Assembly: GCA_001775395.1 (NCBI GenBank)
Contig: MEWP01000069.1
Coordinates: 16,114 to 80,113, forward strand
Source: a candidate division Zixibacteria bacterium RBG_16_53_22
Lineage (GTDB): Bacteria > Zixibacteria > MSB-5A5 > UBA10806
Length of the DNA stretch: 64,000 nt
Direction of reading: 5' to 3'
A model generated the notes under the pieces. It saw only the letters and a program-made list of their open reading frames with translations. It ran no database searches and was not told where the DNA came from. Within the stretch, counting starts at the first letter, position 1, and each line of letters starts with the position of its first letter. The position numbers and the translations under genes were made by a program. This document shows positions 1 through 64,000 of this stretch, in pieces.

Positions 1-43
1 ATTAGGTGAGGACAGTAACATATTATTTAGATATGGAGAAATC

Positions 44-352
44 ATGGAAAAGAGACGCGATCTTGAAGCCAAAGACAGAAAATGGCATCAGAAAATGATT
101 GAAATCAAAGTCAGGTTTTGGACTAATGATTTAGGCGATGAACCCGAGAAAGTGAGACCAAAGCATGCCTGGACGAGCGGTGTGGTCCGTGTCAGAAGAA
201 ACGATACGCATGGTATAATGCCAAAACATCCAATCCCGTTCAATAGCTTGATGGAGTTGCCTGGAATAATAGAAAGGGCACTGATTGACCATAGTATTGT
301 GCTTCATCCAGGCGTAAGAATGAAAAAATACCTGAACATTGATACAAAATAA
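44..352 (+). CDS. hypothetical protein (102 aa)
   Basis: Clean ORF with a GGAG RBS-like sequence upstream; no motif I can assign a function to. Confidence 0.6.
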   Translation: MEKRRDLEAKDRKWHQKMIEIKVRFWTNDLGDEPEKVRPKHAWTSGVVRVRRNDTHGIMPKHPIPFNSLMELPGIIERALIDHSIVLHPGVRMKKYLNIDTK

Positions 353-551
353 AACGCTCGAAGTATTATGCGGCATTGAATCGCCTGGTCCGAAACTTTG
401 TTGCCATAAATAAAGCCGTCAAGTGAGTCCACTGGACGGCACATTAGACTTCCCGCTGGTGATGCCGGCGCCAACGGTGTCACCTGCGCATGACTTTCCT
501 GGTTTCATATCTCAAGGGTTATCGGGGGCCGCTGATTAGGGGGGATTGTGA

Positions 552-593
552 TTCGTAACCGGCAGGTGGACGGTTCAAGCCCGCCCGCTGGCT
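552..593 (+). pseudogene. 3' half of tRNA-Thr(CGT), probable att-site remnant
   Basis: TTCGTAA anticodon loop, GACGG-TTCAAGC-CCGCC T-arm (one mismatch) and CGCTGGCT acceptor 3' strand. No D-arm or 5' acceptor strand upstream, and the 5' anticodon stem (TGTGA) cannot pair with CCGGC. Confidence 0.7.
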
Positions 594-988
594 GTTTGTT
601 TTGGGGCAGCGACTTACGAGGGCTGCCAACCCCTGATTCTGGATGAGTCAAAGGCTCTCTGTGAACAATCATATAATAAGCCTTATCATCCATTTGTCGA
701 GAAAATAATCAGCACATCAAAAGAATATAGCTTTCTGTTCGATATTATTTAGCCATCGTGTGGGCATCTCTTCGCCACAGGTCTGTATTAGCGTCTATAA
801 AGCTTTAGCACGGAATTTCGTACGCGAAGCGATCGATTTGCGACCTGCCGGAATGAGGCCACTGGCATTCCATGGACCTCGCTTTGCCGCCCTGCTCTAC
901 GGCCAGACTAAGGGGAGGATTGCCGCATGAATATAAGGGCGTATTCGCTGCCTACCCCTGTGCTATACACCCCGAAAACCAATCAAGA

Positions 989-1040
989 CCGTCTCTAAAC
1001 ACAAATCCTCCGTCTGCCCAAATTCCTCTGGACCGAAACA
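989..1040 (-). mobile_element. orphan IS3-family left end (copy 1 of 6)
   Basis: TGTTTCGGTCCAGAGGAATTTGGGCAGACGGAGGATTTGTGTTTAGAGACGG aligns without gaps to the 52-mer directly upstream of the IS3 orfA at 16252. Confidence 0.7.
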
Positions 1041-1209
1041 GTCTTAAAATAAGGATTCATTGTTTCCGAATTGTCCGACGACGCACATTGTAGATATATC
1101 ACACAAACCAACGTTGACATCAGCCCTGACCGCGGCAGAGCAAAGCACAACCGACAGCAAAGCCGACGCAATGTGAGTTCTCCTGATCATCTCCAACCCC
1201 CTAATTGGA

Positions 1210-2595
1210 TTATAAATTCAGTCCTATGTGTCTTTTTATGAATTTACCATGGCCAATGTCGCCTATGAATTTGCCTTTTTTGGCGACTAATTTGCCCCGG
1301 CTTATCGTCGTATCCGGATATCCTGTCAGCTTTGCGCCCTCGAATGGCGACCAGTCGCAATTGGTTTGAAGATTCCTATATGATAGAGTGACTTTCCTTT
1401 GTGGATCAAACAAAACAAGGTCGGCATCGGAACCAACTGCGATTGTGCCTTTTTCCGGATACATCCCCATTAGCTTGGCAGGGTTGGTACAAAGTGCCCG
1501 CACAAGCTGATTTTCCGTGATGCGTTTCTTGCCAATCCCGTAAGTATACATCAACGGCAAGAGAGTCTCTACGCCGGGCAATCCGAATGGTATTTTCGTG
1601 AAATCGCCCTGCCACATCGCCTTCTGCTTAGTGGTGAAAGTGCAGGTGTCGGTCGCGACCGTAGAAACATCCCCGTCGGCAATTGCCTGCCATAATCGCT
1701 CCGAGTCGTCTTTCTTTTTTATCTGCGGGCAGGTGGCATAGAGGTGTCCGTTAGGCTTTTTGAAAACGGAATCGTCCAGCAAGAGATACTGCGGGCAGGT
1801 TTCGGCATAGACATTTAGCCCGCGCGCCTTTGCCTTGCTGATGATCTCTGCGCCATCAGCAGTTGACATATGCACTATATAGAGCTTGCCACCAGTCGCC
1901 TCTGCCCATGTCACGGCACGAGAGATAGCCTCGGCCTCGATGTAATTGGGGCGCGACAGGACGTGGCAATAAGCGCCGTATTTCTTCATGTCATTGGGAT
2001 TATGATAGCGGTTGATCAGAAGATCAAGCACCCTTACGGACTCCGCATGAACGCCCACCATGCCGCCAAATGTGGCGGTTTCCTCCAACGCTGCATAGAG
2101 CGCATCATCATCACTGATCATGCCCTCTTTGGCATATATCATGAACATCTTGAAGGTCGTGACCCCGTCGGCGGCAAGCTTCTTCAATTCATTCCTGGTT
2201 CTTTCATTCCAATCGGTTGGCACGGCATGCACAGCATAATCGACAGCGACCTTGCCGTCCGCCTCAGCACGACGAGCTTCGACAGCCTCACGAAGTGTCT
2301 TGCCTTTCTTCTGAATGGCGAAATCAATGACTGTGGTCACCCCGCCGCAGGCCGCCGACTTGGTGCCGTTTTCAAAATCGTCGGCCGACACAGTGCCGCA
2401 AAACGGCAACTGCAAATGCACATGCACATCGATTGCGCCGGGAAATATCATCTTGCCGTGCGCATCGATCGTCATACCGGCATCACCGGGAAGCGTCTGC
2501 GCGATGGCCGTGATTTTGCCCTTCTTTATACCAATGTCGGCCTTGTAGCTTCCCTCGGATGTTATGATTCGTCCGCCCGTGATCTTGAGGTCCAT
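1210..2595 (-). CDS. hydA: dihydropyrimidinase (D-hydantoinase)
   Basis: IDVHVH metal motif, GGVTTVIDF, FKMF carbamylated-Lys region, TDTC and GSDADLV; sits in a pyrimidine degradation operon. Confidence 0.93.
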   Translation of the reverse strand: MDLKITGGRIITSEGSYKADIGIKKGKITAIAQTLPGDAGMTIDAHGKMIFPGAIDVHVHLQLPFCGTVSADDFENGTKSAACGGVTTVIDFAIQKKGKTLREAVEARRAEADGKVAVDYAVHAVPTDWNERTRNELKKLAADGVTTFKMFMIYAKEGMISDDDALYAALEETATFGGMVGVHAESVRVLDLLINRYHNPNDMKKYGAYCHVLSRPNYIEAEAISRAVTWAEATGGKLYIVHMSTADGAEIISKAKARGLNVYAETCPQYLLLDDSVFKKPNGHLYATCPQIKKKDDSERLWQAIADGDVSTVATDTCTFTTKQKAMWQGDFTKIPFGLPGVETLLPLMYTYGIGKKRITENQLVRALCTNPAKLMGMYPEKGTIAVGSDADLVLFDPQRKVTLSYRNLQTNCDWSPFEGAKLTGYPDTTISRGKLVAKKGKFIGDIGHGKFIKRHIGLNL

Positions 2596-2619
2596 AGATC
2601 CTCCTTATATTGATAGTCT

Positions 2620-3846
2620 TTATGCCGCAACTAATTTAGCACAATCCCAAACAGGGCAGACCTGGACACAAAGTGAACAGCCCGTGCATCGGTTTCGATC
2701 AACCTTCGGAATTCTGTCGGGGCCGGCTGTCAGCGCCTGGTAGCCGGCATCACGGCAGGAGATCACACAGCGATCGCATTTTACGCAGGTTGCCTCGTCA
2801 ATCTGTGAAATCATTTTCCTTTCGCGGTCAAGATTGATGTGATCGGTGAGGAATGGAAGAGACTTGCCGATGAACTCCTCTATCCGAGTAAAACCATGAT
2901 CTTCCATGAAACCAGCGAACCCATCTTTCAATTCCTCGATTATTCCAAAACCATGAAACATGACAGCGGTGCAGAGTTGAACATTGGTGGCTCCCAAAAG
3001 GATGAACTCCACAGCGTCGCTCCAGGTCTCGATTCCGCCTATGCCGGAGACCTGAACCTGCAGGTCTAACGAAATGCCGGCGACCGCCTTCAAGGCGATT
3101 GGTTTTATCGCTGGGCCGGAGTATCCGCCATGAGTGCTTTTCCCGAAAACGTTGGGAAGAGGGGCCAATGTCTCCAGATCAACTCCTGCTATTACTGCCA
3201 CCGTGTTAATAGCTGAGATTGCATCAGCGCCAGCCTTGACCGCCGCCTTTGCCGGGACACGGATATCGGCGATGTTGGGCGTCATCTTGGCAATCACCGG
3301 AATTGTTGACACGCTTTTCACCCAGTCGGTCACCCTGGCCGTAACCTCGGGGTCCTGGCCAATTGCCATACCCATCCCTTTTTCGGGCATCCCGTGCGGG
3401 CAGGAAAAGTTGAGTTCGAGCATGTCGGCGCCGGCGTTCTGGCACATCCTGACAAGCTCCTGCCAGCCGACGCGATCGTTCCCGCCAGCCATGATACTTG
3501 CCACAAGTAGCTGCCGCGGGAATTGCGTCTTGATGTCGCCGATCTCTTTAAGCCAGATATCTAATGGCCGATCCGTGATAAGCTCGATATTCTCCAGCCC
3601 GTAGAGCTTCTTCGCCTCATCGGAACGGCCGGCGAATGATAACGATGCCAGCCTCGGAGTGACATTCGCCAGCAGGTCGCGGTCATGGGCCAACGTCTTC
3701 GTTACGGCGCCACCCCAGCCGGCCTCAAACGCCTGTTTTATCATTTCCCCTGTGCCTGTTGGCGGAGCTGAAGACAAGATGAATGGATTCGCCATCTCGA
3801 ATCCGCAGAACCTGACCGAGAGATTTGTCTGGGTGGCCATTCTCAT
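2620..3846 (-). CDS. preA: dihydropyrimidine dehydrogenase, FMN/Fe-S subunit PreA
   Basis: NPFILSSAPPT, GWGGAVTKT, LYGLENIELI, ELNFSCPHGM, GGYSGPA; C-terminal CVKCDRCVISC and CTGCSLCVQVC clusters. Confidence 0.92.
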   Translation of the reverse strand: MRMATQTNLSVRFCGFEMANPFILSSAPPTGTGEMIKQAFEAGWGGAVTKTLAHDRDLLANVTPRLASLSFAGRSDEAKKLYGLENIELITDRPLDIWLKEIGDIKTQFPRQLLVASIMAGGNDRVGWQELVRMCQNAGADMLELNFSCPHGMPEKGMGMAIGQDPEVTARVTDWVKSVSTIPVIAKMTPNIADIRVPAKAAVKAGADAISAINTVAVIAGVDLETLAPLPNVFGKSTHGGYSGPAIKPIALKAVAGISLDLQVQVSGIGGIETWSDAVEFILLGATNVQLCTAVMFHGFGIIEELKDGFAGFMEDHGFTRIEEFIGKSLPFLTDHINLDRERKMISQIDEATCVKCDRCVISCRDAGYQALTAGPDRIPKVDRNRCTGCSLCVQVCPVWDCAKLVAA

Positions 3847-3858
3847 AACAATGCTCCT

Positions 3859-5166
3859 TTATCGGGATTGCCTGTTTTCCGTGATGAATTTGTCGATTCC
3901 AAGCGCGGCGCATCTGCCATCCGCTACCGCTTGTACGGCCGTCGCACCACCATTGATAGCATCGCCGCCGGCAAAAACGCCCGGCATTGAAGTCGCGCCC
4001 GTTTCCTTATCGACAATGATCAAACCACGTGAATCGGTGGCTATTCCGCAGTTTCCTTCGAATGTTGCCTCCTGGCCTATGGCGAGAAGAATGTTGTCGG
4101 CTTCATAATCCTCTCCTGAAGAATCGATCATGATTGGCGCCGGTCGCCCAGTATCGTCAGGAGAACCAGGCATGGTCTTGGCAAATGTCACAACAAGCCT
4201 GCCGCCAGTCACAGAGAATCTGAGGGGCATATGGTTGAAATGGAATCTGACCCCGTTCTTTTTCGCCGATTGGATTTCTGATTTGAAAGCCGGCATGTCA
4301 TTTTCACTTCGTCGATAGAAAATCTCAACTTCGCATCCTGCAAGGCGCGCGCTCTGCGCAGCATCGATGGCGGTATTGCCCCCGCCAATAACGATGACAT
4401 TCCTGCCGAGATTGATCATGGGCGGTTTCCCGTGAAGCTCAGCGATTCTTCTATCCTTGAGAAATGATGCCGCCTGATACACGCCATCGATATCTGCCCC
4501 CTCTATGCAAAGAGGGGTTGCGCGATACGCGCCGATTCCAATGAAAATAGCGTCATATTTTTCCGAGAATTCTGCTAATTTTCCGATTTTCGAGCCCGTT
4601 ATGATCTTCGCGCCCATAGCCTTCACGTATTCGATTTCATCTTTGACCATTTCGGGGCTAAGGCGATACGATGGGATGCCATAGGTCAGAATTCCGCCGG
4701 GGAGATCTTCGGCCTCATGAATTTCTACGTCATATCCCAGTCTGCAAAGCTCAAATGCAGCCGAAAGCCCGGCCGGGCCGGAACCGATAATTCCTACCGA
4801 GAAACCGTTTGGTTCTTTGACAGGAAGGAGGCTCATGCCGTGCTGCCTGTCGTATTCCGCCACAAAGCGCTGCAACGCCCCAATCGCGATCGGCTTCTGA
4901 AGCTTCGTTGTGCACCTGAATTCGCAAAGCTCGCCGACCGGGCAGATCAACGCGCATGTTCCGGCGAGAACGTTGGACTCGCGCACGGTCTTGATCGCTC
5001 CCCGGAAGTTTCGTTGTGCGATCTGACGGATGAATTTCACTATATCGTTTGCCGCCGGGCATCCTTGACGGCAGGGGGCGTCAGCGCAAGAAAGACAGCG
5101 CGAAGCCTCTACGACCGCCTCCTGCGCGCTCATCAGGGGAGGAAGATAATTGTCGGCGTTCTTCAT
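3859..5166 (-). CDS. preT: dihydropyrimidine dehydrogenase, FAD/NAD(P)H subunit PreT (GltD-like)
   Basis: EASRCLSCADAPCRQGCP and CALICP Fe-S motifs; IGSGPAG and IGGGNTA Rossmann motifs; adjacent to preA. Confidence 0.88.
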   Translation of the reverse strand: MKNADNYLPPLMSAQEAVVEASRCLSCADAPCRQGCPAANDIVKFIRQIAQRNFRGAIKTVRESNVLAGTCALICPVGELCEFRCTTKLQKPIAIGALQRFVAEYDRQHGMSLLPVKEPNGFSVGIIGSGPAGLSAAFELCRLGYDVEIHEAEDLPGGILTYGIPSYRLSPEMVKDEIEYVKAMGAKIITGSKIGKLAEFSEKYDAIFIGIGAYRATPLCIEGADIDGVYQAASFLKDRRIAELHGKPPMINLGRNVIVIGGGNTAIDAAQSARLAGCEVEIFYRRSENDMPAFKSEIQSAKKNGVRFHFNHMPLRFSVTGGRLVVTFAKTMPGSPDDTGRPAPIMIDSSGEDYEADNILLAIGQEATFEGNCGIATDSRGLIIVDKETGATSMPGVFAGGDAINGGATAVQAVADGRCAALGIDKFITENRQSR

Positions 5167-5178
5167 CTGCGCTGGTTC

Positions 5179-6462
5179 TCAAAATACTTTTTTGAACGCC
5201 TGCTCCAAAATCGCAAGGGCTCTATCGATGTCGTCGTTTTCGATGCTAAGCGGTGGCGCTATCCTGATGACATTTCCATAGAGCCCGCCCTTGCCGATCA
5301 AGAGCCCCGCCTCTTTGGTCAGCTCGAAAATCTTCACGACTGTCTCGGAATCTGGCACTTTTTTGTCACCGATGATTTCAAGAGCAATCATCAGCCCCAT
5401 GCCGCGGACCTCCCCAATGAAGGGATATTTCTTCTGCATCCGCTTGAGTCTGTCCATGAAATAGCTTCCGGCCTCGGCGGCGTGAGCCGGAAGGTTCTCT
5501 TTCTCGACAACCTCGATCGTGGCCAGTGCCGCAGTGCAGGAAACAGGATTTCCTCCGAATGTCGAAATAGAAAAACCAGTCAATGATGATGCAACTTCAG
5601 ATGTCGTGATCGTCCCACCAATTGGGAAACCGTTGCCCATTCCCTTGGCGAATGTCATTATTTCGGGCTCGACATTCCAGTGCTCGATGCCGAACATCTT
5701 GCCGCCTGTTCGTCCAAAGCCCGTCTGCACCTCATCGCAAATGAAAACCCCGCCATATTTCCTGATGATACCCACCGCAACTTCAAAATACTCTTTCGGA
5801 GGGGTGACAAAGCCGCCGACGCCTTGTATCGGCTCAGCCAGGAAGGCGGCGACCCTGCCCGATGTCGTCGTCTGAATCAGCTCCTCCAGATCACGCGCGC
5901 AGGCTAAGTCGCATGATGGATACTCCAAATGGAATGCGCATCGATAGCAGTAGGGCGAATGCGCGTGCTTGATCCCGGCAACGGTGCTTCCAGCCTGACG
6001 CCACTTGCTGTGTGCCGTGAGATTGAGCGCCAGATTGGAGCGGCCGCTGTAGGCATGGCGCAGAGCGATCACCTCATCACAGCCGGTATGTTTCCGCGCC
6101 AGTAAGACTGCCGTCTCATCGGCCTCAGTTCCCGAATTAGTAAAGAAGCTTTGTTTGAGCTTTCCTGGAGTGATCACTGCCAGTTTCTCCGCCAGCTGCA
6201 CCTGCGGAATCGTCTGATACAGGGTTGACGTATGTTGGAGTCTGCCTATCTGCTCGATGACTCTGCCATTGACATGTGGATGTGAATGGCCGAGCATGGT
6301 TGTCAGAATTCCTCCAAAAAAATCGAGATACTCTTTGCCGTCGTTGTCATAAACGTGCTGGCCCCTGCCTTCCGTCAGCACCAACGGCTCAGCGTAATAA
6401 TTCTGCACACACGGCATCAAGAATTCTTTGTTCTTTTTTCTGATCTCTGTAGAATCCATCAA
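5179..6462 (-). CDS. class III PLP aminotransferase, probable beta-alanine aminotransferase
   Basis: NSGTEA, AEPIQGVGG, DEVQTGFGRTG, FAKGMGNG (PLP Lys), STFGGNP; lies between beta-ureidopropionase and preT. Confidence 0.85.
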   Translation of the reverse strand: MMDSTEIRKKNKEFLMPCVQNYYAEPLVLTEGRGQHVYDNDGKEYLDFFGGILTTMLGHSHPHVNGRVIEQIGRLQHTSTLYQTIPQVQLAEKLAVITPGKLKQSFFTNSGTEADETAVLLARKHTGCDEVIALRHAYSGRSNLALNLTAHSKWRQAGSTVAGIKHAHSPYCYRCAFHLEYPSCDLACARDLEELIQTTTSGRVAAFLAEPIQGVGGFVTPPKEYFEVAVGIIRKYGGVFICDEVQTGFGRTGGKMFGIEHWNVEPEIMTFAKGMGNGFPIGGTITTSEVASSLTGFSISTFGGNPVSCTAALATIEVVEKENLPAHAAEAGSYFMDRLKRMQKKYPFIGEVRGMGLMIALEIIGDKKVPDSETVVKIFELTKEAGLLIGKGGLYGNVIRIAPPLSIENDDIDRALAILEQAFKKVF

Positions 6463-6477
6463 TCATCACTCCATTAG

Positions 6478-7356
6478 TTATGGCAATAGCCGCTCTATGT
6501 CGCCATACGTTTCCGGCCTGCGGTCGCGGTAGAATTGCCAGACATTTCGGACCTCAAGTATCATGTCGAAATCGATCTCCGCCACAACCACTTCATCGAC
6601 ATCGCGTTTTGCTTGCGCCACGATACGTCCACGCGGGTCGCAGAAATAGCTTTTGCCGTAAAACTCGCCGATATTCCACGGCATCTCGCGCCCCACACGA
6701 TTGATCGCGCCCACGAAATAGCCGTTGGCCACAGCGTGGGCCGGCTGCTCTAACTCCCAGAGATATTCTGAGAGGCCTGCCACTGTCGCCGACGGATTAA
6801 ATACAATCTCGGCGCCGTTCATGCCGAGTATGCGCGCCCCCTCGGGAAAATGGCGATCGTAGCAAATGTAGACACCCACTGTTCCGTAGTGAGTCTGGAA
6901 AACCGGATATCCGAGATTCCCAGGCTTGAAATAGAACTTCTCCCAGAACCCTGGATGAACATGTGGAATATGATTCTTCCTGTATTTCCCCAGGAATTTG
7001 CCGTCGGCGTCGATCACGGCTGCTGTGTTATAATACACTCCAGCCATGACATTCTCGTAGATTGGCACGACCATCACGATACCGTGTTTTCGGGCGAGCT
7101 CTTGCATGAGCTTTGTTGTTGGCCCTTCGGGGATTTTTTCAGTCAATTCGTACCATTTCGGATTTTGCTCGGCGGGGAAATAGGGACCGTAAAAAAGCTC
7201 CTGCAGGCATAGAATCCTGACACCTTTTGCCGCCGCCTGCTCGATCAGGCTCAGATGTTTTTCAATCGCATCAGATTTTATCTTCTCCGGCAGGTCGTCG
7301 GTGGTGAACAGAGGATTTGACGCCTGGATCAGGCCGCACGTGATCTTTCTTGCCAT
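6478..7356 (-). CDS. pydC: beta-ureidopropionase (nitrilase superfamily)
   Basis: E-K-C triad in CLQELF, YRKNHIP and ICYDRHFPEG; WEKFYFKPGN is typical of N-carbamoyl-beta-alanine amidohydrolases. Confidence 0.88.
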   Translation of the reverse strand: MARKITCGLIQASNPLFTTDDLPEKIKSDAIEKHLSLIEQAAAKGVRILCLQELFYGPYFPAEQNPKWYELTEKIPEGPTTKLMQELARKHGIVMVVPIYENVMAGVYYNTAAVIDADGKFLGKYRKNHIPHVHPGFWEKFYFKPGNLGYPVFQTHYGTVGVYICYDRHFPEGARILGMNGAEIVFNPSATVAGLSEYLWELEQPAHAVANGYFVGAINRVGREMPWNIGEFYGKSYFCDPRGRIVAQAKRDVDEVVVAEIDFDMILEVRNVWQFYRDRRPETYGDIERLLP

Positions 7357-7377
7357 AACAGGTCTCCCTCGAAATTG

Positions 7378-8838
7378 TCAAAACCAACGGGAAATTATGA
7401 TTCTCTTGTCTGTGTAGAATTCGATGCCGTCGCGGCCGTACGCCTTCAAGTCGCCAAAGAACGACCGTTTGGCACCGCCAAACATGAAAAATGCCATCGG
7501 CGCCGGCACCCCGATGTTGACGCCGATCATTGAAATGCCAGCCTCATACTTGAATTTGCGGACAGCCTTACCGCTTTGTGTGAAAATAGATGTGGCATTG
7601 CCATATTCGCCTTGTTGAATGACCCTCAGCGCTTCATCGATATCATTGACTTTCATCAAACAGGCGACCGGGCCAAAGATCTCTTCGCGGGAAATTGTCA
7701 TCTCCGGTGTGACGTTGTCGAAAACGGAAGGCCCAAGGAAAAACCCCCTGAGATTTCCTGCAACTTGAGGCTTACGGCCGTCGAGAACCAACGCTGCCCC
7801 GTCTTTGATACCCTGTTCGATATATGATATCACCCGCTCTTTGTGTTTCTGAGAAATGACCGGGCCCAATGTCACTGATTCACTAAGGCCATTGCCAATC
7901 TTAAGCTTCTTGGCTGCCTCAACCAGCTTTCTTTTCAGCGGTTCATGAATATCTCCTACAGTCAAGACGATGCTTGCCGCCAGGCACCGCTCGCCGGCGC
8001 ATCCATAAATCGAATCGATGAGGTTGGCGACCGACTTGTCCAGATCGCAATCGGGCATGACCACCACGAAATTCTTGGCGCCGCCCAATGCTTGCACACG
8101 TTTGCCTTTAGCTGATGCCTCGCGATATACCGATTCCGCAATCTTGGAAGAGCCAACAAATGATATACCGACGACGTCAGGATTGGCAATTAGCGCCCTC
8201 GCCGCGTCGCCTGCTCCGTTGATTAGATTGATGACGCCTGGTGGGAAACCAACCTCGTCAACCAGCTCGAAGATCTTCTTCTGAGACATCGGTGTTTGTT
8301 CCGATGGCTTTACAACAAAAGTGTTGCCGCAGGCCACAGCCAACGGGAAAAACCATAACGGCACCATGGCTGGGAAATTGAAAGGCGTAATGCAGGAAAA
8401 TACCCCCAGGGGTTGTCGGACGACTTCGCAATCAACACCCGAGGCGACATCCTCAAGATTGGCCCCTTGCATTAAGCTTGGCACACCGCAAGCGACCTCG
8501 ACATTCTCGATCCCCCGACGTACCGAACCGCGCGCCTCAGCGATCGTCTTGCCGTTTTCGCTGGTCAGGATTTGAGAAATCTCCTCGAAATCCCGTTCCA
8601 GCAGCTCCCTGAGCTTGAAGAAATACCTGGCCCGAACAATAGGTGGCGTCTGCCGCCACTGCGTGAAGGCTCTTTTTGCTGCCCTGACAGCCTCGTCGAC
8701 TTCGGCTTTAGCTGCAGGCTTGACTATTGCCAGTTGTTCGCGTGTAGCCGGATTAATGACCTCAAGGCACTCTGTTGATATAGATTCGATCCATCTTCCA
8801 TCCACGTAATTTGGCACAACGGGGGAAACAGCTTTCAT
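7378..8838 (-). CDS. mmsA: CoA-acylating (methyl)malonate-semialdehyde dehydrogenase
   Basis: ITPFNFPAMVPLW, KPSEQTP, GGAKN, GERCLA (catalytic Cys), EEIFGP, IGVNIGVPAP. Confidence 0.92.
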   Translation of the reverse strand: MKAVSPVVPNYVDGRWIESISTECLEVINPATREQLAIVKPAAKAEVDEAVRAAKRAFTQWRQTPPIVRARYFFKLRELLERDFEEISQILTSENGKTIAEARGSVRRGIENVEVACGVPSLMQGANLEDVASGVDCEVVRQPLGVFSCITPFNFPAMVPLWFFPLAVACGNTFVVKPSEQTPMSQKKIFELVDEVGFPPGVINLINGAGDAARALIANPDVVGISFVGSSKIAESVYREASAKGKRVQALGGAKNFVVVMPDCDLDKSVANLIDSIYGCAGERCLAASIVLTVGDIHEPLKRKLVEAAKKLKIGNGLSESVTLGPVISQKHKERVISYIEQGIKDGAALVLDGRKPQVAGNLRGFFLGPSVFDNVTPEMTISREEIFGPVACLMKVNDIDEALRVIQQGEYGNATSIFTQSGKAVRKFKYEAGISMIGVNIGVPAPMAFFMFGGAKRSFFGDLKAYGRDGIEFYTDKRIIISRWF

Positions 8839-9048
8839 TGAACCTCCAGGAGGTGAAATTATAGATATGCGCGGACCTCAAATTACATAAAAGCCTCCCA
8901 TAAACCAAATGATTTTTCCCGAGCCTTCCGGCTCTCATCTGGCCTGAGGCATTTTCTCCTGCTCCAATCGTTATTACACAAACTCAGATTGACGCGGCAT
9001 AATTGGCGCATTTAATACCAGATGAAAGTTTCTTTTAGGATATAGGAT

Positions 9049-9100
9049 TGCTTCGGTTCGGATGAATTTGGACAGACGGAAGGTTTGAGGTAAGAGACGG
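9049..9100 (+). mobile_element. orphan IS3-family left end (copy 2, opposite orientation)
   Basis: TGCTTCGGTTCGGATGAATTTGGACAGACGGAAGGTTTGAGGTAAGAGACGG; similarity to the region upstream of orfA continues about 20 nt further. Confidence 0.72.
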
Positions 9101-9202
9101 TTCTGATTTGCTCTTGGGGTGGAATGGAGGATCTTGTGCCCGCGGCAAGCCCACGAGCATTTGTGAGATTACCATAAGGGTCGTAACTCCTTGAAAGACA
9201 AA

Positions 9203-9247
9203 TAGCGGCGCAGGGATTCGAACCCCGGACACGAGGATTATGATTCC
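9203..9247 (-). repeat. tRNA-Met 3' fragment, att core (distal end of island III)
   Basis: Exact 45-bp match to 62697-62741 (anticodon stem through discriminator base). Confidence 0.93.
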
Positions 9248-9536
9248 AAGCCAAAGATCTACAGTAAGTTAAAAGGATATAATAGCATGCGAAATGCGAG
9301 TGGAAAATATTTGCTCCGGAGTCTTAACTTAAAGAAACAACACACTACCAAGGTGATTCAGAACGTGGCCAGAATGCCAAACAAAACGCTTTTGAGCACC
9401 ATGGAAAAGCAGACGAGTGCATTCGTTTCAATTCGCCGCCAAACGCTGGATCGCCCGACAAAAGCCAAAGGCGTGTATCAAATTTGTGCTATGAAGTCAT
9501 GTAAAATACAACCCTCCTCTATAATACCTGACTAAG

Positions 9537-9588
9537 CCGTCTCCTAACTCAAATCTCCTATTTATGCAAATTCATTTGAACCGAAACA
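9537..9588 (-). mobile_element. orphan IS3-family left end (copy 3)
   Basis: TGTTTCGGTTCAAATGAATTTGCATAAATAGGAGATTTGAGTTAGGAGACGG; gapless alignment with the other copies. Confidence 0.65.
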
Positions 9589-9905
9589 GTGCCAGGCGTG
9601 TTACGGATTCGCACCGGATCTTCCATAGTTTTTGACTGGCATTGGGCGACCCTTGTTGCAACCCGGTTGCGGAACTCGTCTCGTAGCTCCCGCCATGAAT
9701 AATCATTATTATTTTAGAATATCGTTAGCCGGTCGGAAATTCTTATAATTAGCTCTGTAGCTCAAAAAAATAATTAGTGCTGGGAAAAGACCGATCGGAG
9801 CGGCCCGATGAATCGGCATAGCCCTGGAGGGAATAAATTTATAGATCGGGATTGCCAGCGAATATACAATCCAAAAAACGACGAATAGAGAAATGTAACG
9901 GAATC

Positions 9906-12158
9906 CTAATCAGTTATACCTAATCGTGTGAGCATTCTCACAAATTGTGGTTTTAGGCGGACATTGTCAAAAACCGGCTCGACATTAATTTCGCACAACC
10001 AGCTATCTCTCATTTGCCATGCTTTCTCCAGCCATCGGAAACCCTGTTCTTCGTTACCCAAAACAAAGCACATTAATGAGAGGCTATACGGTGAGATATA
10101 GGCCGAAGCGGATTTCTCCAGCAGGTTTTTGAGCAGATCTTCCGCATTTTCGTTCCTGCCCATTTTCGTAAAGGCAATTCCTATCCATGCATCCAGAACG
10201 GGTCTCCGGTTCAGGTTGCTATTTTTCTCTTGATGAAATTCTTTAAGGGCCGCTTCATGCATGTCTTTTTCCAGATATACCCTGCCTAGCAATTCATGAA
10301 CCAAACTGAAATTGGAATCTAGTTCGACCGTTTTTTGAAGCGCGTCAATGGCTTCATCATACCGTCCCGAATAATAATAGATAGTGCCTAAATCACGATT
10401 AATGGCCAATGACAGAGGATCCAATGACAATGCCTTCCTGATTTCGGCGATAGCCTCACTGAACTGGGCCTTATACATAAAATATAAGGCATACCAGTGA
10501 TGGGCTGTAGCGTATTCGGGGTTAAGGTCAATGGCCTTCTGAAATTCTCTTTTGGCGCCGGCCCAATCAAAGCCATAGTTGAGGACAACAGCTAATGATG
10601 CATGAGCCTCTGCCAGAGTATCGTCTATCTCAATTGCCCTGATCGCCATCCTTTTTGCTTTTTCGTAAGCCTCATTCGGATCACATTCGGCATAATCCGG
10701 TAATGCCCTGAAAGCATCCGACAGGCCTGTATAGGCAGAAGCATACTCATTGTCCAATTCGATCGCTCGTTCGAAGTAGGATATCGCTTTTCCTAAACTC
10801 TCTGCAGTTCTCATATTCCAGAAATATCTGCCTTTCAGATATAGGCAATATGCATCAAGGTTTCCGGTAGGGCATTTGACTTTCTGCCATGTGTTATCAT
10901 CCTCCATTTTTACCTCGAGCTTATCCGCAATTGAAAGAGCAATTTCTTCCTGAATCGCAAACATATCTCCCATCACCCTGTCGTACCGCTCAGACCAAAT
11001 ATGATATCCGCTTTCAGCGTCAATCAATTGCGCCGTAATTCTCATCCGGTTATCAAAATAGCGAACACTACCTTCCAGAATTGATTGAACGGCTAGTTTT
11101 CGTCCGACTTCCTTAATATCGAATGATGAATCCTTGAAGGTAAATGATGATGTTCGGGCGACGACGCGAATGCCCTTCATTTTCGCCAAGCCATTGATTA
11201 TCTCTTCTGCGATACCCTCCCCGAAATATTCCTGGCTTCTCTGCGGGCTCATGTCGCGGAAAGGCAGGACTGCGATCGATGGTATGAGCTTTTCAGCGAC
11301 TGCGGCTGCCTCATGTTCTATTTTATCAATGTTTTCGCGCAGTAACTTCAGGTCGGCGGTGATTTCGTCTGCACTTTGATAACGGGATGCCGGATCCTTC
11401 CTTAACGCCTTATCGAGTATTTGCTGAAATCCATCGGGGGCGTTCAGGACAAACGTCATGATGGGCGGGGGATGTTCGTTAATTATCGAATAGAGAATGG
11501 CGGCCTGGTGCGCATCCTTGAAAGGCAGCTGACCAGTTGTCATCTCGTACAGAACGATACCGGTTGAAAACAGATCCGAACGTGCATCGACTTCTTCACC
11601 TCGCGCCTGCTCCGGTGACATGTAGGAATATGTCCCGGCTATCGATTCCTGTCTTTCGGGACATGCTATATTCAAGCGCACAGCCAGGCCGAAATCCATT
11701 ATCTTGATTTGATCCCCGGTTGTAACCATTATATTGTCTGGCTTGATATCTCGATGAATGATCCCTGCTTTGTGCGCTGCGGATAATCCGCAGCACAGCT
11801 GGATGGCAAAATCCAATATCTGATTGAAAGACAAATTACTTTCTTTGATCAGGCTGGAAAGCCGGCGACCCCTGACGTACTCCATGGAAATGACTGGATA
11901 GCCCTGGTAATTGAATATCTCATAAATCGTAACTATATTGGGATGATTGAGAGACGCCGCGGTCTGAGCTTCGATTTCGATAGTTGATTCCGGGTCGCAT
12001 TTGGAATCGCTGGTCAGACGAAAAAGCTTGAGGGCCGCCTGGCGCTTGAGATTGAGATCTTCCGCCAGGTAGACCTCGCCTAAGCCACCGTGACCGACTA
12101 GTCCCTGGATACGGTAGTGGGAGATGATGAGACCGGCCTCAAGTCTGCAGGAATTCAC
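9906..12158 (-). CDS. Hanks-type Ser/Thr protein kinase with TolB-N-like domain and TPR repeats
   Basis: GHGGLGEVY, AALK, HRDIKPDN and DFG motifs; SIAVLPF...QEYFGEGIAEEII domain; C-terminal TPRs. The GTG start is uncertain. Confidence 0.9.
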   Translation of the reverse strand: MNSCRLEAGLIISHYRIQGLVGHGGLGEVYLAEDLNLKRQAALKLFRLTSDSKCDPESTIEIEAQTAASLNHPNIVTIYEIFNYQGYPVISMEYVRGRRLSSLIKESNLSFNQILDFAIQLCCGLSAAHKAGIIHRDIKPDNIMVTTGDQIKIMDFGLAVRLNIACPERQESIAGTYSYMSPEQARGEEVDARSDLFSTGIVLYEMTTGQLPFKDAHQAAILYSIINEHPPPIMTFVLNAPDGFQQILDKALRKDPASRYQSADEITADLKLLRENIDKIEHEAAAVAEKLIPSIAVLPFRDMSPQRSQEYFGEGIAEEIINGLAKMKGIRVVARTSSFTFKDSSFDIKEVGRKLAVQSILEGSVRYFDNRMRITAQLIDAESGYHIWSERYDRVMGDMFAIQEEIALSIADKLEVKMEDDNTWQKVKCPTGNLDAYCLYLKGRYFWNMRTAESLGKAISYFERAIELDNEYASAYTGLSDAFRALPDYAECDPNEAYEKAKRMAIRAIEIDDTLAEAHASLAVVLNYGFDWAGAKREFQKAIDLNPEYATAHHWYALYFMYKAQFSEAIAEIRKALSLDPLSLAINRDLGTIYYYSGRYDEAIDALQKTVELDSNFSLVHELLGRVYLEKDMHEAALKEFHQEKNSNLNRRPVLDAWIGIAFTKMGRNENAEDLLKNLLEKSASAYISPYSLSLMCFVLGNEEQGFRWLEKAWQMRDSWLCEINVEPVFDNVRLKPQFVRMLTRLGITD

Positions 12159-12282
12159 TGCAAATCCAACTTCATTATCTCTGTATTGCCGCCCATTCGA
12201 ACCGGCAATTCTGAGATTGGGATATTATATTGTTCCGACGGATTCCCCACGTCGGGATTTAAGATGACATGGGGATCAACCT

Positions 12283-12582
12283 CTATTGCAAGGGATTCTG
12301 CACTATGGCATGAATCCCATACTCGGCAAGATTATCATGTTTGGTAATGTCATTACCCCCGCTGTCAACACCAACCAAGACGACGGTTGATGGTGCTGCG
12401 GCATTCTGGGGATTTTGGGCGAAATAAATCCTTACAGAGACACATTGATCTTGGCTAATAATTGAAAGAATTTTCTTTGCGTCAAATAAAATACCCTCAT
12501 TTTTTTGAAAACTCTTAGCTTGCGCCCCGTTATAGGCAGCCACCCAATTTCTTGCGGTAGCCGCGTCAATATCATGCGGCAT
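12283..12582 (-). CDS. small hypothetical protein (99 aa)
   Basis: AGGAG RBS before the ATG at 12582; sequence AxxWxxxY...ILFD...VRIYF...VVLVGVDxxGND looks like a real fold; function unknown. Confidence 0.65.
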   Translation of the reverse strand: MPHDIDAATARNWVAAYNGAQAKSFQKNEGILFDAKKILSIISQDQCVSVRIYFAQNPQNAAAPSTVVLVGVDSGGNDITKHDNLAEYGIHAIVQNPLQ

Positions 12583-13013
12583 CTGCTTTCTCCTTTCCAA
12601 GAGGAATTTTCTTGAACATTCGGGCGACCTTTGATGGCCGCATAATCCAATAAATAATTCGAGCGGGGTCGAATTTGACCTGTCGATGCTGCGGCGACCA
12701 GCAATCTAAATCGATCTCCGGATCAATTCCAGAAATCAATCCGCTTTAGTCAAAGGACCAGAACCATAGAAAACTATTCGGCGGTTATAACTTAAATCTA
12801 TTACAAATAAATCCGTAATTAGTGATTTAGTCAAGAGTTATTTTGAGTATTTCTCTGCATCAGAGCCGAAATTTCGAATCCCAGCGAGAAATTAAGAGAA
12901 AGGCTATGGGCCCTGCAAATGATAAGGTTGGGGCCGGCATTAGCCAATTTCAAAATTCGCGAGTCAAAAAAGAACCGCCCGAACCAATCCTCAAGCGGCA
13001 ATTTACAGAAAGG

Positions 13014-14615
13014 CTACCCCTCCGAGACGATCCGCTTGTAGTCGAGCACAATGTTGTATCGATTGATCTTGTTGACAAGCCCCTTGCGGGTTAGGCCCAA
13101 CACCCGCGATGCCTGCAGGACATTCCCCCGGCTCTCAGCCAGGGTCTTGATGATGAGGTCCCTTTCCACCTTTTCGACAACCGCCTTAAGTTCACCCTTA
13201 TATAGGCCGCTTGGGGCCTCGGACGCAGCGGCCTGCGCTATGCCCGGCGAAAGGTCTCGAACCCCGATGATCCCGTTCGAACCGCAGGTAACCGCGGCCC
13301 GTTCGATCTCGCTTTCCAGTTCTCTGATATTGCCCGGCCAGTTGAATTGCATCAGCAGGTCCAGGGCCCCGGGCGATATAGATAATTGGCCTCTGTTTAA
13401 TTTGATCTTTATCTTATTGACAAAATGATTGACCAAGAGGGGGATGTCCTCGCGGTGCTCGCGCAAGGAAGGCAGCTCGATCGCGAAAGTGTTCAGCCGG
13501 TAGAACAGGTCCTCGCGGAAGGTCTTAGCCGCGATCTGCTCGGCCAAGTTGCGGTTGGTGGCGGAGATGACACGGACCTTAACCGTCTCGGTCTTGGTGG
13601 CGCCGATCGGGCGGATCTCGCCGTTTTGGATGACCCGCAGGATGGCGACCTGAGTGGATAGTGGGGCGTCGCCAATCTCGTCGAGGAAGATCGCGCCACC
13701 ATCGGCCTCCTTGAAGAGGCCGATCTTGTTTCTGATCGCCCCGGTGAACGAACCTTTCATGTGCCCGAACAGCTCCGATTCGAGCAGCGTCTCGGTCTTC
13801 AGGCCACAGTTGATGATGACCAAGGGCTTGTCGCGCCTGTCGCTGTTGTAATGAATCGCCCTGGCGACCAGGTCCTTACCGGTGCCGGTCTCGCCGGTGA
13901 TCAGAACCGGGGCATCGGTAACGCAGTAGCGCGAGACCAGCGACAGAACCCGCTTCATCCCCGCCGATTTTCCGATGATGTTCTCGAAAGCGAAACTCGA
14001 TCCGAGCTCGCTTTTTAACTGAAGATTCTCCTGTTTCAGCTTTTTCCGCGTCATTTCCAGGAGCTCGTTGGCCCGGGTTAATTCCTCGAGGAGCCTGGCG
14101 TTGACGAGGATCTGTGCCGACTGCGGGACGAGGATGCCCATCAGCCGGCAATGTTTTTCCTCAAACGCGGGCTTAGCGGTGTTTCTAATCAATATGGTAA
14201 GCCCGATGATTTCCCCGCGGACGGTCAGGGGATAGCATAACGCGCGCTTATGCAACCCTCCGCGAGAATCCATCCCATAGAAACGGGGGTCTTGGTCCAG
14301 GTCATCGATTTTAAGGACGCCCCCGTTTTTGAGCATCCACCCGAGGAATTGGCTGCTGATCTGACCCGGAAGATCATCTCGCTTGCTGTCCCGAAATCGC
14401 ACTACCGTGGACAAGGCGTCCATCCGCGAATTTACGACGAGGCTGATCGTGCCCTGGTCGGAATCGGTGAGCGCCACTATCTCCGAAATCAAAACATCCA
14501 TAATATGATTGGTTTCACGAATTCCGCAGATCTTGTCGATCACGTTGTTGATGGCGATGAGGTGATCGAGCTTTTCTTTAGCGTTTGCATCCACCATGGT
14601 TTCGTCGGGCATCAT
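13014..14615 (-). CDS. GAF-domain sigma54-dependent activator (NifA/FhlA-like, Fis HTH)
   Basis: GETGTGKD, ESELFGHMKGSFTGA, FLDEIG, WPGNIREL, C-terminal HTH; N-terminal GAF domain. Confidence 0.92.
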   Translation of the reverse strand: MMPDETMVDANAKEKLDHLIAINNVIDKICGIRETNHIMDVLISEIVALTDSDQGTISLVVNSRMDALSTVVRFRDSKRDDLPGQISSQFLGWMLKNGGVLKIDDLDQDPRFYGMDSRGGLHKRALCYPLTVRGEIIGLTILIRNTAKPAFEEKHCRLMGILVPQSAQILVNARLLEELTRANELLEMTRKKLKQENLQLKSELGSSFAFENIIGKSAGMKRVLSLVSRYCVTDAPVLITGETGTGKDLVARAIHYNSDRRDKPLVIINCGLKTETLLESELFGHMKGSFTGAIRNKIGLFKEADGGAIFLDEIGDAPLSTQVAILRVIQNGEIRPIGATKTETVKVRVISATNRNLAEQIAAKTFREDLFYRLNTFAIELPSLREHREDIPLLVNHFVNKIKIKLNRGQLSISPGALDLLMQFNWPGNIRELESEIERAAVTCGSNGIIGVRDLSPGIAQAAASEAPSGLYKGELKAVVEKVERDLIIKTLAESRGNVLQASRVLGLTRKGLVNKINRYNIVLDYKRIVSEG

Positions 14616-14826
14616 TTCTCCGGGTAATGTATTATCACTATATTATGACCGTTAATTGGATTGTCAAGCGAAAGTACCCCTCCACTGCAATGCAGCACCG
14701 GCACCCACCGCCGGACCCAAATTAGATACTAAGTACCTAAATTTCTCGGCCCGACGCTCTCGCGCTCCCGTATGCAAGTTTCTGATTATCAATGAATTAT
14801 GGGCGAATCCTCCGGAGCATTCGGTT

Positions 14827-14842
14827 TGGCACGCACTCTGCA
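14827..14842 (+). promoter_or_regulatory. sigma54 -24/-12 promoter
   Basis: TGGCACG-CACT-CTGCA, one mismatch to TGGCACGNNNNTTGCW; divergent from the sigma54 activator and 85 nt upstream of the lipoprotein ATG. Confidence 0.75.
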
Positions 14843-14926
14843 ATTAATGCGGGCGACAGTGAAAGAGAAGAAAGAGCCGAAGGTCAAATAACCGAACCAA
14901 CAAACCAACAAAAACGGAGGAACGAA

Positions 14927-15595
14927 ATGAACACTAAGAGAACAGTACTGAAGGGCATCGCGGTCATCGCGATCCTCGCGGCTGGCTGCTCGAACAACGG
15001 CGGGATCACCGGCCCGCAAGCCCCCATCGAGGAAAGCTCCTATGTCTCTAACACCACCCCTACCCCGACCGTGGCGAAGGATGCGGCCCAAGCACCCCGG
15101 CAGTGGCTGGAGCTCACCGGCAAGATCGTCCGCAGCGAGATCGAGGGCGGCTGCTGGTACTTCGAAACTGAGAAGGAGCGTTACGAGCCCCGCTTCGACC
15201 GTTTCGACGCCACCATCTTCTCCGGGGCGACTCTGAAAGTCAAGGGTTACGTCGATGACCTGGTCACCAGCATCTGCATGATCGGCCCAGTGCTACAAGT
15301 CGTGGCATACGAGGTTTTCTACCCGGCTGCCAAAACGATGCCGAGTGGGGGGAATCTGGTTACCCTTACCGGCACGCTCGGCTTGACCAAGGACGGGTGC
15401 TACTTCGTCGCCACCACCAAGGAACACATTGCGCTGGAGCTTCCTATCTGCCCGTCCCCGCCACTCCTGGGATCCCTGATTGTCGTCACGGGGACCTGGA
15501 GCATGCTCGACTATGTGCCGTGCGGCATGGAGCGCCTCTTGAACGTCGAAACCATCACCTTCATCGGCCCACCGCCCACGCCTGTCTATTGGTAG
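14927..15595 (+). CDS. lipoprotein with two tandem Cys-pair domains (DUF5818-like by my recognition)
   Basis: GGAGG RBS, MNTKRT...LAAG-C lipobox; repeated LTGxxxxxxxxGCxxxxT...xxVxG...C units. Confidence 0.8.
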   Translation: MNTKRTVLKGIAVIAILAAGCSNNGGITGPQAPIEESSYVSNTTPTPTVAKDAAQAPRQWLELTGKIVRSEIEGGCWYFETEKERYEPRFDRFDATIFSGATLKVKGYVDDLVTSICMIGPVLQVVAYEVFYPAAKTMPSGGNLVTLTGTLGLTKDGCYFVATTKEHIALELPICPSPPLLGSLIVVTGTWSMLDYVPCGMERLLNVETITFIGPPPTPVYW

Positions 15596-15614
15596 AACCG
15601 AACCCGACTTTTTC

Positions 15615-15640
15615 AGGCGGCCCCAGAGGCCGCCTTTATT
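15615..15640 (+). terminator. probable intrinsic terminator
   Basis: AGGCGGCC-ccaga-GGCCGCCT hairpin followed by TTATT, 20 nt after the lipoprotein stop. Confidence 0.65.
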
Positions 15641-15790
15641 ATTTTATCCAAACGCGGTTTCCGGCATACGAAGAAGATTCCCAATTTGAGTATTAAGTAC
15701 ACAAACCAGGCAACAGGTCCAACCATCCTGCGCTGTCATAATCCCATGCCATCACCAATCTTAATTCTATGTTTGTCTAGCCGCGGAACC

Positions 15791-15805
15791 GGGCACGAAG
15801 CATGC
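15791..15805 (+). promoter_or_regulatory. possible second sigma54 promoter
   Basis: GGGCACG-AAGC-ATGC keeps GG-N10-GC spacing with two mismatches to consensus; 55 nt upstream of a small ORF. Confidence 0.4.
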
Positions 15806-15859
15806 GTCATACATCACCGGAAACGGATAAGATACCGATTAGGAGAAACGGAGGAAAAA

Positions 15860-15985
15860 ATGTTTACTAAGTTTAGTTACCTGGATGAGGATTCGAAGTT
15901 TTTCATCGTGGCCTCAGTTGTGTGTACGCTGATACTTTTGGCCATCGCCGCCTCTGCGATTCTGCCCGGCATTCGACGATTCTAA
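15860..15985 (+). CDS. 41-aa single-pass membrane peptide
   Basis: GGAGG RBS; MFTKFSYLDEDSKFFIVASVVCTLILLAIAASAILPGIRRF has one hydrophobic helix followed by basic residues. Confidence 0.5.
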   Translation: MFTKFSYLDEDSKFFIVASVVCTLILLAIAASAILPGIRRF

Positions 15986-16048
15986 ATCCGGGCGCATCGC
16001 TCGGCCGAGCAGGGGTTGATGCCACCGGCCCGATTGAGCAGCCGTCTT

Positions 16049-16252
16049 GCTGGTGTTGGCCCCCCGCTCGGTGTCGCCCTTGAGCCTCTTCTTGCCGGCC
16101 TCCAGGAAAGCCTTGCTCCAACGATAATACAAATTGGGGATGATCCCTTCACGGCGACAAAGCTTGGCAATGGAAGCCTCCCCCTTGAGCCCCTCTAAGA
16201 CTATCCGGATCTTCTCGTCGGTGGAAAACTTGCGGCGGGTCTTCCTCTCCAA
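16049..16252 (-). pseudogene. IS3-family transposase OrfA, truncated (no OrfB)
   Basis: RKFSTDEKIRIVLEGLKGEASIAKLCRREGIIPNLYYRWSKAFLEAGKKRL is a typical IS3 OrfA HTH; similarity stops after about 68 aa. Confidence 0.85.
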
Positions 16253-16270
16253 CCCAAAAGCTAATCACAA

Positions 16271-16322
16271 CCGTCTCTAAACTGAAACCCTCTGTCTGTC
16301 CGGATTTATTAGAACCGAAATC
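16271..16322 (-). mobile_element. IS3-family left end (copy 4), still attached to orfA
   Basis: GATTTCGGTTCTAATAAATCCGGACAGACAGAGGGTTTCAGTTTAGAGACGG lies 18 nt before the orfA start; this linkage identifies the motif. Confidence 0.78.
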
Positions 16323-16450
16323 CCTCTCAAATACTCGCCCGGCCTACTTGATATATTGAGTAACTTGAATAGACGGAAGGACGGCAAAGTCTTCGGCACA
16401 TTTACCAAACGAGGGAAAGAGCTTCCCCAGTGGTCCGAATGGTGGGTGGG
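16317..16450 (+). pseudogene. internal fragment of tyrosine integrase
   Basis: About 94% identical (8 mismatches in 134 nt by manual alignment) to 62224-62357; the catalytic C-terminus is replaced by 45 unrelated nt. Confidence 0.85.
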
Positions 16451-16495
16451 AGCGTAAGCTTCCCTGTCAAGTAGACAATTCATAAGTAGAGGTTT

Positions 16496-16629
16496 TGGCG
16501 GTTTTTTGTTCTCAAAGTGTTCCCATAATGTTCCCACGGAGGATTTTGCCGATATGGAAAGGCTTGTAAGTCCTTGAAAGATGATAGCGGCGCAGGGATT
16601 CGAACCCCGGACACGAGGATTATGATTCC
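16496..16629. repeat. tRNA-proximal island end (alpha), copy 2
   Basis: 134-bp direct repeat of 62608-62741 with 2 mismatches; includes TGTTCCCA x2 and the att core. Confidence 0.92.
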
Positions 16630-16793
16630 CAGCCGAAGAAATATAATAAATTACGGGTAATCATCGACTTGTATACGGCCAGAGAAAAATGAGGATTTTT
16701 GCTGATGGCATTAAGAGGACCATTCATGCTCGATGAAATGCAGAGAATGGCCAATTAAGTATTTTGAGCACCAGGCAGCACCGGAAAGCAGCA
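16563..16793. repeat. 231-bp direct repeat spanning the att core and tRNA-distal island end (beta), copy 1
   Basis: Matches 55172-55402 with 3 mismatches. Confidence 0.93.
16585..16629 (-). repeat. tRNA-Met 3' fragment, att core (island II/III junction)
   Basis: Exact 45-bp match to 62697-62741. Confidence 0.93.
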
Positions 16794-16819
16794 TTGCATA
16801 TCAGGCTGCAACCTCCGTC

Positions 16820-16996
16820 TTACTTCATCAGCACCATCTTCTTCGATTCGACCTTATCGCCAGCCTTGAGCCTATAAAAGTAGATTCCCGATGACTGCCC
16901 GCCAGCATCCCAAATCACCTGATGCTCTCCAGCGGGCATTATTCCTTCAGTCAACGTCTCGATCTTGCGGCCGAGGATATCGAAGATGTCGATGGA
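16820..16996 (-). pseudogene. orphan C-terminal FlgD-Ig/T9SS-type-A-like secretion tail fragment
   Basis: Translates SIDIFDILGRKIETLTEGIMPAGEHQVIWDAGGQSSGIYFYRLKAGDKVESKKMVLMK*; preceded by an in-frame stop with no start. Confidence 0.8.
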
Positions 16997-17340
16997 TTAA
17001 TCAAAACGGCCCCAACCTCACTCTCCCAGAAATCCGGCGAGCTTTGAATTCAAGGCTGTGTCCCAATATAAAGCCATTAACGGTAAAAGCTTAAGGATAG
17101 TGGGGTTGATAGGTTGGGCAGGGCCCTCAAAAGGCCTCGGGACTGTTAGCCGCCGCCGCGATGACGTTGGTCGGCGAGGGAAGCACCCTGACCCCGGCAG
17201 GTCGCGACAGATGGAGGTGAAAAGTCCCTCCGCGGCCGATTTTGCCTTTCCAGGCTCCCACGACATGCAAATCCGCGACGCCCGAACGGATTGACGCCAT
17301 TATCCGGGCCGTGGCGCAAACATGTCCCGTCGCTATGATA

Positions 17341-17369
17341 TTGACAATCGTTACTTCTATCGTTATTCT
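17341..17369 (+). promoter_or_regulatory. sigma70-type promoter for the two-component operon
   Basis: TTGACA-17 nt-TATTCT, 33 nt upstream of the kinase ATG. Confidence 0.7.
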
Positions 17370-17402
17370 CCCGCATGAACCTTCAGTCCCGGTCGGCTTG
17401 AA

Positions 17403-19295
17403 ATGAAAAAAAGAATTTCCGAAAGCCTTCATCTCAAGATAGCTCTCTTGATACTTTCGATTCTTACATTCTCCGCCGCGACCATATTCTATACGCAATA
17501 TCGCCTGAGCAAAAGCCATCTTACCAATTCCCTCAAGGTGTCAACCACGCACCTCAGCAATACGCTCTTGCGGAGTTTCGAAATCGCCATGCTGGGACGG
17601 CGGTTGGAGGAGATCCAGCAGGCCCTGGAGGAAATAGGGCAGGAGCCGCAGATTGACAGGATATTCATTGTGAATAAATCGGGCGAGGTCAAAGTTTCAT
17701 CCGACCGCTCGCAGCTTGGCAGAGTGATCCATATTTCGGAAAGGACCTGCCAGGTATGTCATGAATTCAGGCCGGCCGATCGAGAGCAATCAATCATAAT
17801 AAAAGACGATCGCGTCAGTTTCCTTCGCAGTGTCAATCCCATCAGGAAAAAGCCGATTTGCGAAAAATGTCACCGCGGCGACGAAACGATGCTCGGGATG
17901 CTGGTTACCGATGTTTCCGTGAAGGATATCGAGGCCCTGACGAGGAGCAATCTGAATATAACATTTGTAATGATTGTGGCCACCCTGCTTTTCATGGCGG
18001 GAGCCTTCAGGCTGGGGTTCAAGAAAATCATCCTCGATCGCCTGGCCTTGCTGAAGGCCGCGGCCGGAAGGCTGGAGAAAGGTGATTTCTCGGCGCGGGC
18101 GGCGCTGGATACCGGCGATGAGCTTGGAAGGCTGGCCGGGACCTTCAACCGCATGGCCGATAACCTGACGCAATCGCTGGCCCGGATCGAGCGGGCACGA
18201 GCCTATCTCGAAAACCTGATCAATAGCATCGATGACGGTGTGGCCGTAATCAAGAGAGACCGAACGCTGGTCATGGTAAATGACGCTTACCTTCGGATGT
18301 TTGACAGCGACAAACGCGATCGAAGCGAATATCTTAATTCACCCCTTGAACATTTGAACCCGTTTCATGGCGAATGGTGCCGAATCCCGGAGAAAAGATG
18401 CAATGTCTGCACGGTATTCGAGACCGGTGAATTTTCCAACAGAATCGTCTCGCTGGTCTCCAGGGACGGCGCCCAGAAAGTCTACGAATCTTATATTTCG
18501 GTCCTCAGCAAGGACGAACAGGGGGTCGTGGAGATCGTAGAGGATCTTCGAGATACGACTATCAGGAAGAAGTTCGAAACGCAGATGATAGAGGCGGAAC
18601 GGCTTGTCTCGGCAGGCAAGTTGGCCGCCGGAGTTGCCCACGAGATTAATAACCCCATGGCTTCCATTTCAACATGCGCCGAGGGCCTGCTTAAGATGAT
18701 CGACGATTTTCCGGCCGTGAATGAGCAAAAAAGCCTGCTGCGGGAATATTTGGAGACGATCCGAGACTCCGCCTTCAGATGCAAAGCCATCACCCAGCGC
18801 CTATTGAATTTCGCATCGATTCAAAGCAGTGAATTTGAGCCTCTTGACTTCAATGAGGTAATCGAGGATGCCGTCAGGCTTGTCCAATACGATATCTCCG
18901 CAAAGGGGGTCGATCTCGAATTGAAGTTATCCCGCGAAATGCCCAGCGTAAGGCTTTCACGGACATCGTTTCCTCATGCGGTCGTGAATCTCATTTTGAA
19001 TTCGCTTTATGCTGTCGAGAGAAGGGGCAAGATAACAATCACCACTCTCCTGCAGGGACAACGTGCGGCTTTGAAGGTGGAAGATAACGGCTGCGGCATA
19101 GACGGGCGTCACCTGCAGCGCGTGTTCGAGCCTTTCTTCACAACCAAGAAAGTCGGTGAGGGCTCCGGCCTGGGCCTATTTATTTGCCGCAACATCGTAA
19201 ATAACCATGGCGGCGAGATCGACATTCAAAGCGAGGCCGGCAAGGGCACGGTCGTAACCATCAGGATACCAGTGACGGAAGAAGCCAATGGATAA
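17403..19295 (+). CDS. sensor histidine kinase with periplasmic di-heme c domain, HAMP and PAS
   Basis: Two TM segments flanking CQVCH and CEKCH; HAMP (DELGRLAGTFNRM); AHEINNP H-box; GSGLGL G-box. Confidence 0.92.
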   Translation: MKKRISESLHLKIALLILSILTFSAATIFYTQYRLSKSHLTNSLKVSTTHLSNTLLRSFEIAMLGRRLEEIQQALEEIGQEPQIDRIFIVNKSGEVKVSSDRSQLGRVIHISERTCQVCHEFRPADREQSIIIKDDRVSFLRSVNPIRKKPICEKCHRGDETMLGMLVTDVSVKDIEALTRSNLNITFVMIVATLLFMAGAFRLGFKKIILDRLALLKAAAGRLEKGDFSARAALDTGDELGRLAGTFNRMADNLTQSLARIERARAYLENLINSIDDGVAVIKRDRTLVMVNDAYLRMFDSDKRDRSEYLNSPLEHLNPFHGEWCRIPEKRCNVCTVFETGEFSNRIVSLVSRDGAQKVYESYISVLSKDEQGVVEIVEDLRDTTIRKKFETQMIEAERLVSAGKLAAGVAHEINNPMASISTCAEGLLKMIDDFPAVNEQKSLLREYLETIRDSAFRCKAITQRLLNFASIQSSEFEPLDFNEVIEDAVRLVQYDISAKGVDLELKLSREMPSVRLSRTSFPHAVVNLILNSLYAVERRGKITITTLLQGQRAALKVEDNGCGIDGRHLQRVFEPFFTTKKVGEGSGLGLFICRNIVNNHGGEIDIQSEAGKGTVVTIRIPVTEEANG

Positions 19296-20649
19296 GCCCG
19301 ACAAGAAAGAGACGCAGAAACCGCTCATTCTGCTTGTAGATGACGACGCCACCTTCTCCAATGTTTTCCGCCGCGAGCTGACCCGAATGGATTTCGAGGT
19401 GGATTATGAAAGCGATTCGAAGAGGGTTCTGCAACTCCTGGGAGAACGCAGTTACGATGTCTTGCTTCTGGATATTTTTCTGCCGGAAACGGACGGCATT
19501 GCCGTCCTGCAGTCCGTCAAGAAATTAAACACGGAATTGCCGGTCATCATGCTGACCGGCTATGCCACCATCGACACGGCCATTAAGTCCATGAAGATGG
19601 GAGCCTTCGATTATCTATCCAAGCCCTTCCGATTAGATGAGGTCAGGGTCGTCATAGATAAGGCTATGGAAAATCGAAAACTCTCCGAATCCAACGCCAG
19701 ATTAAGGGAGGGACTCTCTGAGCGGCTGTATTCCAAGATGATTGGAAAGTCCAAAGCCATGTTGGATACGATCGCCATGATTAAGAAAGTGGCCCCGTCG
19801 GATTCAACCGTTCTTTTGATGGGAGAATCCGGCACCGGCAAGGAATTGGCCGCTCGGCTTATCCACCGGCTCTCGCACAGGGCCGAGGAGCCGTTCGTCA
19901 TTGTCGATTGCAGCACCCTGCATGTCAACCTTGTGGAGTCGGAGCTTTTCGGCCATGAGAAGGGAGCCTACACGGGGGCATCCAAGCGAAAACATGGCTT
20001 GTTCGAAGTCGCCAATGGCGGTACTACTTTCCTCGATGAGATAGGCGAGATCAATCCACTCACCCAGTCCAAACTTCTAAGAATCATTGAGACGGGGGAA
20101 TTCAGAAGGCTCGGAGGAACCGAGGGGATCTCGGTCGATGTCAGAATAATAGCGGCCACCAACCGAAACCTGGGAATAATGGTTACTGACAACCTTTTTC
20201 GAGAAGACCTGTTCTATCGGATAAATGTCTTTTGTATAAAGATACCGCCTTTGCGCGAGAGAAAAGAGGATATCGTCGAACTGGCTAATTATTTCGTGGA
20301 AAAGAGAAGCCAGTCTATGCGCCAGCCAAAAGAGTTTTCAGACAGCGCCATAATCATGATGCAGAACTATGATTGGCCCGGCAATATCCGCGAGCTGGAA
20401 AATGTAGTTGAGCGGGCCCTGGTTTTGTCGGAAACGAGCGTTATCGATGTCGATGACCTGCCGTTGAATATCCGGGGCAATTTCAATTTCGCTGCCCGCG
20501 ATAAGGATTTCAGAAGCTTATCTGAAATAGAAGGTGATTATATCAGATTTATCTTAAATAAATGCAATGGCAACCAGGCCCAGGCAGCCGCCATCCTTGG
20601 CGTTGACCCCAAAACTTTGTATAGGCATCTGAGAAAAAATCGGGAATAA
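19288..20649 (+). CDS. NtrC-family sigma54-dependent response regulator
   Basis: REC domain (LLVDDD, LLDI, KPF), GESGTGKE, ESELFGHEKGAYTGA, HTH. Confidence 0.93.
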   Translation: MDKPDKKETQKPLILLVDDDATFSNVFRRELTRMDFEVDYESDSKRVLQLLGERSYDVLLLDIFLPETDGIAVLQSVKKLNTELPVIMLTGYATIDTAIKSMKMGAFDYLSKPFRLDEVRVVIDKAMENRKLSESNARLREGLSERLYSKMIGKSKAMLDTIAMIKKVAPSDSTVLLMGESGTGKELAARLIHRLSHRAEEPFVIVDCSTLHVNLVESELFGHEKGAYTGASKRKHGLFEVANGGTTFLDEIGEINPLTQSKLLRIIETGEFRRLGGTEGISVDVRIIAATNRNLGIMVTDNLFREDLFYRINVFCIKIPPLRERKEDIVELANYFVEKRSQSMRQPKEFSDSAIIMMQNYDWPGNIRELENVVERALVLSETSVIDVDDLPLNIRGNFNFAARDKDFRSLSEIEGDYIRFILNKCNGNQAQAAAILGVDPKTLYRHLRKNRE

Positions 20650-20966
20650 TGCCCGATTACTGCAATTTCGCCGACTTTCTCCGAAGTCATCAAGTTTCAT
20701 AAACTTGGAATGACAACCGGCGCCTGATCGGGCAAAATGCCCTTTTGGGTTTGTAATGTCCAATAATCCGTCCGTCTAACTTGTTAAACCGCAATCATAT
20801 ATTTTCTCGACATACCGGCACATTATTTTCTTATGACTTGAACTTGAAGCTCCATAAGGGCACTGGTCGCTAATGACTTGATGAGGCGGCCAAATGGAAT
20901 ATTCAAGCCAGCGTCCGCCGCCAAATTCACAAGATACTATGCGCGCCGAAAGGATGAACATCTAAG

Positions 20967-21479
20967 GTGAATAAACAGACCGTTTTCTCGGCAGCCGCGA
21001 TACTCATTCTCGTTATCTGCATTTCGGTTCTGGCAGTTGGCAAGCGTTCATTCGATCAGCCTATAGAATTTAACCATTATAAGCATTTTGTCGAATTGGA
21101 CGTCGAATGTCAATTTTGTCATCAGACCGTGGAGGCCAATGACGTTGCCGGTCTGCCCAATGTAGAGATTTGCATATTCTGCCACGAAGAAGGCGTGGTC
21201 AGTGAAAATCCCCGATTTCATGAAGTGGTTCAGATAATCCGGGAGTATTCTCGACGCCAGGAGAAGATAAAGTGGAACCGTATCTACGATTTACCGTCGC
21301 ATGTCATTTTTTCACATCGAATTCATATCGGCGCCGGGGTCGAATGCGAAAGCTGCCATGGAATAACCGGCAAGTCGAAGCGGCCATCGGGCCAACCGGA
21401 ATTGATAAGCATGGATAGTTGTATGGATTGTCACCGCAGGAATAACATCGAGACCGATTGCCTGGTCTGTCATAAATGA
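20967..21479 (+). CDS. pentaheme cytochrome c (QrcA/ActA-like)
   Basis: N-terminal TM segment, QPIEFNH, five CxxCH motifs, HVIFSHRIH; GTG start. Confidence 0.85.
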   Translation: MNKQTVFSAAAILILVICISVLAVGKRSFDQPIEFNHYKHFVELDVECQFCHQTVEANDVAGLPNVEICIFCHEEGVVSENPRFHEVVQIIREYSRRQEKIKWNRIYDLPSHVIFSHRIHIGAGVECESCHGITGKSKRPSGQPELISMDSCMDCHRRNNIETDCLVCHK

Positions 21480-21480
21480 T

Positions 21481-23835
21481 ATGGAAATAGATAGAAGAAA
21501 TTTCTTCAAAGTGGGAATCTTCACGGCCGGGACATTGATCGCTCCGCGTCTCTGGGGTGATATTGGGTTGGAAACTGTGGCAGAACAGCCATGGGAAGGC
21601 CCGCCCGGGCATGAAAATGAAGTCTTATCGGTTTGCCAAATGTGTCCCAACGGATGCGGCATCCGTGTCAGAATTTATGAGGGTCGAGCGGTGAAAATCG
21701 AGGGTATCCCCGGTCATCCTCTGAATAATGGAAGCTTATGCCCCAGGGGACAATCAGCGCTTCAACTGTTGTACCATCCCCACCGGCTGGCATACCCGGT
21801 TCTAAACAAAGGCGCCAGGGGCAACGGCAGCTTGCAGAGGATGACTCACGAGGAAGCCGTCGGTTTGCTGGCGGAGAAAATCGGCGATTTAGTGCGCCGA
21901 AGGCAAACTCATCGATTGGTCATTGTCTCCGGAAGCCATAGCGATACGGATGAGTTGATTTTACGCAGATTCTGTGATTCCGTGGGGACGCCCAACTATA
22001 TCAAAATTGAGAGCCTGGGACGCCGGTCGAGATCCATGGCAATGGGACTTTCCCAGGGGATATTCAAGCCGCCCAGCATAGATTGGAGCAACTGCAATTT
22101 CGTAATGCTGTTCGGTTCGGAACCGGGAACCTCGGATATCTCGCCGATGTGGCTCTTGCGCGGTTTTGGCGAATTGCGTCAAGGGCGAGCCGGGCGACGC
22201 GCAAAAATCGTGCATGTTTCCACCCATTTCTCTCCTTTTTCGTCAAAGGTTGATGATTGGATTAAGATTAAACCGGGCACGTACGGAGCATTGGCGCTGG
22301 GGATCGCCCATATCATCATTAGCGAAGAAAAGTACGATGCCGACTTTATAGAACATTTTACGCTTGGCTTTGAGGAATTCAAAGAAGTCGATGGCACGTT
22401 AAGGCCGGGTTTTAAGGAACACGTCCTCAATAATTACGAACCCGCGAAAGTCTCCTCCATAACCGGCGTGCCGGAAGAGGTCATAATACGTCTGGCCGAC
22501 GAGTTTTCATCAAATCGCCCGGCGGTCGCCTACGGCGGGGATGGCCCGGCATCCTATTCCAACGCCGTCTCCGAGCTTGTAGCGATTCATTCGCTCAACG
22601 CGCTCATCGGAAGCATCGATGTCCCCGGAGGAGTATTGATTCAACGGGATCCGCCGCTCAGGATGCCCGAAAGAGTATCAAACAACTCATTATTCACGCA
22701 CAACCTGAGCCAGCCTCCGGTGGATGACTCAATCAGGAGTTCAAACTTGCCTGTCTATATGGCCGGGTCGAATTTACCGATGCGACTCTCAGACAGCTCC
22801 CCATATCCAGTGGAAGTGCTGGTATTGGTTGATTATGACCCTCTGGAAGAGGCCCCTGGACCAAATTATTGGCGCGAAGCTTTCAAGCAGATTCCCTTCG
22901 TAGTAAGTTTCTGCAATTTCAGCGATGAGTCTTCACGAATATGCGATCTCGTTATACCTCCTGGCACCTTCCTTGAGAGATGGGATGGGAAATCCGTCGA
23001 TTCCAGTGTTGGATTTCCAGTGTGGGGACTTTCGCGTCCTGTCCTCGAGACTCCCCTGGACGGCATGGACCCATCCAGCTTCTTCATGAAACTCGCAAAA
23101 AGCATGGGGCATCAGATTGCCGGCGCATTCCCCTGGCAATCGATAGAAGAGCTGCTAAAGGAAATAGCCATGGACCTCAATCCTTCTCCCGGGCAGGTCA
23201 ATCCCTGGGACGAGATAGCCGCCAAGGGGTACTGGTCTCAAAGCCCTTACAGGTTCGGAAGGCAGCGGGAGGTATACCAGACCCGAGGAAATCGCTTCAA
23301 CTTTTTCATGTATTCGATGGAGGCCGCGGCATCGCACCTTCGCTCCGCCGGATATGCCAATTTAGATAAAACCGGAACGGATTTGGCTCAATCGGCTTTC
23401 CTGCCCAATCATAATTCTGCCGAATTTGAAAACTGGGATAATCGAGAACTTTTCTTTTTGGAGCTGTTTGGCACGACGTTAAGCGGACATGGCCGCCATT
23501 TTTCGCTTGAGGGGCTTCGCGAATTGCAGGAGCTCGACCTCAACAAAAGCTGGGGGCTATGGCTGCTGATAAATCCTCGGACGGCATCGAAACTCAATCT
23601 ATCTAATAATGAAATAGTTTGGGTGGAATCTAACCACGGCAAATTATCCGCCCGTGTGAAAAAGGTCGAGGGGATCAGCGAAGATTCAGTCGGCATGATA
23701 TTCGGGCAGGACAAGGGCACGGAACATAGCGACACACTATCCAATTCAGCGATGTCCCTGGTTGGCGAAAATATCTCTCCTCTGGGCGGCGGACTTTGCT
23801 GGGGAACAACAAAAGTTAGAATTTACAGGGCATAA
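21481..23835 (+). CDS. Tat-exported molybdopterin-oxidoreductase-family subunit (QrcB/ActB1-like, probably non-catalytic)
   Basis: RRNFFK Tat motif; CQMCPNGC...C FS0 motif; MGD-binding motifs degenerate (STHFS for DPR, PGTYG for PGTD). Confidence 0.82.
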   Translation: MEIDRRNFFKVGIFTAGTLIAPRLWGDIGLETVAEQPWEGPPGHENEVLSVCQMCPNGCGIRVRIYEGRAVKIEGIPGHPLNNGSLCPRGQSALQLLYHPHRLAYPVLNKGARGNGSLQRMTHEEAVGLLAEKIGDLVRRRQTHRLVIVSGSHSDTDELILRRFCDSVGTPNYIKIESLGRRSRSMAMGLSQGIFKPPSIDWSNCNFVMLFGSEPGTSDISPMWLLRGFGELRQGRAGRRAKIVHVSTHFSPFSSKVDDWIKIKPGTYGALALGIAHIIISEEKYDADFIEHFTLGFEEFKEVDGTLRPGFKEHVLNNYEPAKVSSITGVPEEVIIRLADEFSSNRPAVAYGGDGPASYSNAVSELVAIHSLNALIGSIDVPGGVLIQRDPPLRMPERVSNNSLFTHNLSQPPVDDSIRSSNLPVYMAGSNLPMRLSDSSPYPVEVLVLVDYDPLEEAPGPNYWREAFKQIPFVVSFCNFSDESSRICDLVIPPGTFLERWDGKSVDSSVGFPVWGLSRPVLETPLDGMDPSSFFMKLAKSMGHQIAGAFPWQSIEELLKEIAMDLNPSPGQVNPWDEIAAKGYWSQSPYRFGRQREVYQTRGNRFNFFMYSMEAAASHLRSAGYANLDKTGTDLAQSAFLPNHNSAEFENWDNRELFFLELFGTTLSGHGRHFSLEGLRELQELDLNKSWGLWLLINPRTASKLNLSNNEIVWVESNHGKLSARVKKVEGISEDSVGMIFGQDKGTEHSDTLSNSAMSLVGENISPLGGGLCWGTTKVRIYRA

Positions 23836-23836
23836 A

Positions 23837-24529
23837 ATGACTCGCTGGGGAATGGTAATAGATCTCGATCGCTGCAGCGGTTGCCAGGCATGCGTAGTCG
23901 CCTGTCGGCAAGAGAATAATATTCCCGTTGTCGGCCGGGAACAGGCGGCCATGGGGCGGGCCATATTCTGGATGCAGATAATCGAGGAACGGGAGGGCGG
24001 GCACAATGAGGGACGCACCAGGTATCTGCCAAGACCATGCATGCATTGTGACAATCCACCCTGTGTCAAGGTCTGCCCGGTCGGGGCAACATACCGAAAC
24101 CCGGAGGGATTGGTAGGTCAGATATATGCCAGATGTATCGGATGCCGTTATTGCACGGCTGCCTGCCCTTATACGGCCAGGTATTTCAACTGGTATGAAC
24201 CAAGCTGGGAACCGCCGCGGGAGAAATCGCTCAATCCCGACGTCTATGTCCGTCCCAAAGGCGTGGTCGAAAAATGCAGTTTCTGCGTGCATAGGATCAG
24301 GAAGGCCCAGAGGAAAGCAAAGGACGAGAACAGGGAAATCGAAGACGGGGAGGTAATCCCCGCCTGCGCCGAAACCTGCCCGTCCAAGGCGATACATTTC
24401 GGGGACCTTGACGATCCCGACAGCGAGGTCTCCAAACTGGCCGGGAGCCGGCGAGCGTTCCGCTTGGAGGAATTCTTGGGCACGGACCCCAAAGTGATTT
24501 ACCTGAGAGAAGGAGAATGGAGTGAATAA
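23837..24529 (+). CDS. 4Fe-4S dicluster subunit (QrcC/NrfC/ActB2-like)
   Basis: WGMVIDLDRCSGCQAC, CMHCDNPPCVKVCP, CIGCRYCTAACPY, KCSFC...CAETCP. Confidence 0.9.
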   Translation: MTRWGMVIDLDRCSGCQACVVACRQENNIPVVGREQAAMGRAIFWMQIIEEREGGHNEGRTRYLPRPCMHCDNPPCVKVCPVGATYRNPEGLVGQIYARCIGCRYCTAACPYTARYFNWYEPSWEPPREKSLNPDVYVRPKGVVEKCSFCVHRIRKAQRKAKDENREIEDGEVIPACAETCPSKAIHFGDLDDPDSEVSKLAGSRRAFRLEEFLGTDPKVIYLREGEWSE

Positions 24530-25868
24530 TAGAAGCGCCTCGATTGCCGTGGCGATTTCGGTGGATCATCCGCTCGTAAAGCCCGTCTCGACATCCGGGG
24601 GGGGGTTCTATGTTACCGCCTTTGCCCTGTTGATTGTCATGGGCTGGGCGTTTATCGCCTGGCTTACGCAATATATTCGAGGGCTCGGAGTTAGTGGTCT
24701 GGACCGGCCGGTTTACTGGGGCGTATATATAACAAATTTCGTTTTCTTCGTGGGGATAAGCCACGCTGGAACCTTGATTTCAGCCATTCTTCGCGTTACC
24801 GGATCGGAGTGGCGCCGGCCGATCACCAGGGCGGCGGAGGCGATAACCGTTTTTGCGCTCATGGTCGGGCCCATCAATGTCTTTTTTGATTTGGGCAGGC
24901 CTGACCGGGTGCTGAACATGTTCCTGCACGGGCAACTGAAATCGCCGCTCATGTGGGATGTCATTTGTATCTCGACATATCTCGTCTCGAGCCTTGTCTA
25001 TCTATACCTGCCACTGATACCGGACATCGCGGAGCTTCGCGATACCGGGATCAGACCGAGATGGTTCTACCGTTTGCTTTCCCTGAACTGGCGCGGGACA
25101 GAAAAGCAGAAACATATCTTAGAGAAAATGATAAGAGTCATGGCTATTGCAATAATACCCATTGCCGTCTCCGTGCATACGGTCGTGTCATGGGTGTTCG
25201 CCATGACAATTCAACCCATGTGGCATTCGACCATATTCGGCCCTTATTTTGTGGTCGGGGCCATATTCTCGGGCATAGCCTCGATAATCATCGCCATGGC
25301 TATATTAAGGAAAGTCTATCATCTCGAGGACTACTTAAAACCCATACATTTCAACAACCTCGGTATCCTGCTTCTGGTGATGACCTGCCTTTGGGTGTAC
25401 TTCACTTTTGCAGAATATCTCACCACCTTCTATGGCGGCGAACCGGCTCACATGGCGGTTTTTTATTCGAAGTTGACAGGCGAATTTGCGCCGATGTTTT
25501 GGTCGATGGGAATCTTATGCTTCATAATACCGTTTGTTATCCTGGCGGTCGGGCGATTCCGCACCATCACCGGAACCGTGATCGCGTCAATCTCGGTCAA
25601 TATCGGCATGTGGCTCGAACGATACACCATAGTAGTACCATCGCTTTCCAATCCCAGGCTTCCCATAAGTGAAATTACATACTACCCCTCATGGGTGGAG
25701 ATTTCGATAACCGCCGGATGTTTTGCCGGATTGACGTTCTTCTATGTTATGTTCTCCAAAATATTTCCCATCATCTCAATATGGGAATTAAAGGAAGGCG
25801 GAGTCGATGTGGCGGCGGGAGAGGTAATTTCCAGCGCCGCCACCTCGGGAAAAAAGAGGATGCAATGA
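24522..25868 (+). CDS. nrfD: NrfD/PsrC-family quinone-interacting membrane subunit (QrcD/ActC-like)
   Basis: WGVYITNFVFFVGISHAGTLISA, RAAEA, DLGRP, SPLMWD; multi-TM. Confidence 0.9.
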   Translation: MNNRSASIAVAISVDHPLVKPVSTSGGGFYVTAFALLIVMGWAFIAWLTQYIRGLGVSGLDRPVYWGVYITNFVFFVGISHAGTLISAILRVTGSEWRRPITRAAEAITVFALMVGPINVFFDLGRPDRVLNMFLHGQLKSPLMWDVICISTYLVSSLVYLYLPLIPDIAELRDTGIRPRWFYRLLSLNWRGTEKQKHILEKMIRVMAIAIIPIAVSVHTVVSWVFAMTIQPMWHSTIFGPYFVVGAIFSGIASIIIAMAILRKVYHLEDYLKPIHFNNLGILLLVMTCLWVYFTFAEYLTTFYGGEPAHMAVFYSKLTGEFAPMFWSMGILCFIIPFVILAVGRFRTITGTVIASISVNIGMWLERYTIVVPSLSNPRLPISEITYYPSWVEISITAGCFAGLTFFYVMFSKIFPIISIWELKEGGVDVAAGEVISSAATSGKKRMQ

Positions 25869-26827
25869 GCAAAGCTGTCATTCAACTGGTCTTGTCCGTT
25901 ACATTTCTGGCAATTACTTTTCAACCCCTGATTGAGGTCTGGGCCGGAAGCCCGGAGGAGGGGCGCAAGTTATTCCTGGCCTTCTGTTCGGCCTGCCATG
26001 GCGCGGTCGGCAAAGGCGACGGAGAGGCGTCCAAGTATCTCGATATTAAGCCTCAGGATTTTACAGATCAAAGCGTCATGGTAAAGTTATCCGATCAGGA
26101 CATCTTCAATTTCATTCATGGAGAAAATAACCGGTTCCACGGGGCCCGATTCCTGCCGGGATTTCAACTGCAGCTGACAGAAATGCAAATTTGGGACCTC
26201 GTCTCATTCATCAGGACACTTCATACCAAGCCCAAGGGCGATCCGGTCAGCGGCCGAAAGCTGTATCTCATTTATTGCTCCACCTGCCACGGCAAGGATG
26301 GTCAGGGCAAGGGTGAGGCGGCGGAATTTCTCGAACGCAAACCCGCCGACCACAGCGATAACGATCGAATGACACAGAAGACCGATGATGAATTATATAA
26401 CGTCATTTCGCAGGGAGGAGCCGCAGCGCACCGGTCGGGTTCGATGCCGCCCTGGACCACGACGTTATCCCCGCAGCAAATCTGGGATATCGTATCATTT
26501 ATCAGGCTATTGCATCGTCAATCGAAATATGAGGGCGTGGCATCGAACGCAACCGCCAATTTCAATAAATATTGCAGCGTTTGTCACGGGCAAAATGGAG
26601 GCGGCAATGGCGCAATTGCGGCGGCATTTACTCCCCGGCCGCAAAACCTGGCCGACTCGGATTATCTGCGCGCCCATTCGCGCCTCGATATCTACTTCGC
26701 CATTATGGGCGGCGGAAATGCGGTCGGAAAAACGCAGTATATGCCTCCCTGGGGCGACGTCTTATCCCAGCAGGAGATCTGGGACTTGGTCGGCTATATA
26801 GAAAAACTCTCCAGGTCGAGCAGGTAA
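25865..26827 (+). CDS. exported cytochrome c with three monoheme domains
   Basis: Signal peptide; CSACH, CSTCH and CSVCH, each followed by P(Q/A)xx..MPPW-like segments (the first lacks the distal Met motif). Confidence 0.85.
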   Translation: MSKAVIQLVLSVTFLAITFQPLIEVWAGSPEEGRKLFLAFCSACHGAVGKGDGEASKYLDIKPQDFTDQSVMVKLSDQDIFNFIHGENNRFHGARFLPGFQLQLTEMQIWDLVSFIRTLHTKPKGDPVSGRKLYLIYCSTCHGKDGQGKGEAAEFLERKPADHSDNDRMTQKTDDELYNVISQGGAAAHRSGSMPPWTTTLSPQQIWDIVSFIRLLHRQSKYEGVASNATANFNKYCSVCHGQNGGGNGAIAAAFTPRPQNLADSDYLRAHSRLDIYFAIMGGGNAVGKTQYMPPWGDVLSQQEIWDLVGYIEKLSRSSR

Positions 26828-26831
26828 TCGA

Positions 26832-28004
26832 ATGGTCCGCAAGATTCTTCTCATATCAAGAGCCATTGCATTCTGCCTGTGCGCAGGTCTGCTTCTGATC
26901 CGCTGTGAAGCGGCGAGCAAAGACAGCACCGAGGGCGCTCCCATAAGAATCGGAGTCGTGCTTTCGCTAAGCGGCGAGAGATCGACCTATGGAAAGGACT
27001 GCCTGAAAGGCATCAACATGGCCCTCGACCTCGCCAATGATATGGGGGGTATCAAGGGAAGAAAAGTCGAATTAGTCGTGCGGGATGACAACTCATCGGT
27101 CGTCAAGACAATGCAAGCGACACAGGATCTGAGCCAGAGCCCTTCGGTGCTGGCGGTTCTCGGGGGGACCGGAAGCAAGCTGGCTCTGGCGGGCGCCAGT
27201 ATAGCCCAGGAACTAAAGATCGCTTTCATGACTCCACTGGCGACAAACACCGATGTGACGGATATCGGTACTTATATCTCGAGAATTTGTTTCAGCGATT
27301 CATATCAGGGACCGGCCCTGGCCGATTATTCATTCAAATTCCTGAAACTGAAGTCAGCCGGCATAATATTCAATCCCGAGGATGAGTATTCTCTGGGCCT
27401 CGCGACATCATTTAAGAGACACTATATGGAAATTGGCGGCGAAGTGCTTCTGGAAATTTTTCAATCGCCTGCAGAATCAGATTCCGCCATGATCATCAGA
27501 GCCATAATGAACAAGAAGCCCGATGCCATATATATGCCCGGATATCACGCCGAGGCGGCAAATTTGGCCGTGCTGTTGAAGCACAGCGGCATGAATGTCG
27601 CAATGCTTGGAAGCGACGGCTGGGAATCCCCCGAGTTTCTGGAAAAGACGTCCCCCATTCTTACCGACACCGACCGGGTTTATATCACAACACATTTTTC
27701 TCCGGATGATAATCATCCGTTGGTACAGCGCTTCGTTGCCGATTATAAGGGGCTGTACGGCGAGCTGCCGACAGCCCCCGCGGCTCTGGGTTACGATGCC
27801 GCCGGTGTGCTTTGCGAGGCTCTGCGACGGACTCCCCAGCTGGAACGCCGCGCCATCTCGGAATCAATCAACTCCATCAGCGATTTCGAGGGCGTTACGG
27901 GAAACATCACAATAGATGAAAAAAGAAATGCCGTCAAGGATGTAGTGATCCTCAAGGCCTACGGGGGCCGGTTTGTATTTGAGACCACTACCAGGATAAG
28001 ATAA
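26832..28004 (+). CDS. LivJ/LivK-type periplasmic substrate-binding protein
   Basis: IRIGVVLSLSG, GINMALD...GGIKGRKVELVVRDD, ALGYDA, FEGVTGNI; no ABC permease or ATPase nearby. Confidence 0.88.
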   Translation: MVRKILLISRAIAFCLCAGLLLIRCEAASKDSTEGAPIRIGVVLSLSGERSTYGKDCLKGINMALDLANDMGGIKGRKVELVVRDDNSSVVKTMQATQDLSQSPSVLAVLGGTGSKLALAGASIAQELKIAFMTPLATNTDVTDIGTYISRICFSDSYQGPALADYSFKFLKLKSAGIIFNPEDEYSLGLATSFKRHYMEIGGEVLLEIFQSPAESDSAMIIRAIMNKKPDAIYMPGYHAEAANLAVLLKHSGMNVAMLGSDGWESPEFLEKTSPILTDTDRVYITTHFSPDDNHPLVQRFVADYKGLYGELPTAPAALGYDAAGVLCEALRRTPQLERRAISESINSISDFEGVTGNITIDEKRNAVKDVVILKAYGGRFVFETTTRIR

Positions 28005-28027
28005 TAATTTTGGGAAAGGAGACCGTT

Positions 28028-29344
28028 ATGGGACTCCAAGCCATTATCTGCCCGCTCGTTTGCCTGATAACTGTGACAACCCGGGCAAACGGCGAAAACA
28101 GCAATCCGGCATTCTATGGTATATCAACTTATTCTTATACATCAAGCGAAGTCTGCGCCCGGTGTCATAAAGATATCTATGATTTGTGGGAAAATTCCAT
28201 GCACGCCAAAAGCGTCGACGACCCGGTCTTCGTGGCCGATTTCATCATGGTTCAACTGGCGCGCGGCTCCGATATCAAGGCCTACTGCCTGAGTTGTCAC
28301 GCCCCCACCACCAGCTTAACAAAGGATTATGATCTTAGAAACGGAATTTCCAGCGAGGGTGTGACATGTGATTTCTGTCACTCGGTCAGCGCCCTGGGCA
28401 CCTCCCCGGAGCAGGCCTATTATACTCTGGACCCGGGCCAGATGAAATACGGGCCTTTTCGCGATGCTTCTTCACCGGCTCATGAGACTGCATATTCGGA
28501 AAACCACACCAAATCCGAATTCTGTGCCGGATGCCATGAACTGGTGAACAAGCATGGCGTGGCCGTGATGGCTACTTACAGCGAGTGGAAGAATAGCGCT
28601 TATGCCAAGGAAGGTATACAGTGCCAGAATTGCCACATGCCGATAACATACAACCTGAATGTCGTCGACAAGGTTGTAAAGGAGTCCGACCATTTTCTCA
28701 CGGCCCATGAATTCCGCGGAGGACATTCCCTGATAAACCTTCAGCATTCCTCAACAATAGAAACCGAGGTCACCCGGAATGGAAATGTTGCCAAAGTGAT
28801 AACAAGGGTGACGAATTCAGAATCCGGTCACAAGTTGCCAACCGGCACGCCGGGAAGGAAAGTGATACTCAATACGAAGATTCTGGACAAGGGCGGAAAC
28901 CTGCTGGCCGAGGTGAACAAAGTTTACAGGAAAGTACTGGTGGACGATAACGGCGTCATCATCGAGGATAACGCCGGCATGATTCTCGATGCGGCGCAGA
29001 TTTTCAGCGACAATCGTATCGCTCCCAAGGAAACCAGAATTGAGACTTTCGAATTTGACGTGCCCGATGCCATCGATTATTTCACCGTGCAAAATACGCT
29101 TCAATACGAATTTTCCAGGCCTGTCCTCAAGACGGAAAAGGTCGTTTTTCAGATGGCGCAGGATGTGATAGATGTCAAGGGTGATCACGCATATGCCAAG
29201 GCGCTCATGCTGTCAGGGGAAAATTCGCGGACATGGGGTGTGATTATTTCGCTCGGGGTGATCGTATTGAGCCTCCTGGCGTTCTCATTTTTCGAGAGAA
29301 AAAAATGGGGCGCCCGGGAAGAAATCAACAAAGCCACCCCCTAA
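28028..29344 (+). CDS. pentaheme c554/c-552-like multiheme cytochrome with C-terminal TM anchor
   Basis: AAGGAG RBS; signal peptide; CARCH, CLSCH, CDFCH, CAGCH, CQNCH; GHKLPTG; C-terminal hydrophobic helix. Confidence 0.85.
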   Translation: MGLQAIICPLVCLITVTTRANGENSNPAFYGISTYSYTSSEVCARCHKDIYDLWENSMHAKSVDDPVFVADFIMVQLARGSDIKAYCLSCHAPTTSLTKDYDLRNGISSEGVTCDFCHSVSALGTSPEQAYYTLDPGQMKYGPFRDASSPAHETAYSENHTKSEFCAGCHELVNKHGVAVMATYSEWKNSAYAKEGIQCQNCHMPITYNLNVVDKVVKESDHFLTAHEFRGGHSLINLQHSSTIETEVTRNGNVAKVITRVTNSESGHKLPTGTPGRKVILNTKILDKGGNLLAEVNKVYRKVLVDDNGVIIEDNAGMILDAAQIFSDNRIAPKETRIETFEFDVPDAIDYFTVQNTLQYEFSRPVLKTEKVVFQMAQDVIDVKGDHAYAKALMLSGENSRTWGVIISLGVIVLSLLAFSFFERKKWGAREEINKATP

Positions 29345-29494
29345 GATCGCAGGCGATCAATTTCCCGGCACCGATAATCATGCCCGGCATCGGCAAAAGA
29401 TCCGGGGGCCATTCACCACAACCACATAGGGCGGTCTAGAGACCGCCCTATGGCATCCTATGAGCAAGGCAGCAAAACGAAAGGAGAAAAAGAC

Positions 29495-30376
29495 ATGACG
29501 ATTCGGGATCTTCAATTCAACGTATTCACGTTGATCTTCGCTGGATTACTTCTATTTGGCGCGGTTGGATGCGGTGAAGATAAGAACGGGACATCCCCGC
29601 CTGCCGACCCGGCTGGCTACATCAATGCCGACGGAATGAGAGGCGGCAGGCTTTACGACGAGTTCTGGGCGACCGAGACCGGATGGAGTCAGTCAGATAC
29701 CAATCTGGCTACCTACGACAGCCATTCCGATTTCTTCCGATGCAAGCAATGTCATGGGTGGGATCTTCTCGGCAGCACGGGCGCCTACATCTCACGCGCA
29801 CCCAGAATGACCCGTCCGAATGTTTCATCCCTGAACCTTCGCTCAATCGCCGCCAGTAGGACGCCTCAGGAGCTTTTCGATGCTCTGAAGCGTTCGAACG
29901 GCAGACGCGCTATCAGCGCGGATCTGTCGACTTACGATCCGGGCACGAATCCCACAATTGGCGACCAGATGCCCGACTACGGCACCATCTTCACCGATGA
30001 ACAGATCTGGGATCTGGTCCGGTTCTTGAAACTTGATGCAATTGATATTTCCATACTCTACGATTTCCAAACGACGGGAACCTACCCAACCGGCTCGATC
30101 ACGTTTTCCAACATCGGCGAAGACGGGAACGCGAGCAGTGGAGACTCAATCTTTGCAGCAAAGTGTGTGGGTTGTCATGGAGCGGATGGTGCTGAGTTTT
30201 TGGTCGACGGTGGAAGTTACACGGTCGGTAGGCATCTGCGCGAAAAACCGAATGAAGATCAGCACAAAATAAAATTCGGGCAACTCGGATCTATTATGGG
30301 CAGCCAGGTTACCGATGAAAATGAGATGAAGGATCTCTATAGGGCCCTCACGGATCAAACCAGGTATCCCGATTAG
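29495..30376 (+). CDS. di-heme cytochrome c lipoprotein
   Basis: AAGGAG RBS; AVG-C lipobox; GGRLYDEFW...FRCKQCHGWD and CVGCH. Confidence 0.82.
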   Translation: MTIRDLQFNVFTLIFAGLLLFGAVGCGEDKNGTSPPADPAGYINADGMRGGRLYDEFWATETGWSQSDTNLATYDSHSDFFRCKQCHGWDLLGSTGAYISRAPRMTRPNVSSLNLRSIAASRTPQELFDALKRSNGRRAISADLSTYDPGTNPTIGDQMPDYGTIFTDEQIWDLVRFLKLDAIDISILYDFQTTGTYPTGSITFSNIGEDGNASSGDSIFAAKCVGCHGADGAEFLVDGGSYTVGRHLREKPNEDQHKIKFGQLGSIMGSQVTDENEMKDLYRALTDQTRYPD

Positions 30377-30892
30377 CGGTAGGCTTGGGTCATCTCCAGG
30401 GTCTATTTTTTCCAAGGGCGACAGCACCGAATCTGTCGCTGAATCCCGCGACTATCCATTAGAAGATGGTCGCGGGTTAATAGCACCTCGCAGACAAAGG
30501 CACTTTCAGGATCGTCAAAATAACTCTATGCAATTGTCAGGTGTGGTCAAATAAAATGAGGTTGCGAAATCAAATACTATCTTTTAATTTGTTATAACAG
30601 TTGTCCAGGAAATTCTGACGACGCAGATTTCGTATGTAGTTGAATTTGCCTAAATAAAAAACCCTCCGGACCCTGCTATTCCAGGCGGATCAAAGGGACT
30701 CTACGGCATGGGAAGCAATTCCATGACTTGCCGGTTTGCCACAGGAATCCGATTTTCGAAATCACTTATCATGATCTCTGCAAAGATACCCTAATGAAAG
30801 AAGAACAGCAAAATTTAAATGATCGATTTACCGCGGCGATCCTTATTGCCAGCGACAGGGCAAGCGAAGGAGTTCGTCCAGATGCCACCGGG

Positions 30893-30944
30893 CCGGCTCT
30901 TAATTCAAACTCTCCTTCTGTCCAAATTCCTCTGAACCGAAACA
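30893..30944 (-). mobile_element. orphan IS3-family left end (copy 5)
   Basis: TGTTTCGGTTCAGAGGAATTTGGACAGAAGGAGAGTTTGAATTAAGAGCCGG; its terminus abuts the truncated acyl-CoA dehydrogenase exactly. Confidence 0.75.
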
Positions 30945-31487
30945 CCCAAGGGGAATCTTCTGGGCGTCGAAGGTGAGGGATTCAAGATTGCCATGCTCTG
31001 CCTGGAGCATGGGCGATACACCGTGGCCTCCGGATCGACCGGGTTGATCCGCGCCTGCGTTGATGCCTCTGTACAGTATTCACACGCCAGGAAGACATTC
31101 GAGGTCCCCATCGGCGAGCATCAGCTTGTTAAGGAAATGATTGCCGGGATGGCGGCAGGCTACGAGTTCTCACGTCTCCTCTGGCTCAAGGCCGGTTGGC
31201 TTCGCAATACAGGGAAACGCGCCACCAGGGAAACCGCCCTGGCCAAGTGGATTGCCTGTGAGCAGGCCGAGAAGGCCGCCGCCGAAGCTGTGCAGGTGCA
31301 TGGAGCTTATGGATTTTCGGATGAATTCCCGGTCGAAAGATTCTACAGAAACTCCAAAGGCGCCTCGATTTATGAAGGAACCCGCGAGATTCAAAAACTC
31401 ATGCAGGCCGATTATGCCCTCGGTTTCCGTCAGGATAAGCCCCGCCGACATAACCTGCCCCCCTGGCCCTTCGGCAATGATGTTTAG
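30945..31487 (+). pseudogene. acyl-CoA dehydrogenase, C-terminal fragment (5' part lost at the IS end)
   Basis: PKGNLLGVEGEGFKIAM...AVQVHGAYGFSDEFPVERFYRNSKGASIYEGTREIQ; the reading frame begins at the base after the IS terminus. Confidence 0.88.
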
Positions 31488-31670
31488 GCTCGGACTTCAT
31501 CTAATTTTATCATAATCAGACAAAGATCATATTTGATATGCGCCGCTTTGTCGCAAAAGGCAGTGTAGCTGGGGATGTGAAAAATACTTGCAAATAGCAA
31601 TGGTATTAATTATCAATTCGCAACAGGCAATTAAATTTCCGGCTACCGGCAGTGGAGATTAATTAAAAAC

Positions 31671-32816
31671 GTGATAGAGATTCCCAAGCGCATCAAAAAT
31701 TTGATACCATATAAGGCGGGTAAGCCGATTTCCGAATTGGCCGGAGAAAAGAAGTTGGGAAAAATCGTAAGGCTTGCCTCCAACGAAAATCCTCTTGGTC
31801 CATCACCAAAAGCCATGCAAGCTATCAGGGAAAATATCTCCTGGGCGCATCTTTATACCGATCCAGCCTCGGCTGAATTGGTCGAGGCAATTGCAGAAAA
31901 GTACGGCAAGAAATCAGATCAAATAATATGCGGCCATGGGATCGATGCATTGTTGGCCGATATAATTATTGCTTTCACCGAAGAAAGCGATGAAGTTTTA
32001 TGCTTCAACGGGTCATTCATTGGAATATATGTCAACGCCAGGAAGCTTGGCCGAAAATTGTCTCTGCTTGAGCTGAAAGATTACGAATTGGATTTAAGCG
32101 CCATCCCGGAAAATATTTCCCCTCAAACCCGAATCATTTACCTGGCAAATCCCAATAATCCAACAGGCAGCATCTTTTCCAGGAGTCAATTCGAGATTTT
32201 GATGTCACGAATTCCGCAGGAAATTCTGGTGATTTTGGATGAAGCTTATGCGGAGTATGCATTGTCTTATTGCCCCGATTTTCCAACAGGGTTGAATTAT
32301 GATTATGAGAATTTAATTGTTGCCAGATCATTTTCCAAATTCCATGGGTTGGCGGGCCTTCGCATTGGATTTGTGTTTGGTCCCGAACGCCTTGTCAAGG
32401 AACTCTATAAAGTCAGACTGCCCTTTGAGCCGAATTTTCTTGCCCAGAAGGCGGCCATTGCGGCATTGGACGATAATGAATTTATGGCCAGGACGCTTGC
32501 GGCAAACAAGGAGTCGCTGGATCTGATGATTTCAAGATTTAATGAACTGGGAATAAGGCTCCTGCCGACTTATGCCAATTTTCTACTTTTGGTGATGCCG
32601 AGCGAAGAGTTTGCCCGGACATTTTATGAAGAATGTCTAAACAATGGTCTGATCCTCAGGCATGTCAAACCCTTCGGTATGCCCAACGGAATCAGGATCA
32701 GTTCAGGCTCCAAAGATGAAACATTGTTTGCTCTGAAGATAATCGAAGAGGTCTATCAAAACATGACGAATTCGTTATGCGAGGAGACCGTCATACAATC
32801 CGAGGACAATATTTAG
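31671..32816 (+). CDS. hisC: HisC-family PLP aminotransferase (histidinol-phosphate/aromatic amino acid transaminase)
   Basis: LASNENPLGPS, ANPNNPTG, LDEAY, RSFSKFHGLAGLRIG; no other his genes nearby. Confidence 0.85.
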   Translation: MIEIPKRIKNLIPYKAGKPISELAGEKKLGKIVRLASNENPLGPSPKAMQAIRENISWAHLYTDPASAELVEAIAEKYGKKSDQIICGHGIDALLADIIIAFTEESDEVLCFNGSFIGIYVNARKLGRKLSLLELKDYELDLSAIPENISPQTRIIYLANPNNPTGSIFSRSQFEILMSRIPQEILVILDEAYAEYALSYCPDFPTGLNYDYENLIVARSFSKFHGLAGLRIGFVFGPERLVKELYKVRLPFEPNFLAQKAAIAALDDNEFMARTLAANKESLDLMISRFNELGIRLLPTYANFLLLVMPSEEFARTFYEECLNNGLILRHVKPFGMPNGIRISSGSKDETLFALKIIEEVYQNMTNSLCEETVIQSEDNI

Positions 32817-32840
32817 CCCTTATTATATGGTAATGAGAAA

Positions 32841-33875
32841 ATGATTTTGCCCCGTTTCGATGTGCTTGTGCCCGAGTCATTAGAGGAAGCTCTTGAAATG
32901 CTTGGGGAGCACGCCGATAAGGGTGTCAGGATTTTGGCGGGAGGAACCGATCTTCTTGTTGATCTTAGGAGACCGATTATTCCAGTGCACGTCCCTCGCT
33001 GCGACGGCTGTGCCAAGCATCCCGGGGGTATGGTATACTCGACCATCGATTGTGAGTTATGGTTATCGGAGCCAACCGCTCACGCCGGGGGATCGCTACG
33101 GAATGCTCTGCAAGATTCCCGGAGGATTTCTCCGCAATATTTGATTTCACTGCATTTGCTAAGAGAACTTAAAGGCATCAAAAGGCTTGATAACGGCAGT
33201 TTATATATTGGGGCCACAACAACCATAAGGGAAATTGCACATTCAGAGAAGGTACGTAGGTGCTGGACGGCCCTTGCAGAGGGGGCCGACAATCTGGGCA
33301 GCCCTCTTGTTCGCAACAGGGGCACTTTAGGCGGCAACATCGCCAATGCCCGCCCCGCCGCCGATATGTTTGTGCCGACAATTGGCCTTAATGGAATATT
33401 AAAATTACAGAGCCTTGGTGGCGAGCGTCTTCTTCCTGCCAGAGATTTTGCAAGTGGGCCTGGTCTTACAGTCATCGAACCCCTTGAAATACTAACGGCT
33501 GTTATATATCCCGCCCCGCTTTCCTATTCAGGAAGTTCCTATTATAAGCTTGCCAATCGAAAAGCGCTCGAGATTTCCACGGTCGGCGTATCGGTTTCGT
33601 TGACGCTGGAAGCGCCTGACGGCCCCATCACGGACGTACGGGTTGCCTTGGGTGCTGTCGGTCCCACTCCGATTTTGGCAGAGTCTGCAAAAGGCATCCT
33701 CCTCGGAGAAACTCCCGATGAGCCTCTTTTCAAGAAGGCCGCGCAGGCAATCAGAAAAGATGCGCGTCCCATTGATGATCATCGTGGTTCCGCCTGGTAT
33801 CGTTCAAATATGGTCCAACTCCTTTCGGAACGCCTCTTGAAAATCGCTTATATTCGGGCCAAGCGAAATAAATGA
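32841..33875 (+). CDS. xanthine-dehydrogenase-family FAD subunit (positional HcrB analogue) with a Cys-containing insertion
   Basis: AGGTDL, RNRGTLGGNIANA and DDHRGSAWYR motifs. Confidence 0.88.
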   Translation: MILPRFDVLVPESLEEALEMLGEHADKGVRILAGGTDLLVDLRRPIIPVHVPRCDGCAKHPGGMVYSTIDCELWLSEPTAHAGGSLRNALQDSRRISPQYLISLHLLRELKGIKRLDNGSLYIGATTTIREIAHSEKVRRCWTALAEGADNLGSPLVRNRGTLGGNIANARPAADMFVPTIGLNGILKLQSLGGERLLPARDFASGPGLTVIEPLEILTAVIYPAPLSYSGSSYYKLANRKALEISTVGVSVSLTLEAPDGPITDVRVALGAVGPTPILAESAKGILLGETPDEPLFKKAAQAIRKDARPIDDHRGSAWYRSNMVQLLSERLLKIAYIRAKRNK

Positions 33876-34348
33876 AGAAACTAATTTCCCTGAATGTGAA
33901 CGGAATTGCTCATGAATTGGCGGTCGAGCCTCGCCGCACGCTGCTTGAGCTTTTGCGTGAGGATTTGGGCCTCACCGGCACAAAAAAAGGCTGTGGAATA
34001 GGAGATTGTGGCGCCTGCACAGTTTTGGTTGACGGGGTTGCCACATTCAGTTGTTTGACACTGGCTATTCAGGTCAACGGCTGTTCGGTGGAGACGGTAG
34101 AGGGACTGACCAAGGATGGCAAATTAAGCCGCCTGCAACAAGCCTTCGTTGATCACGGGGCAATTCAATGCGGTTATTGCACGCCGGGGATGCTCATGAC
34201 AACCACCGAGCTATTGAGGCGGAATCAACATCCGAAGGAGCAGGAAATCAGGAAGGCAATCTCGGGCAATCTTTGCCGTTGCACCGGATATCAGAAGATT
34301 GTCGAGGCTATTCAAGAGGTTGCTCGGAGTGAGAATGAAGAAATATAG
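33872..34348 (+). CDS. xanthine-dehydrogenase-family [2Fe-2S] subunit (HcrC/CoxS-like)
   Basis: GCGIGDCGACTV, QCGYC, GNLCRCTGY. Confidence 0.92.
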   Translation: MKKLISLNVNGIAHELAVEPRRTLLELLREDLGLTGTKKGCGIGDCGACTVLVDGVATFSCLTLAIQVNGCSVETVEGLTKDGKLSRLQQAFVDHGAIQCGYCTPGMLMTTTELLRRNQHPKEQEIRKAISGNLCRCTGYQKIVEAIQEVARSENEEI

Positions 34349-36719
34349 CATACTTAACAGCCGTGTTCCCCGAGTCGACGCTGTCGATAAAGTTACGGGC
34401 AAGGCGCTCTATACCGATGACATCAAGATGCCCGGCATTCTGATTGGCGCTATCTTGCATAGCCCATTGGCCCATGCCAGAATATTAAATATTGATACAT
34501 CGTTGGCGGAACGGCTGCCGGGCGTAAAAGCAGTCGTAACACATCGCGAGGCGGGGACAACTCCTTACGGGGTTAGCCCGGCCCGATATGATGAGACCAT
34601 ATTCTGTCATGACAAGGTGCGATATGTGGGCGACGAGATAGCGGCGGTGGCTGCGATTGATCTTGACACTGCCTTGGAGGCGGTGAGCCTCATCAAAGTT
34701 GATTTCGAAGAGTTGCCGGTGGTTTTGGATGGCCGCCGGGCCATGGAAGAAGGCCGTCCTTTGCTTCATGACATATATAAAAATAACATTTGCGCCGAGG
34801 TCCACTGGCATTTTGGCGATATCGAGCAAGGCAAAAAGGAATCCTATATAGTACGCACCGATCATCTGACCAGCAAAATGCAGGACGCTGCCTTTTTAGA
34901 GCCGCAGAGCGTGATTGCCGAAGTCGATTCCCATGGCAATTTGACGATGTGGAGCTCAACCCAGGCGCCGCACTATATCCAGCGAACTTTAGCCATGGCC
35001 CTCAACATTCCTTTGCATAAGGTGCGGGTAATCAAGCCCGCAGTCGGTGGTGGATTCGGCCCCAAGGCCTCCTGCTCCACGGCCGAGCTGGCCACATGCC
35101 TGCTTGCCATAAAGACCGGCAAGCCGGTGAAGCTCACGTTTGACCGCGAGCAGGTTTTTCTGCATTCGCGTGCCCGTCATCAGTTCTTCCATACTATGAC
35201 CACGGGAGTGAAAAAAGACGGGACGCTGGCCTTTTTGGATCATCAATGTATCCTTGATGGCGGAGCATACGCCAGTTTCGGCATCGCCACGATCTACTAC
35301 GCCGGTTCGCTTTTGGGGGGACCATACCGGCTGAAGAATATGAAATATGACGGCTACCGGGTTGTCACGAATAAGCCTGCTTGCGGAGCCCAGCGCGGAC
35401 ATGGTGCCGTAATTGCCCGGGCGTTGTTCGAGGTGCAACTTGACCGTATTGCCGAGGAGTTGGGGACCGATCCTATTGAGCTTCGGCTAAAAAATGTCAT
35501 GGAGGCCGGGGAGACTACCTGTAATGAGCTTTTTGTTTCAAGTTTCGGAATGCGGGAAGCGCTTGAGGCGGTCCGCGATTCGGCGGCCTGGAAGAAGAAG
35601 CGTTCATTGAGTGGAAAAACGCGCGGCCAGGGCAGGGGAATCGGTGCTGCCTGCGGTTTCTTTGTCTCGGGGGCAGGCTATCCGATTTACCGGTCCCGAA
35701 CCTATCACTGCACAGTGGTGACAAAGGTCGACGATGTCGGCGGTGGTGTGACAGTATCATCAGGTGCCGCAGACATCGGCCAGGGTTCAGATACGGTGCT
35801 TGCCATGATTACCGCCGAGGAATTAGGCCTGCCGCTTGATGATGTCAAGGTGATATCAGGTGATTCCAATCTCAGCGTGGATTTGGGCGCCTATTCCAGC
35901 CGCACCACTCTTATGACAGGCGCCGCCTGCCGCGATGCCGCCAGGGATGTAAAGCGTCAAATCCTCGAGGCCATAGCCGGAGTTCTCTGTGTGCCTCCTG
36001 AAACGCTTGACCTGAAAGACGGCAAAGTCGAAAGCCTAAGTGGCGAATTGGATTTTTCAAAAATTCGCGAAGAATACCTTCGGGAACATAAGGGTTTTAT
36101 AGACCTTCCTAATGAGTTATGTCTGACCTTTCGGGAAGCAAGCCGAATTGCCTTCCTCGAACGAGGCAGCATCGTGGGAGTGGGCATGTATCGTCCTCCT
36201 CCATTGGGTGGCTCATTCAAGGGGGCAACAGTTGGCACTTCACCTGCTTTTGGATGTTCAGCGCAGGTGGCCGAGGTTTCAGTTGACCTGGGGACCGGAG
36301 AAATTACGGTGGAAAATATCACCGGAGCGCACGATTGCGGTTTCGCCATAAATCGCACACAGGTCGAGGGGCAGATGCAAGGCTCGATGATGATGGGAAT
36401 GGGCGAGGCCCTTATGGAACAGATAATATATGATAAGAAGGGTCGCATTGTAAACGCCAACCTCGCCGAATATAAAATCCCGACCGCAATGGATATGCCG
36501 CATCTTGAGGCGATCATTGTCGAATCCAATGAACCTCATGGACCTTATGGGGCGAAGGAAGTCGGCGAAGGGGCGATAATGCCAGTCATTCCTTCCATTC
36601 TCAACGCCGTTTACGATGCCACCGGCGTGCGCATCGAGGAGTTGCCTCTCACTCCAGAACGGTTGGTGGCAGCAATGGAAGAAGCAAAGAAAAAGCCATC
36701 CCTCCAAGAGAATCCTTAA
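34335..36719 (+). CDS. hcrA: Mo-binding large subunit, 4-hydroxybenzoyl-CoA reductase alpha-like
   Basis: CGAQRGHG, FFVSG, GAADIGQGS, GAYSSR and GPYGAKEVGEG resemble HcrA as I recall it; adjacent to bcr genes. Substrate unproven. Confidence 0.72.
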   Translation: MKKYSILNSRVPRVDAVDKVTGKALYTDDIKMPGILIGAILHSPLAHARILNIDTSLAERLPGVKAVVTHREAGTTPYGVSPARYDETIFCHDKVRYVGDEIAAVAAIDLDTALEAVSLIKVDFEELPVVLDGRRAMEEGRPLLHDIYKNNICAEVHWHFGDIEQGKKESYIVRTDHLTSKMQDAAFLEPQSVIAEVDSHGNLTMWSSTQAPHYIQRTLAMALNIPLHKVRVIKPAVGGGFGPKASCSTAELATCLLAIKTGKPVKLTFDREQVFLHSRARHQFFHTMTTGVKKDGTLAFLDHQCILDGGAYASFGIATIYYAGSLLGGPYRLKNMKYDGYRVVTNKPACGAQRGHGAVIARALFEVQLDRIAEELGTDPIELRLKNVMEAGETTCNELFVSSFGMREALEAVRDSAAWKKKRSLSGKTRGQGRGIGAACGFFVSGAGYPIYRSRTYHCTVVTKVDDVGGGVTVSSGAADIGQGSDTVLAMITAEELGLPLDDVKVISGDSNLSVDLGAYSSRTTLMTGAACRDAARDVKRQILEAIAGVLCVPPETLDLKDGKVESLSGELDFSKIREEYLREHKGFIDLPNELCLTFREASRIAFLERGSIVGVGMYRPPPLGGSFKGATVGTSPAFGCSAQVAEVSVDLGTGEITVENITGAHDCGFAINRTQVEGQMQGSMMMGMGEALMEQIIYDKKGRIVNANLAEYKIPTAMDMPHLEAIIVESNEPHGPYGAKEVGEGAIMPVIPSILNAVYDATGVRIEELPLTPERLVAAMEEAKKKPSLQENP

Positions 36720-37078
36720 AATTTTGCGTTGGAATCGACATCAAACATGGCCGAGCCGATATAAGGCTTCCTAATATTTGTGCTGACTTGTCCTAAATAA
36801 TTCTCTGACGCAAATTAGCTTGACACCGCCGTTGCTAATAGTTTTATTTACTGTTAAGTGCTACAGGACTCCCTGAAGTCGGTAAAGCTCGCTTTCCGTA
36901 GGGTTTTTTCGAGGGGATAGGGATGAATACACCGTGATAATTTACACGGAGTGAAGTGCAGAATGAGAATCATTCGATTTCCATTTGTGGCAGGCCTTTC
37001 TTGTGGGCATAAATGCATCGCGCTATCTATTCTTGATGGCTGGGCGCATTTGTCGGGAATGCCGTCTTTTCATCCTAA

Positions 37079-38269
37079 TTGACAACTATAAAAACCGATA
37101 TGGGAAACGTCACTTACGCCCAGACGATGTCAAGTATCGAAAAGCTCTTCGACGACCTGACATTTGAATATGTCAGACAATGGAAAGCGAAGTTGCCATC
37201 GCGCCGCGTGATAGGATTTCTGCCAATATACATTCCCCGTGAAATTATTCATGCCTGCGGCATGCTGCCTGTGGGCATTTTTGGCGCCGGTGATCGCATT
37301 CCCGTTGTCCGCGGCGATGCCTATTTTCAGTCGTATATCTGTCATCTTCCCAGAACGGTCGTGGAATTGGCGTTATGTGGCAATTTCGGCGATTTTGATG
37401 GCTTCCTGTTTCCCTCGATCTGCGATGTTATTCGTAACTTATCCGGAATATTCAAGCTGCAGTTCGAAAATAAACTCGTTCGCTATCTCGATTTTCCGCA
37501 AAATTTCGATCCCGAAGTCGGAGGCGTCTTTTATCGCCGCATTTTGGACGATCTGATCAATGACCTATCCTCCCTCAATGGCCTTCGTCCAACTAATAAC
37601 AACCTCAATGAATCGATCGCCGTTTACAACCGAAGCCGCCGGCTTTTGCTGGACCTGGTTCGGCTCCGCACCGAAAAACCTCACCTTTTAAGCGCTGTCG
37701 ATTTCTACAAGCTGCGGCGGGCCGGAAACACTCTGTCGGTTGAGGATTTCAATGCCCTGCTTGAGAATCTGCTTCAATTCGTGGGGCAAATTGACGCGGA
37801 GCCCGAAGACAAAATCCGGGTAGTCGTAACGGGAGCCTTCTGCGAACAACCGCCTTTGGGGCTTATCAAGACCATCGAGAATGCCGGTTGTTACATTGTG
37901 GATGACGATTTTCAACTTGGGCTGACCTGGTTTTCCCAGGATATCCCCGATTATTCTGACGATCCGCTGGGCGCCCTTGTGGAAAGCCTCCTGGAACTTA
38001 AGACTTTCTCGTCGGCCGTGTTCGAGGATGATCGAATGCGGGGCGAGCTTTTGGCGGAACGAGTATTGGAGCGCAAGGCCGATGGAGTCATATTCTGCGC
38101 TCCCAGTTTCTGCGATCCCGCTCTCCTTGACAGGCCGATCCTGGAACGGGCCATGAACAAACATCATATCAAGCATACAAGTCTCCAATACCATGAAAAT
38201 CTCGGCCAGTTCCATGTGATCAAAGAACAAGCCGGGGCATTTTCCGACATGATTAAGCTCTGGGAGTGA
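37079..38269 (+). CDS. bcrC: class I benzoyl-CoA reductase subunit C
   Basis: PIYIPREIIHA, GDAYFQSYICHLPR, FPSICDVIRNLSG, FCEQPPL, APSFCDPALL, EQAGAFSDMIKLW. The start may be 37100 or 37127. Confidence 0.92.
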   Translation: MTTIKTDMGNVTYAQTMSSIEKLFDDLTFEYVRQWKAKLPSRRVIGFLPIYIPREIIHACGMLPVGIFGAGDRIPVVRGDAYFQSYICHLPRTVVELALCGNFGDFDGFLFPSICDVIRNLSGIFKLQFENKLVRYLDFPQNFDPEVGGVFYRRILDDLINDLSSLNGLRPTNNNLNESIAVYNRSRRLLLDLVRLRTEKPHLLSAVDFYKLRRAGNTLSVEDFNALLENLLQFVGQIDAEPEDKIRVVVTGAFCEQPPLGLIKTIENAGCYIVDDDFQLGLTWFSQDIPDYSDDPLGALVESLLELKTFSSAVFEDDRMRGELLAERVLERKADGVIFCAPSFCDPALLDRPILERAMNKHHIKHTSLQYHENLGQFHVIKEQAGAFSDMIKLWE

Positions 38270-39576
38270 ACGTGGAAGTGCAAAAAGAAAGCAGCATGAT
38301 AAAACAAAAGCAGATGCTTGCCGAGCATTTCATGGAACTATCCCAGGTGCGCGAAACCGGGCGCAAAGTGGTCTATACCTTTGTTCCAGGCAATCTGGCC
38401 GAATTCGTTTCAACCTTCGACATGCTTCCAGTCTATCCTGAAATTAACGCCCTGCAATCGGGGATGCGAAAAAAATCGGAGGAATATATCCGTGAGGCCG
38501 AAGATATCGGCTATTCCGAAGATGTTTGCTCCTATGTCAAGTGCGATATCGGCATGATGCTCCAGGGCAACATCGGCCCTACCGGCCAGCGGCTTCCCGC
38601 GCCTGACATCCTGCTGTTGAGTTACACAGGCTGTTTTGTTTTCATGAAGTGGTTTGAGAACCTAAGGCATCTTTATCCCAACACCGAGATCGCCATGCTC
38701 CACGTCCCCTATCAGGAGGCCGGACGGATTGAACCAGCGGCGGTCAAATATGTCAAGGACCAGCTTATTAAAAGTGTCATACCGAAATTTGAGAAGGTCA
38801 GCGGTCAAAAGTTTGATATTGACAAGCTTGGCCGGAAATTGGAGCTGGCGGCCCAGGCCGAAAATCTTCTGGTAGATATTTTTGATTCCGCCAGGCATCG
38901 ACCCTCGCCGATTGACGCCTATTTTGGCGGGGTCTACTACATCGGCCCGATTTTTACCGCCTTCCGCGGTAATGAAGATTGCATCGATTATTACCGGGAA
39001 TTGAAAGCGGAAGTTGATTACCGCGTTGCCAAAAAACTTGGCCCCATCACGCCCGAAGGGCATTTGGAAAACGAGCGCTTCCGGCTGGTGGTCGAGGGGC
39101 CTCCCAATTGGACGCATTTCCGGGATTTTTGGAAAATGTTCTACGACAGAGGGGCAGTGTTTGTCGGCTCAAGTTACACGCGAGTGGGTGGCGTCTACGA
39201 TGACGGTTTCAGGCATTCGTCAAAGGATCCCCTGGCAAGCCTGGCTGAGTATTGCATGGGCTGTTATACTAATCGCAGCCTGCCACAAAGGATCAGCCTC
39301 TTGGAGAGATTCATTAAAAACAATCACGCTGATGGGCTGTTAGTCAACTCGATTAAAAGCTGCAATTCTTTCTCGGCTGGCCAACTTGTAATGATGCGTG
39401 ACCTTGAGGCAAGGCTCGGCATTCCGGTCGGATTCATCGAAACTGATCTTGTCGACCCCCGATATTATTCGTTTTCGAACATCAAAAATCGCCTCGATTC
39501 ATTTTTCCAGATGCTCGAGCAGCGGCAATCGATATGGATTGGCGATGACTCATTATCGGATGATGTCCTGGCATGA
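38266..39576 (+). CDS. bcrB: class I benzoyl-CoA reductase subunit B
   Basis: TFVPGNL, EDVCSYVKCDIG, LLLSYTGC, EGPPNWT, SIKSCNSFSAGQ, ETDLVDPRY. Confidence 0.92.
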   Translation: MNVEVQKESSMIKQKQMLAEHFMELSQVRETGRKVVYTFVPGNLAEFVSTFDMLPVYPEINALQSGMRKKSEEYIREAEDIGYSEDVCSYVKCDIGMMLQGNIGPTGQRLPAPDILLLSYTGCFVFMKWFENLRHLYPNTEIAMLHVPYQEAGRIEPAAVKYVKDQLIKSVIPKFEKVSGQKFDIDKLGRKLELAAQAENLLVDIFDSARHRPSPIDAYFGGVYYIGPIFTAFRGNEDCIDYYRELKAEVDYRVAKKLGPITPEGHLENERFRLVVEGPPNWTHFRDFWKMFYDRGAVFVGSSYTRVGGVYDDGFRHSSKDPLASLAEYCMGCYTNRSLPQRISLLERFIKNNHADGLLVNSIKSCNSFSAGQLVMMRDLEARLGIPVGFIETDLVDPRYYSFSNIKNRLDSFFQMLEQRQSIWIGDDSLSDDVLA

Positions 39577-39625
39577 GAGGTAAGCATATGATATCGGCGA
39601 AAATTAGATCGCAAGAGGGCCTGCG

Positions 39626-40918
39626 ATGAAAGTATTCTTAGGCATTGACTTGGGCTCAACGACATCGAAAGCGGTGCTGGTGGATGCCACCGGAAAGATC
39701 ATTGGCCGGGGCATCACCAATACCCGTTCCAACTATGCGGCGGCTGCCAAAATTGCACAGGTCGAGGCCGAATTCAATTCGCGTTTTACTCTTCTGGGTC
39801 GAAAGCTAAAAGAGAACGCCTCCAACGGCTTTCAATGGGATACCCTGATTTCCGTTCTTGAAAACAGATTCTACTACCTGCAATTTCTGGCACGCTACGA
39901 CCAGCTCTTGGAAGCGATGACCCGCGAGGCCGAAAATATTTCGCGGCCGGATATTCGGGAGAAGATAATTGAGATTCTTCCTGCGGTGGCCGATCAGGTC
40001 CGCGAACGTGTGCGTGGTCTCTTTTTTGACGGCAGCGTATCTACCACCTCGCAGTTCTTCCGCGATCTGTTCAGCACTGCCTATGCGAGGGTTATCGAAA
40101 GCTTCGAGGCCGGTTTATTCGATCAACTTCTGGCCCTCTATGACCGCTGCATTACGCCTATTGAGAATCATCAGGCCGACTGCGAGTTTGGCACGCTCGT
40201 GGGGCAGGCATTAGATGAATTGCCCGAAGAATATAAGAATCAGCGAGAAAAAATCGGATCCTGCCTTGGCGAAATATCGCAAATCGATCTAAATCCGGCC
40301 GATCATGTGGGCACCGGCTACGGCCGCCAGCTTTTGCCTTTTGAAGAGAAGCATATCAAGTCGGAGATTCTCTGTCATGCCATGGGGGCCCACGATATTT
40401 TCCCCGGGACGCGCACGGTTTTGGATATTGGCGGCCAGGATACAAAGGCGATTCAAGTCGACCAATATGGCCTTGTGACCAGTTTCCAGATGAATGACCG
40501 CTGCGCGGCCGGCTGCGGCCGCTATCTCGGATATATAGCGGACGAGATGAGTCTAAGCGTCGGCGAGTTGGGAACGCTGGCGGCCCAAGCCAATCATGCG
40601 ACTAACATTTGCAGCACCTGCACGGTGTTTGCGGGAGCGGAACTTCGCGAATACCTGAATCTGGGCGAACGCAAGGAAAACATATTGGCGGGGCTGCATC
40701 GGGCGATTGTTCAGAGGGCTTTCGCGCTTATCGCCCGTTCCGGAGGGGTTCGCAATGAGTTCACCTTCACTGGTGGAGTAGCGCGCAACCCGGCGATAGT
40801 AAAATATGTCGGCCGTATGGTAAAAGAAAATTACGGTGAAATAACTATCAACTGTCACCCTGATTCGATATTCATGGGCGCTTTAGGAGCCGCTCTGTTC
40901 GCAACCAGGAGAATATGA
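39626..40918 (+). CDS. bcrA: class I benzoyl-CoA reductase subunit A (ATP-dependent activation module)
   Basis: GIDLGSTT, GRGITNTRSNY, long helical insert, GTGYGR, DIGGQDTK, MNDRCAAGCG, STCTVF. Confidence 0.92.
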   Translation: MKVFLGIDLGSTTSKAVLVDATGKIIGRGITNTRSNYAAAAKIAQVEAEFNSRFTLLGRKLKENASNGFQWDTLISVLENRFYYLQFLARYDQLLEAMTREAENISRPDIREKIIEILPAVADQVRERVRGLFFDGSVSTTSQFFRDLFSTAYARVIESFEAGLFDQLLALYDRCITPIENHQADCEFGTLVGQALDELPEEYKNQREKIGSCLGEISQIDLNPADHVGTGYGRQLLPFEEKHIKSEILCHAMGAHDIFPGTRTVLDIGGQDTKAIQVDQYGLVTSFQMNDRCAAGCGRYLGYIADEMSLSVGELGTLAAQANHATNICSTCTVFAGAELREYLNLGERKENILAGLHRAIVQRAFALIARSGGVRNEFTFTGGVARNPAIVKYVGRMVKENYGEITINCHPDSIFMGALGAALFATRRI

Positions 40919-41745
40919 ATTCGCCAAATCTGACACTTGGAATCGATGTGGGCAGCAGCGCCGTTAAGATGGCGCTCGTCGACTATGGAGCCTTGCCTGA
41001 AGTCATCGAAGTGATCAATGAAAGGATTCGCAAACGGAATCCCGCCCATGTCATCGCAACCGGGCTTCAGCGATTGCTGGAGTGTCATGGGCTTGTTTAT
41101 GAGGATTTGCTTTATGTGGCATCAACGGGCGAAGGCGAGCTTGTCTCAAGAAAGCGCGGTCATTTCTACAGCATGACTACCCATGCCAAAGGAGCCTATC
41201 ATTATCATCCCGAGGCGCGCACGGTGGTCGATATGGGAGCCTTATTTTGTCGCGTAATCTCTCTTAACGGCTCCGCTCAGGTGCACAGCTATGCCATGAC
41301 CGGTCAATGCGCCTCAGGATCCGGTCAGTTCCTCGAAAATATCACTCGTTATTTGGGTGTTACAATCGATGAGGTCGGGCCGCTTTCGCTTCGCTCGATG
41401 AATCCGGCGCGGACCAGTGGCATCTGTGCAGTGTTGGCCGAAACAGATGTAATTAATATGGTCTCACAGGGTATTCCCACACCCGACATCATCAAAGGAA
41501 TTCATCTTTCGATCTCGGGCAGGATAATTCAGCTCTTAAGCCGCTTCAAAGCCAAATCACCCGTAGTGCTTACAGGCGGCATGGCGCAGGATCCCGGACT
41601 CTTGGCCGCCTTGAAAGAACAGGCTCAGGACCGTAACTTGAAATTAGAAATATACCCCGCGAAAGATTGTGTGGCCGCCGGAGCTATCGGCGCCGCCCTC
41701 TGGGGTGGTTTCAGGCACTTCAAGCTTCTGCAGGCCAAATCATGA
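40915..41745 (+). CDS. bcrD: class I benzoyl-CoA reductase subunit D
   Basis: STGEGE, GHFYSMTTHA, QCASGSGQFLENI, ICAVLAETDVINMVS. Confidence 0.92.
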   Translation: MNSPNLTLGIDVGSSAVKMALVDYGALPEVIEVINERIRKRNPAHVIATGLQRLLECHGLVYEDLLYVASTGEGELVSRKRGHFYSMTTHAKGAYHYHPEARTVVDMGALFCRVISLNGSAQVHSYAMTGQCASGSGQFLENITRYLGVTIDEVGPLSLRSMNPARTSGICAVLAETDVINMVSQGIPTPDIIKGIHLSISGRIIQLLSRFKAKSPVVLTGGMAQDPGLLAALKEQAQDRNLKLEIYPAKDCVAAGAIGAALWGGFRHFKLLQAKS

Positions 41746-43466
41746 GCGGGCCCAGAATATGGCAGGCCGATAAGCCCTTGCCGGAATACCCGCAAAACCT
41801 GGCGTTGATGCTAAATCGGAACGTTGAGCGCCTTGGAGACAGGCCGCTCTATCAGGAGGCACTTAACGGCCCGTACACGACATTGAGTTGGCGGGATTTT
41901 CAGCGGGATATCGTTTCCATTCAGGATTCGCTGACCGAGCATGGCTTAAAGCCCGGTGACAGGGTGGCAATCCTTTCGCCTAATCGGAAGGAGATGCTGG
42001 AATTTGAACTTGCAGTGATGTCGATGGGAGCTGTAGCGGTCCCCATTTTTGCTGGATACCCGTCCCACCAAGCAGAGATGTTGATTGAATTCTGTGACCC
42101 GCTGATGATTGCGGTTGCCGACACCGAACAATACCGAAAGTTGGCATTTCCCCATAAATATCGACTTATTGTCCACTTCGATAAGCTTGAATGCCAATTG
42201 CACCACAATACAATTTTGCTCTCGAAGCTTATATCGAGCGCCTCTTCCGGAAAAATTCTGGGGGAGGAAGTGGCCAGGGACACAACCTGTCTCATGATGT
42301 ATACCTCCGGAACAATGGGGAAACCCAAATGCGTACAATTGACTCATGATAATATCATTTCTCAGCAAGCAGCAATGCAGATGCTGTGGCAAATTGATAA
42401 CAATGACCGGCTGCTTTCCTATTTACCATGGCATCACAGTTTCGGAGGCATCTTTGAAAAATATGCGGCCTTGTACAACGGCGCCCTCCTATCGCTTGAG
42501 CATGGCTATGGCAAAAATATCGAGGTGCTTCTTGAAAACTGGATCCGGGTCAAGCCAACCACATTTTTCAGTGTCCCCAGAGTTTACCAGCAGCTTACTA
42601 CCCAGGTTCTCCGGAATCCATCCCTGGAGCGGGAGATATTTCACGACCAATTGCGCTTCATTTTCACGGCGGCGGCGCCTCTTCCCAAGAGCATTTCAGA
42701 TCACTTTCAAAATCGCGGCATTCCGGTTTATGAGGGCTGGGGTCTCACTGAAACATCGCCCTGCTGCACGATCTCAGATCCTTCTATTCCGCGCGAGCCG
42801 GGGGTAGTTGGAAAACCTATACCGGGCGTTATCCTGAAGCTGGCGGAGGATGGCGAGATTTTCGTAAAAGGGCCTAATGTCATGAGGGGGTATTTTCGAA
42901 ATCCCGAGGCAACCGAAATCGCTATCACCAAGGATCACTGGTTTGCCACAGGCGATGTTGGCGATTTTGTCGATGCCGGACTGCGTTTGATATCCCGTAA
43001 GGACCGGATTTTCAAATTGAGCAACGCCGAGAAGGTGGTGCCGACCGAGATAGAAAACCTCATATTGGAAAACTGCTCTTTTCTGTCGCACGCTTATGTG
43101 ACGGGAAGCGGCAGGGATTTTCCCGTTGCTCTCCTTTTTCCCAATAAGGCAATGCTTGCCGGAAAACCGGATGAATCTCGAATAAAATCAGGCTGCCACT
43201 GTCCGGAAAATATGCCCGATTTGGCGCATTGCCTGGAACACTGCCTGAAAAAGCTAAGTGAAAATATCGATGCCAGATATATGCGGCCTCTGGCGGCGAT
43301 GTTGATCGACTATGAGCTTTCAATTGAAAAAGAGGAATTGACGCCGTCGATGAAACTGGCTCCAAATACCATCGCCAGTGTTTTTAAAGCCAAAATTGAA
43401 TTGCTCTATAACGGAAACGGCCAAGTCAACGACTCTAAAGACGTCTATATCCTGATTTGGGAGTGA
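41742..43466 (+). CDS. AMP-forming acyl-CoA ligase (long-chain FACL-like)
   Basis: MYTSGTMGKPK, YLPWHHSFG, EGWGLTETSP, ATGDVG, SRKDRIFK. Confidence 0.88.
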   Translation: MSGPRIWQADKPLPEYPQNLALMLNRNVERLGDRPLYQEALNGPYTTLSWRDFQRDIVSIQDSLTEHGLKPGDRVAILSPNRKEMLEFELAVMSMGAVAVPIFAGYPSHQAEMLIEFCDPLMIAVADTEQYRKLAFPHKYRLIVHFDKLECQLHHNTILLSKLISSASSGKILGEEVARDTTCLMMYTSGTMGKPKCVQLTHDNIISQQAAMQMLWQIDNNDRLLSYLPWHHSFGGIFEKYAALYNGALLSLEHGYGKNIEVLLENWIRVKPTTFFSVPRVYQQLTTQVLRNPSLEREIFHDQLRFIFTAAAPLPKSISDHFQNRGIPVYEGWGLTETSPCCTISDPSIPREPGVVGKPIPGVILKLAEDGEIFVKGPNVMRGYFRNPEATEIAITKDHWFATGDVGDFVDAGLRLISRKDRIFKLSNAEKVVPTEIENLILENCSFLSHAYVTGSGRDFPVALLFPNKAMLAGKPDESRIKSGCHCPENMPDLAHCLEHCLKKLSENIDARYMRPLAAMLIDYELSIEKEELTPSMKLAPNTIASVFKAKIELLYNGNGQVNDSKDVYILIWE

Positions 43467-44671
43467 TGATGAGCCGCCTACGTTCACAGGATAAACTTAA
43501 ATCGATCCTTAAGGATTATTTTGTCTGCCTCTCATCTCCTTTGGCCTGGTGTACAAGTGTCGGTCCGGCGGAAATACTGCGGGCGCTTGGATTTAACGTG
43601 TATTTTCCGGAAAATCATGGGGCGCTTTTGGGAGCCTCGCGCACGGCAGGAAAGTATATACCCAGAGCGCATCAAGCGGGCTATGATGACGAAATCTGTT
43701 CGTATTTGACAGCTGACATCGGCGCCTACCTCATGGGTGAAACCCCGCTCTCCCAGGCCTACGGCTTGCCCTCGATACCCCGTCCCGATCTCATCGTTTT
43801 CAATACCAATCAATGCCGCGAGGTGGCGGAGTGGTTTGGATTTTTCGGACGGGAATTTGGCTGCCCGGTGGTCGGCATTATGCCTCCCAGACACATAACT
43901 GAAGTATCTCAAGCCGACATCGACAACGTTGTCGGGCAGTTTGAAAAGGCAATAAAGATCGGCGGCGAGATTATGGGTAGGCCCTTGGATTACGGCCGGC
44001 TAAAGGAAACTGTCGCCCTAAGCAAGCAGGGCGCGGTCCTCTGGAGGGAGGTCCTGGAAACGGCGCGAAAGGCGCCCTCTCCCCTAACTTTCTGGGATGG
44101 GACGATCCTCATGGCTCCCATCGTCATGCTACGCGGGACACAGGTTTGTGTTGATTTCTACCAGGAGATGCTTGATGAGCTGCGGCAGCTCATGAATGCC
44201 AAACAGGCCGCCGTACCCGATGAGCAGGTCCGGCTGTTTTGGGAAGGCATGCCCATCTGGGGACGTCTTCGCGCCCTATCTGATCTTTTTGCCGAAAACC
44301 ATGCTGCTGTTGTGGCCTCAACCTACTGCAACAGTTGGGTCTTCGATTGCTTCAACCCGGAAGACCCTTTGAGATCGATGGCCGAGGCCTATACCAGGGT
44401 TTTCATCAATCGCAGCGAGGATGCCAAGCTCGGCATATTACGCGAATTACTTGATAACTATCATATCGATGGCATAGTTTTCCATGACTCAAAAACATGC
44501 TTTAATAACACCAATAGCCGATTTAACCTTCCGGGGAGATTGCAGAAAGCAACAGGTGTGCCGTCGCTGACGATCGATGGCGACTTGAATGATCTTCGCT
44601 TTTTCTCAGAAGGGCAGGTTCGGACAAAAATTGAGACGTTCGTTGAATTACTGAAAACGCTAAAGCAGTAA
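43466..44671 (+). CDS. 2-hydroxyacyl-CoA dehydratase-family subunit (HgdA/FldB/BcrB superfamily)
   Basis: PENH, ICSY, NQC, EGMPIW and KTC Fe-S Cys set; TIDGDLND. ATG overlaps the ligase stop (TGATG). Confidence 0.85.
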   Translation: MMSRLRSQDKLKSILKDYFVCLSSPLAWCTSVGPAEILRALGFNVYFPENHGALLGASRTAGKYIPRAHQAGYDDEICSYLTADIGAYLMGETPLSQAYGLPSIPRPDLIVFNTNQCREVAEWFGFFGREFGCPVVGIMPPRHITEVSQADIDNVVGQFEKAIKIGGEIMGRPLDYGRLKETVALSKQGAVLWREVLETARKAPSPLTFWDGTILMAPIVMLRGTQVCVDFYQEMLDELRQLMNAKQAAVPDEQVRLFWEGMPIWGRLRALSDLFAENHAAVVASTYCNSWVFDCFNPEDPLRSMAEAYTRVFINRSEDAKLGILRELLDNYHIDGIVFHDSKTCFNNTNSRFNLPGRLQKATGVPSLTIDGDLNDLRFFSEGQVRTKIETFVELLKTLKQ

Positions 44672-44697
44672 GAAAATGCGAAGCGGGAGCAGAGTAA

Positions 44698-45672
44698 ATG
44701 AACCAGAATAACAACAACGGTAATTTGCGGGTGGGGATTATCGGTACCGGCCCCGTGGGAACGATCCTTACCGCCCACCTCAAGGAAGCCGGTGCCCTGG
44801 TGGTGCCCTGTGATGTATTTGCCCATAAAATCAATGCCATCAAGAAGAAAGGCATTCGGCTCACTCACACAATCGAGAAGAAGGTGGCTATCCATGAAGC
44901 CTGTTATTCCGTTCAAGAGCTTGGTATGTATGATCTAGACCTGGTCATTATCGCGGTAAAGACCCCTGATCTCAAGAAGGTAATAGGCCAGATTAAGGAT
45001 ATTGATAATGGCAGGCTGTATGTGATGTGCGCCCAGAACGGGATCGATAATGAAATTGAAATCGGTCGCGAATTTGGGGATCATCGCAGCCTTCGCATGG
45101 TGATAAATTTCGCTGGCAATGCGGCTGACGATCATACCATTCATGTGAGCTTTTTCAACCCGCCAAATTATGTGGCGGCTCTCGCCGACGGCGGCAATGA
45201 AATGGCGCGGCGCTTTGCAGATATGCTCAATTCGGTGGGTCTTGAAACCGAGATTCCCCTCGATATCCAAGACCATGTCTGGGCCAAGGCGATCTTAAAT
45301 GCCGCCTTGAGCGCCGTCTGCGCCATCACACGCCAGACGATGAAGGAGGTTATGGACTTCCCTGCCACCTTCGAACTGGTCGAGGGACTCATTGATGAAT
45401 CTGTGCGCGTGGCCGAGAAAGAAAGGATTGACCTTGGCAGCAAGTTCACGCGATTCAGCATTCGTTATTTGAAGAATGCCGGCCACCACAGGCCGTCGAT
45501 GCTTGTCGATCTGGAAAATGGGTATCCAACGGAGGTCGATCAGCTCAATGGCCGGATAGTGCAATACGGCAGGAAACATTGCCTTCCCACCCCCTTAAAT
45601 CAATCGGTCACAGCCTTGGTTCATTTGCTCGAACATGCCGCCAAGAAAAATTGCGAGAGCGAAGCAAAATGA
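44698..45672 (+). CDS. PanE/ApbA-family 2-oxoacid reductase (ketopantoate reductase-like)
   Basis: GTGPVG, AVKT, AQNG, WAKAILN, PSMLVDL...TEVDQLNG. Confidence 0.85.
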   Translation: MNQNNNNGNLRVGIIGTGPVGTILTAHLKEAGALVVPCDVFAHKINAIKKKGIRLTHTIEKKVAIHEACYSVQELGMYDLDLVIIAVKTPDLKKVIGQIKDIDNGRLYVMCAQNGIDNEIEIGREFGDHRSLRMVINFAGNAADDHTIHVSFFNPPNYVAALADGGNEMARRFADMLNSVGLETEIPLDIQDHVWAKAILNAALSAVCAITRQTMKEVMDFPATFELVEGLIDESVRVAEKERIDLGSKFTRFSIRYLKNAGHHRPSMLVDLENGYPTEVDQLNGRIVQYGRKHCLPTPLNQSVTALVHLLEHAAKKNCESEAK

Positions 45673-46484
45673 ATGGGTCTTTCCTTGGCATAGATCTTGG
45701 CTCATCCTACACCAAATTCATCGTCATTGATGAAGGAGCAATAATTGTCGATGCCGAGGTTATCCCCACTCTGAGCAGGCGCCGCGAAGTTCTAGATAAA
45801 GCCATGTCCGGAATACTGAGTCGTTTTAACATCCAGTGCATCTGCGCTACGGGTTATGGCCGGCGAAATGTTCAGGCGGACCTGCATAAAACTGAATTGA
45901 TATGCGCCGCGGCCGGAGTCTCTGTAACTCACAAGATGCACAAGAGTATTCTGGATATCGGGGGCGAGGACATCAAGATAATCGAAAGCGATGCCAACGG
46001 AAGCGTAGTTGATTTCTATATGAACAACAAATGCTCGGCGGGGACCGGCACTTTTATCACAGAAATTGCCGATCGGGCCGAACTGGATATTGCCGAGATG
46101 AGCACGCTGGCAAGTAAATCAAAATCGGATCGCACCATCAACAGCTTTTGCACGGTATTCGCCAAAAGCGAAATTTTAGGCTGGAAATTCGGCGGAGTCC
46201 CTATTGAGGACATCGCACGAGGAATTTATCTGGCGGTTGTTGATCGGGTGCACAAGTTGCCATTAAAAAAGGGAATGCCATTGTTTTTATGCGGCGGCGT
46301 AATTGCGCATCATCCTTTCCTGGCTGGGCTTTTGGCGGAAAGGCTCCAGGCGGATATCAGGGTGGTAGAGCAGCCGCAGTACGCCGTGGCTCTGGGGGCG
46401 GCCCGGTTGGCTCAAGAGGAAATGATGTCAGCAAAGCCGGTGCGCGAATCACCCTGGATAACACGAAAATTGTCAAAGACATGA
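45669..46484 (+). CDS. ATP-dependent [4Fe-4S] activase (HgdC/FldI/HadI-like)
   Basis: GIDLGSS, ATGYGR, DIGGEDIK, MNNKCSAGTG, NSFCTVFA. Confidence 0.88.
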   Translation: MNGSFLGIDLGSSYTKFIVIDEGAIIVDAEVIPTLSRRREVLDKAMSGILSRFNIQCICATGYGRRNVQADLHKTELICAAAGVSVTHKMHKSILDIGGEDIKIIESDANGSVVDFYMNNKCSAGTGTFITEIADRAELDIAEMSTLASKSKSDRTINSFCTVFAKSEILGWKFGGVPIEDIARGIYLAVVDRVHKLPLKKGMPLFLCGGVIAHHPFLAGLLAERLQADIRVVEQPQYAVALGAARLAQEEMMSAKPVRESPWITRKLSKT

Positions 46485-46528
46485 ATTCTAAGGCAAAAGG
46501 AATTGATATTGTGGGGAGGAACAAGCAC

Positions 46529-47599
46529 ATGATGAAAATTACGGGATATCAGATGACCGCCAAGGATGCGCCATTTGAAAAAGTGGAATTGCCGGTTTCC
46601 GAAATAAAGGAGGGGGAAGCCCTGGTCGAGGTAGCCGGATGTGGGGTATGCCATACCGATGTAAGTTTCTGGCATCATGGCGTGCCCACCCGCCACCAAT
46701 TGCCGTTGATTTTGGGCCACGAGATTGCCGGCACCGTAATCGAAGGACCGGCGCCTTTGAAAGGGAAGCCTGCCATTGTGCCGGCGGTTCTGCCTTGTGG
46801 TGAATGCGGGCTCTGTAAAAGAGACCGCAGCAATATCTGCCAGAGCCAGAAGATGCCAGGTAACGATTTCCATGGCGGCTTCGCCAGCCATGTACTGGTT
46901 CCTTCGCGCTTCCTTGTGCCTGTCCCAGAATCTGCCCTGGCCGACCATTCGCTGGCTGAACTTGCGGTAATTGCCGATGCCATCTCGACGCCCTATCAGG
47001 TAATCGTCAAAAGCTCTCTGATGCCGGGTGATCTGGCAATCGTAATAGGTGTCGGCGGAATAGGCATTTACGCTGCACAACTGGCGAAAATAATGGGCGG
47101 CAAGCTTATCGCCATAGATATTGCCCAGGAAAAACTGGATCAACTTAAAGCATTCGGCGTTGAAACCACAATCAACGCCAAAGAACTTGACATCAAAGGC
47201 ATCAAGAATCGTGTCAAGGAATACTGCAAGGAATTAGGGGCGCCATCGCATAGTTGGAAAATATACGAAACCTCCGGCACCAAGGCAGGCCAGGATTTGG
47301 CCTTTGCCCTGCTTGGCACAGCCGGGACATTATCTGTTGTCGGCTTCACGCTCGATAAACTGGAACTTCGCTTAAGCAACCTCATGGCATTCGATGCGAC
47401 TCTCATCGGAACCTGGGGTTGTAAGCCGGAACTCTATTCATGCGTCATCGATCTGGTCTCCCAGAAAAAGCTGGCCATCAAGCCGTTTACTGAAACGCGG
47501 CGTCTGTCGCAAATAAATGAGGTGTTTCAGGAGACCATTGGCCATAAGCTCTTAAAAAGAACTGTCCTGGTTCCTGATTTTTTGGATCGGCGACCTTGA
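46529..47599 (+). CDS. had: 6-hydroxycyclohex-1-ene-1-carbonyl-CoA dehydrogenase
   Basis: GCGVCHTD, LGHEIAG, QKMPGNDFHGGFASH, WKIYETSGT, RLSNLMAFDA, WGC; GGAGG RBS. Confidence 0.92.
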   Translation: MMKITGYQMTAKDAPFEKVELPVSEIKEGEALVEVAGCGVCHTDVSFWHHGVPTRHQLPLILGHEIAGTVIEGPAPLKGKPAIVPAVLPCGECGLCKRDRSNICQSQKMPGNDFHGGFASHVLVPSRFLVPVPESALADHSLAELAVIADAISTPYQVIVKSSLMPGDLAIVIGVGGIGIYAAQLAKIMGGKLIAIDIAQEKLDQLKAFGVETTINAKELDIKGIKNRVKEYCKELGAPSHSWKIYETSGTKAGQDLAFALLGTAGTLSVVGFTLDKLELRLSNLMAFDATLIGTWGCKPELYSCVIDLVSQKKLAIKPFTETRRLSQINEVFQETIGHKLLKRTVLVPDFLDRRP

Positions 47600-47655
47600 T
47601 TGGAAAATCATGTGAAGATATTAGGCAATTCAATTGGGAAAAGAGGGATGAAATT

Positions 47656-48753
47656 ATGAATCATGGGCTTTTTAGTCATAACATCGTCGAAACTCAGTTT
47701 AAAGAGATCCTCTACGAGCTTCGCCCCTGCCTTGATAAAAAAGGGAATCCAGCCCCAGGGCTATACAATGCCTGGATAAGTCTGAACAATCCGGCCCAGT
47801 ACAATTCATACACTACGGCTGCAGTGAAGGAAATTATTCTGGCCATGCGCCAGGCCTCAAATGAGCGTTCTGTCGTGGCTATCATCTTTACTGGGGCAGG
47901 CGATAAGGCCTTCTGCACCGGGGGAAACACCAAAGAATATGCCGAATACTATGCCGGTCGGCCCCTTGAATATAAGCAATACATGCGGCTTTTCAATGAC
48001 ATGATAACATCGATTTTGATGAACGATAAGCCCGTGATTTGTCGGGTCAATGGCTTGCGAATAGCCGGAGGCCAGGAGTTAGGCATGGCCTGCGACCTGA
48101 CAATCGCCAGCGACATGGCGGTCTTCGGCCAGGCGGGTCCCAAGCACGGCAGCGCCCCCGATGGCGGCAGCACAGACTTTTTGCATCTTTTCGTAGGCGT
48201 TGAGCGGGCTATGCAAAGCTGCACCTTATGCGAAATGTGGAGCGCCTATGAGGCCAGACAGCTTGGCCTGATCAGCGAAACTGTGCCCGTGCTTAATGTG
48301 AATGGAAAATTCGTCCGCAACCCTCTTGTTACCACCGATCGCTGGCTGGATGATGCGGGAGATATAATCTATGGACACCGGAAGACTGGTGAGGCTTTAA
48401 AGGCGGCCAAGGAGTTGATTTCCCAGGGATGTATCGACCTAAAACCCCTGGATGATGCCGTTAATTCATTGGCAACAAAATTATTATATACCATGCCCGA
48501 TTGTATCAGCAAAACCTTAAATAGTCTCCGAAAGAAAAAACTTGAACATTGGGATCGCAATCAGCAAAGCAATCGCGACTGGCTGGCTTTAAACATGATG
48601 ACCGAGGCCAAGGCCGGTTTTCGGGCATTCAACGAGGGTCCTAAAGACAACCGCGAGGTCGACTTTGTGAAGCTTCGTCAGATGCTCTCAGAGGGGCATC
48701 CCTGGGATGATGAGCTTGTCGAAGCGATCCTGCCGAGGAAAACTGATGGCTGA
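47656..48753 (+). CDS. oah: 6-oxocyclohex-1-ene-1-carbonyl-CoA hydrolase
   Basis: NNPAQYNSYTT, CTGGNTKEYAEYYAG, GSAPDGGSTDFL, WLALNMMTEA. Confidence 0.93.
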   Translation: MNHGLFSHNIVETQFKEILYELRPCLDKKGNPAPGLYNAWISLNNPAQYNSYTTAAVKEIILAMRQASNERSVVAIIFTGAGDKAFCTGGNTKEYAEYYAGRPLEYKQYMRLFNDMITSILMNDKPVICRVNGLRIAGGQELGMACDLTIASDMAVFGQAGPKHGSAPDGGSTDFLHLFVGVERAMQSCTLCEMWSAYEARQLGLISETVPVLNVNGKFVRNPLVTTDRWLDDAGDIIYGHRKTGEALKAAKELISQGCIDLKPLDDAVNSLATKLLYTMPDCISKTLNSLRKKKLEHWDRNQQSNRDWLALNMMTEAKAGFRAFNEGPKDNREVDFVKLRQMLSEGHPWDDELVEAILPRKTDG

Positions 48754-49522
48754 CAAAATTCTCACAGAATATTTTTGCGATCGTCAGGTGGTGCGCATTA
48801 CGCTTAATGCCCCCAAGGCGAATATTCTAGATGCCGCTATGATGAGCGAGATAGCGGCCGAACTGCGCGCTCTAAAGAGCGAACCTGCGGTCAAGCTTTT
48901 GGAATTTTGCGCGACGGGCGATCATTTCAGTTTTGGGGCCAGTGTCCAGGAGCACACCCGCGAACAGGCTCCGCGAATGCTTGATCAATTCCATGGCCTG
49001 TTTCATTCACTTATCGATCTGGCTATTCCCACAGCGGCCCTGGTTTCGGGGCAATGCCTCGGAGGGGCGCTGGAATTGGCCCTGATGTGCAATTTCCTCT
49101 TTGTCGATGAGACTGCCAAGCTTGGACAGCCCGAAATTAATCTGGCCGTTTTCGCGCCGCCCTCGTCTCTTATTCTCCCGCTTAAGATCGGGCAGGCAAG
49201 GGCCGATGCGCTTTTGCTTACGGGCGCCAGCATCAGTGCGGCGGAGGCCCTTGCGGCCGGCCTGGCATTCAGGGTATTTGCATCTCGGGAGGTCATGCAG
49301 CAAAAGGTAGACGAATGGGTTCAAAAGGAAATTCTCCCGAAAAGCGCTTCTTCGCTTCGCTTTGCGGTAAAAGCGGCACGACATTTATTCAACGATGCTC
49401 TCACGGAGCGCCTTAAAAAAGTCGAACGGATGTATTTGTCGGAACTAATGAATACGCATGACGCCAATGAGGGAATTGCGTCGTTTCTGGAGCGCCGTCC
49501 GCCGATCTGGGAAAACAGGTGA
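48746..49522 (+). CDS. dch: cyclohexa-1,5-diene-1-carbonyl-CoA hydratase
   Basis: PKANILD, HFSFGASVQEH, QCLGGALE, GQPEINLAVFAP, THDANEG. Confidence 0.88.
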   Translation: MADKILTEYFCDRQVVRITLNAPKANILDAAMMSEIAAELRALKSEPAVKLLEFCATGDHFSFGASVQEHTREQAPRMLDQFHGLFHSLIDLAIPTAALVSGQCLGGALELALMCNFLFVDETAKLGQPEINLAVFAPPSSLILPLKIGQARADALLLTGASISAAEALAAGLAFRVFASREVMQQKVDEWVQKEILPKSASSLRFAVKAARHLFNDALTERLKKVERMYLSELMNTHDANEGIASFLERRPPIWENR

Positions 49523-49531
49523 ATCTAATAT

Positions 49532-50269
49532 ATGGAATTTGAGGGAAAATCAGTCATTGTCACAGGCGGTGCCCAGGGAATCGGGCAGGCAATCGCCTTG
49601 CGATTTGCATCCGCGGGAGCGCGAATTTCGATATTGGACGTCGACGTCAGCAATGCTTCATTTCCAGGGTTTGAGGATTCGATTTGCCTGTTCTCCGGAG
49701 ATGTCGCCAATTCGCTCGACGTTGAAAGGTTTGTATCAGATGTGGCCAAGAGAACCGGCCGCATTGATATATTGGTAAATAACGCCGGTATCATTCGCGA
49801 CAACGTTATCTGGCGGATGTCCGAAGATGAATTTGATTCGGTTTTGCGGGTAAATCTCAAAGGTCCGTGGCTCTTAAGCAAACAGGTGATTCCCATTATG
49901 AAAGGCCAGGATTACGGGCGAATCGTCAATATTGTCTCGCGCGCCTGGCTTGGAAATTTCGGCCAATCCAATTATTCCTCGTCAAAGGGGGGGCTGGTTA
50001 GTTTAACGCGGGTGTTGGCCCTGGAACTGGCCCGCTTCAATATCACTGTCAATGCTGTGGCTCCAGGATTGATTGATACGCCGATGACCCGAAGCCTTTC
50101 GCCAGAGACATTCGATAAACTTATAGCGGCCCAGCCCGGCAAACGTGCCGGCAAACCCGAGGATATCGCCCACGCGGTGGCCTTTTTTGCATCTCAGGAG
50201 GCAGGCTTTATCTCCGGCCAGGTGCTCCATGTCGATGGTGGCAAGAGCATTGGATCGACAGTTTTCTAA
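49532..50269 (+). CDS. SDR-family 3-oxoacyl-CoA/ACP reductase (FabG-like)
   Basis: TGGAQGIG, NNAG, YSSSK, NAVAPG. Confidence 0.88.
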   Translation: MEFEGKSVIVTGGAQGIGQAIALRFASAGARISILDVDVSNASFPGFEDSICLFSGDVANSLDVERFVSDVAKRTGRIDILVNNAGIIRDNVIWRMSEDEFDSVLRVNLKGPWLLSKQVIPIMKGQDYGRIVNIVSRAWLGNFGQSNYSSSKGGLVSLTRVLALELARFNITVNAVAPGLIDTPMTRSLSPETFDKLIAAQPGKRAGKPEDIAHAVAFFASQEAGFISGQVLHVDGGKSIGSTVF

Positions 50270-50296
50270 AATGGAGATGATAGGAGGCACGAAACT

Positions 50297-51472
50297 GTGA
50301 GAAATGTCTATCTGCTTGATGGCTGTCGGTCTCCGATTGGCCGGGGGCATCCCGAGAAGGGAATGTACCGTAATATCCGGGCCGATGACCTCCTGGCACA
50401 AATTCTAATAAGACTTCTCAATAGACTACAAGTTGATCCTGCCAAGATCGATGATTTCTATCTGGGATGCGTCGGTCAGCATCTGGAACAGGGGAAAAAT
50501 CTGGCGCGATTAGTCATATTGCTTGCCGGTCTGCCGGAGACTATTCCCGGTGTCACCATAAATCGTCTGTGTGCCTCAAGCCTTACCGCCCTACAGATGG
50601 CTGGCGACAGCATTCATTCTGGAACCAACGAGCTTGTCATGGTGGCCGGCGTCGAACACATGGGGCATATCCCCATGGCCGCAGCACTCGATTATCATCC
50701 CCGGCTTTTTGCCGAAAGCGAATTTCAATGGACCAATATGGGTTTAACTGCGGAAAAGCTTGCCACCAGGTATTGTATCTCGCGGGATGAACAGGACGAT
50801 TTCACATTGGAGAGCAATCGCCGCTATTTCAAATCCCGCGAAAATGGCCATTTCGATAACGAAGTTGTTCCCGTGGTATCGAAGGACGGCACCCTCATTT
50901 CTACCGACGAAGAACCACGCTTATCAACTTTGGAAACGCTTTCGATGCTGAAGACGGCATTCAAAGAGAATGGTACGGTAACTGCCGCAAATAGCTCTGG
51001 CATATCCGATGGAGCCTGCGCCGCGTTGGTTTGCGGCGAGGATTTTGCCGATGCCCTGTCAATCCAACCGCTTGCGAGAATAACGACCACGGCCAATATC
51101 GGCCTTGACCCCACGATGATGGGACTTGGCCCCGTGCCTGCCATCAGGAAACTCCTAAAGAATACCGGATTGTCGCTTGACGACATCGATTTGTTTGAAA
51201 TAAACGAAGCTTTTGCAGTTCAAGTGCTGGCCTGCCAAAGGGAACTTGGTATTGACTCCAACCGCCTTAATATCAAGGGCGGAGCAGTGGCCCTGGGGCA
51301 CCCACTCGGCATGTCGGGGCTGAGGATAGCTGTTTCATTGGCTCATACAATGAAAAGCAGCAATGTTAGCCGGGGCATTGCCGCCATGTGCGTCGGGCAC
51401 GGCCAAGGCGTGGCAATGCTTTTGGAAAGAGGCCCAAGTATCAATTCCACCCTTCCGGGGGCCAACGAATGA
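50297..51472 (+). CDS. thiolase (acetyl-CoA C-acyltransferase)
   Basis: NRLCASS, NEAF, GHPLG, MCVGHG; GTG start with GGAGG RBS. Confidence 0.9.
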   Translation: MRNVYLLDGCRSPIGRGHPEKGMYRNIRADDLLAQILIRLLNRLQVDPAKIDDFYLGCVGQHLEQGKNLARLVILLAGLPETIPGVTINRLCASSLTALQMAGDSIHSGTNELVMVAGVEHMGHIPMAAALDYHPRLFAESEFQWTNMGLTAEKLATRYCISRDEQDDFTLESNRRYFKSRENGHFDNEVVPVVSKDGTLISTDEEPRLSTLETLSMLKTAFKENGTVTAANSSGISDGACAALVCGEDFADALSIQPLARITTTANIGLDPTMMGLGPVPAIRKLLKNTGLSLDDIDLFEINEAFAVQVLACQRELGIDSNRLNIKGGAVALGHPLGMSGLRIAVSLAHTMKSSNVSRGIAAMCVGHGQGVAMLLERGPSINSTLPGANE

Positions 51473-51503
51473 CTAAATCAATGAGGACGAACTCCCGAGG
51501 AGG

Positions 51504-52721
51504 ATGGGAATGAAAGATATCCCCGTAGCTTATTCGCGGGCTCGCATACCTTATGGAACATGGGGCAGCAGCTATTTCCCGGCCTGGCAAACATCCCCCC
51601 TGGCTGAGGTCAATATCGGCCAGTTTGCAGGAGAGTCGATGAATCGAATCATGGGATTGAGAAAAGTCCCAATCGATGAAATGGATATTCTGATAATTGG
51701 CTCGACCATCCCCTGGCACTGGAAATTTTGGACAGCCCCCGTGGTGGCTAGTTGTATGGATCACCGAATTCCTGGTTATCATGTCGAACAAGCCTGCGCC
51801 ACCGGGCTTCAGGCTGTAATGGTTGCCGCTGCCGAAGTTGAATCCGGCTCTCATGATGTTGTCGGCGTGCTGACATTCGATCGCACCTCCGATTCGCCGG
51901 TGGGGGTATTCCCAGAACGGCGTACATATCAACGTACATACGCGCTTTCCGATGTCTGGGACAATTTCGGTTTCGACCCCGCCACCGGCAAGGCCATGCT
52001 CACTTGTGCGGGCTTGGCAGCTCGAAAATACCGCCTCGATCGACGGGAAGTTGATGAGTCAGCGGCGTTCCGCTATGAGCAATATTTTAATGCCAAGGCC
52101 AAGGGATTCTTAAATAAGGTCCTTGTTCCCCTTGAGATATTGAATATTCAGGGCAAATCAATGGGCTGGATTGATGATGACCTTGGTGTCCGCCGGGTTA
52201 CTGTAGCCGGCTTAACGTCTATGAGGGAGCTTGATACCTGCGTGACACCGGGAACACAAACTCACGCTTCCGATGGTATGGCAACGCTTCTTGTCACCGG
52301 CCCCGAAAAAGCCCGGCAGCTCAGCCTTAGGCCCGAGATCGATATTCAGTTTGTCGGCAAAACTGAAATCCGCGCCTATCCAAGCCTGATGCCTGAAGCC
52401 CCGGCTCTGGCAGTTCAAAAGCTGCTCCAGCGCACGGGCCTGACCATGTCCGATATAGTGGTTGCCAAAGATCATAATCCATTTGCCGTCAATGATATCA
52501 TTTTCTCAAAGCTTCTTAATTATGATTGGAAGAATATGAACAACAACGGCTGCCCATTAGTCTGGGGTCATCCACAGGGTCCGACTCTGACCCGGGTTAT
52601 CATTGAGGGCCTGGAAGAGGCCGTGGAATTAGGCGGCGGCTATGTCCTGATATTTGGTTGTGCTGCAGGCGATGTCGGCATAGCGGCAATCTTCAAAGTG
52701 AGCGATGGAGGCATGAGATAG
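51504..52721 (+). CDS. divergent thiolase-family protein
   Basis: QACATG, HNPF in place of NEAF, GHPQGPT, GCAAGD. Confidence 0.8.
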   Translation: MGMKDIPVAYSRARIPYGTWGSSYFPAWQTSPLAEVNIGQFAGESMNRIMGLRKVPIDEMDILIIGSTIPWHWKFWTAPVVASCMDHRIPGYHVEQACATGLQAVMVAAAEVESGSHDVVGVLTFDRTSDSPVGVFPERRTYQRTYALSDVWDNFGFDPATGKAMLTCAGLAARKYRLDRREVDESAAFRYEQYFNAKAKGFLNKVLVPLEILNIQGKSMGWIDDDLGVRRVTVAGLTSMRELDTCVTPGTQTHASDGMATLLVTGPEKARQLSLRPEIDIQFVGKTEIRAYPSLMPEAPALAVQKLLQRTGLTMSDIVVAKDHNPFAVNDIIFSKLLNYDWKNMNNNGCPLVWGHPQGPTLTRVIIEGLEEAVELGGGYVLIFGCAAGDVGIAAIFKVSDGGMR

Positions 52722-54802
52722 TGAAAGCGATGAGACAATCGACCCTCGAAACGTTGGGATTGGGAACGGTTTTGGAGATATTCCGGCGAGGCTCATTGCC
52801 TGCTAATATCAATACATTGACTGACGAGATATTTGGCGATGCTAATTCGCGCGGCGCCTTAGTTATCTCAGGTGCTAATGGAATTGTCGGCGCTGGGAAA
52901 ATGATGCAACTGGGCTCGCGTCTCATCCCCTCTGGCGTTACCATGGTAGGGCTTGATTTCGCCGGTGCGCCCGATGGCATCGGACAGCAGTATCAGTCGC
53001 TTATGGCGGCATTCGGGAAGCCAAAGGCCGACGCCATTATGTCGGATATCATAAGATTCAATTATGACGGCCGCTCGCTGCCGAGGAGGCTCCGCGAGCT
53101 TCGTCCGCGCTTCTTGCTCGAGGCCATACCAGAGATAATTGACGTCAAAAAATCCCACTATGCCATCTTCAGACAAACTTTTCCCGATATTGAGATCCGC
53201 TCGGTCACATCCGGATTTCCCAGCGCCGAGCTTGGTGTGGGTATAGCTCATCCGGCCTTCCCCCACGAAATCAATAAAATCTGGGAGACTGTCGAGGAAA
53301 AGCCCTCGGCCATCACCCACCTTTTCTGGGCAATGGGACTGGTGCCAATTCCTGTCAGCGACCACTGGTCTTTTGTGCTTGATGTTCTTTTCTGCGGCCT
53401 GACCCTTGCCGCTCTTCGCTACCATAAAGTATCAAATACGCCCTACTGGAAAATTGACAAATATGTCCGCCGCACCCTGGGCCCAAACCCCTTCAGGGCC
53501 CACGACGCCATTGGCGCCAGGGGAGCGAATTTCCTAACCTGGTCATGTCTCTATCACCTTTCCCAGGAATACGGCCCTCTCTTTGCTCCCAGCAAAGATT
53601 TGGAGTACCATAAGGATTCCGGCCAGGATTGGTACCCCCTCAATCATTTCCGGCCGTTAGTGAACTGGCAATTATCAAACGAGGCGAACGATGAATTTTC
53701 AGATTGGATTTTGGGGCCGATTATCCAGATGACCAGCCTTATGCTTTACGAGAAACGCTCCCACTTATCGCATATTAATGCCATAGGCGAATTGTGCGCC
53801 CAATTCCGCAAGGGCATCCTCGCAGTCATCCGAAATATGGGGGCGGATGCGGCCATTGAGAGAGTGCAGGCCTATCACCGGCTCTATCCTCAGGCAGCTA
53901 CCGGATGCTGGTATCCCCAAACTCTGGCTTCGCTTGACGAGGCTTCATGGCAGCAGCTTTATGTCAACGCCGAACATGATGGCGAGGTTGGGGTAATAAG
54001 CATTAGCCGTGAAAGCTATAATTCCGATGTCGATGCCGAGCTTAACAGGGCAATCGATTGGCTTAAATCCGAAAAAATCGCTAATGTGATTATAACAAGC
54101 GATTTTCATCTTTCAACTCAAATGGTCGGCGCCGATACAGACGAGTTCTATCCGGCGCTAAGGGATGCCGCTCGTGGAATTGCCATCTCAAGTTCATGGT
54201 CGAAAACCGCCAGACGATTGTATGAGGATTTTAGTATTTCAGTGGGCGTTATCAATGGCAAGCGCTGCCTGGGCGGGATGCTGGAGCTTATGATGCATTG
54301 CCATTACCTGATAGCTGTCGAGGATGCCTCTTTGGGCATGCCGGAGGTGACTCTACCTGTCATTCCCGGCATGGAAGGGTGCCACTGGCCCCTGCGTAAG
54401 GCCTCAAGCAAAGATCGTCCGAAGATACTTCATATGCTCTTGACCGGGCAGAATGTGAAAGCCAAAGACGCAATGGAATGGCTTGTCGATTTTGCAGGCC
54501 CGATTGATGATTGCCTAAAAATGGCCTGGAAACTTGTCGTCACGAAAGATCAAAGATTGGTTTCAAGAAGCGTATACGAGGATACAATCGATATTGTTGT
54601 TGATATTAATCTGCCTGTAGCGCAAAATCCGGCGATAGAATCAGCACGCAAAGCCATAATCGACTGTATTCGCCAATCATGCAATGTGCCTTTAAAAGAA
54701 GCGTTGGCAATTCAGGCCAAGCATTCTGGCGTTTTCATGGCTGGCCCAATATGCAATAATGGGGTTATCGGCAACGATGCAGCCAAGGTTTTGGGAGCCT
54801 AG
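52721..54802 (+). CDS. 3-hydroxyacyl-CoA dehydrogenase-like / enoyl-CoA hydratase fusion (N-terminal HADH-like, C-terminal crotonase)
   Basis: GANGIVG, EAIPE, SVTSGFP; C-terminal CLGGMLE and GMPEV crotonase motifs; GTG start overlapping the upstream TAG, GGAGG RBS. Confidence 0.72.
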   Translation: MKAMRQSTLETLGLGTVLEIFRRGSLPANINTLTDEIFGDANSRGALVISGANGIVGAGKMMQLGSRLIPSGVTMVGLDFAGAPDGIGQQYQSLMAAFGKPKADAIMSDIIRFNYDGRSLPRRLRELRPRFLLEAIPEIIDVKKSHYAIFRQTFPDIEIRSVTSGFPSAELGVGIAHPAFPHEINKIWETVEEKPSAITHLFWAMGLVPIPVSDHWSFVLDVLFCGLTLAALRYHKVSNTPYWKIDKYVRRTLGPNPFRAHDAIGARGANFLTWSCLYHLSQEYGPLFAPSKDLEYHKDSGQDWYPLNHFRPLVNWQLSNEANDEFSDWILGPIIQMTSLMLYEKRSHLSHINAIGELCAQFRKGILAVIRNMGADAAIERVQAYHRLYPQAATGCWYPQTLASLDEASWQQLYVNAEHDGEVGVISISRESYNSDVDAELNRAIDWLKSEKIANVIITSDFHLSTQMVGADTDEFYPALRDAARGIAISSSWSKTARRLYEDFSISVGVINGKRCLGGMLELMMHCHYLIAVEDASLGMPEVTLPVIPGMEGCHWPLRKASSKDRPKILHMLLTGQNVKAKDAMEWLVDFAGPIDDCLKMAWKLVVTKDQRLVSRSVYEDTIDIVVDINLPVAQNPAIESARKAIIDCIRQSCNVPLKEALAIQAKHSGVFMAGPICNNGVIGNDAAKVLGA

Positions 54803-54923
54803 AAAGCGGTGGTCTGATATATATCTTTTGCAATAATGTGAATGAATCAAGCCTGCTGATTGGCATCTGAATTATCAATTTCAGTTTTTGCAATTCAAAA
54901 AGCACAAATTATACGCCAGTACC

Positions 54924-55137
54924 TATGATACTTCATACTGCCGATGACACCGTTTGTCCAGCCGTTAATTTGCCTTTGAGCACTTCATAAGAAGCTTTCC
55001 CGTTTGAGGATCAGAGTCGCGTAATTTAAGACCCTTAGCTTCCAGCGTATTTCCCAGTCAGTCTTCACCGTCATGCCTGCCACCAGTTAACCCTCCAAAT
55101 CTTATCAATAGTGTCAATCGAAATCAGAAGTTTCGCA
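54924..55137 (-). mobile_element. internally deleted IS481-family-like element (about 214 bp)
   Basis: Minus strand reads MAGMTVKTDWEIRWKLRVLNYA (IS481-like N-terminus), then in another frame GKASYEVLKGKL (C-terminus-like); imperfect 26-bp inverted ends ending in TGACA. Confidence 0.5.
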
Positions 55138-55171
55138 GTTGACGTGGCGGTATTATGGATAAATGTAACTT

Positions 55172-55402
55172 CTTGTAAGTCCTTGAAAGATAATAGCGGC
55201 GCAGGGATTCGAACCCCGGACACGAGGATTATGATTCCCAGCCGAAGAAATATAATAAATTACGGGTAATCATCGACTTGTATACGGCCAGAGAAAAATG
55301 AGGATTTTTGCTGATGGCATTAAGAGGACCATTCATGCTCGATGAAATGCAGAGCATGGCCAATTAAGTATTTTGAGCACCAGACAGCACCGGAAAGCAG
55401 CA
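55172..55402. repeat. 231-bp direct repeat (beta end), copy 2
   Basis: Matches 16563-16793 with 3 mismatches. Confidence 0.93.
55194..55238 (-). repeat. tRNA-Met 3' fragment, att core (island I/II junction)
   Basis: Exact 45-bp match to 62697-62741. Confidence 0.93.
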
Positions 55403-55611
55403 GTCAATGGTATTGTAAAGCAAGCGGTTGAACTCTTTGTGAATTAGCCGTAACAAAGGGCGACCGGCATACTCTGATCCTCTGCCGACTGGTTTTTGCC
55501 CACTTGAACATTATGATTCTCATATTACTGACTTTCGGGTCCCAATCCCGAAATACTCTTTCCAGAGCTATATTCAATGTGCCACTGACAACTACTGTCA
55601 GTGGGCAAAAT

Positions 55612-55645
55612 AAAAAACGGGCACCCGAAGAAATCCTGGTGCCCG
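55612..55645 (-). terminator. probable intrinsic terminator of the Rrf2 gene
   Basis: CGGGCACC/GGTGCCCG 8-bp stem followed by T6 on the minus strand. Confidence 0.6.
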
Positions 55646-55668
55646 CCCGAATGACTAAAAGAGGGGCC

Positions 55669-56124
55669 TTAAGCCTTGAGAACTTTCGCCTTGCGGCCAT
55701 TGCGGCCCGGGTAGAACTTCTCGTAAGGGATATTCCCGAAGTTGACGGCCCCCAAATCCCGCACTAACCCTCGTTTAATCCGATCAAACTGCTTAAAGGC
55801 CGGGCATCTGCCCTTGCGGTGGCCGGACCGCTTGGCCTCAGGTATGGTGCAGTTGGCTGGCTCAAGGGGGCCGTCGATGGCCTCGATGACCTGCAGGAAA
55901 GTAATATCCTTCCGCGGCCGGGCCAGTTGGTAACCCCCCGCCACCCCCCTTACGCTCTTCAGGAATCCCTGCCGAACCAGCGCCTTGAGGACCTTGGCCA
56001 GGTATTCCCGGGGGATACCCTCGGCTCGGGCGATCTCGTTGATCGAGGCCAGCCCCCTGTCCTCCAGGGAGGCCACGAAGAATAGGGCGTGCAGGGCGTA
56101 GTCAGCTTTCTTGGTGATTCTCAT
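55669..56124 (-). CDS. Rrf2-family transcriptional regulator (RsrR-like ligand pattern)
   Basis: ADYALHAL, YLAKVL, SVRGVAGGYQLAR wHTH; D8, H12, C92, C107. Confidence 0.9.
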   Translation of the reverse strand: MRITKKADYALHALFFVASLEDRGLASINEIARAEGIPREYLAKVLKALVRQGFLKSVRGVAGGYQLARPRKDITFLQVIEAIDGPLEPANCTIPEAKRSGHRKGRCPAFKQFDRIKRGLVRDLGAVNFGNIPYEKFYPGRNGRKAKVLKA

Positions 56125-56254
56125 CGCGATTCTCTCCCTATTTAGACAATTTCAAGGTTCTTCTCCCAAACGATTTATGGCGGTAACGGGCGGGCGATGT
56201 CAATGAAAATCAGCGGCCCGTTGCCACTAACACGGGTTTAGTGGCAATCAAGAC

Positions 56255-56276
56255 GGGCCGCTCTTGCGAGCGGCCC
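56255..56276 (-). terminator. hairpin downstream of the FG-GAP gene
   Basis: GGGCCGCTC-GCAA-GAGCGGCCC on the minus strand; weak U-tract. Confidence 0.5.
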
Positions 56277-56298
56277 AGCAACCCGGTATGGACAATTT

Positions 56299-58836
56299 TC
56301 AGTCAGAGGTTCCGGTCTTGCCTCTTGATTTTAATACCGGGCGCAGAATCGGAGCTATCGGCTTTTCCTCCTTGACGGGCTCCGAAATGACCTTTTCAGG
56401 CGTTTCTTTGCCTTTGAGTTCGCGTGAAATGACTGGCCCCCTGCCTGCTGGAGTGCAATCGTCGCAATAGAGCAGCGCAGGCTGGCCCCCCTTGAGGTAT
56501 GACACATAGTATGTAATGTCTATCCCATTGGTGCTGCAGGTGCCGTTGACATCCATGGCGGCATAGAACGGGAATATTAGCGGCGGGCAGTCGCAGGAGT
56601 CTTTGGGAGCGCTGCCGCCTTTAAGATAGGTGACTCCGTATGTAACATCGATACCGTTCGGCGCGCCGCTGCCGTTGATATCACCGGGGAGATAGGGGCA
56701 GCCGCCACCGAGAAGATTGATTAAGATCGAAACATTGTTGGAGTTCTCATTTGCCACTGCCAAATCATTATCCCCATCGCCGTCAAGATCGGAGGCGAAT
56801 ACAGAGCGGGGATATTTATCCGCGCCATAATTGCCTCCCGGGTAGTATGTGCCAGAACCGCCATTTATTAAAACCGTGACGTTACCCGACCAATTGTTTG
56901 CGGTCGCCAGGTCATTATCGCCGTCACTATCAAAATCGGAGGCAATAATAGAATTGGCACCATCCGCAGCCAAATAGTTGACTGCCGCCTGATAGGTTCC
57001 ATCGCCATTGTTTATCAGGACGGACACGTTGTCGGAAATCCAGTTTGCCACCGCCAGGTCGTTATCACCATCGCCATCAAGATCGGAGGCAAAAATGGAT
57101 TGGGGATCATTCCCTACCCCGTAATTGACTGCCGCCTGAAATGTCCCGTTACCATAGTTCTTCAGAACCGAAATGTTGTCGGAATTTGAATTTGCTACCG
57201 CTAAATCTTTATACCCATCGCCGTCGAGGTCGGATGCGAAGATGGAATAAGGCCAGGATCCCGCACCATAATTGACCGCCGCCTGAAAAGTCCCATCACC
57301 ATTGTTTCTCAAAATGGAGACATTACCGGAAGTTCTGTTTGCTGTCGACAGATCGTTATCGCCATCGCTATCCAGATCAGTGGCAAAGACGGAGGCGGTG
57401 CCGGGTCCGGCAGGATAATTGACGGCAGCCTGGTATGTCCCGTTGCCGTTGTTTATCAGGACTGATACATTATTGGAATTCAGATTTGCAACAGCCAGAT
57501 CATTATCCCCATCACCGTCAAGATCGGAGGCGTACACCGAATAAGGATTGTCTCCGGTCCTATATTTGATAGCCGGCAGATATATCCCATCACCGTTGTT
57601 CATGAGGATCGAGACGCTGTCGTAAATTGCATTTGTCACGGCCAGGTCGTTATCTCCATCACCGTCAAGGTCGGATCCAAAAACGGACCGTGGGGCGTTT
57701 CCGGCGGCATAATTAACTGCCACGCGATATGTTCCATTTCCGTTGTTATTAAAGACCGAGACATTGCTGGAAGCGACATTTGCCGCCGCCAGGTCATTAT
57801 CTCCATCGGCGTCAAAATCGGTAGCGACGATGAAACGGGTACCGGATCCCGCTCGGTAATTGACAGCTGTCTGATATGTCCCATCACCGTTGTTCTTCAA
57901 GACCGACATGTCGCTGTTATTCCAATTGGCTGTCGCCAGGTCATTATCCCCATCACCATCAAGGTCGGAGGCATATATGGAAAAGGGGGCGTCACCCGTC
58001 TCGTAATTAACGGCTGTTTGAAATGTACCGTTTCCATTGTTCTTCAATATCGAGGCGGAGCCCATTGCTATAAAATTTGCCACAGCCAGGTCGTTATCGC
58101 CGTCACCATCGAGGTCGGAGGCAAAGACTGCGGCGGAACCGTCACCCGCATCATAATGTACCGCCGGTATATACGTGCCATTGCCGCTGTTTATCAAAAT
58201 GGCGACGTTGTCAGAATCACCATTTACAGATGCCAGGTCTTTGTCGCCATCGCCGTCAAGATCAGAAGCAAAGACGGAAACAGCGCTGCCTCCAGTCATG
58301 TAATTTATGGCCGCCTGGTACGTGCCATTGCCGTTGTTCTTCAGCACCGAGATGTTGTTAGAAATGCTGTTTGCCACGGCAAGGTCGTTATCCAAATCGC
58401 CATCAAGATCGGAGACATAAATGGAAGCGGGGTAGTCTCCCGCCCCATAATTGACAGCCGACAGATATGTGCCATTACCGAAATTCAACAGGATAGAGAT
58501 ACTATCGGAAGATGAATTTGCCACCGCCAGATCATTATCACCATCGCCGTCAAGATCAGAGGCAAAGACGGACAAAGGACCATCTCCCGCAGCGTAATTG
58601 ACAGATTGCAGAAAAGTGCCATCACCGATGTTCATCAGGACCGAGACGTCGTCGGTATAACCATTTGCCGTGACCAAATCTTTGTCTCCGTCGCTGTCAA
58701 GATCGGAGGCAAAGACGGAATAAGGAGAGGTTCCCGTCCCATAGTCTATCCGTGCGCTGAAGATAGGCTCGAAGCCAAGAGAACTGGCAACAATGGCAAG
58801 CATTGCGATAAGCAAATTAATCACAAGGCGTTTCAT
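56299..58836 (-). CDS. secreted FG-GAP/VCBS repeat protein (14 repeats) with C-terminal dockerin-like domain
   Basis: Signal peptide; 14 DxDxDGDxDLxxxN units (two 7-blade propellers inferred); GDINGSGAPNGIDVTY...DVNGTCSTNGIDITY. Confidence 0.9.
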   Translation of the reverse strand: MKRLVINLLIAMLAIVASSLGFEPIFSARIDYGTGTSPYSVFASDLDSDGDKDLVTANGYTDDVSVLMNIGDGTFLQSVNYAAGDGPLSVFASDLDGDGDNDLAVANSSSDSISILLNFGNGTYLSAVNYGAGDYPASIYVSDLDGDLDNDLAVANSISNNISVLKNNGNGTYQAAINYMTGGSAVSVFASDLDGDGDKDLASVNGDSDNVAILINSGNGTYIPAVHYDAGDGSAAVFASDLDGDGDNDLAVANFIAMGSASILKNNGNGTFQTAVNYETGDAPFSIYASDLDGDGDNDLATANWNNSDMSVLKNNGDGTYQTAVNYRAGSGTRFIVATDFDADGDNDLAAANVASSNVSVFNNNGNGTYRVAVNYAAGNAPRSVFGSDLDGDGDNDLAVTNAIYDSVSILMNNGDGIYLPAIKYRTGDNPYSVYASDLDGDGDNDLAVANLNSNNVSVLINNGNGTYQAAVNYPAGPGTASVFATDLDSDGDNDLSTANRTSGNVSILRNNGDGTFQAAVNYGAGSWPYSIFASDLDGDGYKDLAVANSNSDNISVLKNYGNGTFQAAVNYGVGNDPQSIFASDLDGDGDNDLAVANWISDNVSVLINNGDGTYQAAVNYLAADGANSIIASDFDSDGDNDLATANNWSGNVTVLINGGSGTYYPGGNYGADKYPRSVFASDLDGDGDNDLAVANENSNNVSILINLLGGGCPYLPGDINGSGAPNGIDVTYGVTYLKGGSAPKDSCDCPPLIFPFYAAMDVNGTCSTNGIDITYYVSYLKGGQPALLYCDDCTPAGRGPVISRELKGKETPEKVISEPVKEEKPIAPILRPVLKSRGKTGTSD

Positions 58837-59041
58837 AACGACCTCCGGGATGAGGAAAATTTATGGCCTAAAGTTATTTCTTTCCTTTAAGTATTAATAA
58901 GGTACTGCCACGCCCAAAGATGTAAGATCAAGGATGTAATATTAATATAATATCGTTTCAAAAATTAACAAGAGGATTTAACGGATAGCGTTACCTCCAA
59001 GGTATCATTTCGGTGCCTTCGGGTCACCCTACCCGGTTTTT

Positions 59042-61897
59042 CTATGGCGCCGGAGGGCAATCCTGGCAATAAAGCAGGGCCGCCTGCTGGCCTTTTAGGT
59101 ATGTTACGAAATAGACGATATCTATACCATTGAAGGCACAGTTGCCGTTTACGTCTCCAGCAGCATAGAAGGGGAACGCCATCGGCGGGCAATCGCAGGA
59201 GTCTCTGGGAGCGTTGCCGCCTTTCAGATAGGTGACTCCGTATGTAACATCGATACCGTTCGGCGCGCCGCTGCCGTTGATATCACCGGGAATGTAGAGA
59301 CATCCAAATGATTCCCGAACGACCAGGGAAACCGGCATCGGGGCTGAAGGCGTTCCCGGGTCGTTCGAATTTATCTGGATATGACCGTTATAGATGCTGT
59401 CGGGAACGGACGTAGCATCAAGCGTGATCTGACCGACCAAACTATCGCCCGGGGCGATCGTGTCGGCGGACGGGGAAACGAATAGCCAGGTGTTGAGGGC
59501 CGGCGATGACTCGATGGCAGATAAGGATACAAAAAGCGGGGCCTGGCCCGAATTTTTGACAACAAAATCGTGCGACTCAATTTCACCCTGCAAAAGTGTA
59601 TCGATTATCGAAGCGGGGTAAAATGACATGTGGGGTGCCATACTCAACTCAATCGAAACATCATCGATATATATGCCATCCTCTTGGCTTGATCCGTCGG
59701 AATCGAGGCGAAAACGTAGACGAGCATCGGATTGCCCAACCAGGGCCGCCAGATCGAAACTGCGCTCCACAAATGCCGGCATGGAACCGGTAATCGGCGG
59801 GCCGAGTCGAATCCAGTTTATGCTATCCGGAGAACCCTCGACATGGAGCGAATCCCCTCCGGCCGGTAGCGTACCCCTGACCTGAAATCTCAAATTGGCG
59901 GCTGCTGCATGGCTCAGGTCGAGATCAAAAAGCGATTCCAGGAAGCTGTCCGTATTGTCCCGGTATTGCGTGTTCGGGGAATCAGCAACGGAGAGGTTTC
60001 CTGTAGATGAGTAAAGAGCGGTCAGGCCCCAGAAAGCAAATGTCCCTCCGGTTTTCCAATAACCCAGGCCGTCTTCAAATGAATCGGCAAACGAAGACGC
60101 CCCTGGCGAGACAGTGTATGGGTGCATCTGGCCCCCGAGCGGCCAGAAGGCGTGGGTTTCCCCGTTCCGGACGGCCTTGATAAAATAGTAAATGGTGCCG
60201 CCGAGTTCGCCCGGTATCTGGGACGTGAAATTAAAGCTATCGACAGATATCATCGCAAGCCGGACAAAATCCCCGACTTCCCCCGCCCGGTAATAGAGGA
60301 AAACGCTGTCGAGTTCCCCTGTAACGGCGGTATTGATAATCAGCGGGTCATTGGGGGTGGCGAATATTATGGGACGGTGATCGATGATAATATCGCCGGC
60401 GGGATGGGAATAAATGGCCCGGCCGACATCGAGGATCCCGGAACCATAGGCGTTATCGGGGGCATCGAACCTGTCCGCAGTTGCCATCAGAGCCTCGCGG
60501 ACCATCATAGGAGTCCAATTGGGGTGCGCAGAAAATAGCACGCCGCATGCGCCTCCGACAAGGGGCGTTGAGAGCGATGTGCCGGAGGCGGTGTAGTAGC
60601 CATGAATATCGTAAGGACTTACACAAGTTGTGCCGACTCCCCGGGCGCAAACCTCGGGCTTGATACGCCCATCATATGTAGGGCCCCATGATGAGAAGCC
60701 GGCAAGTATGCCTTGCGAGTCGACAGCTCCACAGGCAATGACAGAATCGCCATCAGCGGGGGCGACGATGGAGCCGCTTATATTACCCTCGTTGCCCATG
60801 GCAGTGGCCACGGCAATTCCATTGTAGGCGGCCAGGTCGGCGGCGATTGTCACGATAGTGGAATTGCCATCGATCTGGCTGTAATCGTAATCGCCTTGCC
60901 CGGAGTCGAACCAGCGATATCCCAGAGAAGCAGAGATAACGGAAGCGCCGATGGAGTCGGCCCACTGCGCCCCGGCGGCCCAGTTGTCCTCCTCGATATG
61001 CCGCTCGCTGGAAATATCCTCCGTCTTGGCCAGGACGAAATGGGCCAAGTACGAGGGCCCATATAAAAATCCGCTGGCCTCACCACCGAGCGTGGACCAG
61101 GTCATGGTGCCGTGATCAGGTTGCCCGCCAAGATCCTGGCTGGGATCGTAGTCAGTGTTATTGTCATGGTTAATGAAATCGTATTGGGCAATCAGCCGTC
61201 CGCCGGAGATGATCGCCTGGAAAGCATCATGCCCTTGCCTGTAGCCGGTGTCCATCATACAGACGATCACGCCCTGGCCTTTGAATCCCAGCTCGTGCGC
61301 CGAGATGACATTAATCTGTTCAAGCTGGGCTTGCGACTGCCCGTAGTTGAGCGATATAAGGTTAGCATCAGGAATGATCGGCTCGGTGGGCAGCTCGGCG
61401 CCCATGCGCGCATATGAAACCGGTTTTATATAGCGCACGAATGGGAAAGCCGCTATGGCTGCAAGCTGCCCGCCGGTAGCGTAAACCGAGATGGCATTGA
61501 ACCATTTAAGCTCATGCCGCAATTCGGCGCCGGTGGAAAGCACGGCATCGATATGCGACCGGCTGAGAGGCAAGTCACGGAAATCGAGGATATTTTCCTT
61601 TCCGCGGGATTTGAGCCGGCGATCCAACGTTGAAGGGGAAAGGGTTGACTGCGCCAAATTGAGGGCATTTATGTATTGAACCTGACCTGAAATTCCCTTA
61701 TCAGTGAAAAAGACGATGACAGGAATTGTGGACTCAATCGGAATTTGACTAAGGCTCAGAGCCAATCCTGGTGAGATTGTCGGAATCTCCTTTTCCATGA
61801 AAAGCGTAGTGGCATCATTCCATGAAAGGGGAACATCGCTTCCCACAACCGATAATGGACAGAGCAACGTCAAAAATATAAGAGCATGTCGAATCAT
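59042..61897 (-). CDS. secreted S8 (subtilisin-family) protease with C-terminal dockerin-like domain
   Basis: Signal peptide; MMDTG (Asp), DHGT (His), GTSLSTP (Ser); dockerin-like tail. Confidence 0.92.
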   Translation of the reverse strand: MIRHALIFLTLLCPLSVVGSDVPLSWNDATTLFMEKEIPTISPGLALSLSQIPIESTIPVIVFFTDKGISGQVQYINALNLAQSTLSPSTLDRRLKSRGKENILDFRDLPLSRSHIDAVLSTGAELRHELKWFNAISVYATGGQLAAIAAFPFVRYIKPVSYARMGAELPTEPIIPDANLISLNYGQSQAQLEQINVISAHELGFKGQGVIVCMMDTGYRQGHDAFQAIISGGRLIAQYDFINHDNNTDYDPSQDLGGQPDHGTMTWSTLGGEASGFLYGPSYLAHFVLAKTEDISSERHIEEDNWAAGAQWADSIGASVISASLGYRWFDSGQGDYDYSQIDGNSTIVTIAADLAAYNGIAVATAMGNEGNISGSIVAPADGDSVIACGAVDSQGILAGFSSWGPTYDGRIKPEVCARGVGTTCVSPYDIHGYYTASGTSLSTPLVGGACGVLFSAHPNWTPMMVREALMATADRFDAPDNAYGSGILDVGRAIYSHPAGDIIIDHRPIIFATPNDPLIINTAVTGELDSVFLYYRAGEVGDFVRLAMISVDSFNFTSQIPGELGGTIYYFIKAVRNGETHAFWPLGGQMHPYTVSPGASSFADSFEDGLGYWKTGGTFAFWGLTALYSSTGNLSVADSPNTQYRDNTDSFLESLFDLDLSHAAAANLRFQVRGTLPAGGDSLHVEGSPDSINWIRLGPPITGSMPAFVERSFDLAALVGQSDARLRFRLDSDGSSQEDGIYIDDVSIELSMAPHMSFYPASIIDTLLQGEIESHDFVVKNSGQAPLFVSLSAIESSPALNTWLFVSPSADTIAPGDSLVGQITLDATSVPDSIYNGHIQINSNDPGTPSAPMPVSLVVRESFGCLYIPGDINGSGAPNGIDVTYGVTYLKGGNAPRDSCDCPPMAFPFYAAGDVNGNCAFNGIDIVYFVTYLKGQQAALLYCQDCPPAP

Positions 61898-62177
61898 CGC
61901 GGCTCCCTTAAAGTGAGTGAAGTCAAAAAAGCAAAGCTACTCCAAAGATAATACCGTTTGATGGTTTGTCAAGCCAACCTCAACAGGTATTGGATGACTG
62001 GGCAATGGCATTAATGGGCCCTTTATTAATTTAAATTATATTTAATTGACGCAAATTCAACTATTGGCTGGGGACAGTTATTTGAAGCCTGTTTCCTATA
62101 TTGTCTGGCAACAAGTTACGGGCGGTGTCCCAAATTCGTGCTATAAAATTAGGCGCAAAATACTGAGCTACCCAAAT

Positions 62178-62229
62178 CTTTCTCTTAATTCAAACCCTCT
62201 ATCTGTCCAGATTCATCTGAACCGAAATA
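62178..62229 (-). mobile_element. orphan IS3-family left end (copy 6)
   Basis: TATTTCGGTTCAGATGAATCTGGACAGATAGAGGGTTTGAATTAAGAGAAAG; fused to the integrase remnant. Confidence 0.7.
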
Positions 62230-62571
62230 CCTCTTAAATATTCGCCCGGCCTAATTGATATATTGAGTAACTTGAATAGACGGAAGGACGGCAAAGTCTT
62301 CGCCCCCTTTACCAAACGAGGGAAAGAGCTTCCCCAGTGGTCCGAATGGTGGGTTGGCCGATACATCTCAAATACGTTAACATCTATCGGACTACCATGG
62401 GCCACTTGTCACACATTCAGGCACACGTTCGCCAGCCATTTGGTGATGGCCGGGGTGTCGCTATTTACAGTCCAGAGATTATTGGGCCATGCCCAAATAG
62501 ACACCACGATGATCTACGCCCATCTTGCCGAGGATCACAGTGCAGAAATGATGGCTAAATTGCCGTATTGA
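62224..62571 (+). pseudogene. tyrosine integrase, C-terminal catalytic fragment (N-terminus lost at the IS end)
   Basis: [14 protein letters not shown]...[40 protein letters not shown] has HxxR, H and Y but lacks the first catalytic Arg; in-frame TGA at 62218. Confidence 0.9.
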
Positions 62572-62591
62572 AGGGGGCAAAAAGAGGGGCA

Positions 62592-62619
62592 AACCGCTGT
62601 CGAAAGATGGCGGTTTTTT
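62592..62619 (+). terminator. intrinsic terminator between the integrase and tRNA (possibly bidirectional)
   Basis: AACCGCTGTC-GAAA-GATGGCGGTT followed by T-tract. Confidence 0.7.
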
Positions 62620-62741
62620 GTTCTCAAAGTGTTCCCATAATGTTCCCACGGAGGATTTTGCCGATATGGAAAGGCTTGTAAGTCCTTGCAAGATAATAGC
62701 GGCGCAGGGATTCGAACCCCGGACACGAGGATTATGATTCC
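62608..62741. repeat. tRNA-proximal island end (alpha), copy 1
   Basis: 134-bp direct repeat of 16496-16629 with 2 mismatches. Confidence 0.92.
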
Positions 62742-62770
62742 TCTGCTCTGACCAACTGAGCTACGCCGCC
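62697..62770 (-). tRNA. tRNA-Met(CAT), elongator type; CCA not encoded
   Basis: GGCGGCG TA GCTC AGTTGGTCA GAGC A GAGGA ATCATAA TCCTC GTGTC CGGGG TTCGAAT CCCTG CGCCGCT A folds as a full 74-nt cloverleaf. No C1:A72 mismatch or three G:C anticodon-stem pairs, so not initiator; Ile2 is not fully excluded. Confidence 0.95.
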
Positions 62771-62801
62771 AAATAATCGTATATGCCATTTAACTCGGCT
62801 C

Positions 62802-62829
62802 AATTTATCAACTTCGACCCCCAAGTCAA
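62802..62829 (-). promoter_or_regulatory. possible sigma70 promoter of the tRNA
   Basis: TTGACT-16 nt-TAAATT on the minus strand, about 31 nt upstream of G1. Confidence 0.4.
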
Positions 62830-63186
62830 GCCATTTTCCATTATTCCCGGATACTTGAAATTGACAATGCCATAAGCGGATTTAAATTGTCCGCTCAGTA
62901 GAGTATTGAACAACGCCCCGAAATTCTCATAAAATGACCCCCCATCGGATTTTGACAATTTATTATTACCTAAAATGAAAATTTGAAATATCTCGATTCG
63001 AGGCTTGACGATAATATCACGGTTAGTATCTCGGGCCGCGGCTTGTCCGAAGGCTGTTAAAAAATAATCTTGCAAAAGCCCCGGCGGCATATTAACGTTA
63101 TGCAAAGCGATTAAATTATCACGCTCGATACCGATTCTTTGACAATTGCCATGATTGATCACCGCGCTGTTATGGCGCGAGAATGG

Positions 63187-64000
63187 ATGGTTCAAGTGAA
63201 GGGGTCGATAGGTTGTACAGGCTGGGCGGCGCTTCTTATCATTGCGATCATCTCGCCAGCGGCCGCATCCGATTTTGTAATTGATGTCCTCCCCAACGGC
63301 GCCAGATACTATTCCAGCAAGATCATTGTCATGAATGAAAATGATTCCCCGCCGTACCAAACCGGCGTTTCATCGGCGGGCATAGCCTATGCCGGCGTGC
63401 CATCGGTCGACGGGCTCTGCCGCCAATGCGGCGTGGTCCGGATCGAGCCTTTTTATCCGGGGAATTTACGCAATTCCAAGCTGGCGCGCCTGGCCGAAAG
63501 TCTCTACATATTCACCCTGGCGGATGATTTAGATGCGAGCGACCTGCTCGAAAAATTCACCGCCGATCCTAATATAAAGTTGGCCGATCTTTACTCGGCG
63601 CCGGAGCTTTGTTACATTCCAAACGACCCGGATATTATCGACCAGTGGCATTTGAACCAGGTCTTCGCTTATCAGGCCTGGGATATTGTCAGAGGCGACA
63701 CCACCAGGCATTCGGTGATCGGTATAATCGATACCGGCGTGCACTGGGACCACCCCGATCTGACGGCCAATATCTGGATTAACGATGCCGAGGATGTCAA
63801 TGACAACGGCCTGTTCGACCCGGCCGATAACGACGGCATCGATGCCGACAGCAACGGATTTGTTGATGACGTGGTTGGCTGGGATTTCGGGGCCAATGAC
63901 AACGATCCTGTCGACGATGCCTTGCCGCATGGAACTGCCGTGGCCGGGTGCGCCTCCGAGGTCACCGATAACGGGCTTCGAGGCGCCGCAATCGGCTTTT
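63187..64000 (+). CDS. secreted S8 protease, N-terminal part (runs off the window end)
   Basis: Open frame from ATG 63187 (alternatives 63172, 63196): signal peptide, PNDP..QW, VIGIIDTGV (Asp), HGTAVAG (His). Confidence 0.88.
   Translation, partial: MVQVKGSIGCTGWAALLIIAIISPAAASDFVIDVLPNGARYYSSKIIVMNENDSPPYQTGVSSAGIAYAGVPSVDGLCRQCGVVRIEPFYPGNLRNSKLARLAESLYIFTLADDLDASDLLEKFTADPNIKLADLYSAPELCYIPNDPDIIDQWHLNQVFAYQAWDIVRGDTTRHSVIGIIDTGVHWDHPDLTANIWINDAEDVNDNGLFDPADNDGIDADSNGFVDDVVGWDFGANDNDPVDDALPHGTAVAGCASEVTDNGLRGAAIGF

Follow-up and report, generated by a model that had tools for sequence, protein, structure and literature searches.

Analysis of the 64 kb stretch of DNA (the window) revealed, within a benzoate-degradation operon, a conserved module of four genes, coding for an AMP-forming acyl-CoA ligase, a single HGD-D family subunit (HGDx), a ketopantoate reductase family oxidoreductase (KPR) and an HgdC-type activase. 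The module appears to be an enzyme variant, not yet characterised, that supplies the anaerobic benzoyl-CoA pathway. Its best explanation, to which we give a little less than an even chance, is a 2-hydroxyacyl-CoA dehydratase module, homodimeric and activated by ATP, with aryl-lactyl-CoA as its probable substrate and benzoyl-CoA as its outlet.

Gene content of the window

31671-36719 (+): operon head, aminotransferase and Mo enzyme
31671-32816 (+): HisC-family aminotransferase (TIGR01141, 280 bits, cut-off 277)
32841-33875 (+): 4-hydroxybenzoyl-CoA-reductase-like (Hcr-like) Mo enzyme, FAD subunit
33872-34348 (+): Hcr-like Mo enzyme, Fe-S subunit
34299-36719 (+): Hcr-like Mo enzyme, Mo subunit
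37079-41745 (+): class I benzoyl-CoA reductase (BCR), Thauera type, complete BcrCBAD (Pfam and NCBIfam TIGR02263/02260/02259/02261)
37079-38269 (+): BcrC, best match a Bcr model
38266-39576 (+): BcrB, 640 bits, cut-off 487
39626-40918 (+): BcrA, best match a Bcr model
40915-41745 (+): BcrD, best match a Bcr model
41742-43466 (+): AMP-forming acyl-CoA ligase, 574 aa (Pfam AMP-binding and AMP-binding_C_3)
43466-44671 (+): HGDx, HGD-D family subunit, 401 aa (Pfam HGD-D, E 5.7e-59)
44698-45672 (+): KPR, ketopantoate reductase (ApbA/PanE) family NAD(P)H oxidoreductase, 324 aa (Pfam ApbA and ApbA_C)
45669-46484 (+): HgdC-type activase, ATP-dependent electron-transferring ATPase, 271 aa, single gene (BcrAD_BadFG, E 3.6e-32)
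46529-49522 (+): dienoyl-CoA processing genes Had, Oah and Dch (NCBIfam)
46529-47599 (+): Had
47596-48753 (+): Oah (ORF)
48707-49522 (+): Dch (ORF), best match TIGR03189
49532-54802 (+): beta-oxidation-type genes, four ORFs
49532-50269 (+): SDR
50297-51472 (+): thiolase
51504-52721 (+): divergent thiolase-like protein
52658-54802 (+): 714-aa protein with a C-terminal enoyl-CoA hydratase domain

The Hcr-like enzyme had TIGR03194 as best match with 862 bits, below the cut-off of 995, and the Had/Oah/Dch block matched TIGR03201 (441 bits) and TIGR03200 (571 bits) above cut-off. The BcrD stop overlaps the ligase ATG, the ligase stop overlaps the HGDx ATG, and the KPR stop and activase start overlap (ATGA). 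Profile matches agree with the initial annotation, which placed one dehydratase-family subunit and one activase at 43466-46484 next to a complete BCR; the latter lies upstream, and the ends of this span are the HGDx ATG and the activase stop. The span contains a third gene, KPR, between these two, which had been missed along with the translationally coupled ligase upstream. It is from KPR and the coupling to the ligase that most can be learned about function. Searches with tblastn and with profile HMMs (--max, every six-frame ORF from 60 aa upwards) put the number of HGD-D genes in the 64 kb window at exactly three, and likewise that of BcrAD_BadFG genes; no hidden HGD-D partner gene was found.

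Ligase, KPR and activase

The NCBIfam matches of the ligase were to generic acyl-CoA synthetase models only and below cut-off; it is not a benzoate-CoA-ligase equivalog. In 72 of 73 loci a ligase gene immediately precedes HGDx; in six of these a non-homologous ADP-forming acyl-CoA synthetase (ACS) takes its place. The link between ligase and HGDx is the tightest within the module. KPR, found downstream of HGDx in 73 of 77 loci, scored 174.5 bits with TIGR00745 (cut-off 141), has the PDB relatives 2ew2 and 3wfi, and carries the catalytic residues K197, N114, E279 and S267; it is a putative 2-oxoacid to (R)-2-hydroxyacid reductase. The activase (TIGR00241, 171 bits against a cut-off of 125) is present in 72 of 77 loci, and its C122 and C161, invariant in 70 orthologs, align with the cluster cysteines of BcrA/BcrD.

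HGDx and its relationship to HadB

Comparisons of sequence, profile and predicted fold assign HGDx to the catalytic (alpha/BcrB/BzdO-type) subunits, closest to the dehydratase HadB. The best PDB match by sequence was HadB (3o3m_A; phmmer E 2e-42, profile E 2.8e-53), with profile scores of 184 bits for HadB versus 136 for MbdO and 113 for BzdO, and the NCBIfam HadB model gave 193 bits versus 136 for the BcrB model. The 193 bits are far below the HadB equivalog cut-off of 750 and the identity to HadB is only ~26%, while the window BcrB is 25% identical to HGDx, with TIGR02260 at 136 bits against a cut-off of 487. Foldseek comparison of the AF2 model (pLDDT 84) gave TM values of 0.89 for HadB, 0.85 for MbdO, 0.85 for BzdO and 0.72 for DCCP, none above 0.76 being obtained with DCCP and beta-type subunits.

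The three Fe-S cysteines that had been reported as retained were recovered as the canonical [4Fe-4S] residues C78, C117 and C345, aligning with those of HadB, MbdO and BzdO (Cys95/128/380; PMC11971306). C29 and C288 are likewise invariant in the 84 orthologs, the invariant cysteines of HGDx being 29, 78, 117, 288 and 345. C288 aligns with a cluster-ligand cysteine of DCCP and C29 matches by position (double-cubane ligands of DCCP/BzdN), so that five of the six double-cubane ligand positions are Cys, with Arg316 at or next to the sixth, where the alignment is one residue off. These two cysteines, which a simple HadB-like mechanism does not account for, make HGDx intermediate between DCCP and HadB/BzdO. 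At the position of the catalytic His131 of BzdO, HGDx has Val, as has HadB, and the Thauera-type BcrB of the window has Phe; Glu49, equivalent to Glu65 of BzdO, is invariant (PMC11971306).

Cysteines at two distal-cubane positions also speak for an alternative that we regard as unlikely, in which HGDx and the activase would together reduce the ligase product in the manner of BCR or DCCP, driven by ATP that is used stoichiometrically. The substrate would be a substituted aryl-CoA, undergoing reductive dehydroxylation or dearomatisation as hydroxy- or amino-benzoyl-CoA, and KPR would process the product, by reducing a keto tautomer or in some other way. The near-obligatory linkage to BCR and Hcr-like genes fits this alternative, as do locus L085, which has only a KPR-HGD fusion, an activase and an Hcr-like enzyme, and locus L064, where an ADP-forming acyl-CoA synthetase and HGDx stand alone, consistent with a route from aromatic acid to aryl-CoA to reduction; DCCP-R is a homodimeric ATPase that drives stoichiometric reduction (PMC7317905). 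However, HadB outranks the BCR catalytic subunits by sequence, profile and fold, a complete BCR and an Hcr-like dehydroxylase are already in the cluster, and a reductase offers no natural role for KPR, though entire lineages have it fused to HGD. The Val in place of His131 counts weakly, since the window BcrB has Phe. The choice of dehydratase over reductase rests on modest score differences.

Comparison with known systems

HadBC of Clostridioides difficile, the (R)-2-hydroxyisocaproyl-CoA dehydratase, belongs with HgdAB, FldBC and LcdAB to the 2-hydroxyacyl-CoA dehydratases (HADs); it has the activator HadI and is accompanied by LdhA and HadA, the order LdhA-HadA-HadBC-HadI being 2-oxoacid reductase, CoA activation, dehydratase and activase. 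Examples of DCCP/DCCP-R are CHY_0487/0488 of C. hydrogenoformans and YjiM/YjiL of E. coli. As the initial annotation had it, the HADs characterised so far combine an alpha/beta heterodimer with a homodimeric activase (PMC7317905, PMC11971306). DCCP, a family member that is itself a homodimer, has a homodimeric ATPase of its own, DCCP-R (PMC7317905, PMC9351452).

The module shares with the HadBC-HadI system the HadB-like catalytic subunit with its three-Cys [4Fe-4S] site, a single-gene HgdC-type activase with two cluster cysteines, and a co-encoded 2-oxoacid reductase (putative here) and CoA-activating enzyme. It differs in having no beta (HadC-type) subunit gene, in the low identity and sub-cut-off score of HGDx and its extra C29 and C288, in a reductase of the KPR rather than the D-2-hydroxyacid-dehydrogenase family, in CoA activation by a ligase rather than a CoA-transferase, and in an oxidative context (benzoyl-CoA degradation) rather than amino-acid fermentation. 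With DCCP/DCCP-R it shares one HGD-D subunit with its own ATPase, the homodimer being known for DCCP and probable for HGDx, and the ligand cysteine at C288. Unlike DCCP, HGDx has five of the six ligand cysteines, scores 60 bits with NF040772 (cut-off 350), has the lower TM of 0.72, and lies in the catalytic alpha/BcrB clade, coupled to a CoA ligase, so that its substrate is probably a CoA ester. BcrB, BzdO and MbdO have the same fold, cluster cysteines and Glu, and a true BCR is in the operon, but HGDx has no BcrC/BzdN-type partner of its own and has Val for His131, and its module has one activase gene instead of a BcrA/BcrD pair.

Conservation of the module and the partner question

Relatives are encoded in at least 586 stretches of species-representative genomes, and across hundreds of uncultured bacteria the set recurs with no second subunit. 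In the 84 orthologous loci analysed (L001-L084, ~10 phyla), no second HGD-D gene was found beside HGDx, none adjoins the sister HGDy in loci L086-L088, and no beta-type partner gene was found at L085. Of the two options proposed initially, a homodimer or pairing with BcrC or BcrB, these solo loci and the DCCP/DCCP-R precedent, which had not been mentioned, comparatively favour the first.

The second option, HGDx as an alternative catalytic subunit borrowing BcrC (or BcrB) to give a second heteromeric radical enzyme of different specificity, is disfavoured, and we consider it very unlikely. BCR lies at most 9.5 kb upstream in 51 of the 57 loci with enough flank, the HGDx-BcrC pairwise-distance correlation (r = 0.80) equals the highest among the cluster proteins, a value that does not discriminate, and L063 carries BcrCBAD-ACS-HGDx with no private activase nearby. 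Against this, in Marinimicrobia the whole BCR block has been exchanged within one phylum for one of only 28-32% identity, whereas HGDx (70%), KPR (73%) and activase (65%) are still orthologous, and the module occurs with no adjacent BCR at L019, L029, L064 and L085. A private activase would moreover be redundant if BcrAD served the complex, and the extra partner in Gemmatimonadota is an HGDx-type paralog, not BcrC.

KPR-HGD fusions were identified in Myxococcota (P0122) and in at least 119 Gemmatimonadota-type proteins (P0139 family). The catalytic K, N and E are invariant in the 120 fusions and position 267 is Ser in 87 and Thr in 33, which suggests that KPR is tied to HGDx functionally, and probably physically. 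Gemmatimonadota, which are distant relatives, carry two adjacent HGDx-type paralogs, both alpha-type, and the intact five-Cys paralog always adjoins a second one, fused to KPR, in which all three cluster cysteines are gone. Duplication of a homodimer to form a heterodimer, with degeneration of one protomer, should leave just such a pair; this arrangement suggests self-association of HGDx and indicates that a relay cluster in the partner is not required. A cognate second subunit normally adjacent in relatives, named at the outset as the finding that would refute a single-subunit enzyme, was not seen in the orthologs, the distant pair being two alpha-type proteins, one of them cluster-less.

A conventional beta subunit encoded elsewhere, making HGDx part of an ordinary alpha/beta HAD with a split operon, appears highly improbable. 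The partner search covered 64 kb of the source genome and ~10 kb flanks in relatives, which leaves room for it, but solo HGDx recurs in 84 loci of ~10 phyla, and a beta-type gene was never recruited in these, in the rearranged sister clusters or in the fusions; the cluster-less Gemmatimonadota protomer shows a relay cluster to be evidently dispensable.

Proposed reaction and substrate

The dehydratase reading is drawn from the nearness of HGDx to HadB, including the shared Val, and from the four coupled genes, which mirror the LdhA-HadA-HadBC-HadI logic. The module would be a self-contained ATP-activated radical (ketyl-type) 2-hydroxyacyl-CoA dehydratase of simplified subunit composition. KPR would use NAD(P)H to convert a 2-oxo acid into the (R)-2-hydroxy acid (step 1), the ligase would form the CoA thioester (step 2), and HGDx would eliminate water to give the 2-enoyl-CoA (step 3). 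HGDx would most likely be a homodimer with a substrate-facing HadB/BzdO-type [4Fe-4S] cluster in each protomer, and a single electron, delivered directly by its own homodimeric HgdC-type activase with consumption of ATP, would switch it on (step 4). The KPR-dehydratase fusion joins the non-consecutive steps 1 and 3, and KPR may therefore act on the CoA ester, or after HGDx.

The most likely substrates would be aryl-lactates derived from phenylalanine and tyrosine, phenylpyruvate or 4-hydroxyphenylpyruvate being converted through aryl-lactyl-CoA to cinnamoyl- or 4-coumaroyl-CoA. Chain shortening by the co-clustered hydratase, dehydrogenase and thiolase would yield benzoyl-CoA or 4-hydroxybenzoyl-CoA for the Hcr-like Mo enzyme, BcrCBAD and Dch/Had/Oah. 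An aromatic substrate is suggested by the HisC-family aminotransferase and Hcr-like enzyme in the operon and by the spare thiolase and FadB-like genes that adjoin the activase in most loci. The module lies almost everywhere between BCR and Dch/Had/Oah, and its role could be core rather than peripheral.

The substrate could equally be (R)-2-hydroxyglutaryl-CoA with dehydratase chemistry unchanged, although we hold this quite unlikely: 2-oxoglutarate or glutamate would enter the lower benzoyl-CoA pathway at glutaconyl-CoA, or glutaconyl-CoA would be converted to 2-oxoglutarate, feeding ferredoxin reduction for BCR. KPR, CoA activation, dehydratase and activase mirror HgdH-GctAB-HgdAB-HgdC equally well, glutaryl- and glutaconyl-CoA are intermediates of the lower pathway, reversible ADP-forming acyl-CoA synthetases take the place of the AMP-ligase in some loci, and the HGDy cluster includes an acyl-CoA dehydrogenase. 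The AMP-forming ligase of most loci favours acid activation, however, and this substrate leaves unexplained the Hcr-like adjacency (L085), the HisC-type aminotransferase and the spare side-chain-type beta-oxidation genes inside the L060 module.

Against the aryl-lactate reading, an aminotransferase is adjacent to the module in only three loci. In keeping with an aromatic context, the module at L029 is followed by a thiolase, a FadB-like gene, an enoyl-CoA hydratase and an aldehyde:ferredoxin oxidoreductase. The divergent thiolase-like protein and the 714-aa protein co-occur as a pair, which in L060 lies between HGDx and KPR.

Gene organization of the operon

Analysis of the window indicated that HGDx, a lone gene of the HGD-D family, lies in one unbroken + strand operon of approximately 31.7-54.8 kb.

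Genes of the operon (positions in the window)
31671-32816, +, HisC-family aminotransferase, operon start
32841-36719, +, 4-hydroxybenzoyl-CoA-reductase-like (Hcr-like) Mo enzyme with FAD, Fe-S and Mo subunits
37079-41745, +, BcrC, BcrB, BcrA and BcrD, a true four-subunit benzoyl-CoA reductase (BCR), separate from the module
41742-43466, +, AMP-forming acyl-CoA ligase
43466-44671, +, HGDx, single HGD-D family gene
44698-45672, +, KPR, ketopantoate-reductase-family gene
45669-46484, +, HgdC-type activase
from 46529, +, Had, Oah and Dch (dienoyl-CoA processing), SDR, thiolase and a divergent thiolase-like gene
52658-54802, +, 714-aa protein with an enoyl-CoA hydratase (ECH) domain at its C-terminus

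The junctions are translationally coupled, with ATGA overlaps at BcrD/ligase and KPR/activase; the HGDx ATG overlaps the ligase stop by one base, and GGGAG-type ribosome-binding sites are located 5' of the HGDx, KPR and Had starts. The long ORF from 46289 (46289-47599) over-extends Had into the activase gene; translation of Had probably starts at ATG 46529/46532, which follows a GGGAGG ribosome-binding site.

The initial annotation described 43466-46484, the span from the HGDx start to the activase stop, as a single dehydratase-family subunit with one activase. Both genes were correctly identified, but the span also contains the KPR gene, and a coupled ligase lies just upstream; these two had been overlooked. 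Only three HGD-D and three BcrAD_BadFG genes were detected in the whole 64 kb, both by tblastn and by profile HMMs run without filters on all six-frame ORFs of 60 aa or longer, and neither search revealed a gene for a beta (HadC/HgdB-type) subunit in the 64-kb window. PDB and NCBIfam were uninformative on ligase specificity, giving generic matches to feruloyl-, oxalyl- and malonyl-CoA synthetases at about 1e-34.

The divergent thiolase-like protein (405 aa) and the 714-aa protein (51504-54802) travel as a pair, and the first ~430 residues of the latter gave no match in Pfam or PDB. Among homologous loci of other genomes (designated L001-L092), the pair precedes BcrC in L021 and L024 and follows the activase in L053 and L071, and in L060 it is inserted between HGDx and KPR.

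Affiliation of HGDx within the BCR/dehydratase family

The HGD-D domain (PF06050) extends across the full length of HGDx (residues 35-399, E 5.7e-59). The best solved relative by sequence was the catalytic alpha subunit HadB (phmmer E 2e-42; ~26% identity, compared with 25% to BcrB of the same window), and a profile built from 25 HGDx orthologs scored 184 bits against HadB, 136 against MbdO, 113 against BzdO, 35 against the double-cubane cluster protein (DCCP) and 22 against the beta subunit HadC. The AF2 model of HGDx (pLDDT 84, pTM 0.86) showed the two-domain Rossmann-like fold common to HadB, BzdO and DCCP, and the best Foldseek match was again HadB (3o3m_A, TM 0.89), followed by MbdO and BzdO (0.85), DCCP (0.72-0.76) and beta-type subunits (0.67-0.72). 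The NCBIfam models gave 193.5 bits for HadB (equivalog cut-off 750), 136 for BcrB (TIGR02260, cut-off 487), 73 for BzdO (TIGR03191, cut-off 449) and 59.9 for double_cubane (NF040772, cut-off 350). Since the sequence, NCBIfam and fold rankings all put HadB first, HGDx belongs to the catalytic (alpha/BcrB/BzdO) clade and lies closest to the dehydratase. As judged from its sequence, it is equivalent to no characterised protein, every NCBIfam score being far under the equivalog cut-off.

Comparison with the known systems indicated that HGDx would work most like the alpha subunit of a 2-hydroxyacyl-CoA dehydratase (HAD). The dedicated HgdC-type activase of HAD is present here too (TIGR00241, 171 bits, cut-off 125); its C122 and C161 are invariant among orthologs and are predicted to supply the two Cys per monomer of a bridging [4Fe-4S] cluster. 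Unlike HAD (HadBC, HgdAB, FldBC), the HGDx loci do not show the defining alpha/beta heterodimer, HGDx stays below the cut-off for orthology to the catalytic subunit HadB, and the putative functional analogues of the HAD pathway partners, a reductase of the KPR family and a ligase of the AMP- or ADP-forming type, come from other families. With DCCP and its ATPase reductase DCCP-R the module shares the arrangement of one subunit gene and one ATPase gene, but HGDx has only five Cys in place of the 7-Cys motif with its six [8Fe-9S] ligands. That HGDx is itself a DCCP was ruled out by the presence of only five of the six ligand Cys, the low NF040772 score and the TM of 0.72. Class I BCRs have four subunits including two different ATPases, whereas the module has one HGD-D and one ATPase gene, and HGDx does not reach the BcrB and BzdO equivalog scores. 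That HGDx is an aryl-CoA reductase or dehydroxylase with stoichiometric ATP use is considered unlikely.

Conserved cysteines and active-site residues

Alignment of 84 orthologs (54-100% identity) revealed five invariant Cys: C29, C78, C117, C288 and C345. C78, C117 and C345 occupy the canonical ligand positions, aligned with the BzdO cluster ligands Cys95/128/380 (PMC11971306), so the three Fe-S Cys of the initial annotation are indeed retained; they are the three Cys expected for a [4Fe-4S] cluster with one open iron site, whose binding is predicted. C288 aligned with one of the Cys that ligate the cluster in the 7-Cys motif of DCCP (PMC7317905), while the next DCCP ligand position, the sixth, is not Cys in HGDx and has Arg316 at or beside it. 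C29 is matched in the alignment by Ser44 of BzdO and by a Cys of MbdO, and would correspond by position to the first double-cubane ligand. Cys thus stand at five of the six double-cubane positions, which places HGDx as an intermediate between DCCP/BzdN and HadB/BzdO, and C29 and C288, as putative double-cubane relics, may mark an evolutionary intermediate from DCCP to the HadB/BzdO catalytic subunits. The C29 and C288 pair is kept in relatives down to ~41% identity and lost below.

The catalytic His131 of BzdO is replaced by Val in HGDx, the same as in HadB, while BzdO Glu65 is kept as Glu49. Arg316 was rejected as a special substrate-binding residue, Asn-Arg being common at this place in alpha-type relatives including BcrB of the window. 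Among ~50 orthologs, the window BcrC has five invariant Cys (88, 115, 255, 271 and 345), the first double-cubane position missing, and the window BcrB has six (88, 93, 123, 330, 333 and 366); these Thauera-type patterns match exactly neither the six-Cys pattern of BzdN nor the three-Cys pattern of BzdO.

Distribution of the module and neighbourhood of HGDx

A scan of one genome per GTDB species revealed HGDx relatives encoded in at least 586 stretches. The best 80 loci of these (54-73% identity) belong to Zixibacteria, Marinimicrobia/Fidelibacterota, Bacteroidota, Ignavibacteria, Acidobacteriota, Calditrichota, Eisenbacteria, Lentisphaeria and others, the commonest order being BcrCBAD - ligase - HGDx - KPR - activase - (thiolase) - Had - Oah - Dch. 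When only loci with enough flank were counted, a ligase or ADP-forming synthetase was immediately upstream of HGDx in 72/73, KPR and activase were downstream in 73/77 and 72/77, respectively, and BCR was located at most 9.5 kb upstream in 51/57.

In six loci (L063, L064, L067, L069, L070 and L084) the position of the AMP-ligase is taken by a non-homologous ADP-forming acyl-CoA synthetase of ~700-730 aa composed of CoA_binding, Succ_CoA_lig and ATP-grasp_5 (e.g. L064:7692-9884), and in L064 this synthetase and HGDx stand alone, with no related gene within 10 kb. With a ligase as near-constant upstream neighbour and the L064 pair occurring by itself, no functional link of HGDx is tighter than that to a CoA-activating enzyme, an argument for a CoA ester, formed from a free acid, as the substrate of HGDx. 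An ADP-forming synthetase is also present at L086:3910-5991, and L063 retains a 168-aa AMP-ligase remnant beside its synthetase.

A cognate second subunit, normally adjacent in relatives, would have spoken against a solitary HGDx; no second HGD-D gene adjoined HGDx in any of 84 orthologous loci. Unlabelled ORFs of 370-420 aa near HGDx in some Bacteroidota loci were considered as hidden beta subunits and proved to be T9SS-tailed proteins or saccharopine dehydrogenases, and other unlabelled ORFs of fitting size were ADP-forming acyl-CoA synthetases. That a beta subunit encoded at a distance serves HGDx is very improbable.

HGDy, the sister subfamily of Bacteroidota (49% identity), is encoded in a rearranged cluster with an identical parts list. 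At L001:12191-12977, on the long contig closest to the window, the activase is split into ORFs of 139 and 92 aa while the rest of the cluster is intact, a frameshift or assembly error.

Probable independence of the module from BcrC and BcrB

The pairing of HGDx with BcrC or BcrB, put forward in the initial annotation, is disfavoured by the exchange of BCR in Marinimicrobia and by modules without an adjacent BCR. Between L002 and L012, both from Marinimicrobia/Fidelibacterota, BcrC and BcrB are only 28% and 32% identical, while all other proteins of the cluster are still orthologous, among them HGDx (70%), KPR (73%), activase (65%), ligase (57%) and Oah (77%). In L019 and L029 the module is present with unrelated upstream genes, and in L085 it occurs, as a KPR-HGD fusion with activase, next to the Hcr-like enzyme only. 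The evidence is therefore against HGDx borrowing BcrC or BcrB, and we consider this improbable; a small probability is kept for it because L063 has no private activase nearby.

The divergent four-subunit BCR-like enzyme was found in L002-L004, L011, L013 and L016 (e.g. L002:3887-7981), whose clusters are orthologous in all else but have it instead of a Thauera-type BCR. It is 27-34% identical to the window BcrC/BcrB, has a short BcrA of 290 aa, scores below the Bcr and Bzd equivalog cut-offs alike and is followed by an 81-aa ORF with no NCBIfam match.

Mirror-tree comparison of HGDx with BcrC/BcrB against activase, KPR and ligase, based on 18 usable loci of which none carried the divergent BCR, was not discriminating (r 0.48-0.80, BcrC highest). 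An AFOR-family protein in L029 was considered as a class II BCR (BamB), which beside the module would have demonstrated independence from class I BCR; it proved to be a genuine aldehyde:ferredoxin oxidoreductase (1aor 354 bits vs BamB 187 bits) and the argument was dropped.

KPR-HGD fusions and paralogs

Examination of a 50%-clustered protein library revealed KPR-HGD fusion proteins. One of them, P0122 (Myxococcota MAG), retains all five Cys in its HGD domain, and an activase and an Hcr-like enzyme come after it. The Myxococcota MAG locus L085:10001-16757 carries a KPR-HGD fusion with the five Cys intact, an activase and the Hcr-like Mo enzyme with XdhC and MobA-like genes, while BCR, ligase and Dch/Had/Oah were all absent within 10 kb; from this minimal arrangement, HGDx and the Mo enzyme may be directly linked.

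A large family of ~760-aa fusions, mostly from Gemmatimonadota (119 analysed; P0139, P0390-P0508), has lost all three cluster Cys (C78 to Ser, C117 to Gly, C345 to Thr/Ser/Ala) and keeps C29, Glu49, Asn315 and Arg316, together with the KPR catalytic Lys, Asn and Glu, the fourth KPR site being Ser or Thr. In the four loci examined (L089-L092; e.g. L089:10001-15191), the genes after the fusion encode an activase, an intact HGDx-type paralog with all five Cys and 50% identity to HGDx, a second activase, ligase and Had. We infer that the Gemmatimonadota pair may be a homodimer duplicated into a heterodimer, one protomer being degenerate and KPR-bearing. If so, HGDx-type proteins would self-associate, KPR would belong to the complex and the relay cluster in the partner protomer would be dispensable, and therefore the activase would have to reduce the catalytic protomer directly.

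Proposed reaction sequence

The logic of the module would be that of the LdhA-HadA-HadBC-HadI pathway. KPR would turn a 2-oxo acid into the corresponding (R)-2-hydroxy acid by reduction, the ligase would form the thioester, and HGDx, after receiving one electron from the activase, would dehydrate the thioester to an enoyl-CoA. The nearest solved relatives of KPR were 2ew2 and 3wfi, which we take to include a D-mandelate/2-ketoacid dehydrogenase. Aryl-lactates are the favoured substrates because the operon starts with a HisC-family aminotransferase and the Hcr-like enzyme, because most loci have a second thiolase and a FadB-like hydratase/dehydrogenase that are surplus to the needs of 3-hydroxypimelyl-CoA, and because the thiolase-like/ECH pair sits inside the module in L060. 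Cinnamoyl- or coumaroyl-CoA would then be shortened to benzoyl- or 4-hydroxybenzoyl-CoA. That HGDx is instead a 2-hydroxyglutaryl-CoA dehydratase linking to the lower pathway seems quite unlikely. No description of the module itself was found in the literature searched, and the route from phenyllactyl-CoA through cinnamoyl-CoA to benzoyl-CoA appears as speculation only, for a benzene degrader, in a 2026 paper (PMC13416013).

Implications for the enzyme family

Class I BCRs and 2-hydroxyacyl-CoA dehydratases are textbook examples of ATP-driven, ultra-low-potential radical chemistry, and to our knowledge all characterised members that convert CoA esters need a second, cluster-bearing subunit. 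We tentatively propose, as a possibility that falls short of being probable, that HGDx represents a third architectural class of BCR/HAD: a catalytic-type homodimer or a duplicated pseudo-heterodimer with a cluster-less protomer. Such an enzyme would have no relay (beta/BcrC/BzdN) subunit, would obtain the electron straight from a private activase and would be in physical association with a KPR-type dehydrogenase. Through it, aromatic amino acids or aryl-lactates would reach benzoyl-CoA by way of cinnamoyl-/coumaroyl-CoA, an anaerobic route that is so far undescribed and would be widespread in uncultured FCB-group, Gemmatimonadota and other bacteria. DCCP/DCCP-R is a precedent for a homodimer with its own ATPase (PMC7317905), so the module is not a categorically new system.

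A widespread family apparently without a second subunit bears on how electrons reach the catalytic cluster, for which the cluster-less fused paralog of one lineage is a natural experiment on electron entry, and on the evolution of heterodimers from DCCP-like homodimers. The HGDx family is large, uncharacterised and mis-annotated, and the pathway is environmentally important: the module is an integral, unannotated part of the benzoyl-CoA degradation cluster in hundreds of uncultured species, including Marinimicrobia, Zixibacteria, Bacteroidota, Ignavibacteria and Gemmatimonadota. In metagenome surveys HGDx is now labelled 'BcrC/BadD/HgdB', so that bcrB/C counts come out too high and what is probably a peripheral pathway of anoxic sediments and oxygen-minimum zones, for aromatic amino acids or lignin-derived acids, goes unseen. 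The module proteins are small and soluble, and these hypotheses are thus directly accessible to standard anaerobic expression and assay.

Other gene clusters of the window

A reductive pyrimidine catabolism cluster (1210-8838, -) encodes a dihydropyrimidinase-like amidohydrolase, a PreA/PreT-like dihydropyrimidine dehydrogenase pair, a class III aminotransferase, a beta-ureidopropionase-type CN hydrolase and an aldehyde dehydrogenase. At 21481-30376 (+) a molybdopterin oxidoreductase, a 4Fe-4S protein and an NrfD-type membrane subunit are followed by several c-type and multihaem cytochromes and a Peripla_BP_6 solute-binding protein, and a sigma-54 two-component system is located at 17403-20649, upstream of the molybdopterin oxidoreductase genes.
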